A stretch of DNA of 64,000 nucleotides from Schmidtea polychroa. Lineage: Eukaryota. Positions 1 to 64,000 of this stretch are shown here, piece by piece. The notes below the pieces were generated by a model. The model was not told the origin of the DNA. It made no database searches and worked only from the letters and a program-made list of their open reading frames with translations. A program made the position numbers and the translations under genes. How positions within the stretch are numbered: the first letter of the stretch is position 1; each line of letters begins with the position of its first letter. The DNA is taken from assembly GCA_044892525.1 (NCBI GenBank), contig CM097886.1, forward strand, positions 24,862,001 through 24,926,000, written 5' to 3'.

Positions 1-24
1 CGTCGCCCGGTCTCAAAGGGTTAA
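1..24. mobile_element. Right end of a piggyBac-type MITE (rest outside the window)
   Basis: ...TCAAAGGG|TTAA terminus typical of piggyBac elements; only one end is visible. Confidence 0.3.
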
Positions 25-1237
25 TATTTAATTAAGTTTGTATTTATTTGGTGAATTTGATTTAAATGACATTCTACTAATGCCTGCACACTTAATAAAG
101 TCACCAAACGCAACTCGGTGTATTCAAACAAATTACAAATATTTAGGCTTTGTTAGTGATGATTGATTTTAAAGCATTAACGGTAAAAAAAGTTCTTTGG
201 CATTTTATTGAATGAAAAAATTTTTAATATTTAATTATGTTTCTATTTATTTTGTGACAAAAAATAAAATACTTCATTTAAACAAACAAATAAAAAATAA
301 TAAATCCATTAACACAAAAAACATCTTATAAAATAAATGGTGATCCTCTGGGATATTTGGCTTGGAATTGTTTATTTGAAATAGTCATCGATAATTGGGT
401 TCTTCGAATCTTTTCATCGTTTAAAACGAAACGGAAGTACAATTCAAGTAACATTTTATTTAAAACATAGTATGGTTTTATTTTAATTTAAGGCTGTATT
501 TCAATTTAAAATTGTATCGTCCCTATTTAAAGACCTTTACAGTGTTTATTAAAGATTTTCATTTATTAAGTTTTACACAATTTTTTATTGACTTTTATGT
601 TTTTTCTTCATTATTTTGAGTATCGGTAGAAAATGAGAGTAATAAAAGCACCTTTAGAAGAGGATTGATTTTAAAATTTTAACAATAGCTTTTAATTTAA
701 ATAATTACATTTATAAATTGTCATGATCTATATTTATTCAAATGATTATTGAGGAATTCTGGATAAATTCCTGATACCATTGCTGAATATCACTTTGGAT
801 ACTGCTTGTTTTTTGTATTATATCACTGGTTGGGAAAAGTGAATGAAGTTGACAAATGAAAAATGTGTCAAAACATCAAAATCAGTGAATTTCTTCTTTC
901 CTGGCATATAAAATATCCATTTCTAAATACAGCATAGAGCTGTTGCGTAAAACTTCATCTTTGCAATGCTTATTAAAATCTGTGCTTTTCTTAATCCACC
1001 TGATTTCTTTTCAATATGTAAAATTTAGATTCTACAGGTTTCATCTCAATTTTATTGGTCTTTGATACTTCTCGCCACTTTTCCTTTTATTTCTGACTCA
1101 TTTCGGAGTTTTTTTATCATTTCATTTTCTTTGATCTTTTTAATAGAATTTCATCTCAGTGAAACTCCGATATTGTATAAAATTTAAGGTCTACGATTAA
1201 GTTATTCAATCACATCTTTCTAAGTATTAATTAGTTG

Positions 1238-1893
1238 TGTTATTGCAGTATACGGAGATCTACAGCTATACAGTGGATTGGCATTATTTATTGTAAGTGG
1301 ATATTATCGGTCATATTAGAAAATGTTATAAAATTTAGTTAGCCGAGTTGGGAAACTTGTCTATTCATGTCGTTTTCATGAATATGCGACCAAAGGGATC
1401 AACTGTCCGTAAAATTCCCTATCCGACATTGAATCCATTCAGTTATTTGTTTACATTTGTATCGTGTCCAAATTACACATACGAAGTGCTATCATGGTTA
1501 GGATATTCCGTGATGTGCCAATCATTACCGGGTAAATCAAATAGATACATATCATGATAACACGCTAATAATTTTCTAGCGATGTTATTCACAATTGCAG
1601 GATTCGGACAAATGACTATTTGGGCACTTGGTAAACATAGGGCTTATAAAAGGGAGTTCAATGATTACCCAAAGTCAAGAAAATCAATCATTCCATTTGT
1701 TATTTAATCCAATTACTATTAGGTTTTAGTTAGTAATAAATTTTGAAATTTGTTTCTTACGTTTATTATTTTGTTTTTTTTATTTCATGGTATTATATTA
1801 ATAATTCGCTTTTTTATGTGCACTACAATGTTTCATTCATTGTAATTTATTGTAATTCCATTTGTTCTTAACGGCTGTCATAATTATTTAACA
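1238..1893 (+). mobile_element. Possible degenerate solo LTR
   Basis: TGTT...AACA ends, TATAAAAGGG at ~1646 and AATAAA at ~1735. No TSD recovered, and the 5' boundary is uncertain. Confidence 0.3.
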
Positions 1894-1903
1894 TATGACC
1901 GTA

Positions 1904-2850
1904 CACCTAATTCCGAAATTTAGTAACTTCTATAATCTAAAAAAAAATCAATAAATTTATAGTATAGGAACACATAAACTTACCTGTGTGTAGAAATTTC
2001 TTGTTCCAAAATTTAATAACTTTATTATAGGATTTCTGAAGGTGAGAGAAAAATAATTGAACACACCAACACAAAACACATAATGAAAAATGCGTGCAAA
2101 TTTATTATAGCTTTTTTTGTTCCGAAATAAATAACCATTAACATATTGTTAAAATATAATTATTTTGAAATTATTAAAAAGTTTTGTAGGAAAATACTTT
2201 TAATTTAGAATCCGACAGCTCTCGCTTGAGCTTCAGAGAAAAAGAAGAAAATACATCGTAAAATTCAATTATAAAATAATTTAAAATATAAACTCTTTAG
2301 ATTTACAGACATTGCCTTTTCGCGAAGGTAGAAATCTGACAATGTAAGATTTATTCATTAAATTACAAAACATTAGAATTTACAGAAAGAAATTCACAAT
2401 TCGTAAATTTAAATAAATTATTTCGTTATAAAAATTATAAAATTCAGCCTTTCCTTCTTTCCTAATTGTATTAAAAAATAAATGTCTTTGGTGATTAATT
2501 TATTTATAATCAAAAATATATCTAACTTACATTTTATTGAAATAATTCTAAATAAATTCAAAATGTCAAAATTCCTTAAAAACACCTGAAATTTAATTAT
2601 CAATATGTTATATTATAAATGCTGGCTAACAGTAATATTTAAGAACTTGAATAATAATCGCATAATTATATAAAATCAAAATTCAAGTCTTAAAGTAATC
2701 TGAAATTATAAAAAAATTACCTGAAAATCATTTTTAAAAAATTGAATAATTGAAATTGAGTAACATCATTTTCACGTAAATGGTGACTCACCTCAACTGG
2801 TGTGCACACCAACGTGAATTATAGAGGTTACTAAATTTCGGAATTGGGTT
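1904..2850. mobile_element. Non-autonomous Tc1/mariner-like element (MITE)
   Basis: ~30-bp imperfect TIRs (CACCTAATTCCGAAATTTAGTAACTTCTATAAT vs the reverse complement of ATTATAGAGGTTACTAAATTTCGGAATTGGGTT), flanked by TA on both sides. Confidence 0.55.
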
Positions 2851-3099
2851 TATAATTTTAACACAAACTATAAATGTGTACATTAAGCATGTGATTTATT
2901 TTCAAAGTTTGTATATCATCATTATCATACGATAAGTTTTCATATATTATTAACGAAAATTGTAATAAAAGAATATAGTTTTAAAAAAATGTCACCCTTC
3001 GAACTAATTTTATAAAATTTTGATATCACTTATTATTATGCAATAACCAAAAGAAAAATTTTAATTCTAATGTCATCTTATTGTCTAAATCATAACTGT

Positions 3100-4326
3100 T
3101 AGAGGGTTCCTTTTCCCGGGAAACTGGAATTTTAAAAAAAATTTCCTGGGAATATCGGGAACAGAAAAAACCCGTAAAAATTCTTTCTGGAGAAAAGTTA
3201 TAACTTTAATATAAAAAAGGAATGTTTTTAACTAAATTTTTAAAATAATATTCTATCCAATAAATAAAGACATATTAATTGTATCTTTTTAAATTTATTG
3301 GTTTAAAAAATAAGTTTTTAAAAAACAAAGACAATCAAGCGAGTGGTTGCTTAACAAAGTTCTTTTTTGTACAAAAATTTGACGACGCCGAGAATACCCT
3401 TTCACTTTCGACCGAGCTGAGTTGTATCGTCATTAATGCATCCAACAAATCTTGCAAATATTTTATATTTTTTCTACAATCGTATATTTGAAATTCTTGT
3501 TTTAAATTTTTTGTTCGAGTACCTGTTAATCTTCACACCTTTTAGTTTTTAATGCTTCATTTATGGTTCCATTTAGCCTTTCATTTATATCTAGAACTAA
3601 AGAGTTTTGAACTGCAGATGTATCTTCCTCACAAAGTATATCGTCATCAACACCAGCGCATTGATTCTCTTTTTCGAATAACTGTATAAATATTTTGTTA
3701 GCATAGTGAATAATTATAGCCATTGATGACGAATGCAAGCCCAGTGTAGATTGTAAATCTAGTGTTTGAAGATACTTAATCAAAGTTACAAGGTGTTGAT
3801 TTCTCCGTTCTCTAATACGAATTTTTAGAACGTCTAACAACTTTTTTGAGATATTATTGTTGTTTCCACGCAAAGAATCAAATAAACTGTTATTTAAAGT
3901 TTTAAAGAAAATTTTTTACAAATTAAAATATTGAATAATAATAAATATATTAACAATTACAATATGTATTCGTTGCTTGTTAATTATTATTTTACGTAAT
4001 GATGTTAACATATAATTAGTAGAATTTATTCTAAAATAGATTTTTTAATAAAATTTGTATATACATATATTTATAAATATTGTATTNNNNNNNNNNNNNN
4101 NNNNNNNNNNNNNNNNNNNNNNNNNNNNNNNNNNNNNNNNNNNNNNNNNNNNNNNNNNNNNNNNNNNNNNNNNNNNNNNNNNNNNNNNNNNNNNNNNNNN
4201 NNNNNNNNNNNNNNNNNNNNNNNNNNNNNNNNNNNNNNNNNNNNNNNNNNNNAAAAAAATTATTTCTCGGGAAACGGGAAATTAATTTTTTTAAAAATTC
4301 ACGGGATTTCCCGGAGACACCCTCTA
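3100..4326 (-). mobile_element. Internally deleted hAT (Ac/hobo-like) transposon spanning an assembly gap
   Basis: TAGAGGG termini with CCCGGGAAA-rich subterminal repeats; 8-bp TSD ATAACTGT/ATTACTGT (7/8). The minus strand encodes transposase remnants (LLDVLKIRIRERRNQHLV; SSVESERVFS of the hATC dimerisation domain). Confidence 0.85.
4087..4252. other. Assembly gap (166 N)
   Basis: Run of N in the sequence. Confidence 1.
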
Positions 4327-6487
4327 ATTACTGTATCTAAAAATTTTATTATTTTTTATTTAAAATTTAATTTTTTAATAATAATTTATAAATTTAGTAG
4401 GTGACGATGCCTGACTCCAAAATTTTATAACTGATTTTTTTGCTTTATTGTACTTCTTATCTGTTATTTGCTGATTCAAACATCTAAATCTTCCTAAAGC
4501 AATTTCCTCAGTAGATATTTTGTTGAGGATAGCCATTGTTTTCTGAAAGTGATATTTGCGATTTTTAAAGCTGTGACCAAAGCGCTCTAAGTTTTCCGTC
4601 TATACACACCTCGATCCAACATATGTACCGAGAGGGCAATAAATGTGCTACAGGATTTAAAGGACTTATGTAAGTCAGAAATAACATTAAATTTAAGGTT
4701 AAAATTAAATAATCAATTAAATAAATCAATTAAATTAAAAAAAATATAATAATTGCACACACTCATGCATGCATACAAAAGTAATTCCAATTTTACTGCA
4801 TTTTGATTGGATGTAGTGGCAGAGAATGGACGGATGCACAATAAAAATCAGTATAAATTCTGATTGAAAATTCAGTCTAGTTTTTCAACACCACAACTTG
4901 ATTTTTAGACAGTAAACATATGCTCTTAGTTTTCGATTTTATGCCATCGTGGTATTGGATTTGGTAATTTTCTTTTCATGTGTAATTTTTATATAATGTA
5001 TTAAGCTAATAAATTTTATATTCAATTTCGTTTTGGTTAATTTTTTTTGTTCGTTTTAATTGTTTAATTTTCATTTAGTTTTTAAGTTTTGAATAATAAA
5101 TTTTATTGGGATTCAATTGTTATGTTTATTACTTGTGAAAAATGTTTACAGTGGAATGGAAATTCAGCATACTGTAGCTTTGGGTACCTTCGGGAGGGTA
5201 GGCTAATTTTTCAATCACTCAGCTGATTTTGGGCCGAAATGTGGAGGCTTCTCCACATTTCCGTCGTTGGAAGTAACTTTGGTCAAACATAGGTTAGAAC
5301 TAGAAATACGGGCAGATCCCAACTCAAATTTTTTGAAAGATAAGTTAAATATTCACAAATATTGCGGGAAACACAGAGTAACATTTATTAACAGAAAAAT
5401 AAGGGCGGATCCCTGAGCACATTTTTGAAGATAACACTTGAAAACGTCTAGTAATGAGGACCACAGTTAAATGAAAACTTGACAATAATCTAACAATAAT
5501 GACGAAAGACCTTCTATCGGCAGTCCAGAACCCGAAACAAAAATACAATGAGGAGTAGTTTTAGCAATAAAGCTCACCTGCTCATTGATTTTCAACCATT
5601 GTGTACAGTACCAACATGGTCGTCGGAATGGGTACGCAGATGGTACAATAGTCATGAAGGTGTTTAGGAAGGAGTCAATTCCACATCTATAATATCCCTA
5701 AAACATTTTAGCAATAAAATGACAACCTTAAGCGACCTAACATTTGGTAGGGATCCACCTTTGTCTCTTAGTTAAATGAGTCTATTGATTTATAATGTCA
5801 CTTCTCTGATAATTTATTATTTTCTTGAACTGTTATCATTTTATTAATTTTAGAATACTTTATAGTGGTGGAGAACTATTTCGCTTGATGTGAATTTTAT
5901 GTTATTTGTTGATTGAGATTAATAATTATTTATATAATACCTAAATATTTAAATTTTGCGAGGAAAAAATATATTACTAGAGACAATTTAATCTGATTGT
6001 GTTGCTGCTTAATAATAATAAATTTGCAATTATTGTAATATTGAGAAATTATGATGCATATAATGTGGGTGTCAGTACAACCTTAAAGAAATGTCAATTT
6101 TTTTATAATAAATATTCATGTTTTTTCTACTTTAATAAAAGATTTGTAGTTGTTTATTTATAACACGTTTCAGCGTTTTAAAAATCTGGCAACCCTAATC
6201 AAATTATTTAAATTTATTTACCAGTAAAATTTAATTCAATTTAAAAATGTTTACATATTTAAACATCAAATTTTGTTTCAATTTATAAATTACTTGTTTA
6301 TTAAAAGTAACATTTTAAATTTATGTTTTAAATAATTATAAATGCATTAAAATTTTTATTAAATATTATAACTTTTTATAAATTAAGGAAATTGTATTTA
6401 TATAAGTCAATTTAATAAAGATAACTTATCTAAAATGAATTTTTTTATTATTTATTTTTACATAAATTTACTTTATTTATCATTTAG

Positions 6488-9400
6488 TATTCAAATGTGT
6501 CGAATTTAATTCTAAACAACACCATGTTTGATCCAAATAAATCACGTCATGAGGGAGATAATGATAAATCAATTTGCACTGAGAATAATAATAATATTGT
6601 TAACAATGCTTTGAGTTTTTCCAGTGGAGTTATTGCAAGCACAATCAATTGTGTGAAATCTTTACCAACAGATGTTATGCATCTAACGTCTCAATCAAAT
6701 TTAAACGGCAATGAAAATGGAAAATATACCCATCGTCGTAATAATGTTCAACCTAATTTGCAGCCATTGTTAAAGAAACCTATTAATAATATGTCTACGG
6801 CGAAACCCTTACTTTTACCAGCTCCTTCGACTGATAGTAAGAATTTGTAATTTATATTTTGATTTTTTTAAATAATTAAGTTAATTTTAAAGAATATGCT
6901 TTGAATTTTGATTCTAATGTATCTATCCTAATGTAGCCATTATTGGAAGAGATAATTTAGTTTTTAATCATATCTCCTAATGATAATAATAATGACGTAT
7001 TTAATTAAATTTCTACTTATACAAAATTATACAAAGTTAAGGTGTGCTCTCGGTATGTTTTTAGCTAAATATAGTTAAGTTATTTGCTAAAGGTTTCCCC
7101 GATTATAAAAACTCTCTGTCAAATATATAAAGTCAGACTTCTATCTTATAGAAATGGAATTCGGTTATAGTAAACCAATAAAATGAAGAAATAGTTTATA
7201 ATTACCAATGGAAGTTTCTGTTTATTCTGTATTTTGGATACCTTGCATAATGAGGAGTGATTGACTTTCAATATATATCAATTGTTCAAGTATATATTTG
7301 GTTTAATCAAGAAAATGCCCTTTCAAAATTAGTTTCTAATGCCCACACCCACCTAGTATAATAAATTCATTTTTTAACCCAAAATCTTAACCGGACATTA
7401 TTATTATTGGTTTCTTTATACAGGTTACCCTCAAGGTGCAAAAACGAACATTGTCACGATGCATTCCAACTATTCTACGAGCTCCGTAACGTCACAGTTC
7501 AATAATTGCCAGCAACAAATGGCAATGGGAATCGCTACAATTCAACCGCAACATTTCAGTTATTCTGGTTTACCAAATACGAGGTGAGATATTTTCTTAT
7601 TTGTAAAATATCTATATATTTTGATTTTTAATGATTTCTGGCGCATTCTTCGTCCTATAACCGGGTAAGCGTATTCAATCGATATTTCACTTTTACGAGT
7701 AATTAGATACATAAAAAGAATTTCTAAGAATCAGCAGTTAGTTATCAAATTGAATTATCCTTATTTATGTACTTAATAATGGCAAAATCCACAATACAGA
7801 ATCGATCAATAATTAAAAATTGGGGAATTCTTTTAATTAATTTTTAAAAAAATAACAGTATTTTATTTTATTGCACATCATCTCATTAGTCGCTATAATA
7901 ATTCAAAATAAATTTTAAATGTACATATTACTATTAAATTGTAAGTAAATATCAAATCTTTGATAAAGACAGCCCCGAAAATTTGTGTTAAATATTAAAT
8001 AAAATTCTAATCGACAGTTTAAAATGAATCAAAGAAAATCGTGAATTTTGATAATATCAATATTGAGCGAAAATATTTAACAGGTAACATATTAAGTCAA
8101 ATTTATTTTCCAATTTATACTATAATTTATATGATAATAATTCAGATTAATTTTAAATAGATAATTTACTGGCAAATTATAAGTAAAATGTTATGTTTAA
8201 TTTCTTTTGTTATTCATTACCTTTTCCAGTTTTAAACAAAAATCTTGTTGAACATAAAATAAAATATTGATCGATATTAAAATAAAGGACGATTAAATGT
8301 TTTATATATTACTGTTAAATTGTAAGTATCAAACTTCTGAAAAAGAAACAGAAAATCCGTTTTGAATATTAAACAAAATATTGATCGATATCTGATAAAT
8401 TATAGAAATTGGAGCATATTTATTTACCTACTTTATTTATAATAAGTTTGTGACTACGTGGTACCTTAACGTTACAAAGTCATTATTAGGTTTCGGCCAT
8501 CAATTATGTCGAGATTCTTCCCTGTTAATAAAATTAATAAAATTCAATCTATTCCTTTCAAGAATAAGTTATTTCAGCATTTAATCCAACATCAAAGATC
8601 ACTGTGAAAAGCTTCTTCATTTTCTTTCAGATTTTTAATTTGTTGATGAATCCATAATTTTTAACTTTTGATTTTTTTGCTCTTAGTTGTTTATTCTAAC
8701 TTCTCTACCTTGTGTTTCTTTTCTTTTTTCTAGGCTTAAGAATCTTTGAATCGTCTTTCATACCACTTATTTCCACTGAATTTATGTTTGGAAACTCTCA
8801 TTTTGCCCCAATTTCAATCATGCACGAAAAATATGAATTTTTTTTAGATATCCGTACAGTTATTCAACTCAGCAATTAACTCTTTCAAATGGTGGTCTTG
8901 GAACCGCTGTTCAATTGATGCCAGTTATGAATCAGAATAATAATCAAATTAATAATTCTCGGATGCAATCTGTTCCATTATTCATGACTCCAATTATCGG
9001 TAATAATATTACATTTATTAATAATGATAATCACAGGGTTATTCCCTATTATAAAGCGATTATTCATAATTCTAAATCATTTATTCAATATTCTAAATTA
9101 TTTATTCAATATTCTAAATCATTTATTCAATATTCTAAATCATTTATTCAATATTCTAAATCATTTATTCAATATTATTAATTAATAATTCAAAATTCAA
9201 AATTATAAATTAATCAAAATAAAATAAATTATTCTTATTATTTATTCTAAAAATTAATTTTGTCCCAGAAGAAACATAAGAAAGCTACGACGACAGTGTA
9301 TAACATTTATGTATTAATAGCAAACAAATAACCACATAATCATGTCACAGATTGCATTGTAACACGCAGAGGCACAAGCAGTAGGTAAAAAACCCTTTGA

Positions 9401-12400
9401 GATTTGTATTTTTCCAAGGATAATATTTAAAAAAGTATTAAAGTTAATTAAATATAGTTAAAAAAAAATATTAAACACCAACATATTTAATAAAAAAAAA
9501 CATCAAAACGTTAAAAGAATTCCCCGTTGTATGCAAAAACAAGGTATTCCCGCATTCTCTCATAATACAAACCATATAATATAGACTGGTCCACATTCAT
9601 TTCTCTTTTATCATTACAGATGTCGTTGGTTCGGGTCTAATTGCTGAATATCTGCTTTTAATTGTTGAGAATATGTTTTCAATTGGATTTAAATCCGGGC
9701 TATAAAGGGGTAAATATTTTATGATAATACTTTTTTCTACGCAAAAATCTTTTACTATATCACTATGGTGAAATCTTACATTATCCATAACTAATTTATC
9801 ATTTGCTTTTATTTGTTTTATATTATAAGCTTCATTTAAAAATTCCAACAGTTTCTCAGCATTACATGCACCATCGATCAATTTAAAATGGTCTATCTTT
9901 TCAGCGCAAATAATGGCAAGTAGAGATACATTTCTGACTCGGTTAGGATTGGACTCGTTCATCATGAATTTTAAATCGTTTCTTTTTATTATTTTTAAAA
10001 TGATCCAAAACAATAAATTAATTCTCAAATAATTTTGATTAATTTATAATTTTGAATAATTAATTTATAACTTTATATAAATGATTTAGAATATTGAATA
10101 AATGATTTAGAATATTGAATAAATGATTTAGAATATTGAATAAATGATTTATAATTATGAATAGTGGCTTTATAATAGGGAATAACCCTGTAAAACTATA
10201 GAAGAAATCACCTTTTATTAAAACAAAAAATAGCATGTCATTAAAACTATATAAAAATTATTTTCATAATTAAATAAATATTTTTTCCCAATTTCACCAC
10301 TGATTATTTTTTCCATTGAATTTATTAAAAAGAGAGCTTGAAAACTATAAATCAGTAATATATCGATGTTTTTTTGATACTCACGAATTTTCGGCACTGC
10401 CTTTTTCAAGTGAATTTCTTCTTTAAATTCACTTGAAAAAGGCAGTACCGAAAATTCGTGAGTATCAAAAAACATCGATATATAATACAGATTTATTGTC
10501 TTCAAGTTCTCTTTTTAATAAATAAATATTGTATAATTCATCAAGTTTTATGATGAATGATGTCGTTTGGTTGAAATCTCATGCTTTTGATTAAAGTTTA
10601 ATACTGGTATGTACTATATCAGAAGTCATATTTGTTGTGCTTAAAAGGAATCCAACTGAAATCAATTCCCTTAGCAATAATAAGTGATAGTATTAAGAGA
10701 AAGTTATCTACAGTATTGAAAACTAATAAATTTGGAATTCAAATGCGTTGGAGTGCCACAAAACAGGTAATTAAAAGTACTGACCACTTCACGTGTTATG
10801 GAAATAAAATTAAAAATCTATAATAAGACAATTTTATTTGATTATAATATTGTTGGGTTACTGGGTCGTTGATGATATTTATATTACAAATTTTTACTCT
10901 GACTCCAAGCGTGCTTTTAACTGACCCGCAAATAACAATCGACAACAGGAAACTTTATTGATAATCACACATAATTGTCACTACACAATAACATAATCGG
11001 TTCAACAATCTGGTCGACGATTATGTAGCGCTTATTACGACACTCTGTGATGAATAGCACTAGCGCAGGGGTGCGGAACCTTTTTATTTTCATAGGCTAC
11101 ATTGAAATTTGTCGCCTTCAAAATGAGGCCGCAGTCAAAAAGTATTTCGTTCTTTGTACTCGGCGGGATGCTTGTACAGTACGGTATATATACAATTCAG
11201 TAGTTACAAGCATTTTTATTTGTAAATCCTCAAAATTCATGGTTTTTTATATAAATTAAGATTTATTTTGATAAGGCTCCGGAGGCCGCATGCGGCCTAA
11301 AGGCCACAGGTTCCCCACCCCTGCACTAGCGTATAACACCGGGTTTGAAGGATCACTAACTACCGATTGGTTCTAACAACGGGGAATTTGACCTGTTTGT
11401 TTTTTTACTGTGACTTGGATTCTATTCGCTAAACATTTCCTTTAGCACTCTCTGATCAATAATTAGCTTTAGTTTCTCCTTTAATTTTCTTCGACAACTT
11501 TCTTCAAATATCTCAATAACTTCTTCTCTGACAATTTTCTCCGACAATTATTCTCTAACAATTGTTCTTTTAACGATTCGTCTCGGTAAATTTCCACAAT
11601 TTTACAATTTATTTTCTCACAATTTCTTGTTATTATTTTTGTCTTCATAATTTATGTTACAAATTTTCGTCTCTCCAATTTCTCGTACCTCTCCTCTGTC
11701 TCCGTTTCTCTATATAGCTCATCAATTTGTGGTACTTGTGCTTATCTTCCCATTTTTTCTAAATCTACTTTTGGAACACTGTACATAATATTTGCTTCCA
11801 ACTATCTCTGACAGCTCTCGAGATAATTTTTAATTCTAATCCGCTACCTCTGACACGCTTTTTCCGTTTTTGTACTTAATTAACGATGACCTTTGTTTTA
11901 ATTTCTTGTTTGATTCCTTTTTCTTATTTCTCATTTCTTTTACTTCCGTTTCCTTCTCCGAGTTCCTATAAATCGTCCCGTTTGTTATGGTGATTGTCCC
12001 CCAGGTAATTTTATTTATTTAACAATTATTTATTATTTAGATATCCTCAACAATATACACACTACATAACACAACGCAAATGATCTGAAAAGACATTAAG
12101 AGGAAGGTTAAACTACTTTTTTATAAATCGACATTTTTGAGGAGTTGCCGACCAGTGAATTAGATAATATCCCAAAGCATTATTAGAAAAAAAACCACGT
12201 ATTAAAAAATGATAAAATTTATGAAGAAGTGATGTTTTGTAAGTCAACATATATCAAAGAAAACCAATTTTGAGCGAGCTTACAACTAATATGACGAATA
12301 ATATTCCAAAGGAAAAAATTATCTTCAATTTTAGAATACGAAATTCATGGACATTTTGCAATTCAATGTTTTATTCATTTTGAACTTGACTTTAAAAACT

Positions 12401-15400
12401 TTGTTAACATTATTATAATTTGTCATTGAGCAGCAAACCATTATATTATATAAAGAAATTTAGAGTTTCTCTTTAAATATTGATTTCACACTTCAATAGA
12501 ATTTCATTACTTAGGAGGGAAGATCCAATCATTGGTGACAGATATGGTATACTTAGCTTATATATTAAATGAACACCTTTAAATCTTCATTTTTAAATAT
12601 AACCCATTTAAACATAATATCAATAGAAAAGTTTTCATTCAGTTACCAAACATGACAAACATTGTGAGAAATATTTTTCCCATTTCCAATTGTTAAATGA
12701 AGGTTTTATTTTTGAAATCTAACTTATTAGAAATGGGCTTGTTTTGTAAATTTTTTACTAAAATTATAAAAAATCTTTTATTATTATTTTTCTGAAGTTC
12801 ACTTTGATATTGTATTTTATAATTTCATTGATTTATAAAATTTCAATAAATTTTACTAAATATTAATTTTTAAAATATTCATGAATTCATTTTTAACATC
12901 CCTAGTGTTGAAGTTTAAAATATTCAGCGTTTTACTAGGTTTAGCTAATTTAATAATGTCCCTAACGTTAGTTGTTCAAAAAGGATCGAAAACATAAGAT
13001 ATAAAAGTTATATCCATAGAGGGTATAAATTCAATTCTGACACTAGAACAATCAAAATCTCATGCATTAAATTATGAAAATATAACAATTGCAATGAAAT
13101 GTTGGACTATAGAGAAAATGCGAACAAAAATTTCTAAATACAAGTTATCCAAATGTTTAACGTTGATGCTGGCGCTTAAAGGCGCTTATCAATATCTTTA
13201 CTTTGACTGTTTCGTTGCTTAACACCTTACATTCATGTTTTATTTTACTAGGCACCTACTTCCTTCGTAGGGCCTCGAATTATTTACAAGCAATTTATAT
13301 TTAAACGATATATAAATAAGTGCAAGTATTGACGAGTGCCGTTAGGAACCAGCATCAGAAAAAGGGGTAAAATGAAACGGAAGGAAACCGATATACCTTA
13401 TAATTTTATTTTAATATTATATAATTATAATAAAACTATAATAACTATCATTTTTATCCATAAACTAATAAAACTATGAATCGAGTCGGGATATGATTTA
13501 CCAATAAATTCTTGTATAGAAATTTAGATATTGTTATATAGAAAAATTACAAATGTACGCAAAACGCTATAATATAGTATACAACATGAAATTCTTAAAG
13601 TATATAACTTTCTTCAAATAGGGTTTTAGCAACACAAATCTATTATAATTCGATCTGTTACACAACAAGAAGTACAGCGTCAGATTTCCATAAACCTTTT
13701 ATCTGACTATTTCAATACGCTCATAACTAAAGATAAACTGTATTATTGCATTTCCGCGTCCAAATATTTGTAAACTGTCTTGTACTTTTGTCAATTTCTT
13801 TTTCTCAAATTAATATCATCGTGTATTTATCATTTTGCCTTACATAAAACTTTATAAAAATGCGAATTTTATTGGTTTGAAATAAATCATCATCTCCATA
13901 TTCTTTGATTTCGGAATAAGACGTCAAATATAATCAATTCTCGTTATAGACGATTCTACAAAATTGCAAATCAATCTTTTCATGTTTAATGACTTTTCTG
14001 TGGTTTATTTGGTATCTATGTATCTATTATTTGTCTAAATTGCCGATTATATGTCGTTAATAATTTTAAGGAGCACCTAGCGGAATGCTATTTCAACCAA
14101 TAATGCAGCAGTCATCAAATACAATGCAAACGATAAATCTACCGAATAGCACGTATTCTAATGATTTTAATCAAGGTCTCGCCATACAATCTCAGCCAAT
14201 GTATACATCTGGTATACGAAATACAACAGTCTATACAAATGATTTCGACAATGTTCTAAAGCAAGATATAGAACCAAGCAAAGCTGCTGTTATCCCAGCA
14301 CAGATTGTGGAAACATCTGAAACAATAATTAACTCAAGAATTAATAAAATTCAAACTGAAATTGAACATACAGCTCAAGGACGTTCAAATATCAAGCATC
14401 GCGAGTTGATTCGTACTCAGATCTATCGCATGAAACAAACCGAGGAGGAAACGCCATTGATCAGTAAAGATATAATATCATCTACATCAGTCGATATTCC
14501 ACCGATTGAACCCCCGCCAGAATTGGCGCCCTTGGAAATTGTTTCAGTTGAGACGGAAGAAAGCAGCAAAGAAAGTGAAATTCCCAAAGAAATTGGTAAT
14601 TTCTTACGTTTATTATTTAACCACTAGCTGTTGTACCCGGCTTCGCCCGAGTTTACATTTATTATAATAATTAATTTAAATTAATTTTTTGTTTAATGAT
14701 GTTATTACGTTCCAGTATTAATTTCATAACAGCTTCAATTCCATGTTTAATTCACAATTAGAAAAGCTTTCAAAATAAATTTCAATTTGTAAAATCGCAA
14801 ACGCACCCCAATTTAAATCGAAAAATAACTAGCAAGATTTTTCCAATTGGAAACTGATTCACTAATCAAATAAAATTCAAATTCTCCATGTTTGAATTCT
14901 GCTTTGAAAAATTTTGACTAAATTACATTACTTTCAACTGTAAGTAGCAAGCATATAATAAATTATTATTTATATGGTAAATTGCTGAGCGGACAGACAA
15001 AAAACCGACTAAGGGTACACTAGAGGTGGGCAGCTGGTGGTGAAACATAGCCTATGACCTGTCCCGAGTCGAATGAGGACCACATGCAAAATTTCAGCAC
15101 CTTAGGTCCAACGGTGGGGAATTCTATAGAAAACAAAAAAACAAACTTTCATCTTTATATAATAGATAATCTTCCATTTATTTTGTTCATTTTAATTTTA
15201 GATAGCAAATAAATAATAAATATTCCAAAACTGATAAACAAACGATAAAGTGTGTTGAAAATGATGAATCTTTATAAGTATTTATGTGTGACCATTTTAA
15301 AAAGTAGCATGAATAAAATCCTGATCTTAAAATAAATAATTAATTCATTTTTAATAAAAAATACTTAGTGTGACTAAAATTTCTTGAGAACTAAAATGTT

Positions 15401-18400
15401 TATATTATAAAAATTAAAATAATTGAAAATATTTGATCAATGGTGAAGATTTAAAGTTTTACTAATATTTTATGTTAAATCTTTATGATACTGCCAACTC
15501 TGATACAAGAATAGTATTAGAATCAATAACACAAATACAAGAATATTATTAGAATCAATAACACAAATACAATAATAATATTTGAATCAATAACACTGAT
15601 ACAATAATAATATTTGAATCAATAACACCGATACATTAATAATAATAATAATCACATAGCATAATTTGTGTTGTCTGTCTGTGGATATTAAAAAAATTAA
15701 ATTGATAAATAATCTTTTATACTGCTCTATAAAAATATTTTAGTTAAAGACACATGTCAAGGGCAATTACTTAATAACTCGTAAACATTTACTAAACATA
15801 TTGTCATTAAAGAGGTTTTCATTAATTAAGGTTTTTTATGATTATATGTTTGAATATAATTAAATATAAATTTTCAACTGGGATTTTAATATATCGAAAC
15901 TAAAGAATTGCTCTTTCATTTTTGACGGATAACAGCTTGTAATAATAATACGATCAAGTATTTAAAATTCACCAAGTTTTTTATTTATAGATTGTTTATT
16001 AATTTGGCGAATTATATAAATATAATATTAGTAGTTATATAATTTTATTGTTGGAAATGAATTGTATATAAATAGCGTTGAAACTATTATAAACGTAACA
16101 GAGTGAGAGTATGTTTGCAAAAAATAAAGGAATGTTTTAACCAAAAACTGATTGATTCAAAACCATTTAAAGTTCAAATAATTACATAATTCACGTAACT
16201 CAATTGTTCTGAATCAATTGTGAATCAAAAGTGAATTGTGCATTCATTGAATTTGAAGTTCCGAATTTATACATTAGATATTTCGTGAATATGTCCCTTT
16301 TCACAGATTCTTCTTAGAAACAAAATTTCGTCTAAGATTAATGATTTTTCAGTCCAACCGATTGCCGTAATATTTCTACATCTTCAACATCTTGGTTTAC
16401 GATATTGAGGTTTCCTGCATTCGTATTAATTATATCCTCGTCGATTATTATGACATTAGAACTGCCCATTTCATAATATCCAGATCAGGCATTGTAGTTG
16501 GTCGTGGTCTTTTTTGATATCTTGAAAAGCTTTTGGTTTCCTAATGCAACAAGTTTGGATATCGGTTTTCAACGGAAATCCACTTTGACTTATTTAGAAT
16601 AAAACGAAGTCTCTTAAAATTGTTTTTTTATTGAATTTACTTTTTTGAATGCATAAAATTTTCTGGGAACCTATCAAAAGATTTTTAGAATTCTTGGTTT
16701 AAGGAATCAAAAAGTATTTTGAAAAATTGATTAAAGACAGAAAAATTTTTTCGGTAACTAATTATATCATATTTTGACATATATATTTAAAATTCAAAAA
16801 ATTCTGAAAATTCTAGAAAAAAATTGAAAAATTATCGATATTTTGATTCATTGCTTTTTCGATTAAAATACCTTTTAAAATACCTTTACTTTTTAAAATA
16901 TTTATTGAAAAAAAGCATAACTATTAAATAATTCCGAGGTACCGGATTATTAATGTGATAATGTAACTGATGAATGAATTTATTTCATTTGATTTTGAAT
17001 AAGTTGTCATCTCTAATTCTATCGCTTATTTTTTATTAACTTTTATCTGTAGTTCCAGTTTAAATATGTAGATTCTTTATATAGAACCTTTTGATGTTAA
17101 CAGAAAACTACACAATTTTTTTTGTGCGTTATAAATCTTCAACACCGGTCTTAACCATATTCGAATGTTTTTATCTTAGCAGTCTTTAATTACTTGGAAC
17201 TCCATTTGTGTAGCCCTTGCGAACTGAGAAATAAATCAAGTTGGATCCATATCAAAATAGACATTTCTTCAATTCTAGACATTAAGTGATCCAAAGCGAT
17301 TCATTGCATGCGATAAAAATTTCCTCGTATACCAGAAGAGATTCGTATTTTTTATTTCTTGCTTGATTATGACTAACGAATATATGCCCACATAAAACAA
17401 TTTGAAGGTATTCCAATAATTCATTTCTATCATATAGACCAGGGGTGGGCAGGCATGAGGTCCTCGAGAGCCAAATACAGGTTTCCCTTATATTACAAAG
17501 AGCCACAACATATTGTCATATTCAATATTTACTATAAAATGAGATCTCAATGGGAGCCACACAACTCATCAAAGAGTCACACTTGCCCACTCCTGATATA
17601 GACACAGAAACAAATTCTAAAAACAAAGAATTATAATAAATTTTCAATTTTATTCATTGAAATACATAATAAATTATAATCAATATAAAGCATGTCTCAA
17701 AGACTGTAAACTTTTAATGATATCTTCCTGAATTGTGACTTGTTTGGAATCTTTATATTTTCTGCAATCGTTTTTCAAATTGGACATTTTAATGGATATG
17801 TCAAATTTGATGTTTGCGGAAAATATAGACAAATTGTTACTCTCGTAATTTTCAATATTATACTGCATGGCAAGACTGACATTTTTTGTAATTTTTAGCA
17901 TTCGTATATCCATATCTTTTAGCACGTTAGGATTTTGTTGAAAATTATCTTGGTTGAAGATTTGGTTTGAATAAACTATGGCTAACGCTTCGTCGCAATC
18001 AAATTGATAAAAATATAATTCCAAACAAATCAGTTTCCGTTCGATTGATAAACATTCCGGTTGTGGGGAATTTTTGAAAATTTTTTTAGTGGAAATAATA
18101 ATTTTCTTGAGTTCATGAAATATAAATTTCAAATTTTTTTTCAAATTCCCCGAATTAACAATTTCTTCAGCCCTGTTCAATAAGTTTTCTTTCTGGCATT
18201 CGATTTCAGCATTTCCACTCGGTATGGTTGATAAGCATGAATTGATTCGATCGTATTTCGTTGAAAGATTCGGGAATAAATTATCCATGTGTTTCGCTAG
18301 TAGATTTTTTATAAAAACTAAATTCTCCTCTAACAACATTCTCATTAATTTAACGTGATTGTCGTATTTCTGGTTATACCTTTCTAGTTGTTGAGACAAT

Positions 18401-21400
18401 TTATACAAATATATTATCGTCTGTTCTTGGTTAATAACTTCTTTTCGTTGACAATTGATGCATTCCACCATCAAATCCAGAATCCTTTTCCAGGCATTAA
18501 TGAAGAAATCTGTCCTGACAAATTGATGAAATCTATAGAAACCTATAAAAAGATTTTTCATTTTCACGAGAGTGCTTTCCATGAATATCGTTATGTTTTT
18601 AGAAAAATTGGAATTTAAAGATGTAAATAGTTCTGAAAAAGTATTTAATAATTCGATATCATTCTTTGAATTTTCTAATATCTTTGCAATTATTTCATTA
18701 AATACTAAATCTGGTGTTTCTGTGGTTAGAGATTGAGAATGTTTAATTAGATTTCCCGATACATAAACTACTGGTTTAGGTGTCATTAGGTGGAGAATTT
18801 TTATTGAATCATCGAAAATAGAATTAAAATTATCATCTATATCTTGATTTTTTTCCATATTTGATAAAATAGTAAAATCTTTGATATCTATGAGAGTTTC
18901 TCCTGTTTCTTTTTTAAATGACAGAGACTTAACTGGGAGTATATCGAATGGACAGGTTTGTTTAATAATCATCCATTTCTTAGCACAATTTCGACATATC
19001 AAGTGTCTACAATTCCTAAATTCAATACTCGTGGCATCGGTCAACTGTGAATAACAAACAAGGCATTCCTCAATGTCGTCCATTGAATTAAAAAAATTTA
19101 TTTCAACGAATATTAAAATAAATTATCATGATATTTAAAATAATTTTTAAAAATTTTACAAATAAATCTATATATTTCATTAAATAATGTAACTGAAGTC
19201 GTAATTGGTTTTTAAACATTGATTTTTAAAAAGAATTTCTTATTTTGAAAATAATTTAAATATTAAAACCAATGACACATTTTTTTCAAATGTAAATCTA
19301 TATTTCAGTTACTCCAATAAGAAAAAGGTAAATATATCTAAAATTAAAAATCACCATAAATAGGAAAAGTAAACTTGAATTTTTGAAGGAATTCATGGAA
19401 GTTTCAATTATCACAAAATTTTTGAACTTTATGCAATTATATAAACCAATTAACTTATTTTGCTTTCTTATTGAATTATATTATTAATATAATTTATAAG
19501 AGTTCATTCTAGAAAATAAAATTAACGAAGAGCAAAATACTCTATCGCCCAATAATAATGAAGCCGAACCCAATCCGCCAGTTCCAATTTTAGCCGTTTC
19601 TCCTAATGAATCAGAGAAAACCATAAATAAGTAAGTAATATTTTGACTATATAATCAACGAAAGTTCATAATTACGGTTGTTGATATGTTGTTAGCAATT
19701 TAAATACCAAAATAACTATCCCATAGATATGTTGGAAGGGTAACAAATTAGCTATTTGTCCATTCAAATTTAATTTATTATTTGACCTATGTATTGAATT
19801 AACCCTTTGACCGTGGTAAAAGTATAAACTATTTTGTTGTTACATTGTGTGTAATTATGGTTACGCAATAATTAATTGAGGTGGAAAATTTTAATCAATA
19901 ATATATTATCTAAAAATCAACCAAAGGGTGTCATGGTGTCATAAATTTGGGAAATCATATTTTCAAACGGGCTTAGTTATTTAGGATATTTAGTCAATAT
20001 TCATGTTAATTAATTCAACGTTAAATGCACATTTAAATTAAAGTTTGGAAAAATTTAAAGAATTGTAAAATGATACCATTTTCAAGTATATTTCAACTGC
20101 TTGGCTCTAAACAACTTCAATAAAAATGGATTATAATAAAAAAGTTTATTGGTAATTACATAATTATATGTGCGGAATCCAATAAAATTATTATCAATAA
20201 TAAAATTAAATAAACATAAAATACACGTGGACAATGTGCCTTGTATGCTGATTTTGAGGTTAAATAACTTTATAATCAAAACTTCGCGAGTAATATAGCT
20301 TTTGAAACCCTTATTATGCTCAATTATATTAGTATTTCTCCATACAAACGGACATGCTCTATAAACCGTTTACAGAGATAACGATAATTTTCCAATTTCA
20401 TACAGTTGTTGCAAAAAATCAGATAATTAATAAATATATTTGTTGACTAGATATAGAAATTACTAACAATTTACATCGTTTTTAAAGGCTAAGGCATTTA
20501 AAAAAATATTGTTCCAACCAGTGTATGCAATACCGCTTCTACAATAGTTTTTTGGTAGGGCATAGTCGACTTTTTCTGCCGGATTTTTACCAAACCGATT
20601 AATTGAAAAAGAACGTGTTTTGAACAATTCAAATGAAACCATAAAAATATCTGTAAAAAAGTAAAAGTATGACAATTTTCGTTTTTCATTGCTACAATCT
20701 CGTTATCTCCATTTCTCGCGAGACGATGAATATTAATACACGGATGTATTAAGTCGCTAGATCTATGAATCTACAACTGCTATTTACTACACGGATAGAT
20801 CTGAGGATATGTAATTTTAGTTAAACATTTTTAACAAAAAAAACTGGTTGCTTCTTCTTGGTTTTCTTGTCAATTTGATTTGGTCATCATTCTAGCTTCT
20901 AGGCTTCTATCTAGTGACCTTTAAACAAAGAAAACATCTACAATTAATATTAAAAAATACAAATTTATGTGACTATGTTTAACTGGATCTATCCGAAATC
21001 TCCAATTTCCCCCCATGTTTTAGTCAAAGTTCAAAAATACGAAATTACCGAGGTACTAGTTGAAAATATTTGGATAATAAATATGGTTAAAATAATCTTA
21101 TAAGTCTGTGGATTTAAAATACTTAATTTTGTAAGCTCAAACAATTTACAACATGATAGTATTCCTTGTATATTTTCTCTTTTGCTTTCTACGGATTAAT
21201 TGTATCAAATATGGTTACGTAGCTACAGATATTTTTAATGGCACATGGACTTAATGGACACCTTGTAACTAAGTAACAAAAAATTTGCTCTTTGATTATC
21301 ATAGAATCTTTAGTATACAGTTTGGATCTAATCAAATGTCAAAGAAAAGTACTTTGAATACCCCAATTTTAAAAATTGCTTCTTCTGCGAGATCATTGAA

Positions 21401-24400
21401 TCCTAACAAAAAAATTAGTGATTCAATTATTTTATAAAAATAATGCAAAATTTCCTAAAAATGGAAACATGCTTTACTGCGATTATCAAAGTGATTGTAA
21501 TTTTATATTCTAATATATATTACAAACGAATGCTTTCATATGGAGGCTCACTCTTACTCTCACCTGTTGAGATATTATGAAATTAAATATTTAATAAACT
21601 GTATGAAATTGCCTTGAACATGAATTTGCACGCGTGTCCTCAAATGAGGATAAAATCAGTTGGTTAATTAATTAATTATGGACAGATTATATTTCAAGCA
21701 CCGTTAAATATTGTCTAATTGTGTGTATAAAGCATTATAATTATGAAGCATAGATTAGTTTGTATCATTATATAGACGTCGTTGTTGATTCACTTGTTGA
21801 CTTACATGTTTTGCATGCACTTTTGAATGAAATAGTTGCAATGGCACTTCGATTCTCAATCAATCCGATTTTTGATTTCGGTGCAGCTAATCCTGGGTTG
21901 TCGATTTTGTGAGATGTTTCCCCATGTTTTATATAGTGATTTATTATTATTCTGTCAATATCGGCAAAATTTATTAAGATTTATTTTTCTTTTGCTAGAC
22001 TATCATTGGTTAATTATTAAAATTTATGTGAAACAATTTTTGCGAATATTGATTTAAAATATGAATGGGTCTTCTTATTTCATATTAATTGTATTGCCAT
22101 ATTAAGCCGATTTCACTGTATTTAAGATGATGCCGCTACATAGGTTGATTTTAATCGTTGATTGACCGCCGTAATCTATTTGTCATATATCTTTTCTTGC
22201 ATAGGTGTACGGTAAAAAAGTATTTTTCGATATTGTAATACAAAAACTAATTTCTCTTGCACTTTTTTGTTTATAAAACAAATTCAGTTTTTGCGAAAAC
22301 ATTTTGACATAATTTGACTAAACGCAAACCACAAAATTGCGATTTAAATTAAATTTTTCGACTTGAAACTTTCGTTTTTCAAGGGCTACATTGGAAATAT
22401 TATGCAATTCGTTCAAATCCTGTTATAAAACTGATTTAATAATAAAATTCCCATATTATACAATTTGATTCATTATTTTTAAAATTTTTGAATAATTTTT
22501 ATTTAATAAACTATTTATTCATATTGTATTTTTTATTAACTAAATCTTTCGGCTTTTTCAGAATACATGCTGAAATCGATATTTTTAGTGTTTTTTGTAG
22601 CTTTTCTCGGAGAATTTTTCTATAGAATGCAATACTATTTAATAGAATTTTCCCGTAGTATCAGCCTCTCAACATTTGCATAGATGCTTTAAAATCCGAC
22701 AATGCTTGAACAATAAACCGAATGTATTTTTCAAAATCCTCTTTAACTGTCAACAGAATTTGGTTATATTACGCCAGAATTTGCTTCAGCGCCTTGATTA
22801 CACAGAAATAATAACTCTTCCTGACAACATTTCAGTAACGTAAAAGGGTAGTTCGATTATTAAATGGCATTCTTTTTACAATATAATGCAACATTAAAAT
22901 TTGTTCCCTAAATTAACCCCTGTCTTTAACATAAGTAGAAGATTTTTTTATGGAAAAATATATGAAATTTCTAGATCCACGTGCGCCGCTTCTCCGTGTG
23001 TAGTTTTATGTTGTAGAGATCATATAGTTTATTAACCCTTTCAATCCTTTAGTGACACATAGGCTCACATAATTTCTAAAATATACTTAAAATGTATTAA
23101 ATACTTACAAATGTATTGGTATCTGGGACTTCAGTGCTGCAAGATCATAGGTCCGTAGATAAGTCTATTTCTTCTTTATTTTTTCGTCATACTCAGTGAC
23201 TATAAATCTTATGTAAATAAAATTTTCATGAATTCAAAAAAAACCGTATTGAAAGGATTTAATTTGGCCTCAAGGGTTTATCGTCACATTTCCCGGAATT
23301 CAATGAATTTATGATGCGGGGCTTTACTTGAATGGAGGAGTATTGACTTAATGGAATCCAATGTTCAGTTTGATCTTCAACTCATAAAATCAAAAGCATT
23401 TACATTTTTGAAATTGACTTATTTGGTTATGATACGACTAGCCATTGTTGCTGTTTTCACTTTTTATCCTTATTTAGTACAAACTTGCTAATTATGTGAT
23501 GTAGAGTTGTTAATCCCCCATTTCGGCTTTAGTCGTGTCTTAATAATGCTCAATCATTTTTGATTCAATGATTAAGATATGTGATTTTTTCTTTGAGAAT
23601 AATAGAAAAAGGCCGTAAAGTTGATTAAATGTTCTTAAAACAACTTGATTCGATATTTTTGATTATTGGTTTTCATCAAAAGGGCAATTATATAGCTTAT
23701 ACTTGTGCTTGTTTATAACTGATTATAACTTGTTTAAAATATAATAATAACTTGTTCGGATATGTGACTTCCATGTCTTATTGCTATTATAAATTTCAAA
23801 ACCAATCGTCATCAGCGTTTTTATATCATTTACGAATTCAATCTACTATAAGCAGACTGTTTTGTACGCTGCCTGATACACATTTACACTTATTAATGGC
23901 ATACAATCAAATGAGTGAAATTATTACATTTGGATCTTTTCGAATCCATTAAAAATGCAAAAAAATTACACATAAATTAAGTCATTTGCACGTTGAACTT
24001 ATATAAAACCACAAAAATGTCACCTGAATGTGACATACAAAGATCCTGGTTAAAGCAGATTAAATTTGGTAATGGTGTGGCACTACATTTTTACGGGTCA
24101 CCTCATAAAATCGACTTCTAGTACATCGATTTTTAAAACATCGAGTGTGAAAAGATCTACTTTTAGCCTTAAAACATCTATTGTCGAAAACATCTACTGT
24201 CAAAAACATCAACTGTCAATAACATCTAGTAATAAAAGGCAAGAACATCAATCGCCTAAAACATCGAGTTTAAAAATTAATTAAATGCTCTCATCATTTT
24301 TTTTAATTTTAATAGTTTTTTTAAATTTTTTTGAAACCATCTCTTTTTGTTATATTTTCATCAATTTAATTAATTCAACAAATTTTAATATCAGGGGAAA

Positions 24401-27400
24401 GTTTAATTAACCTCAACATTTAATTTGTAGAACTTCGAAGCAATAATTTTTTTTTAATATCTGGTTTTCTATTTATTAACTTGCATGCAATATCTTGCAA
24501 AAACTACATTTTTTTGGCTAATAGTTACATGCCTAATTTAGATAATTAAAACAGACACAAATTGATAAAAATTTTCTTCATATTTAATTTAATTTTAATT
24601 TGTAGATGTTTTAAAACTCGATGTTTTAGAAGTTTTAAAAGTAGATTTTATTGACAATCGATGTATTTGTTGTTGATGTTTTGGACTCGATGTTTTCGCC
24701 AATAAATGAATTAAAAGTTGATTATTTTGTTGTTGATTATCTAGAAGTCGATGTTTTGGGGGCGCGCCACATTTTTACGCAATACTATGAAATAATAAAA
24801 TCGTGTTTTTAATTTTTTTAAAATTTCAGCAGAATCGAATTTAAAACCAGTACACCAATTTCATATCTTAAAAGAAAACTACCGAGTCCAGAAATATTGG
24901 AGGAAAATGAAAATCCAAAGAAGATAATGAAGACTAATTTCACTGAAAAAATAGATTCAGGTCCAAAATCCCCGGGAACCTTATTTGAAAAATTGTACAA
25001 AGATATTCCAGAAAGACCAATATCAATGTTTAATCAAAATAACCGCCATTCTAATAAATTAACTGCAGTTGTTAGACCGGAACAAAGAAAGATTTTGGTC
25101 CATTATCTTGATGACTTAATTGTTTTTGAAAGTGATGAACCATTTCCAGTAAGTTTTCAGTAAAATTGATTTTTTGTTTTATGCTTTTTAATCGAGATAG
25201 AAATTTTATTATTTGGAAGTGAAAAATCGAGGTAAAATTTAGAATTTAATCCAGAAAACGCTGCTGAATTTAATTTTTCAACTCTGAGTTATCGAGAATA
25301 TAGAGAGATAAAAATAGTAAAAACTAAATATAAAATCTGAAAACAACAGGCATAAACTCAATATTCGTAAACCCCTGATTGTGCTTACTAATATATTAAT
25401 CCTCCAGTCGACAGAGTTCAAAAGCTTGATTACATAGATGGTATGTAGTCACTCAAATTTATGTGATATTGCAAGTTTAAAAAGGATAATTAATAAATTT
25501 ATTTCAAATGATGAATTATTTATTAACAGTTTTTGCAGCCTTCATATAAAACTTTTTTGCTACATTAATTTGATAAAATAGCCCAAAATTATTTTTGAAT
25601 GTGAGAGCATTTTATTTCATAACTTATTTAGGGGTTGGTGTTAAACCTTTGGGGATCAAAACCATATCCAAACAATATATATTCAGTTTAATAGCAAATA
25701 ATAGAAGTTTATGTGGTTAAATCTCCAAACAAAATTGTAATACAATAATAATATTAATATGCAAAAAACGTACGTTGGTTTATCATCAATCAATAACATT
25801 ATTGTTTTATCGATCTATATATTATTGCAATTATAATATAAAAATTGAAGAAATCATGTCATCAATCCAAATACATATAATTCTCCATAGATTTGTATGT
25901 TCAAAAAGAATATGTAGTTTAATTCATATTTATTTTAATTCAATAACTCTTTAATTACAATATTTTTGGTATTATTATATAGTACAATAATAATATTAAT
26001 ACAATAATAATATTAATACAATAATAATATTAACAGTTAAAAAATAATTAATGTACAAATTATACATCATTCGATATAGGAAAGTCGATTTTCAGATAGC
26101 ATTAAAATAAAAATTTGGCATTTGAATTGGCATTTGGTGATTTGAATTAAGTGTTATTCCATAATCACTCATTCACATGCAGTGATAGAGAGAGAATTAT
26201 GTATTTATATAGGCAAATAAGTTTACTCCCGTGAATATTGACGGATTGTAACAGGTTGACATAAAACTTTACGTAAACCAATCAACCATGAATCCTTTAT
26301 TAAAATCTGCAAGTACGTCCATATAAAATGATGTTGGTACAGGAACTCAGTGAAAGAAACTATGAAAATGACAAAATATTGTAAAATACGTTCTCCGTAC
26401 TGCTGTCGTGATATTCAGTGATGAGGCCCATTTTCATTTATGTGAAAGTGTAAATAAGTAAGATTTCCGCTATTTATCTCAAAAAAAATCCTCATGAGTT
26501 ACATAAGTTATACTTTTTTTATTATTCAAACAACATAAAATAAAATGGCATATGTACAGTTGATAAATATTTATTTATTTTAATTTGGTTAAATTTCAAA
26601 TATATCAGTTCTTTTTACCCGTCCTGTTATATAATTATTAGGTTGTCCCATAAGTCTTTTTTGCAAATGCGCACAAAGAAATTTTCATGCACGGAGCTGT
26701 ATGAACCTGTGATGTTCTAAGTTCAATGTTATTATCATTGCATTCAGTCAGCCTTTAGCTATCAAATAGTGTAAATCAAATAAATAATAGTAAAGCCCTT
26801 TTTTATTATTGAACGATGGAAAATCAAAGAAAACATTTAGGACATGTGATGCTGCATTGTTTTAAAAAGGTTTTAGTGCTAGTGATACAGTAAATGAGAT
26901 TTTGATGGTTTATGGGAATGACGTTACAAGTGTTCAAACAGTTCGCAGTTGGTTTAGGAGGTTCAAAGCCGGTAATTTTAATGTGGAGGACGAAGAACGT
27001 TAGACAATCTAAAGGATGCAATTGCCAGAAAACGGCCAGAATTAGCGAACAGACGAGGCGTTGTTTTTCTTCACGATAACGCCAGGCCTCATGTTTCTTT
27101 ACTTGTCAGAAATAAATTATTATCATTTGACTGGGATGTTTTACCTCATCCTCCATACTCTCCGGTTATTGCTCCTTCAGATTATTATTTGTTTATTTCA
27201 TTGAAAAATTCTTTACGTGGTAAAAATTTTAATTCAAAAAATGATATAAAAATGTACCTTGATCAATATTTTGCCGACAAACCTGGGAAATTTGGGGAAG
27301 AAGGCATTATAAGGCTTCCGGAGATATGGAGAAAGGTAATAGAACAGAATAGATCATATATTATTCAATAAATTTTTATGAAATACAAATTATTGTTTAT

Positions 27401-30266
27401 TTTTTTCTTAATATGAAAACGAAAGAAACTTATGGGACAACCTAATACATATTATATAATAATGTAAATATTATCCTATAATAAAATGTAAAATTTTGTC
27501 CATTATAAGATTGGGTACATATAAAATTGTCAATTTTTCTTTTTTCCTTTTAATGATTACGCAATATATGTTATTTAAACGCAATACAAAAACCGATTAT
27601 AAATTAATTAGAGTTATAAGTCAATGATTTTTGCAAATGAATTTCATGGAATCTAAAAATGTAATACTAGCGCTGCCTTATTGTATTTTCAATGATATTT
27701 GATCCTTTGGCAATTAATTATTATAAAATTATAGACAAGTAATAAAATGCAAGTTGTTAAATCTGCACTAAAGGCTGGCAATATTAAATTAAATTCCCAG
27801 AAATCGAAAATGTTTACAGATCATTTTCTTTTTACAAATACAGATGATGAAGCATCACCAAATCAATCACAGAAACAGAGATTAATGAAAAATAATTACA
27901 ATGGATTATTCAATACTAAATCAGGCATGTCAAGTATTTATTTGCTACTTATTTATTCTAATTACCTTTCGTCTCGTTTGAATTATCTCTAAAGTAATTT
28001 CCTTGTGGGGAAGAATAAAATGTTCGAATTGGCCAATAATAGCATATTATTTGAATAATTTTCACATTGATATCTGTATAAGGTACAGATATTAATATGA
28101 AAATTATTGAATTAAAAAAATGATGATTTTTTATAGAGAGATATTAAATAAAATAAATTCGGTTTAACTTTAATACTTTTACAATAAACGTGGTAAATTA
28201 AATTCTGAAAACACTGCAGGGTTCAATTTCACGACTATATGATTTATCGAGAAAATAAAGAGATTATTTTAATATACACTTTAACTGGATTGATAATTAT
28301 ACGAAATTATATTGTCAAAAAAATAACAACTTTTTATCATTTTTAAAATAAATCATATTCTGTTGAACTGACTCCGATTGAAAATTGTTTTCTTTATAAA
28401 TGTAGTTTATGACAGCTGTTTGTCGTCACATTACAATCAAATTGTCACAAATGCTTCGTAATTCCTTCTACATTATTAAATAATATTGTTTTCTCTTTCC
28501 CTTTGAAGAATAGTTGTTTTCTTCCTGCAAATCCTCCAAGATAATCTATTAAATAAGTAAAACTGTTAAAGTTTGCCAAATATTATCATCCGTGATTGAC
28601 GCAGTTGTTAGAAAGTAGAATTTAATTGTACATAACTTTTCTTAATACTTACTTTTGATTATATTTTTAAGATATAATAGGTGGTGATTAAAAATTCACA
28701 TGTGTCCAAAGGTAATGCTAGTTACACGTTGTTTTATTGGTATATTGGAAACCGTATCTGAAGATCTTCCCACTTTTCGTGTCACATAATATCAGACCAT
28801 CTGCAATTTCCACTCGAAATGGTAGCAGTGTCATGTTTATTGCGGTTCTGTTGGCAGTTTCATCTATATAGAACAGTGTTGTCCAAAGTTTTTTGAGCCA
28901 CGGCACACTTGGCTGCATTAAAATTTTTCGCGGCACACCTAAATTCTTTTTTGCTTTATTTGCAATTTTTTATTGCACTTTTACTAATCTTTTAATAAGA
29001 AATGAAAAACTTATAAACTAAAAAATATTATTATTTAATATTTAAGATTCTAAATAAACATAATTAAGCTGCTTACGTATTTTAGATAGTCAATATTTCT
29101 AGTAAGAAATATAAATATGATTGTAAACAAATAAATTTCGCACTTAATTGACTGATTAACATTTAAATTAGAAATAACTGTTAAAATATCCACAATTCAA
29201 TTTCCTTTTATTAAGTTGTTTGGAAAATCAGGGTTTTTTGACTTTTAAAAAAAAATTCACGGCACACCTGGGCACCCGCCACGGCACACAGTTTGGACAA
29301 CACTGATATAGACCCTAAGAATTGACCATGCAAATATTTATTAGATGAAACACTATTCGCAAACAGAATCTTTCCCCCTTTATATTTATGCGATATAATT
29401 CTACGAGTTTATCATGATGATCAACACCTCCCATAAACATATTGGGTTTTTTCACGATGGCTGGTCGTTGAATATAAATATATTCTCTCTGAGTTACTGA
29501 CCATTCTTTGATGGCGTCAAAAATGAATTTGTAGTACATTTAGCTCATCATTTCATTCCGTAATCATTCCTCTTGATTAGATAGTTGTATGGAGCCATTA
29601 TCAATTGATATTCCAACGACTAACACAACCAGCAGTTGTGACTCAGTAGATTCCAGTCAAGTACGTCCTTTATCAGTTTGTTCCCATCAATCACCAACTC
29701 CGGTGCCACTATCAATGAAAAAGATTGGAAAAGATAAACCATCTACAAAGAAAGGCATGTTTTTCCTTTATATATTTATAATTTTATTTTCATAATTTAC
29801 GTTCATTTTATTTACAATTTTTATCATTGTAGTCGATTTAAAGCCAATAACTTCTCCAGTGAAAGACAAAATAAAGTTAACTCAATCAACCCAGCCGCTA
29901 AATGAGTCTAATTCACAGCATTTAAACGAAAAATCGGATCAATATATTAAAATTACAAATAATAGCAACAAATTACCATCTCCTGTTAAACAAGTTTCAC
30001 CAGTAAAAGTCAAACCTCAAAAATCTGGACTTGACAAACCAATGTGGGAATGGAGTGCAAATGATGTCGCTGAATTCGTCAAGCAAACTCCTGGTTGCGA
30101 TAATTACGTATCGATGTTTTTAAATCACGAAATAGATGGAGAAGCATTGCTTCTTTTATCAAATGATAATCTTATACAAGGAGCTTTGAATATGAAAATT
30201 GGACCAGCTCTTAAACTTTGCGCTAGAATTGAAAAAAGAAAAGCTCTTGATCCGCCACAACAATAA
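6488..30266 (+). CDS. ph: Polyhomeotic-like (PRC1 PHC family) protein. Exons 6488-6836, 7424-7583, 8848-8999, 14071-14595, 19501-19630, 24830-25148, 27735-27924, 29581-29754, 29833-30266
   Basis: The exons join in compatible phases and total 2433 nt (811 codons). Q/N/P/S-rich N-terminus, HD1 motif KILVHYLDDLIVFESDEPFP, and a C-terminal Ph/Scm-type SAM domain (WSANDVAEFV...HEIDGEALLLL...MKIGPALKL). The 5' end is unresolved: either an upstream exon or the ATG at ~6524. Confidence 0.85.
9034..10190 (-). mobile_element. Internally deleted Tc1/IS630-like (DD34E) transposon
   Basis: ~150-bp TIRs beginning CAGGGTTATTCCC and containing 21-bp tandem repeats; TA on the right flank, CA on the left. ORF 9597-10028 has DNVRFH...YSPDLNPIE with 34 residues between D and E. 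Confidence 0.9.
10320..10523. repeat. Near-perfect ~200-bp palindrome (fold-back MITE-like)
   Basis: ~97-bp inverted arms around a 7-nt loop (CTTCTTT, 10418-10424). Confidence 0.85.
10851..11414 (-). mobile_element. Possible degenerate solo LTR interrupted by a hAT MITE
   Basis: Ends ...CCCAACA on the minus strand with AATAAA upstream; the 5' TG is altered and no TSD was found. Confidence 0.3.
11066..11323. mobile_element. hAT (Buster/Charlie-type) MITE
   Basis: TIRs CAGGGGTGCGGAACC / GGTTCCCCACCCCTG; perfect 8-bp TSD CACTAGCG. Confidence 0.95.
14624..15166 (-). mobile_element. Non-autonomous Helitron
   Basis: On the minus strand: 5' TC start, 3' CTAG end preceded by a GC-rich hairpin (CGGGCGAAGCCGGG), inserted between A and T. 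A second copy of the 3' part lies at 53404. Confidence 0.85.
15502..15635. repeat. 32-bp minisatellite, ~4 copies
   Basis: Unit ~AATACAAGAATATTATTAGAATCAATAACACA. Confidence 0.8.
17440..17595. mobile_element. hAT (Buster-type) MITE
   Basis: TIRs CAGGGGTGGGCA / TGCCCACTCCTG; perfect TSD ATATAGAC. Confidence 0.95.
17680..19083 (-). CDS. Intronless RING-HC finger protein (467 aa), putative E3 ligase, nested antisense in ph intron 4
   Basis: Uninterrupted ATG-to-TGA ORF. N-terminal C-x2-C...C-x-H-x2-C-x2-C...CPFD RING, followed by a long helical-looking region I do not recognise. Confidence 0.8.
   Translation of the reverse strand: MDDIEECLVCYSQLTDATSIEFRNCRHLICRNCAKKWMIIKQTCPFDILPVKSLSFKKETGETLIDIKDFTILSNMEKNQDIDDNFNSIFDDSIKILHLMTPKPVVYVSGNLIKHSQSLTTETPDLVFNEIIAKILENSKNDIELLNTFSELFTSLNSNFSKNITIFMESTLVKMKNLFIGFYRFHQFVRTDFFINAWKRILDLMVECINCQRKEVINQEQTIIYLYKLSQQLERYNQKYDNHVKLMRMLLEENLVFIKNLLAKHMDNLFPNLSTKYDRINSCLSTIPSGNAEIECQKENLLNRAEEIVNSGNLKKNLKFIFHELKKIIISTKKIFKNSPQPECLSIERKLICLELYFYQFDCDEALAIVYSNQIFNQDNFQQNPNVLKDMDIRMLKITKNVSLAMQYNIENYESNNLSIFSANIKFDISIKMSNLKNDCRKYKDSKQVTIQEDIIKSLQSLRHALY
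23036..23258. mobile_element. piggyBac-type MITE
   Basis: TTAA|CCCTTTCAAT left end and ATTGAAAGGA(T)|TTAA right end. Confidence 0.55.
24096..24768. mobile_element. MULE/Mutator-like fold-back non-autonomous element
   Basis: Long imperfect inverted ends built from ~15-bp AAAACATCGAGT-type units; 10-11-bp direct repeat ACATTTTTAC(G) on both flanks. Confidence 0.75.
26380..26490 (+). mobile_element. Tc1/mariner-superfamily transposase fragment
   Basis: Translates to ...VIFSDEAHFHL...VNK, the first catalytic Asp motif. Confidence 0.5.
26638..27445 (+). mobile_element. Internally deleted mariner (DD34D) element
   Basis: TIRs TTAGGTTGTCCCATAAGT with TA TSD. Remnants include HVMLHCFKKG, WFRRFKAGNF, FLHDNARPH and PHPPYSPVIAPSDYYLF. 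Confidence 0.95.
28760..29539 (-). mobile_element. piggyBac transposase remnant split by a hAT MITE
   Basis: PAIVKKPNMFMGGVDHHDKLVELYR...FHLINICMVNS on one side of the MITE and ...LYIDE...LLPFRVEIADGL on the other. Confidence 0.8.
28874..29305. mobile_element. hAT (Buster-type) MITE
   Basis: TIRs CAGTGTTGTCCAAA / TTTGGACAACACTG; TSD ATATAGAA/ATATAGAC (7/8). Confidence 0.92.
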
Positions 30267-30813
30267 ATTAAATTATTTGCATAGATATATTGTATATAAT
30301 AATTTATAATCTTGATTTTGTTTTTAATAAAATGTTAGATATTTACTTAGCAATTATCAACTGATAAATACATATTAAATATCTATTTTCTTTAGGAAAT
30401 ATCGGACAAATACATATGTTCTTAAGTTATGTATTTTTCTTCAATTTCCATATTAAAATTTATTTTAGTTGACTAAAATGATGTTCATATTTAAACAAGC
30501 TTCAATATAAATTATTTAAACAAATCTTTTCATTTTTTATTATAGTTTTCTTATAATTAAATAATATTAATAATTTTTATTGCTTATATATGTTCAAAAT
30601 AGAATTTTACTATCACGTTATCATTTTCAAAAAGTTTTGATTGAATAAATGGCATTTAATTAAAATTGGTATTAGATTAAAGAAAGAAATCTGCTTTGCG
30701 AAAAGAACGTAAATTTTTTATAATGACACCAAGCCTTTCGGCAGTTAATACTATTAACCCTCTGACCGCGTTTTTCAAATTTCATTTAAAATAATGAATT
30801 TTTAAAAATAATG

Positions 30814-31110
30814 TTAATCATAATTTCCTAGCATCAACGCTAGGATTCTTGTCTTCAACCTGTTTTTCATTGGTTCTTCGTGTATTGGTTGGCACTGTTT
30901 GCATGTATCACATTCGTTCCGTGATAAAACATCAGAATTGACATGTAATTCGCCTTTCCTGTACTCTAAATTCATATCCAAACCACTAAGATGGTTAATC
31001 CACGTCTGAAACTGTGGTGTAATATGTTTTTTGGATTTAAGCATAAATGTTGCCTTGTGATCCGTTCGGAGTATAAATTGCTTCCCATATAAATATTGTT
31101 TATAATGTAA
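30814..31110 (-). mobile_element. Ty3/Gypsy pol fragment (RNase H C-terminus)
   Basis: FILRTDHKA...QFQTWINHLSGLDMNLEYRKGELHVNSDVLSR. Confidence 0.85.
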
Positions 31111-31493
31111 AGTAAAATAATAAATTGCAAGTAATTCTTTTCAATCGATGCAATACCCTAATTGCGCCTGATCCATACGCAATCACTCTTTCATTTCCAT
31201 TAGAATCCAATTTTGATAATACCGCGTTTATTCTGTCAAAGCTTGCTTCAGTATCTAATATAAATTCTTTTTGTAAAAAATCCTGGAAAATTCTTCTTTC
31301 CTTATTTGTAAAAACAATGAATAGTCAATCAAATATTCTAAAACCGTGTTTCTCATGTGCTGACAAAATTGAACAAAATTCAGTGCTAAGGGAAGAGATC
31401 CGACTATTGAGATCAAAAATCGACCGTCTGGAGGGAACCTGATTTAGTCCCCTCCAGACGAAGAAAAGCAACTAAAAGATTCATCGCCTAGAG

Positions 31494-32036
31494 CAGTGCT
31501 ACTCAAAGTGTGGTACCGTACCGGTGCCGGTACGCAAGCAATAGTCTGCCGGTACGCGAAGAGATTTTCAAAGGAAAATAAACAAATGTAAAATTACATG
31601 CCATGAGAAACAGGTGGGTCATGTGACTGATATTTTTTGTTTATTTATCTAATAAGAATACAGCATGGTAGTAATTTAATTGGAAACAGTTATTGTATGC
31701 ACTTTATTAAAAGATTTGACTGATATTTTACTCTATGAATGATTCATTATATGTTTCCAGTATAAATGAATACTATTACGAATGTTCAATTAATATTTTC
31801 TTAGGTGATAAACAATTAATTAAATGGCACAAATAAGCTACCTATTACTGGCACAATGGGAAGACTTGCATGACAATGATTAGTGATCTTAAATTGAATA
31901 AGACTTCATGTCATCATGATTAGTCGTCGCTTTTTTTCCCATTTCCCTCTTGCGATAGCTAGATTGGCTAGTCGGTCCCTGTCGAATAAAAAAAACATCT
32001 GCCGGTACGCCACATCAGAAAGTTTGAGAAGCACTG
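31494..32036. mobile_element. hAT (Buster-type) MITE
   Basis: TIRs CAGTGCTACTCAAA / TTTGAGAAGCACTG; perfect TSD GCCTAGAG. Confidence 0.95.
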
Positions 32037-32085
32037 GCCTAGAGCACTGCCATGATAGCTTAATTACGGAAAGCAGGGCTTAGAG

Positions 32086-32426
32086 CTTTGTTTCCCAACC
32101 TTTTTTAGCTCATGTCCCCCCTAGCTGAATTTTTTTTCTTTTGTCCCCCTATGCAAAACATTTTACAGTTTTTAAAAAATTTCCAACTATTTTTATTGAT
32201 ATAATATAATGAAAAGAATATTTTTTCGATCTATAATAAAAAGACATAAAACTAAATAAGAATTGGATATTAAAATTTCGTAGACTATTCTCGAATTTTA
32301 CTGAAGAAAATAAAGAAAACGTAACTCAAACCTAAAATTAACATATATTCCCTAAAATTGAAATTGACCCCCTGGAAATCGAAATTGCCCCCAAGTGGGG
32401 CGTGGGCCCCACGTTGGGAAACACTG
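32086..32426. mobile_element. hAT (Buster-type) MITE
   Basis: TIRs CTTTGTTTCCCAAC / GTTGGGAAACACTG; perfect TSD GCTTAGAG. Confidence 0.9.
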
Positions 32427-35400
32427 GCTTAGAGGGACTTGATACAAGAGCAATCTCCGGCTTTTAATCAGGTCTATAGTGCACGCGAGCTCCAATCTCG
32501 TATCTAGAGATTTAAAACCACAAAAAGGCGAAAAAATCTTCCGCTCCACCACCAGCCAAACCAAAATCGCCTATCGTGACTACACCAGTCGTCATGCCCA
32601 AGAGGCGAAACTTTTCGAAAGCTGAGAGGAATGCGAAGAAGCGGGCAAGAAAAGCCGCCACCTTAACCCAACCATGTGACACCATCGATACTTCGAAGCT
32701 TACCTTGTAGCTGCCGGACAAGGCACATTTATGTCAGCAGGGAAAAATTAATTTGAACTAGACGCCCTGTTGTCTGATATCGAACAAAATGGTTGGTGAA
32801 GCCTCTCGAAGATTCTGAACGATTCAAATATATATGTGAAATCTTTTCTTATGTTTATGAATTGATATTTTTATCTCATTAATGTAATTTTCTGTATTAA
32901 TAATTTCATTTTAAATGGAAAAAGTTAAATGACACTGGAGCGGCTCGGGTAATTAGTAGAACTATGAGTATTACCACTCATTTACCACGTCGATAAGAAG
33001 ATGATTAGTTGGACGTAAGACTTCTTACGGCCGTTGAGAACCCGCTAGAAACCCAGGGAAAGTAGTTGTAAGTCAGCAGATCACCTACCCTCTCATTTTT
33101 CAACGGCAGTGTACAGTACCAACATGGCGGTTGCCATGGTTACACTGGTCGAAATATCACAAGATCCGTCTGCTAGCACTAATTGAAAAGTTACCCCTTA
33201 AAATTTAAATTAACTTTTAAATTAATATTTAACTCTAAAATACATCACTTCATCAAATAATACTTTGATTGAAATAATTTTTCTTCTACATTATTTTTTT
33301 TAATTTTGTTCTTTCATAAAATTGTTTAAATTAACTTTATTCTGTTTCTATTACTAAAATTTAGTTAATTAGCAATTGTTAAAGTAATATTTTTAATTTT
33401 TATAATAATTTTTTTGTTTCCGTAAAACAATCAATTTGTAATTTTAGATAAGTAAATATAAATATTATCTTTTAAGTTTCTTTTAAAATTAACTTTTAAA
33501 TTATTAAATGCATAATTTTTATTTAAATTATAAGTTGATTTATAAAAATATTTCTTAAATATTCATCTTATTTTTTTTAGTTTTTCATATTTATTTGTAA
33601 ATCATTCAATATTATTGTTTTAATAAACTTTATAGTGTTTTTATTTGTAAAACTGTTAATTCACCAATTGTTAAAGTAGCATTTTTTTGAATTTTAATAC
33701 TCAGAATTTCCTTTGTTTTCGTAAAACAATCAATTTTTAATTTTAGATAATCTTTATAAATCTATTCGGTTTCATAAATGCAATGATTCCTTTCATAAAT
33801 AATCTATAATTCAAAGAACTTTTAGAATGGACAATTTTAATCTAAATTCAACAACAGAGCCTAAAGTTATTAAAATTTTGAAGCGTCCTACATCAACAAC
33901 GCAAAATATTACTACTAAATCTGTAGTTTACAAGTAAAAATTAATTTTATTTATTACTAATTAATGTTTAGTTCTCCCCAAACAAACTATAAATCTTATG
34001 AAACCCGGTCTGAGGAATACATGAAAGCCAGATTACGAATATTAGGTTCTTGTAAAAGTGGAGATTCTGATAAGTTAGATTTAATAGATTATAATAGCCT
34101 GAATTATAAAATCTCTGTTTAATTTTAGTGAAAACGATTTAATAAATATTAACAATTCGGCTTTGACTAAGCATCAGCAAAATTCGTCTATGTCAACTAA
34201 TAATAATAGTAATCAGGGCGTTAACAACTTAAGCACATGTTGATGGATTGTGCTTCTTTCTTTGTTATAAATATACTTTACGACTTGTATTTTGTTCACT
34301 GTTCTGCTGATGCTCATAATAATTATAATCGGTTCATTAATTATTCAAAAATTAATTTTGAATAGATTTAAATGCTAAATGTACATCAGATGAACTTAAT
34401 TTAAAAATTATAAATAATTATTAAAGACATTATGTAATTTTATGATTATTGTTACCAGTTAGATATAATTATCCTGTCACGAATCCTATTAGTTGATAAT
34501 TTATTTTAGATATGTTTTCTATTGGCTAATTTCAAGTCAGTGGTATTGATTGTATGAATCTATTTTTGTTATAATTATTACAATTGGAAAATTATTGAAT
34601 ATTATACAGAGTTGGTTTGAATATGGATATGAATTTTAATTAACTTTTTATCATTGGTTTCATAAAATAAATATGATTGTTATTAATGGAATCAAGATTC
34701 AGACAAAAGAAATTTTTATTGGAGTTTTCAATATCTATATTTTGATCTAGTATAATTATTATGATAATTTGTATCATTTTAGATGTAAAGATTGTTCATT
34801 TCTGTTCCTAAATTTCAAAAATCACTTGTTCCAGTTTCATTACAGATCCTACCACCGATTCCTATGTTTTAGATTGTGTGACAAGGGAAATATTCGAATA
34901 TGGATTTTTATTTATTATGGCAATACTTCAAAATATTTTACAAAACAGTGAAATTAATTTTTATATTTTTGAAATTTCTGTTGAGTTATTATGAGATAGA
35001 TATTTTAAATTAATTACTAATTTTAAAAATAAAAATAAGCACCATTTATAAATATAATCTATAATTCCATTAGTAGAAATTCTAAAAACACGATCGCATG
35101 CATGTGTGCACACACTTGTGCCATACAGTCATAACCACAGGGCAACTATGAAAACGGATATTATATCAATCCAAATCTATCCTCATTTACCAAGCCTACA
35201 AATGTTGGATTGCTTTCTATTAACCCAGAAAAAGGTCTCGTTTGTGATTTAGAAATTACTTTTTTATCCAGATGATATGATTTGGAAATAATGTAAAAAC
35301 AAATTTGAAGTGCCGCATCAGTGAGCTTTTAGAAATTTAAAAAATTATTGATAGATAGTTGTGATATAAATACTGACTGATTTTTCAATCAAATAATCCA

Positions 35401-37147
35401 AAATATTGCCTCAAACAGTTTCAATTAAAACAAAGAAATGGTTTATTTGACTCAGTTGTATTCATTAACTTTATAAGAAACATACAGAATTAACAGCTTT
35501 ATAAAGATTTCAAAGATAATAGCTTGTTATTTGTTATAATAAATCAAGTTTTATTCACGAATGTTATCTATGTTATTCATAGAAATTTAAATTTATTGCA
35601 ATTTCAACAAATTTTCATTTATAATTAATTTATTTTTGGACTATAAATGAATGCTTTTGTGGTAAATAAAAAAACACTGATTTGTAGTCCAGAACTAATT
35701 GAAGATAATGAAAACAGATCACAGATTGAAAAAGATAAATGACGTAACTGATAATGTTTATAAATCTATTGAAATGTATCAAATAGAATCTCAGATTTTG
35801 CACCCCCAACTTCACTTATCAAGAAAGTCAACATAAATTAAAATAATAACAAATATATAAGCAAGGCTCTATGTGGTATATAATTATCACCAAACAAATT
35901 TCAAGGTCACGGCCCTCTTCCTATTAACACTGAAGTTTGTGATAATAAATATTAGTTTGTCATTTGATAGGGCCCAAACAATTTAATATTCATTTATGTC
36001 CATATCCAATTATAACCTGAACCCTCTAATTGTGAAATGGCAACATCAAAATGGTCATCACCTGTAGAAATGGCAGCAACTTTTATTGTTGTGGACATTT
36101 TTTAATTATGAAATCTTTGTTAAATAGTTAGTAAAAATTTGAAATTTCAAAACCACACAAAATTATTAGAGATTTTTGTCGTGCATAATTTCATAACTGT
36201 TGCCAAAATAAATTCAGTTTATACTCTTGTTATGTAATACTGATTACGTCATATCATATGTTGAATTGCAGCCAATTGCAGTTCATTTGAAATGCGCTTC
36301 GTGAAACGGGAGCGTGTGCTACATGTCCAGAAATTATTGGTCATTGAAAGATTACAAAATGCAATTTTTATTAATTTATAATATTAAATGATATAAAATT
36401 TCATACATTTTACTTCATATAGCGCACAATTGTTTATTCACTGAACGAATCAGAAAATTTTTAATTTGAAATCAAACGGCGAAAAAATTGAGGAAATTAT
36501 AACAAAAACATTAAAACATTAAATTTTTTTCAAAAACATTATTACAATTACTTAATAATTGTTTAATTTCACTAACGTAAACATTGCTTCTAGATACCTC
36601 AAAAGCAAGAAAGTAAAGAGCTGCTACTGAGTACGAAATGTAAAGAAACCTGAGTCCACAAGTAAAGAAATACGAGTCATCTCTGCCGTTGACTTGTGGT
36701 CACGTTGCGATTTGATACATCCATTCTTTTTGTTTTTATCTCTGCAATTCATTTTTATCAACTGTTAAATAAAATGGTATTTGAAATTATATTAGATTTC
36801 CATGCTTCATATATTATATTAGGTTAACCATTATAATTAATGTGTATGAATGCCAGCATGTCTAATTGATTATTTGGATTCTCAGATTATGTCACTGTTT
36901 ATTATTTATCCATATAGATATATATAGTACATATTGTTGGGATAAAGGTACAAAATAAAACGGAAGCATAATAAAAATTAATAAAAACACCAAAATAACA
37001 AAAGTGCAAAAATTTATTAAAATATTTGTAAAATGTAAAAACTTATATCGATCAGGAAAAATGAGTATGGTTGAATCCTAAATCTTGAGACGAATCCAAA
37101 AACAATAATAACAATAACAAAAAAAAATTAAAAAAAAATAACAAACT

Positions 37148-40100
37148 AGTAGTATGTAGTAAGGACTCCAGGACACTTTCAAGGTCATGGAATATCAAGA
37201 TCAAATATAGGTCAATTGAATCATTATTATTATTATTATTTATTTTTTTTTAAATTAACATTTTATTTAATTACTTCTTTTTAATTTTTTCTTTATAATT
37301 TTTATAATTAATTATTTTATGATGTTATATTTTAATTACTTACTTTAGTTAATTTTTAATTTATTACATTTAATTAATTCATTAGTTTATTAATATTTTA
37401 TTTTAATTACCTTCGCTATTTAATTATTATTATTATTATTATTATTTTTTTTTAATTTTAATTTTATTTAATTACTTCTATTTATTTATTTTATTTTTTT
37501 TCTCTTTAATTTTATTAATTAATTATTTTATGATGTTATATTTTTAATTACTTACTTTAGTTAATTTTTAATTTATTACATTTAATTAATTAATTTGTTT
37601 TTTAATATTTTGTTTTAATTACTAACGTTATTTAATTATTATTATTATTATTTATTTTATTTATTTATTTATTTTTTTTTTAATTTTACATTTACATTAT
37701 ATTCTAACAAGAACGTAAATTATAACATTAATATTTCAATTTGAATAAAATTTTAATTAGTAATTATTCAATTCGAATAAAATTTTAATTAGAAATTATT
37801 TAATTTATTATAAAATAAAACGATGATTTAATTTTTGATAAACCGGATATTAATATTTCGGAAAAAATAAATAAATAAATAAAATAAACACGAAAATAAT
37901 ATTTCTTACTTGAAACTAATTATCTAAAATAATTGGACAAATGAATTATTAAATGATAAAACATATTTTAATTAACGAAGACAAATTATTCACAATATAT
38001 ATTTTATTATTCACATAAATTTAATTGTTAAAGTGCTTGTTTCGATTTGCATTAATTTCTAGACATAGCAGTTGCAATATGCATTTGGCGAATCTTATAG
38101 TGACCGTAGGCATAACTTTCATTACAATTGTACCAATACCTTTTATCGTCCAAACATTGGAGAGCTCATTTTTCTGTCATGAAAGTATACAACTGATGAT
38201 TGACACTTCCTATTCTTTTTTGTGGGATGCTCACTGTTCCACCATCAGTATACACTTTTTTATAGGCTTCATGGGTGATATTAGAATTTGTAAGTCTTAT
38301 TCCTTTGGCTTTTAGAGTGTTTTTATCGCCTTGGAGTGAGTAGCACTTGGGTCGAAGAAACACCCATTCTTTATATTGATTTCCTTTATTCTCATCCTTA
38401 ACTTTCCCGATTACAGAACAAATTTTATCAGAGAACAACGGATCGGTCACTGGATAATTTGAAGTATCTAGGAGCCCATCTTCAATCATTTTTGGATATA
38501 GTTGTAAGCGTAAATCTACATTTTTACACTCTAAAAAGAAGGAATCTGTGTCACGGGCTACGATATTAATTTGACAATTGAATTCTTCTCTATAATTCTG
38601 TAGTTCTTTATATTGAAACTGGTACATGCGAAGTTTGGATAAATCAAGTACGGTTTGTCCAATATACATTGGTCTATCTAAACACACAATTTCCTTATTG
38701 AGTATAACAGCAATGAGATCATCCGCAATCTTGATGCTACGACGAAACATAGGATGACTACAATAAGTTATCAATCTTTTGCTTTTGTTGCGTTTCTTTT
38801 TATACGTTTCTTCAAGTTTTCCACAGTTTTACCATATAAACTGTTGTTCTTTAACTTATAATAATCTCGCTGAAACGAATCCGTACTAGCTGCTCTCATT
38901 TTGGTATTGTAATCAATATATCCTTTGAAAATAGCCACTTGCTTGAATTCTACAGCACGATTAACTTTTGTGACTTTTGCGGCGTAACTCAACCACTCTG
39001 TCAAAATTCTACCATTAACTACATAGTTTTTCTTAGGCTCATGAGTTAACAACAGCTTTTCAACTTTACTACCAAGTGGATAACAAAGCTCAGGAGCTAT
39101 AGGTAAATCATCTAGCTTATCTTGTATACTATCAGGAATGACGATGTCAACCTCTAGAACATATCCACGATCTCCATCAAACTCATCCCCATTTGCACAT
39201 CTTTCAACAATACCATTCATTTCAGTCTGATCATTTATCCATCTAAATTCACCAACAGGAAGTTTTTGCGACAGCGCCCATCCATATAAATTATTAACAT
39301 CTAGGTATGACATTTGTGTTGATTCATCAGCTTCAACATGATGTTTGTTGATAAATGTCATTCCACCACGAATACCAGCTTCAAATAAACGGTAAAGCTC
39401 TGGATTTTGAATAAGTTCTACCGGTTCAGGTAACTGTTTAATAGCTGATGCCCAACTTAATCCGGGTATGGAAACAAACGATAGAGCCTCAAGTCCATCT
39501 TCGTCAAATGTTTTTTCTCTGAAAGCTTCAAAAACATCGGCCAACAGAAAAACATCCAGCTTGAGATATACTAGCATGTAATCTAGCAGTGTCTCACAGT
39601 TGTATTGTTGCCAGATTCGATTTGCATGTATATAATCTTCTTCACTAACTCCCTCCCAAATCAGTGCTAATTCTGTTATTGACTGTAAAACATCCATTGA
39701 TGTAGCCATTTCATAAGGAAAAATGGTTTTACAAGTCATCATCTGTGATTCGAAAACATCTGAGGTCAGTGGAAGACATGGTAAATTTTTTGATAAATTT
39801 GCCAAGCTGCTATTTAAAAATTGTAAAAAATCAATGAATCTAATTCTTCTGCCTTTCGATGTCGCTGTAAGTGTGAGAAACCTTTCTGTTGATTGAGGAA
39901 TAACATTTAAATTCCAATCGGGGAATTTTCAATTGCATATTTTAATATATGATGAATGTCATATCCACGAAGATTGTGAAATACAACAGGTAAAGACGGA
40001 TTGATTCTTCTAGCCAAATTACAATCTTGACACGCTGCTCCGAGATATTGACCGGTAAAATGATCATGATCCCGAACAGGTATATTGATAATCTTTTTAC

Positions 40101-40785
40101 AAAAGTAGCAATGAGTTTGATTCGTAAATTCTTCCTGCTGTTCCCAAGTGAGTTCCATCATTTCCTTCGATCCATTAATTTTATACCACGGATAAACTAT
40201 GTCTGTAGCTATATCATCCAATGCTTGTATAAACTGAATGATACAGTTTTTCCCAACAAATGTTTCATTTCGAATCGGACAACCTTGATGAAGAAGCACA
40301 AATTCAGATGCAATCGGCTCATGTTTTTGGAAGTGCTTGTCATCTAGAGGTAATATTGATTCAAAATCCGCGTAGACAACAAACTGCTGTTTTATAGTTT
40401 TACTCCAGTCTTTAAATTCGATATATTTATTCTCTGGCATTGAGTATAGAGTCGTCTGCTCCACATTCTTCCTACAAAGACCTATATGTCTTTCAAAAGC
40501 AGGACGTTTTTGAAACCCATGAAGACACGTATGACACAAATGTGATTGGATTCTGACTCCTTCTACTCTATCTCTGTAATTGAGCAGTCGATCGAGATTA
40601 GTTACAGCCAAAAAATGATAATTTAATTCTAAAATTTAGTTAATATTTTTAATGATTAAAGGAAATATTACCTTCTTCAATCAATAAGAGATATAATTGA
40701 GATCCCGTCGAAGTACTTCTATATACCAAGTCAACGAACAGATTCTTGAAAATATCATTAGTTTTTTGTTTAATTGGATCTTTAT
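37148..40785. repeat. Left arm of the giant terminal inverted repeat (~3.64 kb)
   Basis: Reverse complement of 45691-49327, differing by scattered substitutions and 1-nt indels. Confidence 0.95.
37230..37680. repeat. Subterminal AT-rich tandem duplication (~211-bp period), mirrored in the right arm
   Basis: GATGTTATATTTTTAATTACTTACTTTAG recurs at 37321 and 37532. Confidence 0.75.
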
Positions 40786-41101
40786 TATATTTGAGAACAT
40801 TGATCGCTAGATTAGGATTCATTGCCTCAAATTGGGAAATGTTAACCAACTTCATTGGAAACCAATCTGATTTCCATTTTAACTCTAAATATATATATTT
40901 AGAATGATATAAATATATATTACCACTTAAATTATATTTCATTGCTCTTTCTCTGTGGTGTTTTATGTCATCATAATGTAATACGGCCAGTATGCTATAT
41001 AAAAAGTAGAATTGATCATTATTTTGAACATTAACTAAAGCCTGGCAGTTTTTCAGGTAATTTGGCGTTTTAATGTAACTTGAACCTAAGTAAATATCTT
41101 G

Positions 41102-41178
<77 letters not shown>

Positions 41179-42126
41179 GAAAATAAACTTACCAGATACA
41201 TGTATTATGTCTGCTAATTTAGTTAAAATCATAGTAACTTCTAATATTTTATGAATTCTCCACCCACTACTGTGTTGAGTGTATTTCTCCAACTTTTCTT
41301 TTAATTTTTCAATTCCATCATTAATAAATGAAGATGACATTGTAATTGCTTTATTCGACAAACGCCATTTTTTAATTTCACCATCCTCTTTGATAAACTC
41401 TGCACAAAGTCCAAATATGATTTTTACTGTACCCATTCGTTGAATATGATCTTCTATTTCTTTGATGAGACAATCTGGAACAACAATGTCAGGAGAATTA
41501 ATTGCAGATACATCGCTTGTCAATTCAACACGAGAACCATTTAAGTCTGACTCCCGACGTGGACACAATTGTATGTTAGAGTCTCCATTTCCGTAAAATA
41601 TTGACTTTCGTTTTGTGGTGCCAGAGTTTTGTCTAACTATATTTATAATTAATATTAAACAACTTAAATAACATAACTTGTAACATATTCTTTAATCTGC
41701 TTAGGATCGTATGATGTATTCATTTTCGATTGTACTATAAAAAACAATTAATAATTGTTAATAGTAGAAAGAGTATTACTTTTAGTGATCATCCTGCTCT
41801 TCGTTTCTTCGAATTTTCTAAGATGGTGTCCGTGTTGTCGTACAAACATTAACCACCTACCTGGTGATATAATGAGACATTCCGGACATATGTAACCCGA
41901 TAAGGTAGAGTCATTTATCTTGAAATATGATGATGTAACTGATTTACAGTTCTCCACATCTTCATGACTTTCGGCAATACAAAATTTATATAAACTGCAT
42001 CCGTTCACTAAAAGAAAATAATCATTAATATTAGATAGAGAATAAAAAAAATTATTCACTTATATAAGTTAAATTAAAAGTTTAAATGACAAACATTTGA
42101 AAAGTTACTGCTTATATATTACACAT
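38052..42126 (-). pseudogene. polB: Intron-containing protein-primed DNA polymerase B (~1230 aa if repaired). Exons 42126-42123 (tentative), 42007-41780, 41734-41678, 41636-41193, 41085-40924, 40884-40672, 40628-38052
   Basis: Motifs SSGWRIHKI, GSSYIKTP, NVQNNDQFYFLYSIL, ExoI VVYADFES, EndoVII-like VRDHDHFTGQYLGAACQDCNL, ExoII FHNLRGYD, ExoIII YLKLDVFLLADVFEAFRE, pol A YLDVNNLYGWALS, pol B KLKNNSLYGKT, pol C DTDS. Lesions: 1-nt deletion at ~39930, frameshift at ~38790, CGA>TGA at ~38167. Confidence 0.92.
41105..41176. repeat. (TA)n microsatellite inside a polB intron
   Basis: Lies within the GTAAGT...TTAG intron 41192-41086. Confidence 0.95.
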
Positions 42127-42319
42127 GATTAAATTCTGACCAATCAAAATCAAGGAAGGGGTAGGAAAAATAAATGCATTACGTTGCAGTATTTTAAAAC
42201 TTCAATATATTTTAAAACACATTTTGATGCTAAAGTTGACTTATTTAACATTTTCATAATAATTTAATAAAAATAATGTGATGAACCCACAAAGTAATAT
42301 CATTTTTCATCAAATTGCA

Positions 42320-42725
42320 AAACAGTAATAACGTTTTCAAAAAATTGTAACAAAGTAATAACATATTTCAGATAAATTTTCAACAGTTGTAAAATATTTA
42401 AGCAAATTATAACAAGATTAGAAAATATTACAACAAAGTTGTAAAATATTTATCAAATTGTAACTAAAATAATAAAAATATTGCAACAAAGTAATAAAAT
42501 AATGATGTTAATTGGGACAAATCAAGATTAGAAAATATTACTTCTAATATTATTTCGAAGACGGACAACAAATTAAAAAGAATATTGTAATAAATTGTGA
42601 AGTCTTTCAGTAAATTACAACAAAGTAATAACATATTTCGGAAATATTTCACCAGATGTAAAATATTTAAGCAAATTGTTATAAGATTATAAAAATATTG
42701 CAACAAAGTAATAAAATAATACAAC
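42320..42725. repeat. Degenerate ~25-bp tandem repeats upstream of polB
   Basis: Recurrent ACAAAGTAATAACATATTTC / TTGTAAAATATTTA units. Confidence 0.7.
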
Positions 42726-42740
42726 ATTTTAAACTCTAGA

Positions 42741-43490
42741 TCAATCCATTTTATAGAAAATTAAATTTTATCTCTATAATAAATGAATAAATATACAAGG
42801 AAATTACGTTAACGTATAATAAATATAAATTTATCGTAAAAACATGTGTGTATTACACACAAAACAAGATACATATTTTCTAATCAATCCATTTTATAGA
42901 AAATTAAATTTTATTTATATATTATATGAATAAATATCCAAGAAAATTACGTTAACTGTATGAAAAATACAAATTTATCGTAAAAACATGTGTGTATTAC
43001 ACACAACATACGAGACATAATTTTTAATCAAGCTATTTTATAGAAAATTAAATTTTATCTATATAATATATGAATAAATATCCAAGGAAATTACGTTAAC
43101 GTATAATAAATATAAATTTATCGTAAAAACATGTGTGTATTACACACAAAACAAGATACATAATTTCTAATCAATCCATTTTATAGAAAATTAAATTTTA
43201 TCTATATATTATATGAATAAAATTCTAAGAAAATTACGTTAACTGTATGAAAAATACAAATTTATCGTAAAAACATGTGTTTTACACACAAAGCGACAAA
43301 CTAAAATGTAATTGAGCCATTTTAGAGAAAATTAAATTTTATCTATATAATATATGAATAAAAATCCAAGAAAATTACGTTAACCGCGCGAAAAATACAA
43401 ATTTATCGTAGAAACATGTGTGTATTACACATTAAACACCAAACTAAAATTGTAATTGAGCCATGTTGTAGAGAATTAAATTCTGCCTAT
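42741..43490. repeat. ~143-bp tandem array (5 units plus a partial unit)
   Basis: Unit starts at 42741, 42884, 43028, 43171, 43312 and 43456. Confidence 0.9.
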
Positions 43491-43653
43491 ACATGGTTAC
43501 ACTTAAATCCCAATCGCACTTAGAGAAAAGAGACAGGGGTGAAAAAGAGAGAGAAAAAACAGTAGAGTAGGGTATTGTGTGGAGCCGGGTGAAACCTTTG
43601 CATAGATCTCTTCAAGACCTTTCGAATGATGTGAATAAAATATAATTAAATTT

Positions 43654-44912
43654 TAAAATACCGCAACGTAATATATTTAATAATTAAAATACCGCAACGT
43701 AATATATTTTATAATTAAAATACCGCAACGTAATATATCTAATAATTAAAATACAACAACGTAATATCTAATAATTAAAATACCGCAACGTAATATATTT
43801 AATAATTAAAATACCGCAACGTAATATATTTAATAATTAAAACACCGCAACGTAATATATTTAATAATTAAAATACCGCAACGTAATATATTTAATAATT
43901 AAAATACCACAACGTAATATATCTAATAATTAAAATACCACAACGTAATATATTTAATAATTAAAATACCGCAACGTAATATATTTAATAATTAAAATAC
44001 CGCAACGTAATATATTTAATAATTAAAATACCGCAACGTAATATATTTAATAATTAAAATACCGCAACGTAATATATTTTATAATTAAAATACCGCAACG
44101 TAATATATCTAATAATTAAAATACAACAACGTAATATATCTAATAATTAAAATACCGCAACGTAATATATTTTATAATTAAAATACCGCAACGTAATATA
44201 TCTAATAATTAAAATACAACAACGTAATATATCTAATAATTAAAATACCGCAACGTAATATATTTAATAATTAAAATACCGCAACGTAATATATTTAATA
44301 ATTAAAACACCGCAACGTAATATATTTAATAATTAAAATACCGCAACGTAATATATTTAATAATTAAAATACCGCAACGTAATATATTTAATAATTAAAA
44401 TACCGCAACGTAATATATTTAATAATTAAAATACCGCAACGTAATATATTTAATAATAAAATACCGCAACGTAATATATTTAATAATAAAATACCGCAAC
44501 GTAATATATTTAACAATTAAAATACCGCAACGTAATATATTTAATAATTAAAATACCGCAACGTAATATATTTAATAATTAAAATACCGCAACGTAATAT
44601 ATTTAATAATCAAAATACCGCAACGTAATATATTTAATAATTAAAATACCGCAACGTAATATATTTAATAATAAAATACCGCAACGTAATATATTTAACA
44701 ATTAAAATACCGCAACGTAATATATTTAATAATTAAAATACTGCAACGTAATATATTTAATAATTAAAATACCGCAACGTAATATATTTAATAATTAAAA
44801 TACCGCAACGTAATATATTTAATAATTAAAATACTGCAACGTAATATATTTAATAATTAAAATACCGCAACGTAATATATTTAATAATTAAAATACCGCA
44901 ACGTAATATATT
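43654..44912. repeat. 31-bp minisatellite, ~40 copies
   Basis: Consensus TAATTAAAATACCGCAACGTAATATATTTAA. Confidence 0.97.
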
Positions 44913-45073
44913 AAAAAAAATTTTTTTTTTAATTTTAAAAAAAAATTATTTTTTAAATTTTTTTAAAAATTTTTTTAAAAAAATATATTACGTTACAACT
45001 GTTGAAAATTTATCTGAAATATGTTATTACTGTGTTACAATTTTATGAAAACGTTATTACTGTTTATATATTG

Positions 45074-45681
45074 TTGATAATCTTTTTACAAAAGTAGCAA
45101 TGAGTTTGATTCGTAAATTCTTCCTGCTGTTCCCAAGTGAGTTCCATCATTTCCTTCGATCCATTAATTTTATACCACGGATAAACTATGTCTGTAGCTA
45201 TATCATCCAATGCTTGTATAAACTGAATGATACAGTTTTTCCCAACAAATGTTTCATTTCGAATCGGACAACTTTGATGAAGAAGCACAAATTCAGATGC
45301 AATCGGCTCATGTTTTTGGAAGTGCTTGTCATCTAGAGGTAATATTGATTCAAAATCCGCGTAGACAACAAACTGCTGTTTTATAGTTTTACTCCAGTCT
45401 TTAAATTCGATATATTTATTCTCTGGCATTGAGTATAGAGTCGTCTGCTCCACATTCTTCCTACAAAGACCTATATGTCTTTCAAAAGCAGGACGTTTTT
45501 GAAACCCATGAAGACACGTATGACACAAATGTGATTGGATTCTGACTTCTACTCTATCTCTGTAATTGAGCAGTCGATCGAGATTAGTTACAGCCAAAAA
45601 ATGATAATTTAATTCTAAAATTTAGTTAATATTTTTAATGATTAAAGGAAATATTACCTTCTTCAATCAATAAGAGATATA
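45074..45681 (-). pseudogene. polB: Third, internal polB fragment (direct copy of 40085-40695)
   Basis: Same sequence as the left arm except a 3-nt deletion (VEGVR>VEVR) and G>S. Forms a ~610-bp inverted repeat with 45781-46391. Confidence 0.93.
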
Positions 45682-45690
45682 GATCTAAAG

Positions 45691-48424
45691 ATAAAGATCC
45701 AATTAAACAAAAAACTAATGATATTTTCAAGAATCCGTTCGTTGACTTGGTATATAGAAGTACTTCGACGGGATCTCAATTATATCTCTTATTGATTGAA
45801 GAAGGTAATATTTCCTTTAATCATTAAAAATATTAACTAAATTTTAGAATTAAATTATCATTTTTTGGCTGTAACTAATCTCGATCGACTGCTCAATTAC
45901 AGAGATAGAGTAGAAGGAGTCAGAATCCAATCACATTTGTGTCATACGTGTCTTCATGGGTTTCAAAAACGTCCTGCTTTTGAAAGACATATAGGTCTTT
46001 GTAGGAAGAATGTGGAGCAGACGACTCTATACTCAATGCCAGAGAATAAATATATCGAATTTAAAGACTGGAGTAAAACTATAAAACAGCAGTTTGTTGT
46101 CTACGCGGATTTTGAATCAATATTACCTCTAGATGACAAGCACTTCCAAAAACATGAGCCGATTGCATCTGAATTTGTGCTTCTTCATCAAGGTTGTCCG
46201 ATTCGAAATGAAACATTTGTTGGGAAAAACTGTATCATTCAGTTTATACAAGCATTGGATGATATAGCTACAGACATAGTTTATCCGTGGTATAAAATTA
46301 ATGGATCGAAGGAAATGATGGAACTCACTTGGGAACAGCAGGAAGAATTTACGAATCAAACTCATTGCTACTTTTGTAAAAAGATTATCAATATACCTGT
46401 TCGGGATCATGATCATTTTACCGGTCAATATCTCGGAGCAGCGTGTCAAGATTGTAATTTGGCTAGAAGAATCAATCCGTCTTTACCTGTTGTATTTCAC
46501 AATCTTCGTGGATATGACATTCATCATATATTAAAATATGCAATTGGAAAATTCCCCGATTGGAATTTAAATGTTATTCCTCAATCAACAGAAAAGTTTC
46601 TCACACTTACAGCGACATCGAAAGGCAGAAGAATTAGATTCATTGATTTTTTACAATTTTTAAATAGCAGCTTGGCAAATTTATCAAAAAATTTACCATG
46701 TCTTCCACTGACCTCAGATGTTTTCGAATCACAGATGATGACTTGTAAAACCATTTTTCCTTATGAAATGGCTACATCAATGGATGTTTTACAGTCAATA
46801 ACAGAATTACCACTGATTTGGGAGGGAGTTAGTCAAGAAGATTATATACATGCAAATCGAATCTGGCAACAATACAACTGTGAGACACTGCTAGATTACA
46901 TGCTAGTATATCTCAAGCTGGATGTTTTCTGTTGGCCGATGTTTTTGAAGCTTTCAGAGAAAAAACATTTGACGAAGATGGACTTGAGGCTCTATCGTTT
47001 GTTTCCATACCCGGATTAAGTTGGGCATCAGCTATTAAACAGTTACCTGAACCGGTAGAACTTATTCAAAATCCAGAGCTTTACCGTTTATTTGAAGCTG
47101 GTATTCGTGGTGGAATGACATTTATCAACAAACATCATGTTGAAGCTGATGAATCAACACAAATGTCATACCTAGATGTTAATAATTTATATGGATGGGC
47201 GCTGTCGCAAAAACTTCCTGTTGGTGAATTTAGATGGATAAATGATCAGACTGAAATGAATGGTATTGTTGAAAGATGTGCAAATGGGGATGAGTTTGAT
47301 GGAGATCGTGGATATGTTCTAGAGGTTGACATCGTCATTCCTGATAGTATACAAGATAAGCTAGATGATTTACCTATAGCTCCTGAGCTTTGTTATCCAC
47401 CTGGTAGTAAAGTTGAAAAGCTGTTGTTAACTCATGAGCCTAAGAAAAACTATGTAGTTAATGGTAGAATTTTGACAGAGTGGTTGAGTTACGGCGCAAA
47501 AGTCACAAAAGTTAATCGTGCTGTAGAATTCAAGCAAGTGGCTATTTTCAACGGATATATTGATTACAATACCAAAATGAGAGCAGCTAGTACGGATTCG
47601 TTTCAGCGAGATTATTATAAGTTAAAGAACAACAGTTTATATGGTAAAACTGTGGAAAACTTGAAGAAACGTATAAAAAGAAATGCAACAAAAGCAAAAG
47701 ATTGATAACTTATTGTAGTCATCCTATGTTTCGTCGTAGCATCAAGATTGCGGATGATCTCACTGCTGTTATACTCAATAAGGAAATTGTGTGTTTTGAT
47801 AGACCAATGTATATTGGACAAACCGTACTTGATTTATCCAAACTTCGCATGTACCAGTTTCAATATAAAGAACTACAGAGTTATAGAGAAGAATTCAATT
47901 GTCAAATTAATATCGTAGCCCGTGACACAGATTCCTTCTTTTTAGAGTGTAAAAATGTAGATTTACGCTTACAACTATATCCAAAAATGATTGAAGATGG
48001 GCTCCTAGATACTTCAAATTATCCAGTGACCGATCCGTTGTTCTCTGATAAAATTTGTTCTGTAATCGGGAAAGTTAAGGATGAGAATAAAGGAAATCAA
48101 TATAAAGAATGGGTGTTTCTTCGACCCAAGTGCTACTCACTCCAAGGCGATAAAAACACTCTAAAAGCCAAAGGAATAAGACTTACAAATTCTAATATCA
48201 CCCATGAAGCCTATAAAAAAGTGTATACTGATGGTGGAACAGTGAGCATCCCACAAAAAAGAATAGGAAGTGTCAATCATCAGTTGTATACTTTCATGAC
48301 AGAAAAACGAGCTCTCCAATGTTTGGACGATAAAAGGTATTGGTACAATTGTAATGAAAGTTATGCCTACGGTCACTATAAGATTCGCCAAATGCATATT
48401 GCAACTGCTATGTCTAGAAATTAA
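45691..48424 (+). pseudogene. polB: 5'-truncated polB copy in the right arm
   Basis: ORFs 45865-47019, 46932-47705 and 47702-48424. Retains the 43-nt intron (45805-45847); has a private 1-nt deletion at ~46928 and the shared frameshift at ~47675. Confidence 0.93.
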
Positions 48425-49327
48425 TGCAAATCGAAACAAGCACTTTAACAATTAAATTTATGTGAATAATAAAATATATATTGTGAATAATTTGTCTTCG
48501 TTAATTAAAATATGTTTTATCATTTAATAATTCATTTGTCCAATTATTTTAGATAATTAGTTTCAAGTAAGAAATATTATTTTCGTGTTTATTTTATTTA
48601 TTTATTTATTTTTTCCGAAATATTAATATCCGGTTTATCAAAAATTAAATCATCGTTTTATTTTATAATAAATTAAATAATTTCTAATTAAAATTTTATT
48701 CGAATTGAATAATTACTAATTAAAATTTTATTCAAATTGAAATATTAATGTTATAATTTACGTTCTTGTTAGAATATAATGTAAATGTAAAATTAAAAAA
48801 AAAATAAATAAATAAATAAAATAAATAATAATAATAATAATTAAATAACGTTAGTAATTAAAACAAAATATTAAAAAACAAATTAATTAATTAAATGTAA
48901 TAAATTAAAAATTAACTAAAGTAAGTAATTAAAAATATAACATCATAAAATAATTAATTAATAAAATTAAAGAGAAAAAAAATAAAATAAATAAATAGAA
49001 GTAATTAAATAAAATTAAAATTAAAAAAAAAATAATAATAATAATAATAATAATTAAATAGCGAAGGTAATTAAAATAAAATATTAATAAACTAATGAAT
49101 TAATTAAATGTAATAAATTAAAAATTAACTAAAGTAAGTAATTAAAATATAACATCATAAAATAATTAATTATAAAAATTATAAAGAAAAAATTAAAAAG
49201 AAGTAATTAAATAAAATGTTAATTTAAAAAAAAAATAATAATAATAATAAATGATTCAATTGACCTATATTTGATCTTGATATTCCATGACCTTGAAAGT
49301 GTCCTGGAGTCCTTACTACATACTACT
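45691..49327. repeat. Right arm of the giant terminal inverted repeat
   Basis: Reverse complement of 37148-40785. Confidence 0.95.
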
Positions 49328-49569
49328 CAAACTAATTAAAAATTAATTAATTGCTAAAGGAAATGCCGAAAACAGTAACGCAAAGATTTATGTGAAATAA
49401 TTATAGGTTTTCTAATTTCTTATACTTAAATGACTTTTTTGAGCATTTTTGAGTATGCAGTGAGAAAATAAATGTATTTTATCTTTTACATACAAAATGA
49501 AAGCTTTTCAATTACGTTCAAATTTTTAGAATAGTACAATATGAAATTTTTTCCAAAAGTTGTGGAAAT

Positions 49570-50180
49570 TAAATGTGATTATATTTCCATCTTGATTTGC
49601 ACCCATTCGACATTTTTTGAAGAGAAAATTAATTTTCCTTTTCCAGAATTATCAATCGATTCCTTTTTTGAATATCCACCAGATAAAACTAAGTTAAATC
49701 TAACCAATGAAGAAGATTAACAGAAATCCGTAACGACCGCATATTGAGTCTAATGCATTCAGAAATGTCCCTCGATTCTTTTGGAATATTAATTTAAAAG
49801 GAATATCCAAATATCAGTGAAAAGGAAATTAAAATTTTGTTACAATTTTCAATTTCCTATTTGTACGAGTCATGATTTTCTGCACTGGTAAATATTAAGA
49901 ACAAGAAAAGACAAAAACTGAACTCAATTAAGAATGAGTTAAGATTATGTTTGTCAAATATGAGATCTAATATTAAGGATAAATGCAGAAAACATCGAGT
50001 TCAAATTTCACATTAATATGTTTTTTTAATAAAGATTTTTTTTATTATTTTTATTAAGTATGGAACTTACTAAGCTTGTTATTATTTTCATAGCTGAAAT
50101 CTTAATTTAATAAGAATAGGGTGCTCATATTTTTCAAATTCTCCGTTAGGATGCAATCAATTAAAAAAGTTGAGAACCAT
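49570..50180 (+). mobile_element. 3' remnant of a Buster-type hAT element
   Basis: Degenerate IKILLQFSISYLYES*FSALVNIKNKKRQKL followed by a right TIR AAAAGTTGAGAACCATTG. Confidence 0.75.
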
Positions 50181-50426
50181 TGGTATATATAGTGATGAAC
50201 TATGAAAACTATAACAAAGGATTCGACCTTTTTCTAGTAAAAATACTTTTTATTTTTCACAGAACATTATAATAATTGCATATGCACAAAAATTTATAGA
50301 TAAAAAATTTGTTAAACAATTTTTAAAAAATAACAGATGTCATTAAAATTACATTAAATATCGAAACAACGAACGAATATAATTATTCCAAAAGCTGCCA
50401 CACCTTATTTTCTTCTTGATTTTGAT

Positions 50427-50674
50427 CAGTGTTTCCCACGGTGGGGTCTCACACCTCAGAGGTGGGGCGCGTCAGCAATTATCATCTATTACAGATAATA
50501 TAATATGCTCATTCACGACTAAATATAACAAAGCGAATACAGCAATTTCAATGACCGTTATTTTTACATACTGGTAATACTGATTATCGAAGTTTTTTCA
50601 AAGGGGCCGGTGGGGCATATGACTTTTGAAAATACTACGGTGGAGCATGGTATAAAGAAGGTAGGGAAACATTG
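50427..50674. mobile_element. hAT (Buster-type) MITE
   Basis: TIRs CAGTGTTTCCC / GGGAAACATTG; TSD ATTTTGAT/ATTTAGAT (7/8). Confidence 0.85.
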
Positions 50675-51378
50675 ATTTAGATCATTTGATTTTCTAGGTT
50701 TTAGATATTGTTAAATTATTTTTAAATTATCAAAATTTCTATTTCATTTGCTTTTGCAATTAACTTTGGTAGTAATCATTTCTTTAATAATATGAATATT
50801 TTATCATCAGCAACTAATTCATTGTGTTTAGACAGCATTATGCAAAAAGACACAATTCTTGACTCTTTAGCTTTTCCAGTGGGTTCAATTTTAATTTCCA
50901 CTCATTCTTCTAATATCTGACAACCTTTTCTCACTCAACATTCGAATTTTGATATTGTGAATAGTTACAGCATCTTAATTTACAAGTTTTATTTTTTAAT
51001 TATTCGTGTTGCGTTTAGAAAAAGATGCTTGTTTGTCGTTCCAGCAACCCGGTAATTGATTTTCCTCAAACATAGACATGTTATTTTTTTCATCTTCAAT
51101 TTTAGTAGATGTGGCATCACTTTTAACTATTTGACTGTCTTTTCATTTTTAAGGTGTAAAAATTATGAAACGTTTGCATGCATACACATTCCGTCTCATA
51201 GTCATAGCGTTCGAATCTTCTTTATCCTTGTTATAGAAGTTTCACTTCTAAAGAAAAAGAAGCTCCTAAATTACAAAAAAATTTAACAAAGGGATCGTGA
51301 AAGCCCATTTCTACCTTTTCTAATCAAAATATTCAAAAAAAATTCAATTCAAACAACTTTCAGATAAAACACATTTAA

Positions 51379-51669
51379 CACGTTGCGTGCGACGTGCCTA
51401 CCGGTGGTGAACTAAGTGCATTTTTTAGTTGCGGGGTGCCCACCAGTGATGCACACAACTTTCTTTTTGAAAAATTTCTTTTTTAAAATTCACACACAAG
51501 TGCCCCTTGCTGAAGCACAAGTTTTTATTACCCTATGAGAGAGTACTCACCAGCTGTAAATTACGCAAAACTTTCTACGAAGATATCTCAAGCAGAACTG
51601 AAGTGGCGGAGTTTAGAAGGATGCCGCAATGTATGAAATATGCCATATAATGTTATCGCACAGAACGTT
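51379..51669. mobile_element. Possible piggyBac-type MITE
   Basis: TTAA|CACGTTGCGTGCGA left end with an imperfect inverted TCGCACAGAACGT right end; the right TSD is degenerate. Confidence 0.4.
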
Positions 51670-52121
51670 ATATAAAATTAGCAAAAATGTACATAATGTG
51701 TACATAATACATACCATTCACGAGGTAAAATTCCAACTTTTAAAAAATGGTTTCTAAAAGTTCCTTAGAAAGACAAACCTTTGAAATCCTTTTGATCATA
51801 AAATATTACCCTTCCATCTGTATTCACCTAGTATTCCTTTTAATAAAATAGTTAAAATTAATTTTAAATCTAAACTTTCATTTTTATTGTTTTAAATAAC
51901 TAAGATTGGTAAAAGAACACTTGATATAGGGTGTGTCAACAATTTGTGTACTATATAAATGAAGAAATATGAAATAATTCTATTTTAATATTATAACAAT
52001 TTTTTGATAATTATTGAAATATATATTTCACTGTCTAATATAAAAATTCAAAAAATTAAATAAAATTAAATATTTTGAAATGTTTTAATGATAAGTCATT
52101 ATTTAAAATTGCAAACAATCG

Positions 52122-52810
52122 TTAGACACGCTTCACGCTAAATTTGATAAATATTTGATCTCCTCTACAAAGAGCAGGATTGTTTCTTACTTTATTTAAT
52201 TCAATAAATTGTGCAAATCCGTAACTTTCGTTTTTTTCGCTTTCGGGTTTACAGAGTTCTTCAGTAATCGGGTGATTAGATAAATTTCCGGTTTCAGTGA
52301 TGAAATCCAATTTTGTTGTTTGGTTTATTAATGCAAACTTAATCTCACATTTCATGGGCCATGGTAAAATATCATCATAGGGACCTTTCATAATACAGAA
52401 AAATAGTGACAAATACAAAACTTTGCTATCATCGCAATCTAGATCAAAGTTGAGACACATTTTGTATCCGTGTTTGAAAGCATAGAATGGATCACTAAAA
52501 ATACTAAAGTTTGTATCAGTTTCTATTTGTTTAATTTTTTCTGAAAATTTATCAATCTTCCATATGTATTCATCATAATACTGTTTTTCTACATCATCCT
52601 TCAACTTGGTAATTGTCATTTCTGTATTTTCTACCCTTGCATTAAGTTTTTGAATGTTTTCTTCGAATTCTTTAATTTTTTTCTAAAAAATATTTTCAAA
52701 ATTTATATCAATTTCAAATACATTTTTTTTACATTTATTGTAATAAGTTGTTCGGTTATTTTTTCTAAATCGCTTGATTTGGATTTTGTCGAAGATTCGG
52801 CATTGTCTAG
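52122..52810 (-). CDS. TRAF-like protein, 3' exons (coiled coil + MATH/TRAF-C domain). Exons 52810-52733 and 52682-52122
   Basis: A 50-nt GT-AG intron (52732-52683) joins the coiled-coil exon in frame. MATH motifs YIWKIDKF, FSDPFY..KHGYKMCL, YLSLFFCIMKGPYDDILPWP. The 5' exons could not be recovered. Confidence 0.8.
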
Positions 52811-53139
52811 CTAAAATGAAATATTGATAATAAATATAATAATTTTTATTCTAATTCTAGGTACAGTTCAATTGTTTGTGATGTTTACTTGATGGCAAAG
52901 GTTTCATTTTTATTCTTGAATAATAATAAATTCGATCAGTTTTAGTAGTGACCTCTGTCCTCGTTTAGACAGGACATAGGTGACTATAAGTTTTAAAATA
53001 AAACATGATTAATTAAATACTTCGCGTTAATTTTTTTTACAATTGAAGCTTTCATTAAATACGTACCTTTTTTCAGTCTAACTGTAAATGGTCATATTAA
53101 ATAAGTAGTAGGGATGCAATAATAATAAACGTAATAATA

Positions 53140-53340
53140 AATGACCCATCTGTAATACCCACATATGAATCCATGTTATCTGATGCCTACGTATCAGCTG
53201 TAAAGCTCATATATTCCACTTTATTCATTTTATACTGCATTTCTAATTTGTAATTGTTGTACATATCTGGCATTATGACATCAATGAAATGACTAATTGA
53301 TGGTATAACAAACGAGGATATAAACTTTGATATAAATTCT
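53140..53340 (-). mobile_element. hAT (Ac/ZBED-like) transposase fragment
   Basis: IPSISHFIDVIMPDMY...YMSFTADT*ASDNMDSYVGIT resembles the SFTTDxWTS...SY catalytic region. Confidence 0.6.
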
Positions 53341-53403
53341 TAAAAATATGTTGATTCGAAAAAAGATATTGGAAGATATCTTCAACAATCATCTTATATA
53401 ACA

Positions 53404-53651
53404 CTAGCTGTTGTACCCGGCTTTGCCCGAGTTTACATTTATTATAATAATTAATTTAAATTAATTTTTCGTTTAATGATGTTATTACGTTCCAATATTA
53501 ATTTTATAACAGCTTCAATTCCATGTTTAATTCACAATTAGAAAAGCTTTCAAAATAAATTTCAATTTGTAAAATCGCAAACGCACCCCAATTTAAATCG
53601 AAAAATAACTAGCAAGATTTTTCCAATTGGAAACTGATTCACTAATCAAAT
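53404..53651 (-). mobile_element. 5'-truncated copy of the Helitron at 14624-15166
   Basis: ~250 bp near-identical to 14624-14870, including the CTAG end and hairpin. Confidence 0.9.
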
Positions 53652-53699
53652 TTGCTTTGTTCATTCAAATAAAGAACTTTTATATATTTTTTCTAATTA

Positions 53700-54760
53700 A
53701 AAGGTTTCAATGTATATTATGATCATGGTTTTTTCGGTGTATATAGAGTTTTATACTCTGGTGGTCCGCAGGTAATCTACATTTTACCGACGCAACCCAA
53801 AATACAAGAAGTTCTGCCATTTGACACCCGCTGAGTGAACAATGGGTGAATATCTGCGAAAAGTGAGTAGATCCCCACTCACTATAATCTCCAGGCATAC
53901 GAATGGAATCGCGAACTACGGCCTTCGTGTCATACTTTTTTCAGTGTACGTCCATCTTCTAACAATTGAATAAAATTATTCTGTGTTGGGTTTGATTTAT
54001 TTGGTTGAATAAGAACACGAGGAGTCAGAGAGAGGACAGACCTTCAAATAAAAACCCAACAATTATATTATTTTTTTAAATCAAAGGAAGACTATAATAA
54101 CTACTTATGAACAATTCAAAAGGTATTAGAAAAGCGTATTTATCAATAAATAAAGATAAAGTTGCACGGCTAAAAATCAGATTTAATTCTTGGATTTCAC
54201 ATTCCAGGCTCAAGAATCTCGTCCCAATCTGATAAGATTCAAGCCATTACCTAATGTTCAAGACCTGGCAATGCTAAAGCAATGAGGAGATTTATTAGAG
54301 TGCTAACGTCCTAATACTGGCTAATACTGGATATATCAGATGTAGTGGTTTCATTACACGATCTGATATCAAACTGCGCTAAAAACACACACGAGTATAT
54401 CTGGAGAGATCAAGTACACACAAGCCATTGAAACGGCAAAGAAGAAACTACAAGAAATCAGTGAATATATTCCTCCAAATTCACATTGTCATTCATTGAG
54501 TGCGCTGAAGCATCGTATATCGAAATTATGCCATCCTTATTCTCAAAACTGGAGAAGCTAAAGTTACACTAATCATTTTTTCCTAGAAAGCTCAGCAAAA
54601 TTGAACAAAAATATATAACATTTGACCGAGAACTACTAGCACGCTATTTTGCCATAAAAAATTTCAAACATCATCTGGACGGTATTACATTCTAATTACT
54701 GATCGAGCTCAAACCAATAGTATATATGAAAGGTCTATCTAATAGGCCATACTTGACCAA
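53700..54760 (+). mobile_element. Decayed Ty3/Gypsy remnant (LTR-like segment ending CCCAACA at ~54061; RT-connection/RNase H fragments)
   Basis: DKIQAIT*CSRPGNAKAMRRFI and FFPRKLSKIEQKYITFDRELLARYFAIKNFKHHLDG. Confidence 0.75.
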
Positions 54761-56559
54761 ACTGCGTTTCGTGAGCTGCACGCGGTGCTTATGCATCTTC
54801 AACGCGGGTCTATCCAAAGCCCGAAAAATATCGTTAAAATTTATTTTATAAAAATAAAAAAAAATAATCTCTACAAGAATTTATTATGATTGTTTTAGTT
54901 TTCATATGATTTTCGTTTAACAATAAATACACTGTATATTTTATGGCAACCATATGCATATTTTTAATGCTACTGCAATATTTTCTTTGCAATATATTTT
55001 AAGAGTGTAAAAAAGTGCTTAACTTGTTCTCAATTAATCACCAAATTTTAGATTTGCTATACAGTACAGAGTCGTGGTCTGCTATATAAAAAATTCCTGT
55101 CCAAAACTTGAATAATTTCCTATGTTAAAGCATATTCTGTTGGTTTATTGAGATTCTGTTTCAAGGCGCAACGATTATAAATAGTTGTGTGAAAATTCCC
55201 CATTATCGTTTTCTAAAAGTTATGCTTTAAGATATTTTTTTTCTAATATTTTGTAATATTTATTTTAAATTAAATCATTCGATTTTAGGTATTCATTATT
55301 TTATAAATATGACATCAAAAAATAAGGAAAGAAGACATAAATAAGAAAATCGAAGATTTATATTTGAATGAGAAGAAGACTATGCATTCATAGATCTAAA
55401 TGGAAAACAGTAATGGAAATAGTACTGCAACCAAGGCTAGTTTTATACAGAGGGGAAATTTATAAAAACAAGTATTTAGAAAGCTATAAGGATTTTGGAT
55501 CCAAAGAATACAAAACTGTTAGATGACAGAAGAGGGCTCATAGAAAATTTTGAATTGACCAAGTATTACAGGGTTGCGTCAATCAAATACCATCTCAACA
55601 TATACGCAGAGAAAAGGTGAGTATCAACGTGCCAGAAAAAGGATCAAAACCAACAACAATCCAATAACTATTTACTGTGAACTGAATTTTTGTAAATAAT
55701 TATGACATTAATTCTTCTGATTGAGAACTGATTTTTTTAATTGTACTGGGCGTCATCTTTATCTTTTGCTTATGTATTATGACATTTATTCCTTTGATTA
55801 AGAATTGACTTTTATATAATTGTATAGGGTGTAATTTTGTTTTGTTTATTTGTTTATGTCACGACATGTAACCTTATTTATGTAATCGGGTAAAATACAT
55901 TTTTAATTAATTAGAATTATTTAAAGCTTAATTAATTTGCATTTTCCAAAACTTAATTAATTAACATTATTTAACAGTTGTAGAAAAAAATTAATTAACG
56001 TTATAAATCAGCTGTTAACAAACAACTGTAATGGAATATGTTTAAGTAATAATAATTTTGTTAAAAAAATAATAATAATAATAATAATAATGTTTGTTTT
56101 CAAAAATAGGCCCTTGAAATTTTGTAGAAAAAAATAATTATGAAAACATATGTCAATAAACACAGCATTAATTCTTAATTCTTAAAATAATATAATATTA
56201 ATTCTCAACACAATGTAATAGCTCTTATAATAATATTAATAGAATTCCTATAACAACAGCGGTTCAAAAAGTGATATAAATAACGGCACAAAATCATTAT
56301 TGTTCGCCCAAAAATTAAACCACATTCTGTGAGCTAAAAAGGTTAACCTTTTTTAATTCTAAAAATACGACGGACATAACACAAAAGTCGAAATACTTTA
56401 CAAGCAATACAACACCCATAAATAACATTCACCCACTAAACTCAACATACATTTTAGCTGAAAGTATTGATTTATTTGTGACATTATAATGAAATAAACC
56501 CCATACGAATAAATTTATCTTGTTTGTTGATAATATTATAATTGTCCATTTTTATTGTC

Positions 56560-56670
56560 TGTTACTGTTATTATCATCATTTTTATTATTATTATTATTG
56601 TTATTTACTATTATTATTATTATTGTTATTATTATTATCATTGTTATTGTTATTATTATTATCATTATTA
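56560..56670. repeat. (TTA)n-type low-complexity microsatellite
   Basis: TTATTATTA/TTG/TCA runs. Confidence 0.9.
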
Positions 56671-58022
56671 TTTTGTTTGATTTAAGTACACTGTGGCACA
56701 ATTCAGTGAATATTTACTTTGCAACATATGTTGATTATTTACCCTTAGAAAAAAGAAAAGAAGAATCAACCATTTAGTTGAGTATTTACTTTAAAATCGA
56801 CCATTTGGTTAATTGTGTTTGTTTTTGACTAATAATTGAAATTGCATTTTCATAATTGCTAAATGAAATGACAAAATCGAAATATTTTCTGTTGACATAA
56901 TCTTCATCGCCATCATATTTGAAATCTGTTTCGAAAATACATTTTAACCGATGTCAAAGCACATCAAATCTTGACTTAATATATAATATTTATATAAATA
57001 TAAATTGCAATACCAAAGCTAGAAAAGCACTAAACACGAACTATACGTAATTATGAAATCTTTGCACATTGTCTGATCGATTTATTGAATTGTTAATCTT
57101 TTGTTTTATTGAACACACGAAAAAGAAATTTATTTTAATTTTACAATATTATTTTAGAAATAAATGTTAACTATAAATCTCATTCGGTAATGGATAAATT
57201 ATTTATTCAAATTATGTTATAATTATGAAAAAATTATTTACTTATAAATTATTCCTCTGATGGACTATCAAATATTTAATCCTCCACCATGATTTTTGAA
57301 CTGTTTTTACACATAGTTTTGAATTGAATGTATTTTAAAATTTATCACTGATATTTAAAAAAATACTTATTGAAAGCACTTTTATTGATTGACTTTGATG
57401 ATTAATTATTTTAGATCAATTTTGTCTAGGAATAACAAACTAAAATACGTTAAAGATGCTGGATAAAGAGATGATTCCAAAAATAGTAACAATTAAAATC
57501 TGCACTTTTAAAAACAGAAATAATATTGACTTTAACAGAACACAGTGTATTGACATTCGAAATGGAATGTCAACAGGAATTTTATATATAAGTCAATTGA
57601 TTTTTCAGTAAATCACTCAAAAAATAAAAGCTTCTAAGAAGAATTGCAAATTCAGAAATTGATATTGCAATATAATTTAGAGCATACCTATTTACACATC
57701 CAAGCTCAGGAAGCTGCAAGCATTCACATACACATACACACGCATATATATAAAAACACTAATTATTTTCGAGGTGATTGTTAATTTTATATTATATAAT
57801 TTGTAATTGTTATAATCAAATAAATTTTATTGAACCAGTGTTTGTGTTCTCATTTATATAGGAACCATCAAATTGAGATTTGAGAACCTCAACACTGAAA
57901 TCAGTAAAGATTGTGAAGAAAGAGTAATAGAAAAAATATATAAGAGTGTAGCATTCAGTTGAGTTCTTGAAGAATCTACGGATATTCAAGATTTGTCGGT
58001 GTTTATTCGATATGCGCAAGAA

Positions 58023-59179
58023 CAGTGTTTCTCAAACTTTTTACGTAAAGTACCCTCTCGTAATTTATTAAATTTTGAAGTACCCTAGTAAAATTTTATT
58101 ATACAAATATAACTAAAACAACAATTTTTACAACTAACAATAACTTTTTATTAGTTTTTTGATATATAAAAAATAAAAAAATTAATGGCTACTATGAGCC
58201 TGTTTGGCTGCAACTAGAAGCTCAATCCTTGGCTTAATGGTGCTGCAAGCTAAAATTAAATCATTTTCAGGACATAACCTATTTCGAATTTTATTTTTTA
58301 ATTCCGTTAAAACGGAAAAACTAGCCTTACACAAATACGTTGTTGGAAATGGTAAAAGTTCTATGATTGCTGCATTTCTCAATTCGATGTATTCATTTTT
58401 AATTTTTTGCCAAAAAGTTGACACATTTTCTTCCATTTTCATTGTGGAATCCACAGAAAGCTCCATTAGTTTTTCTTTCATGACAATTGAAATTCCGGCT
58501 TGTTCATTAAATTTATCATTTTATCGACCCAAAGCTTTTTATTATATTCCTCTTCATCCAAACTAGGAATATATTGTTCGAAACTTAATTCTAAATTTTC
58601 TAAATGTGTGATTATTGTCGTTTTCAAATTTTCACTTAAAACAATTTCATTTTCTTCTACAAAGTTAATAAGCTGTGGAAATGATGTAAAATTTCCATTT
58701 TTTACCACATTTGTCTTCCACAACAATATTTTTTTCTTGAATGCATTTACTTTATCACGTGTTCTGAATATATTTGAATTAACTCCCTGTAATTGAAGAT
58801 TTAGGTCGTTATGTTTATCGAAAACATCACAGAGATAAGCCAATTTACAAAGCCATATTTCGTTTTCGAAATATTGTGCATAATCGGAGTTTATTTCTCT
58901 TAGGAAAATGGCAATCTCTGCTCTTAGCGTAAAAACTCGATTTAATGCTTTTCCACGTGACAGCCAGCGAATCTCTGTGTGAAGTAATAATGTAGTGAAA
59001 ATAGATACCATATCAAGGCATAGCACTTTAAAAATGCGCGAATTCAGAGATCTTGATTTTATTAAGTTTACTACTTTAATACTTATTTTTAAGACAGAAT
59101 TAAAATCTTCATTTAATTGCTTCGCAGCTAATACTTCTCGATGTATAATACAATGAATCCACTTTATTGAAGGATTCAC
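58023..59179 (-). mobile_element. 3' part of a Buster/ZBED5-like hAT element
   Basis: ORFs 58478-59179 (WIHCIIHRE, LLLHTEIRWLSRGK, WLCKLAYLCDVF) and 58182-58481 (LLPFPTTYLCKASFS). Terminal TIR CAGTGTTTCTCAAAC at 58023. Confidence 0.9.
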
Positions 59180-59316
59180 ACGTTGTATTAATTAATCATG
59201 TGTAAAATAAATTAATATAAATAGTTGATATTTTAAAGTGAGAGCAGAATTAAACATTTATTCGCTTTAATCAATATTGATTACTAGCCTTATTTGTTTC
59301 TAACGTCAATCAACTT

Positions 59317-59942
59317 TGTAACAGCTGCGGAAATTTAATTAAGAAGCAACAGCAGGCAAAACCAAGAAGGTTATAAGAATATTTCGTGAGAAATAAAGAC
59401 AGCTGCGACCAGAAGCGAGACCAATTATTGAATATAAAAGGTGAATCTCCTACTAGCTCATTCAGAGAAAGAAAGCTATATCTAGCTTAGAAAAATATTA
59501 GATTTTAACCATAAGGTTACTTAATCTATTTATTTGCTAATTTAAAGCTAATCGCACACCTGGTCACGAGAAGCAGCTTTTCTGTCTGTCTTGTTCGTTG
59601 GGCTAAATATTAGAGGGAATTTAATTAGGAACGTTGGATACCCCTTGATCTAATAGATCGCGTAAATTTTGGGAAACACCCTCCTTCTTGATCCATTTCT
59701 TTATACAGCGCTGAGAAGCATTTGTTCTTTATCTGAGGACGGCTCGAATAACCGATTTTTTTACTTTAGTATTCAGCGGCTTTTTGGGAAATACAATTAT
59801 CAATTTGTATATTTTGTGCATATTAAAGATATCTTTGAAAAACATAAAAGTCTTATCTTAGTTAATTTATATAGTTATATAGATATATAGATATATCATT
59901 CTGTGTTAGGAAATATCTTATCCACCAGATCAGAACCTAACA
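59317..59942 (+). mobile_element. Possible solo LTR
   Basis: TGTAACA...CTAACA ends with internal TATAAAA; no TSD found. Confidence 0.4.
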
Positions 59943-60579
59943 GTTAGGTAAAAATATTGATTTATCGATCTCTTAAAAAGCGATCTCAAATTTCCAGAAT
60001 TTCTGCCTATTCATTGTATTATCCATCGCGAAAATCTGGTAGCAACATTTTTTATGTATAAAAATGTAAGGAACATTGTCTTACAAATAGTCAATTATAT
60101 TTGGACAAGCTCAAAAGACCACCGCCAATTTAGAAATTACTTACCTTTTTTATTCCCTCGTGATATAGTTATCCACTTGTCTTAAGACACTTCGTTAACT
60201 TAATCGATCCTATCGCCAACTTTCTTAAAGAGAAGGAAAGCCATTATCCACAATTGGAAGATGACTATTGGATAAAAGATCTAATGTTTTCGACTGACAT
60301 AATGGAACATCTGCAGTTACTCAACTTAAAATTACAGGGTAAGGAGAAAACTATTGCTGAACTTGCTCAAACAATTTTTAGTTTTCAAAAAAAATACTAT
60401 TATTTAAAGAATATTTGATGTCAAAATACTTCAATTATTTTTCTAAGCTATCTGGTAATTTTTTTTTCTTTGTTTTTATTACATATTTTTGTTTTTTCAC
60501 GATTTTATCTACTCTTTTAATTATCGGAATTTCTGGAAATTTTTAGAGAATTTCAATTTCACAAGAAATCATAAGGTCT

Positions 60580-60830
60580 AAATGAATCCAGTTCATAAAC
60601 GAATTTGCGGTAAAAATCATTCACATATTAGAGGAAAGACAACATCGTCGCCGATTTCCTATCAATACAAACTAACTCAAGTAACAATATCGTTATATTA
60701 TATCGTTAACGTTTGAAGCATCCAGACTCCGTTGATTTAAAATCATTCATTTAAAATCAGTATAAATGATGGTCGAATCTTAGTTGATATGTCTACAAGG
60801 TGCTCCCGAACGCAATTAAGATAATTTGAA
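60580..60830 (+). mobile_element. Ty3/Gypsy pol fragment
   Basis: FINEFAVKIIHIRGKDNIVADFLS-like and ILVDMSTRCSR-like remnants with frameshifts. Confidence 0.6.
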
Positions 60831-61821
60831 CCAATATGGTATTCATCAAAAATATAAAAATAATTATAGATAAATTATTTTCTGAAGAAGTTAAAAACCA
60901 AAATGTATTATGAAAGGAAAATATGGTATTACAAAAACCAGTTTAGCCGAACTTGGGCTATGGTGTATCAACAATGCATTTATTCCGTAAAGATGATAAT
61001 GATTCGTTTGTTGTTAACTATAAAATTAACTATTATGACGAATTAGACGACGATACTGAGGTTGGCGCAAATGATAATAGTGTTAGATGACAGGGGCAGA
61101 CCCATCAGCACATTTGTCCTAACAAGCAATTATAGGACTGGGCCAAACAAATTCAGGGTGAACGTGTATCGCGAAAAAGCCAATCAGTAGAGTCAACGAA
61201 ACAAATCGATCAAACAATTCAGATGAACTCGACAACCCAAATCAGCCAGTCACTTCCGGTATATTAGATGACATATTTTCCTGTAAATATTTATTTCACG
61301 TAACAAGTGAATTGTTGTATTGTTCTTAAAACTTCATCACAACTCTTTTTGCAATTCAATAATTTGTGATATATATGACATTGTAGACAATTTATGATTT
61401 ATTTGACATTTTATTGACAATTTTATTTTATGTGACAATTATTGGATAATGGTATTATTTCATATATATTTAATTACTTTATCAAACATTTATTTTTGTA
61501 TATATGGGACATAATTATCTATTGATTTTATATTTTGGTTGATTTTACACTAGTTATGTTATCTTTTATTTTAATAAAAATGTACATATAAAATATCACA
61601 TTCGGGGATTTTTGAAAATTATATTTTAATAATAATAATCTTTTTCTAGAAGAAATAGTGATAAAAAATTGCGAAATAATAATCTTTTTTAAGAAAACAA
61701 ATATGGAGAAATTCTTTTAGTTAAGTAAACACATGGAGGAATTGAAAAATAAATAAAATTCCTTTTAGATTTTAAATGAGTTCCTTTCAAAACAAATAAA
61801 AGCTTTCTTAAAAAATAATAT

Positions 61822-62706
61822 TGTTAGGGATAGGCCTGGAGCTTGGAACAATAAAACAATAAATTACTTAAAATAAAATAAGGTTAAAAAGAATTAGTTA
61901 AAATAGAATATAAATATATTTAAATACCTTAAATAATATAAATATAAAAAAATTATAATATAAATACTGGTTCAAAATGAGAACCAGGGGCGAACAATTT
62001 AGTACGAAAATTTTCGAGACGAAAAGAAATCGGAACGAAAACTAAAAATAGTAGAACGAGGAGAAACGTGATAATTGAGCAATTTATTAGTATATTAGTT
62101 TAACGAAACTAATTAATTCATATCAAAAGATTGAATCTAGATTTCAATCAGTGTAGAAAATTGAATCGAATAGGGTATAAATTGGAAAATTATCCATCGT
62201 AGAGGAGAAGAGAATTTCAAGGAATATTGCAGTCAAAGAAATTACGTTTTGAAAATTTACAACAGATTACTTCAGAGGTAAAGAATTTTGAAGAATAAAT
62301 TATTATCCTTGGGTAAATTGTAAATTATTAAATTAAGCGAACACAAAGTACGTTGAGTTACTTTCGTGTTTCCTGGGAGCCCCAAAATCATTTCTCTTAC
62401 TTTAATTTTTCTCTTTCCAATTTAGTTGCGATCGTTGTGCTACACAGGAGCCATTTATCTCTTGCAGGCTGAGATAAACAGCAGGGATTAACAAATCCGT
62501 ATCTTGTGTATTTCTGTTTGAACAATTGTAAAATATTTATTTTGTAAATTATCCAATAAAAGTTTTAAAAGAAAGAAGTGGGTTTTGTTTTGAACATTTA
62601 ATAAATACACGCAACCACATTAAATATATTTATATTTATATTTCATCTTAAATTTCATTGGAGTCATAGTGTTAAGATTATAACCCCCATCTTTTTGATC
62701 TTAACA
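61822..62706 (+). mobile_element. 5' LTR of a Ty3/Gypsy retrotransposon
   Basis: TGTTAG...TTAACA, followed by a PBS and gag; AATAAA at ~62556. Confidence 0.8.
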
Positions 62707-62709
62707 TTT

Positions 62710-62727
62710 TGGTGAGTCCGACGTGAT
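62710..62727 (+). promoter_or_regulatory. Primer-binding site complementary to tRNA-Trp
   Basis: TGGTGAGTCCGACGTGAT matches 16/18 to TGGTGACCCCGACGTGAT, the complement of the eukaryotic tRNA-Trp 3' end. Confidence 0.8.
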
Positions 62728-62842
62728 ACAATTTACGGGTGGATTAAAAATATTATTTATAAAAGACAAATATCTTTGTGAATCATTGAGTTAAGAAATA
62801 GGAGTAATAAATTTTCGACCAGGTAATAGAAACCAACAAATA

Positions 62843-63860
62843 ATGTCAGAAATAAATAATTTACAAAATTTAAATGAGAATAATTTACAAAATAATAATG
62901 TGCCAGTAGCTCAACCACCAGCGGTAGATTTTATGAGATATCCAACAATTCCAATTAAACCATTTAGTGGGAACCCAGTGAAGTTTCTAGAATTTATGTC
63001 CGAATATTTTCAGTTTGCCAGAGCATTAGGATTCCCGGAACCAGTAATGATTTTGAGATGACCTTTATATTTAAAAGGGATGGCGCGGGGAATATATAAT
63101 TATGTTATAATAACCGAACATTCAGTCGAATGGAATGTATTGCGATTAGCGCTACAAAACAGAATATTACCGGGGGATGCAACTAGAGTGCTGAGACAAC
63201 AGTTTTATAACAGGCGACAAAATTCGTGTGAGCATGTTGGGGAATTTTCATATCAAATATTGATGTTGGTGGAAAGAGCGTTTGGTAATAGGGCAGCCTG
63301 GAATGATGCAACTACAGCATTAGTAAAGGACCAGTTTTGATCAGGGTTATCGTCAGCAATGAGAAATGCAATCAGTTTCCACATAGGGGATAATTTAGAT
63401 GAATTAACCCGTAAAGCATGTTTAATCGAAAGTAGTATTGAAAAGTCGAGCAATTTTGCAATTAGTAGCAATAAGTCCGACATTGAGTGTTTCAATTGTC
63501 ATAAAAAGGGACACATATCAAAAGATTGTAAAAGTAGGAATAATTCTCCAGGGGACAAATTATGTACCAAATGTGGGAGAAGTAATCATGTGGCATCAAA
63601 CTGTAGAATTTCGAACCTAAATTGTGAGAAATGCAATCGCACGGGACATGTAGCGTCAGTTTGTAAAGCTAGTTTTGGGGGGAATAACTCAAATAATAAC
63701 AATAATAGTAGAAATAGAAGCCTAATAATAATTTTCAGAGTAGAAATAATAATTTTAATAATAATATAAAAAGGGATGAAGTAAATTCGGGGGCAAAATT
63801 AAATGTCATAAGTGTGGAAAATTTGGTCATATTATGCGTTCATGTCCACAAAATCAATTA
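62843..63860 (+). pseudogene. gag: Ty3/Gypsy gag with two in-frame TGA stops and a frameshift; CCHC zinc knuckles
   Basis: One frame runs through ORFs 62843-63061, 63080-63340 and 63359-63769. Knuckles CFNCHKKGHISKDC, CTKCGRSNHVASNC, CEKCNRTGHVASVC and (frameshifted) CHKCGKFGHIMRSC. Confidence 0.88.
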
Positions 63861-64000
63861 ACAAATAACAATGGTAGTAGTAACAATGGTAATAATCGAT
63901 CGAAACAGACAACGTTTGCAGTGAATTCAGATAAAAAATTAACGTATTTGCAGCAGATTGAATTAGAAATTCAAGAAGAGAGAAATAGGTTAGCTAGGCT

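Follow-up and report, generated by a model that had tools for sequence, protein, structure and literature searches.

The 64-kb stretch of DNA analysed here (hereafter referred to as the window) contains a real yet defective copy of a Polinton (Maverick), a virus-like transposon, in which an inverted copy of the first 3.64 kb of the PolB-bearing end has taken the place of the opposite end. As it stands, the element encodes no functional product and is inert. Its parts are listed in Table 1; all coordinates are positions within the window on the forward strand.

A single insertion with two copies of one end

The AGTAGT termini and the single exact 6-bp target-site duplication, CAAACT, that had been noted for this element were both found. 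Given the base composition of the window, the chance of the second flank matching is 3.4e-4. A search of the window for the 29-nt terminal sequence gave exactly two matches, at 37148-37176 (plus strand) and 49299-49327 (minus strand), with 0 occurrences expected by chance, and the flanks are unique, neither being an inverted copy of the other. The unique, non-inverted flanks, the exact 6-bp duplication and the two copies of the terminus, taken together, identify a real single insertion, in agreement with the original prediction of one insertion of ~12.2 kb.

The two inverted arms are about 99.8% identical (99.5% in a single BLAST alignment). The self-comparison resolved them into two blocks at 100% (2107 and 866 nt) and one of 382 nt at 99%, and their outermost 77 nt are identical. 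Each arm consists of ~0.94 kb of non-coding terminal sequence and ~2.7 kb of PolB, representing its C-terminal two-thirds. The expectation that inverted arms of ~3.64 kb each carry the PolB catalytic region was borne out, PF03175 being present in both, but the accompanying description of the arms as the polymerase gene itself does not hold: a part of each arm is non-coding, and the left PolB outruns its arm. The non-coding terminal parts differ between the arms only in length, at two ATT/T-run microsatellite sites; the left one includes a subterminal 212-bp repeat (1.9 copies) at 37285-37685. In the coding part, compared in proper register, we found two single-base indels, one of which sits in a homopolymer at least 5 nt long, and at most three substitutions, all grouped within one short stretch.

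Table 1. Positions of the element and its parts in the window
Feature	Position	Strand	Remarks
Whole element	37148-49327		12,180 bp, termini AGTAGT... / ...ACTACT
Left target-site duplication copy	37142-37147		CAAACT, 6 bp
Right target-site duplication copy	49328-49333		CAAACT, 6 bp
Left inverted arm	37148-40785		3638 nt
Right inverted arm	45691-49327		3637 nt
Left non-coding terminal region	37148-38090		AT-rich; inner limit set by PolB homology
Right non-coding terminal region	48386-49327		inverted copy of 37148-38090
Left PolB copy	38091-41562	-	outer homology bounds; may reach about 42059
Central non-duplicated segment	40786-45073		PolB 5' part, its upstream region, tandem arrays
Short 30/53-bp repeats	42291-42501		upstream of left PolB copy
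143-bp tandem repeat	42735-43438		4.9 copies
31-bp tandem repeat	43639-44912		41.3 copies, 95% matches
73-nt inverted snippet	44993-45065		97% copy of 42320-42392; first junction piece
Third partial PolB copy	45074-45681	-	about 200 codons including ExoI
Filler	45682-45690		9 nt, between third PolB copy and right arm
Right PolB copy	45720-48385	+	5'-truncated at arm boundary

Polinton features present in the element are a protein-primed PolB (broken), terminal inverted repeats (TIRs) with 5'-AG...CT-3' ends, and the 6-bp duplication. As had been predicted, no integrase, packaging ATPase, protease or capsid gene was detected, an absence that rests on Pfam and tblastn (E<0.01) and thus refers to sequence-level similarity. 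The central ORFs gave no Pfam match, to an rve integrase or otherwise, and the 13 non-PolB products of the Polinton contig L003, its integrase included, gave 0 tblastn matches anywhere in the window at that threshold. The virion module (double jelly-roll capsid, penton, packaging ATPase and adenain-like protease) was likewise undetected at the level of sequence similarity, and Pfam on the central ORFs and tblastn revealed no recognisable gene besides PolB in the central segment.

PolB copies and their relatives

The element contains two and a third copies of PolB. Pfam matched PF03175 in both arms with E-values down to 1.8e-20, as well as PF02945, and the motifs ExoI-III and PolA-C are readable in the ORF translations. 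The polymerase is of the protein-primed type and contains an HNH/Endonuclease-VII-like insert typical for its clade; this insert matches Pfam Endonuclease_7, lies between ExoI and ExoII, and is present in 6 of the 7 relatives tested, with one named match from a thrips. PolB has 9223 homologues, many of them 1200-1400 aa long. Its clade is one carried by complete Polintons: relatives at 46-60% identity adjoin rve integrase, adenain-like protease and A32-like ATPase, and the contigs L003, L004, L005 and L007 carry PolB together with an rve integrase, some also with Peptidase_C5 and Pox_A32. In the nearest complete relatives, the 5' end of PolB lies near the contig end and the gene reads inward, opposite to the element studied here. 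Because these relatives carry PolB reversed, the parental gene order is not given by them, a point that counts against the in-place origin favoured below.

The left PolB copy is nearly full length, covering residues 194-1329 of the relative P0151 (1396 aa), and continues for at least 780 nt beyond the arm edge, to at least 41562. The only family copies that could be retrieved are two short PolB-internal contigs, L001 and L006, whose PolB is likewise split into several called genes and which, as independent copies, differ by 2-4%, as against about 0.2% between the arms. L006 runs colinear with the left copy through the arm boundary, but its alignment with the right arm begins only at the first base of that arm. 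Because PolB homology crosses the arm boundary and L006 is colinear there, the left copy represents the parental arrangement. Measured against P0151, the right copy is missing about its first 430-455 codons.

Both copies are damaged. Consecutive HSPs of the left one change frame 4 times, and this copy also contains a microsatellite insertion and 1-2 in-frame stops; the right one has 2-3 frame changes and 0-1 in-frame stop. Two frame changes are common to both arms and one of these is read through in the independent copy L001 (protein P0001); therefore, the PolB template was probably already a pseudogene when it was duplicated. Gene conversion between the arms after duplication could also have produced shared frame changes, and some of them could be homopolymer errors of the assembly.

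The terminus of the element had zero matches in JGI metagenomes and IMG/VR, and protein-based locus searches returned one relative only, at 61% identity. Among the retrievable sequences we found no second copy with the same inner junctions and no autonomous partner, both negatives being weak evidence.

The inner junction and the origin of the rebuilt end

The third PolB copy is a direct copy of 40085-40695, with 1 mismatch and one 3-nt indel, and forms, together with 45781-46391, a hairpin of 608 nt whose loop measures 99 nt. The filler junction that follows it is flanked by a 5-nt microhomology, TATAT on the reverse complement. About 1.4 units of the 31-bp repeat are additionally present at 42171-42214, in inverted orientation. 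The 9-nt filler, the microhomology, the hairpin formed by the third copy and the inverted 73-nt snippet give the inner-junction patchwork the signature of replicative template switching. Such marks fit copy-back and chromosomal repair synthesis equally.

We lean slightly towards a rearrangement that took place within the resident element, after ordinary integration (probability about 0.4). The element would be a Polinton copy with a PolB side intact in arrangement, comprising the terminus, the 0.94-kb terminal repeat region, PolB reading towards the terminus, and the upstream region of PolB. On the opposite side, the expected site of the integrase and virion genes, the inverted 3.64-kb PolB-side sequence would have been put in their stead. 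The trigger may have been a break within the resident element, or a fork that collapsed there, followed by repair by break-induced or synthesis-dependent replication, with the element's own opposite arm as the template. The replacing DNA polymerase would have changed template at least three times, copying first the 73-nt snippet, inverted, next 608 nt of PolB in the direct orientation and, after the filler at the 5-nt microhomology, the inverted arm out to the terminus. The original termini and the CAAACT duplication would have been kept because the repair was resolved through the homology between the two terminal repeats; repair in place that was primed from the terminal repeat would retain the original duplication too. 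We infer both the repair pathway and its timing. Our lean reflects the considerations that a copy residing in the chromosome would be expected to offer a pseudogene template and that neither a polymerase nor an integrase is needed in trans. Break-induced replication is well established as a source of inverted duplications that are mediated by inverted repeats, with homology at one junction and microhomology at the other; examples are DUP-TRP/INV-DUP rearrangements in humans and plastid inverted-repeat expansion. Against an in-place origin, the window holds nothing that dates the rearrangement relative to integration, and episomal protein-primed copy-back yields the same product; moreover, the terminal parts of the arms, differing only at the two microsatellite sites, bear no trace of an older, more diverged right TIR.

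It is also possible, if tentatively so, that the fold-back predates integration. A polymerase engaged in episomal, protein-primed strand-displacement replication would have run inward from the PolB-side terminus, switched strands and returned to the same terminus, giving a defective genome with two identical ends, and the insertion of this genome by an integrase supplied in trans would have created the CAAACT duplication. The arms are near-identical right to the termini, as copy-back would have it, and the loss of every gene distal to the switch follows automatically. Only by copying back would a one-ended product regain two integration-competent termini, which should enrich such molecules among integrated defectives. 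Analogous products are the defective genomes of adenovirus, which Daniell and Mullenbach reportedly described in 1978 as long inverted duplications of one end, the inverted chimeras made by phi29 polymerase, and AAV snap-back genomes. The resemblance to a copy-back genome that had been proposed for this element therefore stands as far as the filler, the microhomology and the strand-switch patchwork are concerned, but it is not distinctive, since in-place repair shares these junction signatures and predicts an identical product. The shared frame changes, unless they arose by gene conversion or assembly error, imply a PolB template that was already broken, and copy-back would therefore require both polymerase and integrase in trans. 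The lack of a second such copy and of an autonomous partner in JGI metagenomes, IMG/VR and the locus searches weighs weakly in the same direction. We consider it doubtful that the element is the genomic fossil of a defective-interfering-like copy-back Polinton genome, made episomally and integrated in trans; such a fossil might have founded, or might belong to, a parasitic lineage consisting of the PolB end only.

Three further explanations fare less well. Chimeric or fold-back long reads, or two family copies mis-joined through the tandem arrays, are an improbable source of the second arm or the inner patchwork. Chimeric reads can mimic nearly perfect inverted repeats of 3.6 kb as well as a 608-nt hairpin, the coding differences that set the arms apart are clustered, as a polishing artefact might leave them, and the window is scaffolded, with an N run at 4087-4252. 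However, a fold-back read is expected to duplicate the flank too, whereas the flanks here are unique and non-inverted with an exact duplication (p about 3e-4); the arms are not perfectly identical, and filler and microhomology mark the junctions as specific. A derivation from two family copies, by an inverted second insertion in or beside the first, recombination between like-oriented terminal repeats and internal deletions, is quite improbable. While nested insertions are common among large transposons and TIR-TIR recombination would be expected to leave an arm that ends exactly at the outer terminus, no internal terminus remains (with 3 mismatches allowed, the terminal 29-mer still matches at only two places), the arms have diverged far less than independent family copies, and several extra deletions would be required, with the filler and strand-switch patchwork left unexplained. 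The minimal 'PolB-only' satellite family envisaged in the original prediction is very improbable as a functional entity that would use PolB for its own replication while borrowing integrase and capsid. PolB is the sole retained gene, is present twice and has all its catalytic motifs recognisable, but both copies are broken by frame changes, two of them shared, the right one is also 5'-truncated, PolB is split in L001 and L006 as well, and no further copies of this architecture are found among the retrievable sequences.

Implications and comparison with known systems

The structure is an unusual rearrangement and not yet evidence for a new mobile family. The linear protein-primed replication of Polintons has so far been inferred mostly from gene content. 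If the element were a copy-back fossil, it would provide direct sequence evidence for free linear Polinton genomes that replicate by strand displacement, and Polintons would spawn defective genomes in an adenovirus-like manner. The element may thus be a record of a protein-primed replication mode and of the defective genomes riding on it, or an example of long gene-bearing terminal repeats growing through chromosomal repair; either would help to account for the wide variation in TIR length and gene content of Polintons. For annotation, it warns that inverted duplicated 'PolB genes' may belong to one and the same insertion. Being inert and known as a single copy, the element is of small direct biological importance.

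With Polintons/Mavericks (Kapitonov and Jurka 2006; Pritham et al. 2007; features summarised in 10.1101/2023.08.22.554363) the element shares the PF03175 protein-primed PolB, the TIRs, the AG...CT ends and the 6-bp target-site duplication. It differs from them in being devoid of integrase and virion module, in having TIRs of 3.64 kb rather than the usual 0.1-1.5 kb, in carrying PolB in multiple, broken copies, and in that the 3' end of PolB faces the terminus, whereas the Polinton relatives fetched have the 5' end near the contig end. The pPolB2 of nematode and oomycete Polintons bears an HNH domain (10.1101/2023.08.22.554363) and thus resembles the present polymerase in having an HNH-type endonuclease domain within a Polinton protein-primed PolB; the likeness is one of domain type, the insert here matching Endonuclease_7.

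Lepidopteran polintons have gene-bearing TIRs of about 2 kb, and polB-lacking polinton derivatives are described as well (bioRxiv 10.1101/2025.02.07.637071). As in our element, core genes lie inside long TIRs, giving two gene copies per insertion, and the defective derivatives still have TIRs on both sides. The lepidopteran elements duplicate hexon and adenain, otherwise keep their gene set and have many polymorphic insertions, whereas here PolB is duplicated, the rest is gone and one copy is known. This report of gene-containing TIRs in Polintons weakens any claim of exceptional novelty.

Like copy-back and snap-back viral defectives (classified in PMC13506859; AAV snap-back genomes, PMC8235507), the element has lost one end to an inverted duplicate of the other, and it has a non-palindromic centre and a template-switch junction; the viral defectives are episomal or encapsidated and seen during infection, whereas this element is known only as integrated in a chromosome. 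With DUP-TRP/INV-DUP rearrangements and plastid inverted-repeat expansion it shares one junction hidden in a pre-existing inverted repeat and another with microhomology, filler and short templated snippets; those cases involve host low-copy repeats and organelle genomes, whereas the repeats involved here are the terminal repeats of a Polinton.

Termini, arms and coding content of the insertion

The 29-nt terminal sequence of the element occurs exactly twice in the window (Table), where no occurrence is expected by chance, and CAAACT lies directly outside both termini. Given the base composition of the window, the second flank would match CAAACT by chance with p = 3.4e-4. Each flank occurs only once in the window, and neither is an inverted copy of the other. 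These results bear out the original prediction of a single insertion with shared termini and an exact 6-bp target-site duplication.

The inverted arms are about 99.8% identical. Compared in the correct register, their coding parts are separated by no more than three substitutions and by two single-base indels, all confined to one short stretch, and over 2.9 kb matches perfectly. The non-coding terminal parts differ only in length, at two ATT/T-run microsatellite sites. A conversion patch, a tract of error-prone repair or an artefact of polishing could underlie the clustered differences. Each arm has two parts: AT-rich non-coding sequence of about 0.94 kb, which includes a 212-bp subterminal repeat, and then the C-terminal two-thirds of a protein-primed family B polymerase (PolB). 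Pfam searches of the arms detected DNA_pol_B_2 (E down to 1.8e-20), which is found in both, and Endonuclease_7. Thus, the long, inverted, PolB-bearing arms reported initially were recovered, and the fold-back observation is real.

Translated as they stand, the PolB ORFs contain the ExoI, ExoII, ExoIII, PolA, PolB and PolC motifs, with an HNH/Endonuclease-VII-like zinc-binding insert between ExoI and ExoII. The insert is a feature of the clade, being present in six of the seven PolB relatives scanned; HNH domains in Polinton PolBs are known from nematode and oomycete pPolB2 (10.1101/2023.08.22.554363). A sequence search of solved structures gave no meaningful match.

Features of the element and of the surrounding window
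Feature	Position (strand)	Description
Terminal 29-nt sequence	37148–37176 (+); 49299–49327 (−)
Left arm	37148–40785
Right arm	45691–49327
Left PolB copy	38091–41562 (−)	4 frame changes; 1–2 in-frame stops; one microsatellite insertion in homologous span
Right PolB copy	45720–48385 (+)	2–3 frame changes; 0–1 in-frame stops; 5′-truncated
Third PolB copy	45074–45681 (−)	Direct copy of 40085–40695, 8 nt after the 73-nt piece; open fragment, ~200 codons; 0 frame changes and 0 in-frame stops versus closest relatives
HNH/Endonuclease-VII-like insert	40012–40137; 46339–46464	Between ExoI and ExoII
Central segment	40786–45073	5′ part of left PolB; 30/53-bp repeats; 143-bp repeat (×4.9); 31-bp repeat (×41)
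Inverted 31-bp units	42171–42214	About 1.4 units
31-bp array	43639–44912
First junction piece	44993–45065	73 nt; inverted copy (97%) of 42320–42392
Filler	Between third PolB copy and right arm	9 nt
N run	4087–4252	166 N; assembly gap or masked stretch
Transposase ORF	9600–10043 (−)	DDE_3 (E 9e-22); Tc1/mariner-type transposon remnant
RING-finger ORF	17680–19083 (−)	467 aa; RING finger at N-terminus
Host-like exon	29796–30263 (+)	SAM domain
Retroelement remnant	30817–31140 (−)	RT_RNaseH fragment
Host-like exon	52122–52619 (−)	TRAF-type MATH domain (E 8e-28)
Retroelement remnant	63341–63766 (+)	ORF with gag-type CCHC zinc knuckle

The parental left side and the inner junction

The homology of the left PolB copy to full-length relatives continues past the arm boundary and corresponds to residues 194–1329 of P0151, a PolB relative of 1396 aa, while the P0151 match of the right copy begins only at about residue 456. 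Similarly, an ENA metagenome contig carrying an independent copy of the family (L006, 96% nucleotide identity) is colinear with the left copy past the arm boundary to 40889, and its alignment with the right arm begins only at that arm's first base. These results indicate that the left side represents the parental arrangement and that a rearrangement breakpoint inside PolB forms the right arm's inner end. The earlier placement of PolB in each arm holds, with the extension of the left gene beyond the arm boundary, to 41562, having been overlooked.

Read along the + strand, the inner junction is a patchwork of a short inverted piece, a third partial PolB copy and a filler, at which the parental sequences have a 5-nt microhomology in common. 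The third PolB copy pairs with 45781–46391; the hairpin so formed measures 608 nt and has a loop of 99 nt. With at least three switches, a filler and microhomology, this patchwork is the mark of replicative template switching. Simple homologous recombination would not be expected to produce it, and we regard recombination between two copies of the element as improbable.

Pfam and sequence-level comparison identified no gene in the central segment other than the 5′ part of PolB, in agreement with the predicted absence of integrase and virion genes from the element. We considered the central tandem arrays as a second terminal repeat region and rejected them; beyond low complexity, they are unlike the 0.94-kb terminal region. 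Inverted units of the 31-bp repeat are also found upstream of the main array, and the 41-copy array seems to have grown out of element-internal sequence.

Decay of the PolB genes and the route of the rearrangement

The frame changes and stops in the Table were counted by tblastn against four relatives, the changes being scored between consecutive HSPs; the sequence is very AT-rich, and assembly error may account for some of the indels. Of the two indels that separate the coding parts of the arms, one falls within a homopolymer at least 5 long. Two frame changes are common to both arms, and two single-base indels occur in only one arm. L001, another independent family copy (98% nucleotide identity), is closer to the right arm than to the left arm and reads through one of the two shared frame changes, so that this change is not characteristic of the family. 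Both L001 and L006 are themselves broken into several called genes.

Taken together, the sequence comparisons show that a template-switching polymerase rebuilt one end of the element as an inverted copy of its opposite end. We lean slightly toward repair in place after ordinary integration (probability roughly 0.4), because the shared frame changes suggest a template that was already a pseudogene and because factors supplied in trans would be unnecessary. A break or a collapsed fork within the resident element would have led to break-induced or synthesis-dependent replication templated by the element's own opposite arm, and resolution via TIR homology would have retained the original termini and the duplication. 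An older, diverged original right TIR was considered as support for repair in place and discarded: the terminal differences between the arms, only two microsatellite length changes, give no sign of one.

The originally proposed route, in which copy-back took place as the element replicated by protein-primed strand displacement and the result was then integrated in trans, leads to a product identical to that of in-place repair and is a real, somewhat less favored possibility. It needs the trans factors, and the shared frame changes point to a template that was already broken, although these changes could equally well be explained by assembly error or by gene conversion from one arm to the other. 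An assembly or read artefact as the source of the structure itself is unlikely, and a functional PolB-only satellite is very hard to credit, the right and left PolB copies both containing frame changes.

Relatives, surroundings and comparison with known systems

A search of the representative library gave 9223 homologues of the PolB piece, many of them 1200–1400 aa long. Four PolB relatives (46–60% identity) lie on contigs with an rve integrase, some with a chromodomain and some additionally with an adenain-like protease and an A32-like ATPase; these are complete Polintons. The TIRs, AG...CT ends and 6-bp duplication identify our element as a Polinton derivative, and the lack of an integrase and virion module identifies it as a non-autonomous remnant rather than a full member. 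PolB in the relatives starts 200–500 nt from a contig end and reads inward, whereas the element's PolB has its 3′ end toward the terminus. The contig ends of L003–L005 are not AGT termini, and no TIRs were found inside the fetched stretch of L007. Genes with a TATA-binding-protein domain (PF00352) are present in three related Polinton contigs, L003 (10151–10609), L005 (13964–14096) and L007 (19388–19840). In L007, a RING-finger gene adjoins the ATPase, and a 2694-aa retroelement polyprotein beside the Polinton (1–5998) also matches the 'Monjiviricetes_fusion' glycoprotein family.

The terminal 25–29-mer had 0 matches in JGI metagenomes and IMG/VR. A protein-based locus search returned a single relative (61% identity) from JGI and nothing from IMG/VR, and a search with the C-terminal ORF yielded no match above 63% identity. 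The two family contigs recovered, L001 and L006, are both short.

The window is AT-rich (about 27% GC) and, as its retroelement remnants illustrate, transposon-rich. An Rfam scan of it gave no matches, and the 467-aa RING-finger ORF had no detectable homologue in a 5.8-billion-protein collection.

We conclude that the element is a real, unusual and inert rearranged Polinton copy, which would be more interesting if identical junctions occurred at other sites. Functional analogues are inverted-repeat-mediated inverted duplications and copy-back or snap-back defective genomes, of which adenovirus offers a case. Butterfly Polintons include elements with ~2-kb TIRs containing hexon and adenain genes, as well as TIR-flanked derivatives without polB (10.1101/2025.02.07.637071); thus, neither long gene-bearing TIRs nor defective derivatives are new in themselves. 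What is new here is that the PolB end, rather than hexon and adenain, is duplicated, with all else lost and the switch junctions preserved; a functional parallel exists in copy-back or snap-back defective genomes (PMC8235507, PMC13506859).

Follow-up and report, generated by a model that had tools for sequence, protein, structure and literature searches.

Polinton core genes are called intronless in the available text of PMC8097293 and of bioRxiv 2022.07.12.499685, and the initial annotation of this locus had rightly given the same description for their protein-primed DNA polymerase of family B (pPolB). The pPolB gene studied here is unlike this, because it is interrupted by six intron-like segments. 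Are these segments introns, how old are they, and what kind of element carries them? We analyzed the 64,000-nt window (the whole stretch of DNA containing the gene), further copies of the gene in the same genome, and homologous proteins. We think it probable that the locus is a palindromic, polymerase-only Polinton derivative whose pPolB carries six GT-AG, phase-1 segments that the host spliceosome very likely removes, and that at least three of these are likely old and patchily shared within one subclade.

We re-read the gene on the minus strand. All six segments (numbered introns 1 to 6) start with GT, end with AG, and lie in phase 1, and their GC content is 7–18% versus 28–36% in exons 2–7. 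The likely first exon, ATG-T (42123..42126; ATGT in 25/25 genomic copies), is followed by intron 1 (42008..42122, 115 nt; 105–115 nt among copies, not a multiple of three in 22/25) and by exon 2 (41780..42007, 228 nt), whose Cys/His-rich N-terminal region has homology to the N-terminal end of pPolBs that are uninterrupted. Intron 2 (41735..41779, 45 nt) has an in-frame stop in 25/25 copies. Exon 3 (41678..41734, 57 nt) is a variable linker that alone gives no significant homologue match, and intron 3 (41637..41677) is 41 nt long in 25/25 copies. Exon 4 (41193..41636, 444 nt) would encode the whole predicted terminal-protein domain, as judged from a structure model and from the domain order in the available text of bioRxiv 2024.03.18.585575. 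Intron 4 (41086..41192, 107 nt) contains (TA)n and falls in the linker between the terminal protein and a vOTU domain, a position apparently common to nine divergent relatives. Exon 5 (40924..41085, 162 nt) covers the first part of the vOTU domain with the catalytic Cys position, an invariant residue of the homologue alignment, and exon 6 (40672..40884, 213 nt) covers the middle of that domain, according to homologue matches and the structure model. Between them lies intron 5 (40885..40923, 39 nt here and 39–91 nt among copies), whose position is apparently also used in the relative P0131; that of intron 6 (40629..40671, 43 nt) apparently recurs in P0003. Exon 7 (38052..40628) holds the end of the vOTU domain, an endonuclease VII-like zinc region, the exonuclease, and the polymerase; its downstream ORF matches PF03175 (E 2e-24) and PF02945.

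The phase-1 frame is the only open frame of each internal exon, and the six pairs of coordinates, the phase, and the exon sizes proposed initially were all borne out. With their GT-AG ends and AT-rich interiors, as in major-class spliceosomal introns, the segments resemble host introns. Three points needed revision, one of which, the 39-nt intron, is taken up below. The exonuclease and polymerase part had been described as a single exon: it is indeed uninterrupted by introns, but here it is not one open frame. Because its last exon falls into three ORFs (39907–40635, 38771–39928, and 38166–38828), the window copy is a pseudogene. Intron 1 had been called tentative: its GT-AG ends, its phase, and the ATGT upstream hold, but its donor is ambiguous, being either the GT at 42122, after ATG-T, or the GT at 42108, in which case the ATG start codon would arise across the junction. 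Both candidates are conserved and in phase 1, and the first Cys of homologues, at residue 5 (2/4) or 4 (2/4), is compatible with either.

Does removal of the segments yield a known protein? A 385-aa ORF used as query matched 275 proteins, of which we used the best 120. The closest of these 120 are 53–61% identical to the query, and a representative search returned no protein with an identity above 62%. Among the best 120 of 275, matches at E below 0.001 numbered 41 for exon 4, 96 for exon 5, 55 for exon 6, and 119 for exon 7, against six for exon 2 and none for exon 3. In P0006, the closest relative, successive exon matches adjoin, separated by the single residue of the split codon. Junction offsets, taken from alignments to the first 60 homologous proteins, were zero in 40/43 spanning homologues at intron 4 and in 42/50 at intron 6. 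At intron 5 the offset was zero in 7/45 and +2 residues in 37/45, and P0006 joins exactly. The linker around introns 2 and 3 is variable and aligns poorly (zero offset in 2/11 and 9/14, respectively). Removing the segments restores an open frame, as had been proposed, and this frame is collinear with the uninterrupted homologues, clearly at introns 4, 5, and 6 and weakly at introns 2 and 3; those homologues join exon to exon. One close metagenomic locus, L041, encodes its pPolB as one ORF. A search of related loci with an alignment found five distant loci, viral contigs searched with the window ORF, P0130, and P0123 gave no related locus, and a weak search with exon 4 among longer proteins found no spliced product.

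The genome holding this gene (G000; 781 Mb in four very large contigs) contains many near-identical pPolB copies. We aligned 25 of 35 fetched regions, omitting 10 without part of the gene. The ATG, all six splice pairs, and open exons 2–6 are retained in 17/25 copies, the last exon is open over 866–869 codons in 12/25, and 11/25 combine both. The initial annotation had proposed comparing intron positions across copies: the 24 columns of splice dinucleotides show no shared variant in the 25 copies, and lengths vary (46–107 nt for intron 4, for example). Four copies of a more distant subfamily also retain all six splice pairs. Introns 3 (41 nt) and 6 (43 nt) shift the frame in 25/25 copies, and stops occur in introns 1, 2, 3, and 6. 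Intron 4 is a stop-free multiple of three in 18/25 copies, and intron 5 in 8/24. The 39-nt intron 5, initially taken as the weakest, is not a multiple of three in 14/24 copies, which rules out a coding in-frame insertion, nor in 9 of the 11 fully open copies. In two neighboring copies (L002 and L003, G000:C4:73588464-73597006), intron 5 is only 15 nt long and keeps its GT and AG; it is in frame and probably too short to splice.

Variants common to at least three copies in exons 2–6 comprise 16 synonymous and 14 non-synonymous changes (pN/pS 0.21, p 4e-5), and private variants there have a pN/pS of 0.56. The corresponding values for the last exon are 0.13 for variants in at least three copies versus 0.76 for private ones. 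Stops are private only, never shared. The catalytic Cys and His are each retained in 24/25 copies. The density of shared substitutions in introns (10/326 columns) is not above that in exons (38/1104). Conserved ends, free length, and exons under selection are the pattern of spliceosomal introns. Without splicing, the RNA of none of these copies can encode the polymerase, given the frameshifts from introns 3 and 6 and the stop in intron 2. The exons upstream of frame-shifting segments were under selection during the spread of the family; therefore, splicing was required. Judging from the DNA, the six segments are very likely host-style spliceosomal introns.

What carries this gene? The pPolB gene lies in the left arm of a 12,180-bp palindromic, pPolB-only element (37148..49327) with AGTAGT...ACTACT termini, flanked by 6-bp target-site duplications CAAACT (37142..37147 and 49328..49333, plus strand). 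The inner arm holds 144-bp tandem repeats (42737..43491), and a 31-bp tandem array (43609..44900) marks the center of the palindrome. The right arm (45691..49327, plus strand) contains a mirror copy of the pPolB that begins within exon 6 and includes intron 6, along with the terminal region. It is internally rearranged here: part of exon 7 and of intron 6, duplicated in inverted orientation, occupies 45074..45681 on the minus strand, and within 44949–46391 these parts make up a secondary palindrome (45074–45681 versus 45781–46391). Full-size copies are 12–14-kb palindromes that run from the end through an outward pPolB and the 144-bp repeats to the 31-bp-repeat center and the mirror arm. The terminal motif has 407 matches in G000, corresponding to about 200 elements. 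An exact 6-bp duplication flanks 26/30 elements with paired ends, each having its own, which rules out an assembly artifact as the source of the palindrome. The arms of one element are 98.2–99.96% identical (15/15 tested) versus a median of 97.2% between copies.

The (AGT)2//(ACT)2 ends, which match the motif in the available text of PMC8097293, the 6-bp duplication, and a protein-primed family B polymerase with terminal protein and vOTU are those of Polintons. The pPolB is the only gene, once per arm: no integrase, ATPase, protease, or capsid gene was found inside elements fully covered by arm parts or in 20 further arms. The element is a non-autonomous Polinton derivative and not a complete Polinton, which the initial annotation had missed. 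G000 contains a 16.1-kb Polinton with integrase, ATPase, protease, and AGTAGT ends, and the canonical Polintons with these genes and ends (L100-L102) are likely helpers. ATPase, protease, and capsid genes also occur in other G000 elements; a complete Polinton with the exact ends of this family was not found among the regions fetched from this genome.

A second palindromic, pPolB-only family has inner repeats 91% identical to these and a polymerase that is 54% identical and unbroken at introns 4–6. Its members at G000:C1:81451951-81467112 (L134-L136) and C1:109925606-109937931 (L131-L133) have different ends, share the 144-bp inner repeats and the upstream region, and apparently have a 5′ intron only. 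Two polymerase lineages share one palindromic frame. Twenty arms sampled from 968 inner-motif matches all hold a pPolB, 16/20 of the second family and 4/20 of a subfamily of the six-intron family; other core genes occur in 0/20, and a multipartite Polinton is rejected. Other repeats were seen in passing. At G000:C1:381164-1337808, close to the start of C1, many terminal motifs lie on one strand, partly in tandem units of ∼4.4–4.6 kb that hold only the element end, and a Polinton of another family (L109-L111, G000:C3:134877000-134906999) appears as a large inverted duplication with arms of ∼8 kb that are 82–95% alike. Elsewhere in the window lie a Tc1/DDE-type transposase remnant (9597–10043) between inverted repeats of 21-bp subrepeats (8997–10208), a 480-codon RING-finger ORF (17680–19122, minus strand), a SAM-domain exon (29796–30266, plus strand), and a zinc-knuckle, gag-like ORF (63341–63769, plus strand); no tRNA was found in the 64,000 nt.

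We wondered how old the introns are. A search with exon 4 gave 54 matches, 38 of which reach the end of that exon. Among these 38 relatives, 22 continue into the exon 5 motif by pattern (a few more by eye), and nine end 1–25 residues past the conserved (S/T)-G at intron 4. Most of the nine ends are I/F/Y/K/N-rich tails, such as G-KFYYIYLFIITF, and resemble the read-through of this gene itself. A similar end occurs in P0131 at intron 5 (codon 288). At intron 6 (codon 359), P0003 has an insert of 15 hydrophobic residues; this protein begins just past intron 4 and lies on a contig of 13,555 nt, the same length as the contig of P0123, which is among the nine. These relatives are only 38–62% identical, and their putative introns are read from protein ends, some of which may be contig ends or frameshifts. 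All ten intron-4 rows belong to a single subclade of 29 rows (support 92), interspersed with 19 uninterrupted rows; they do not form one clade (p-AU 0.008; 57 rows, unknown-state rows excluded). Judged by the protein ends, scattered members of one subclade appear to have introns where introns 4, 5, and 6 lie. The introns are thus likely to be old and retained in places rather than newly acquired; repeated loss or exchange of old introns fits best, and parallel gain at the Gly codon is possible. The initial annotation had suggested that a Polinton lineage acquired host-style introns: host-style and spliceosomal they very likely are, but the read-through signatures in divergent relatives at introns 4, 5, and 6 speak against a private acquisition.

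The alternative is that this family gained all six introns recently in this host, the same positions in relatives being parallel gains at favorable G|GT sites or coincidences. We consider this unlikely. A quick polymerase tree (row h4b was dropped for lack of a match) places the family as sister to four uninterrupted metagenomic proteins (P0001, P0006, P0002, and P0007; SH-aLRT 96) and apart from the other pPolB families of G000, which are without introns 4–6 and align there unbroken. The single ORF of L041 fits a recent gain as well, as does P0125, which lies on a contig as long as that of P0002 (17,960 nt) and runs through codons 234, 288, and 359. However, 3/3 well-alignable positions recur in relatives, each in phase 1. 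A G|GT site is available at the conserved Gly codon of intron 4, but the sites of introns 5 and 6 lack such a Gly; and the intron-4 rows, while not one clade, all lie inside one subclade. Compared in 15 pairs, the six introns have no clear mutual likeness (the lowest p is 0.013 before correction), and hence nothing points to one intron-making element as their source; an introner origin was rejected in the same comparison, the introns not being near-identical copies of one element. We prefer the reading in which old introns have been repeatedly lost or exchanged.

Eight of 10 other G000 pPolB frames have no Met before the first motif and have a phase-1 AG acceptor there, three codons from intron 1. 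In the pPolB frames of complete Polintons (L094-L113 and L131-L147), this acceptor falls at one shared codon (8/10), pointing to a spliced leader exon. The adenovirus E2B transcription unit has a short leader exon.

Could the segments have begun as tolerated in-frame insertions that were spliced only later? Only phase 1 keeps GTAA...TAG ends stop-free, introns 4 and 5 are often stop-free multiples of three that would have stops in phase 0 or 2, the intron-6 segment of P0003 also reads through, and intronization is a published model (available text of PMC2586383). We nevertheless judge such an origin improbable: stop-free read-through is at chance level (p 0.23–0.38), the codons where introns 4, 5, and 6 lie show no proneness to indels (5, 0, and 2 of 64 homologues with an indel), and introns 1, 2, 3, and 6 contain stops. 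Existing coding sequence was not intronized either, because after splicing the products do not fall short of the homologues by the length of an intron. As to the uniform phase, phase 1 follows 80/165 AG and 231/503 G positions in the coding sequence. With the background share of phase-1 introns taken as 30%, six of six in phase 1 has p 0.0007, or about 0.01 with a composition-aware null, for a pattern picked after the fact. The uniform phase is likely inherited and favored by base composition rather than an exon-skipping device.

The initial annotation had also proposed that symmetric exons allow modular splicing of the terminal-protein and protease region. We modeled the first 600 residues of the L041 homologue (pLDDT 86). 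An alpha/beta domain at about residues 112–226 weakly matches Y-family little-finger domains (E 0.003–0.03), and the fold search with this model gave no match at E 0.001; this fold is reported for Polinton terminal proteins. The domain that follows has invariant C260 and H363, which correspond to the vOTU Cys/His pair in the available text of bioRxiv 2024.03.18.585575. Introns 4, 5, and 6 map to codons 234, 288, and 359, so that in the model introns 5 and 6 lie inside the vOTU domain, between the catalytic Cys, encoded in exon 5, and the His at the beginning of exon 7. Only exon 4, the predicted terminal protein, matches a whole domain. Because introns 5 and 6 fall inside the vOTU domain, skipping exon 5 or 6 would break it, and modular splicing in the proposed form is not supported.

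A narrower version is that the symmetric phase-1 exons serve alternative splicing, with exon 4 skipped to give a polymerase without terminal protein or intron 4 retained to give a free terminal protein. Exon 4 does contain the whole predicted terminal-protein domain, intron 4 sits at the boundary where vOTU is proposed to cut, and retention in the nine relatives would end the protein just past the terminal-protein domain. Here, however, intron 4 is a stop-free multiple of three in 18/25 copies and its retention would not end the protein; the vOTU is split by introns 5 and 6, and no isoform occurs among the contigs of runs X1-X4 (see below). Such use of the exons seems rather improbable. Comparably improbable is a broader speculation: one subclade of animal Polintons may keep an old intron exactly at the terminal-protein/protease boundary, splicing it to make the complete polymerase and retaining it to make terminal protein on its own, and a fold-back, polymerase-only satellite would be its carrier here. 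If true, this would be a living intermediate toward adenovirus, in which the terminal protein and the polymerase are spliced separately.

Following the RNA check suggested at the outset, we aligned contigs of runs X1-X4 (X2 and X3 are the same sample) to a copy. Among the contigs of these four runs, none recorded as RNA, there was no splice joint on the element. Contigs of X1, X2, and X4 cover pPolB intron sequence, and those of X2 enter or cross introns 2, 3, and 6; those of X3 cross no element intron. X1 looks like DNA, with a depth of about 3 on single-copy intergenic sequence and 100–300 on the element. An X3 contig skips the 50-nt intron (52683–52732) of a host TRAF-like gene, a TRAF/MATH-domain fragment at 52122–52920 on the minus strand; this intron, noted earlier, is real, and the sample holds RNA. 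The intron retention in X2 is only a weak negative against efficient splicing in that sample because read-through RNA or carried-over DNA can come from the roughly 400 copies of the gene in the genome. In a planarian, Polintons increase when smedwi-2 is knocked down (available text of PMC8532177). It is barely credible that these are AT-rich neutral insertions, or the decay of dead copies, and not introns: the window copy is a pseudogene, no spliced RNA occurs among these contigs, and Genewise reads insertions in decayed Mavericks as introns (available text of PMC8097293), but the GT-AG pairs sit at exact homology boundaries in all copies examined, including 11 otherwise open ones, and purifying selection acted upstream of frame-shifting segments.

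With the segments read as spliceosomal introns, a replication cycle can be proposed. The pPolB would be transcribed in the nucleus, outward from the palindrome center, and spliced into an mRNA for a terminal protein-vOTU-exonuclease-polymerase polyprotein of ∼1,236 residues. The polymerase would copy the excised element by protein priming at its AGTAGT ends; replication would fold back through the central repeats, one arm serving as template for the other, and the integrase of complete Polintons of the same genome would insert the copy. For its own copying, the element is likely to rely on splicing by the host.

How does this element compare with known systems? Like Polintons or Mavericks (animal adintoviruses), it has a pPolB with terminal protein and vOTU, the (AGT)2//(ACT)2 ends, a 6-bp duplication, and a size of 12–14 kb, and its layout of terminal protein, vOTU, exonuclease, and palm is theirs (available text of PMC8097293, bioRxiv 2024.03.18.585575, and PMC8502044). 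Unlike them, it lacks the other core genes, and its inverted repeats of ∼6.4 kb contain the gene, versus a reported 46–1,447 bp. Spliceosomal introns inside Polinton-like elements are also known from introner-bearing Maverick/Polinton-like elements of dinoflagellates, where, in the available text of bioRxiv 2025.03.18.643946, the introns derive as copies from active transposons that make introns, and most were acquired after integration. The six introns here, in contrast, are mutually unlike, were carried through replication under selection, and, judging from protein ends, share positions with distant relatives. Nematode Mavericks (bioRxiv 2022.07.12.499685, available text) are animal elements with introns as well, but their introns are in captured host genes and the core is intronless, whereas here they are in the replicative polymerase. 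In adenovirus, the terminal protein and protein-primed polymerase also come from host-spliced mRNAs, of the E2B unit; they are separate proteins and the vOTU is inactive (available text of PMC7851563), whereas here one polyprotein is predicted, its Cys/His pair is kept, and the introns lie inside coding domains. The literature searched, including the available text of bioRxiv 2023.08.22.554363, PMC6431247, PMC8532177, PMC11296320, bioRxiv 2024.03.25.586562, and PMC12220804, yielded no report of an intron-split animal pPolB or of a palindromic, pPolB-only Polinton; Kapitonov and Jurka 2006, Repbase, or supplements may describe such planarian elements. New here are the apparent introns that the alignments suggest at positions 4, 5, and 6 in relatives that are 38–62% identical.

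Taken together, these results bear on how Polintons are counted and how they live. Surveys define intact elements by intronless ORFs, and a subclade with an intron-split pPolB would be scored as decayed or missed. Introns carried through recent replication under selection would tie the polymerase to the host spliceosome and nucleus. The same three codons, patchily interrupted in relatives, and intron-poor families on the same palindromic frame may serve as a test system for intron gain versus loss. The palindromic, polymerase-only build may be a natural record of how Polinton DNA is copied.
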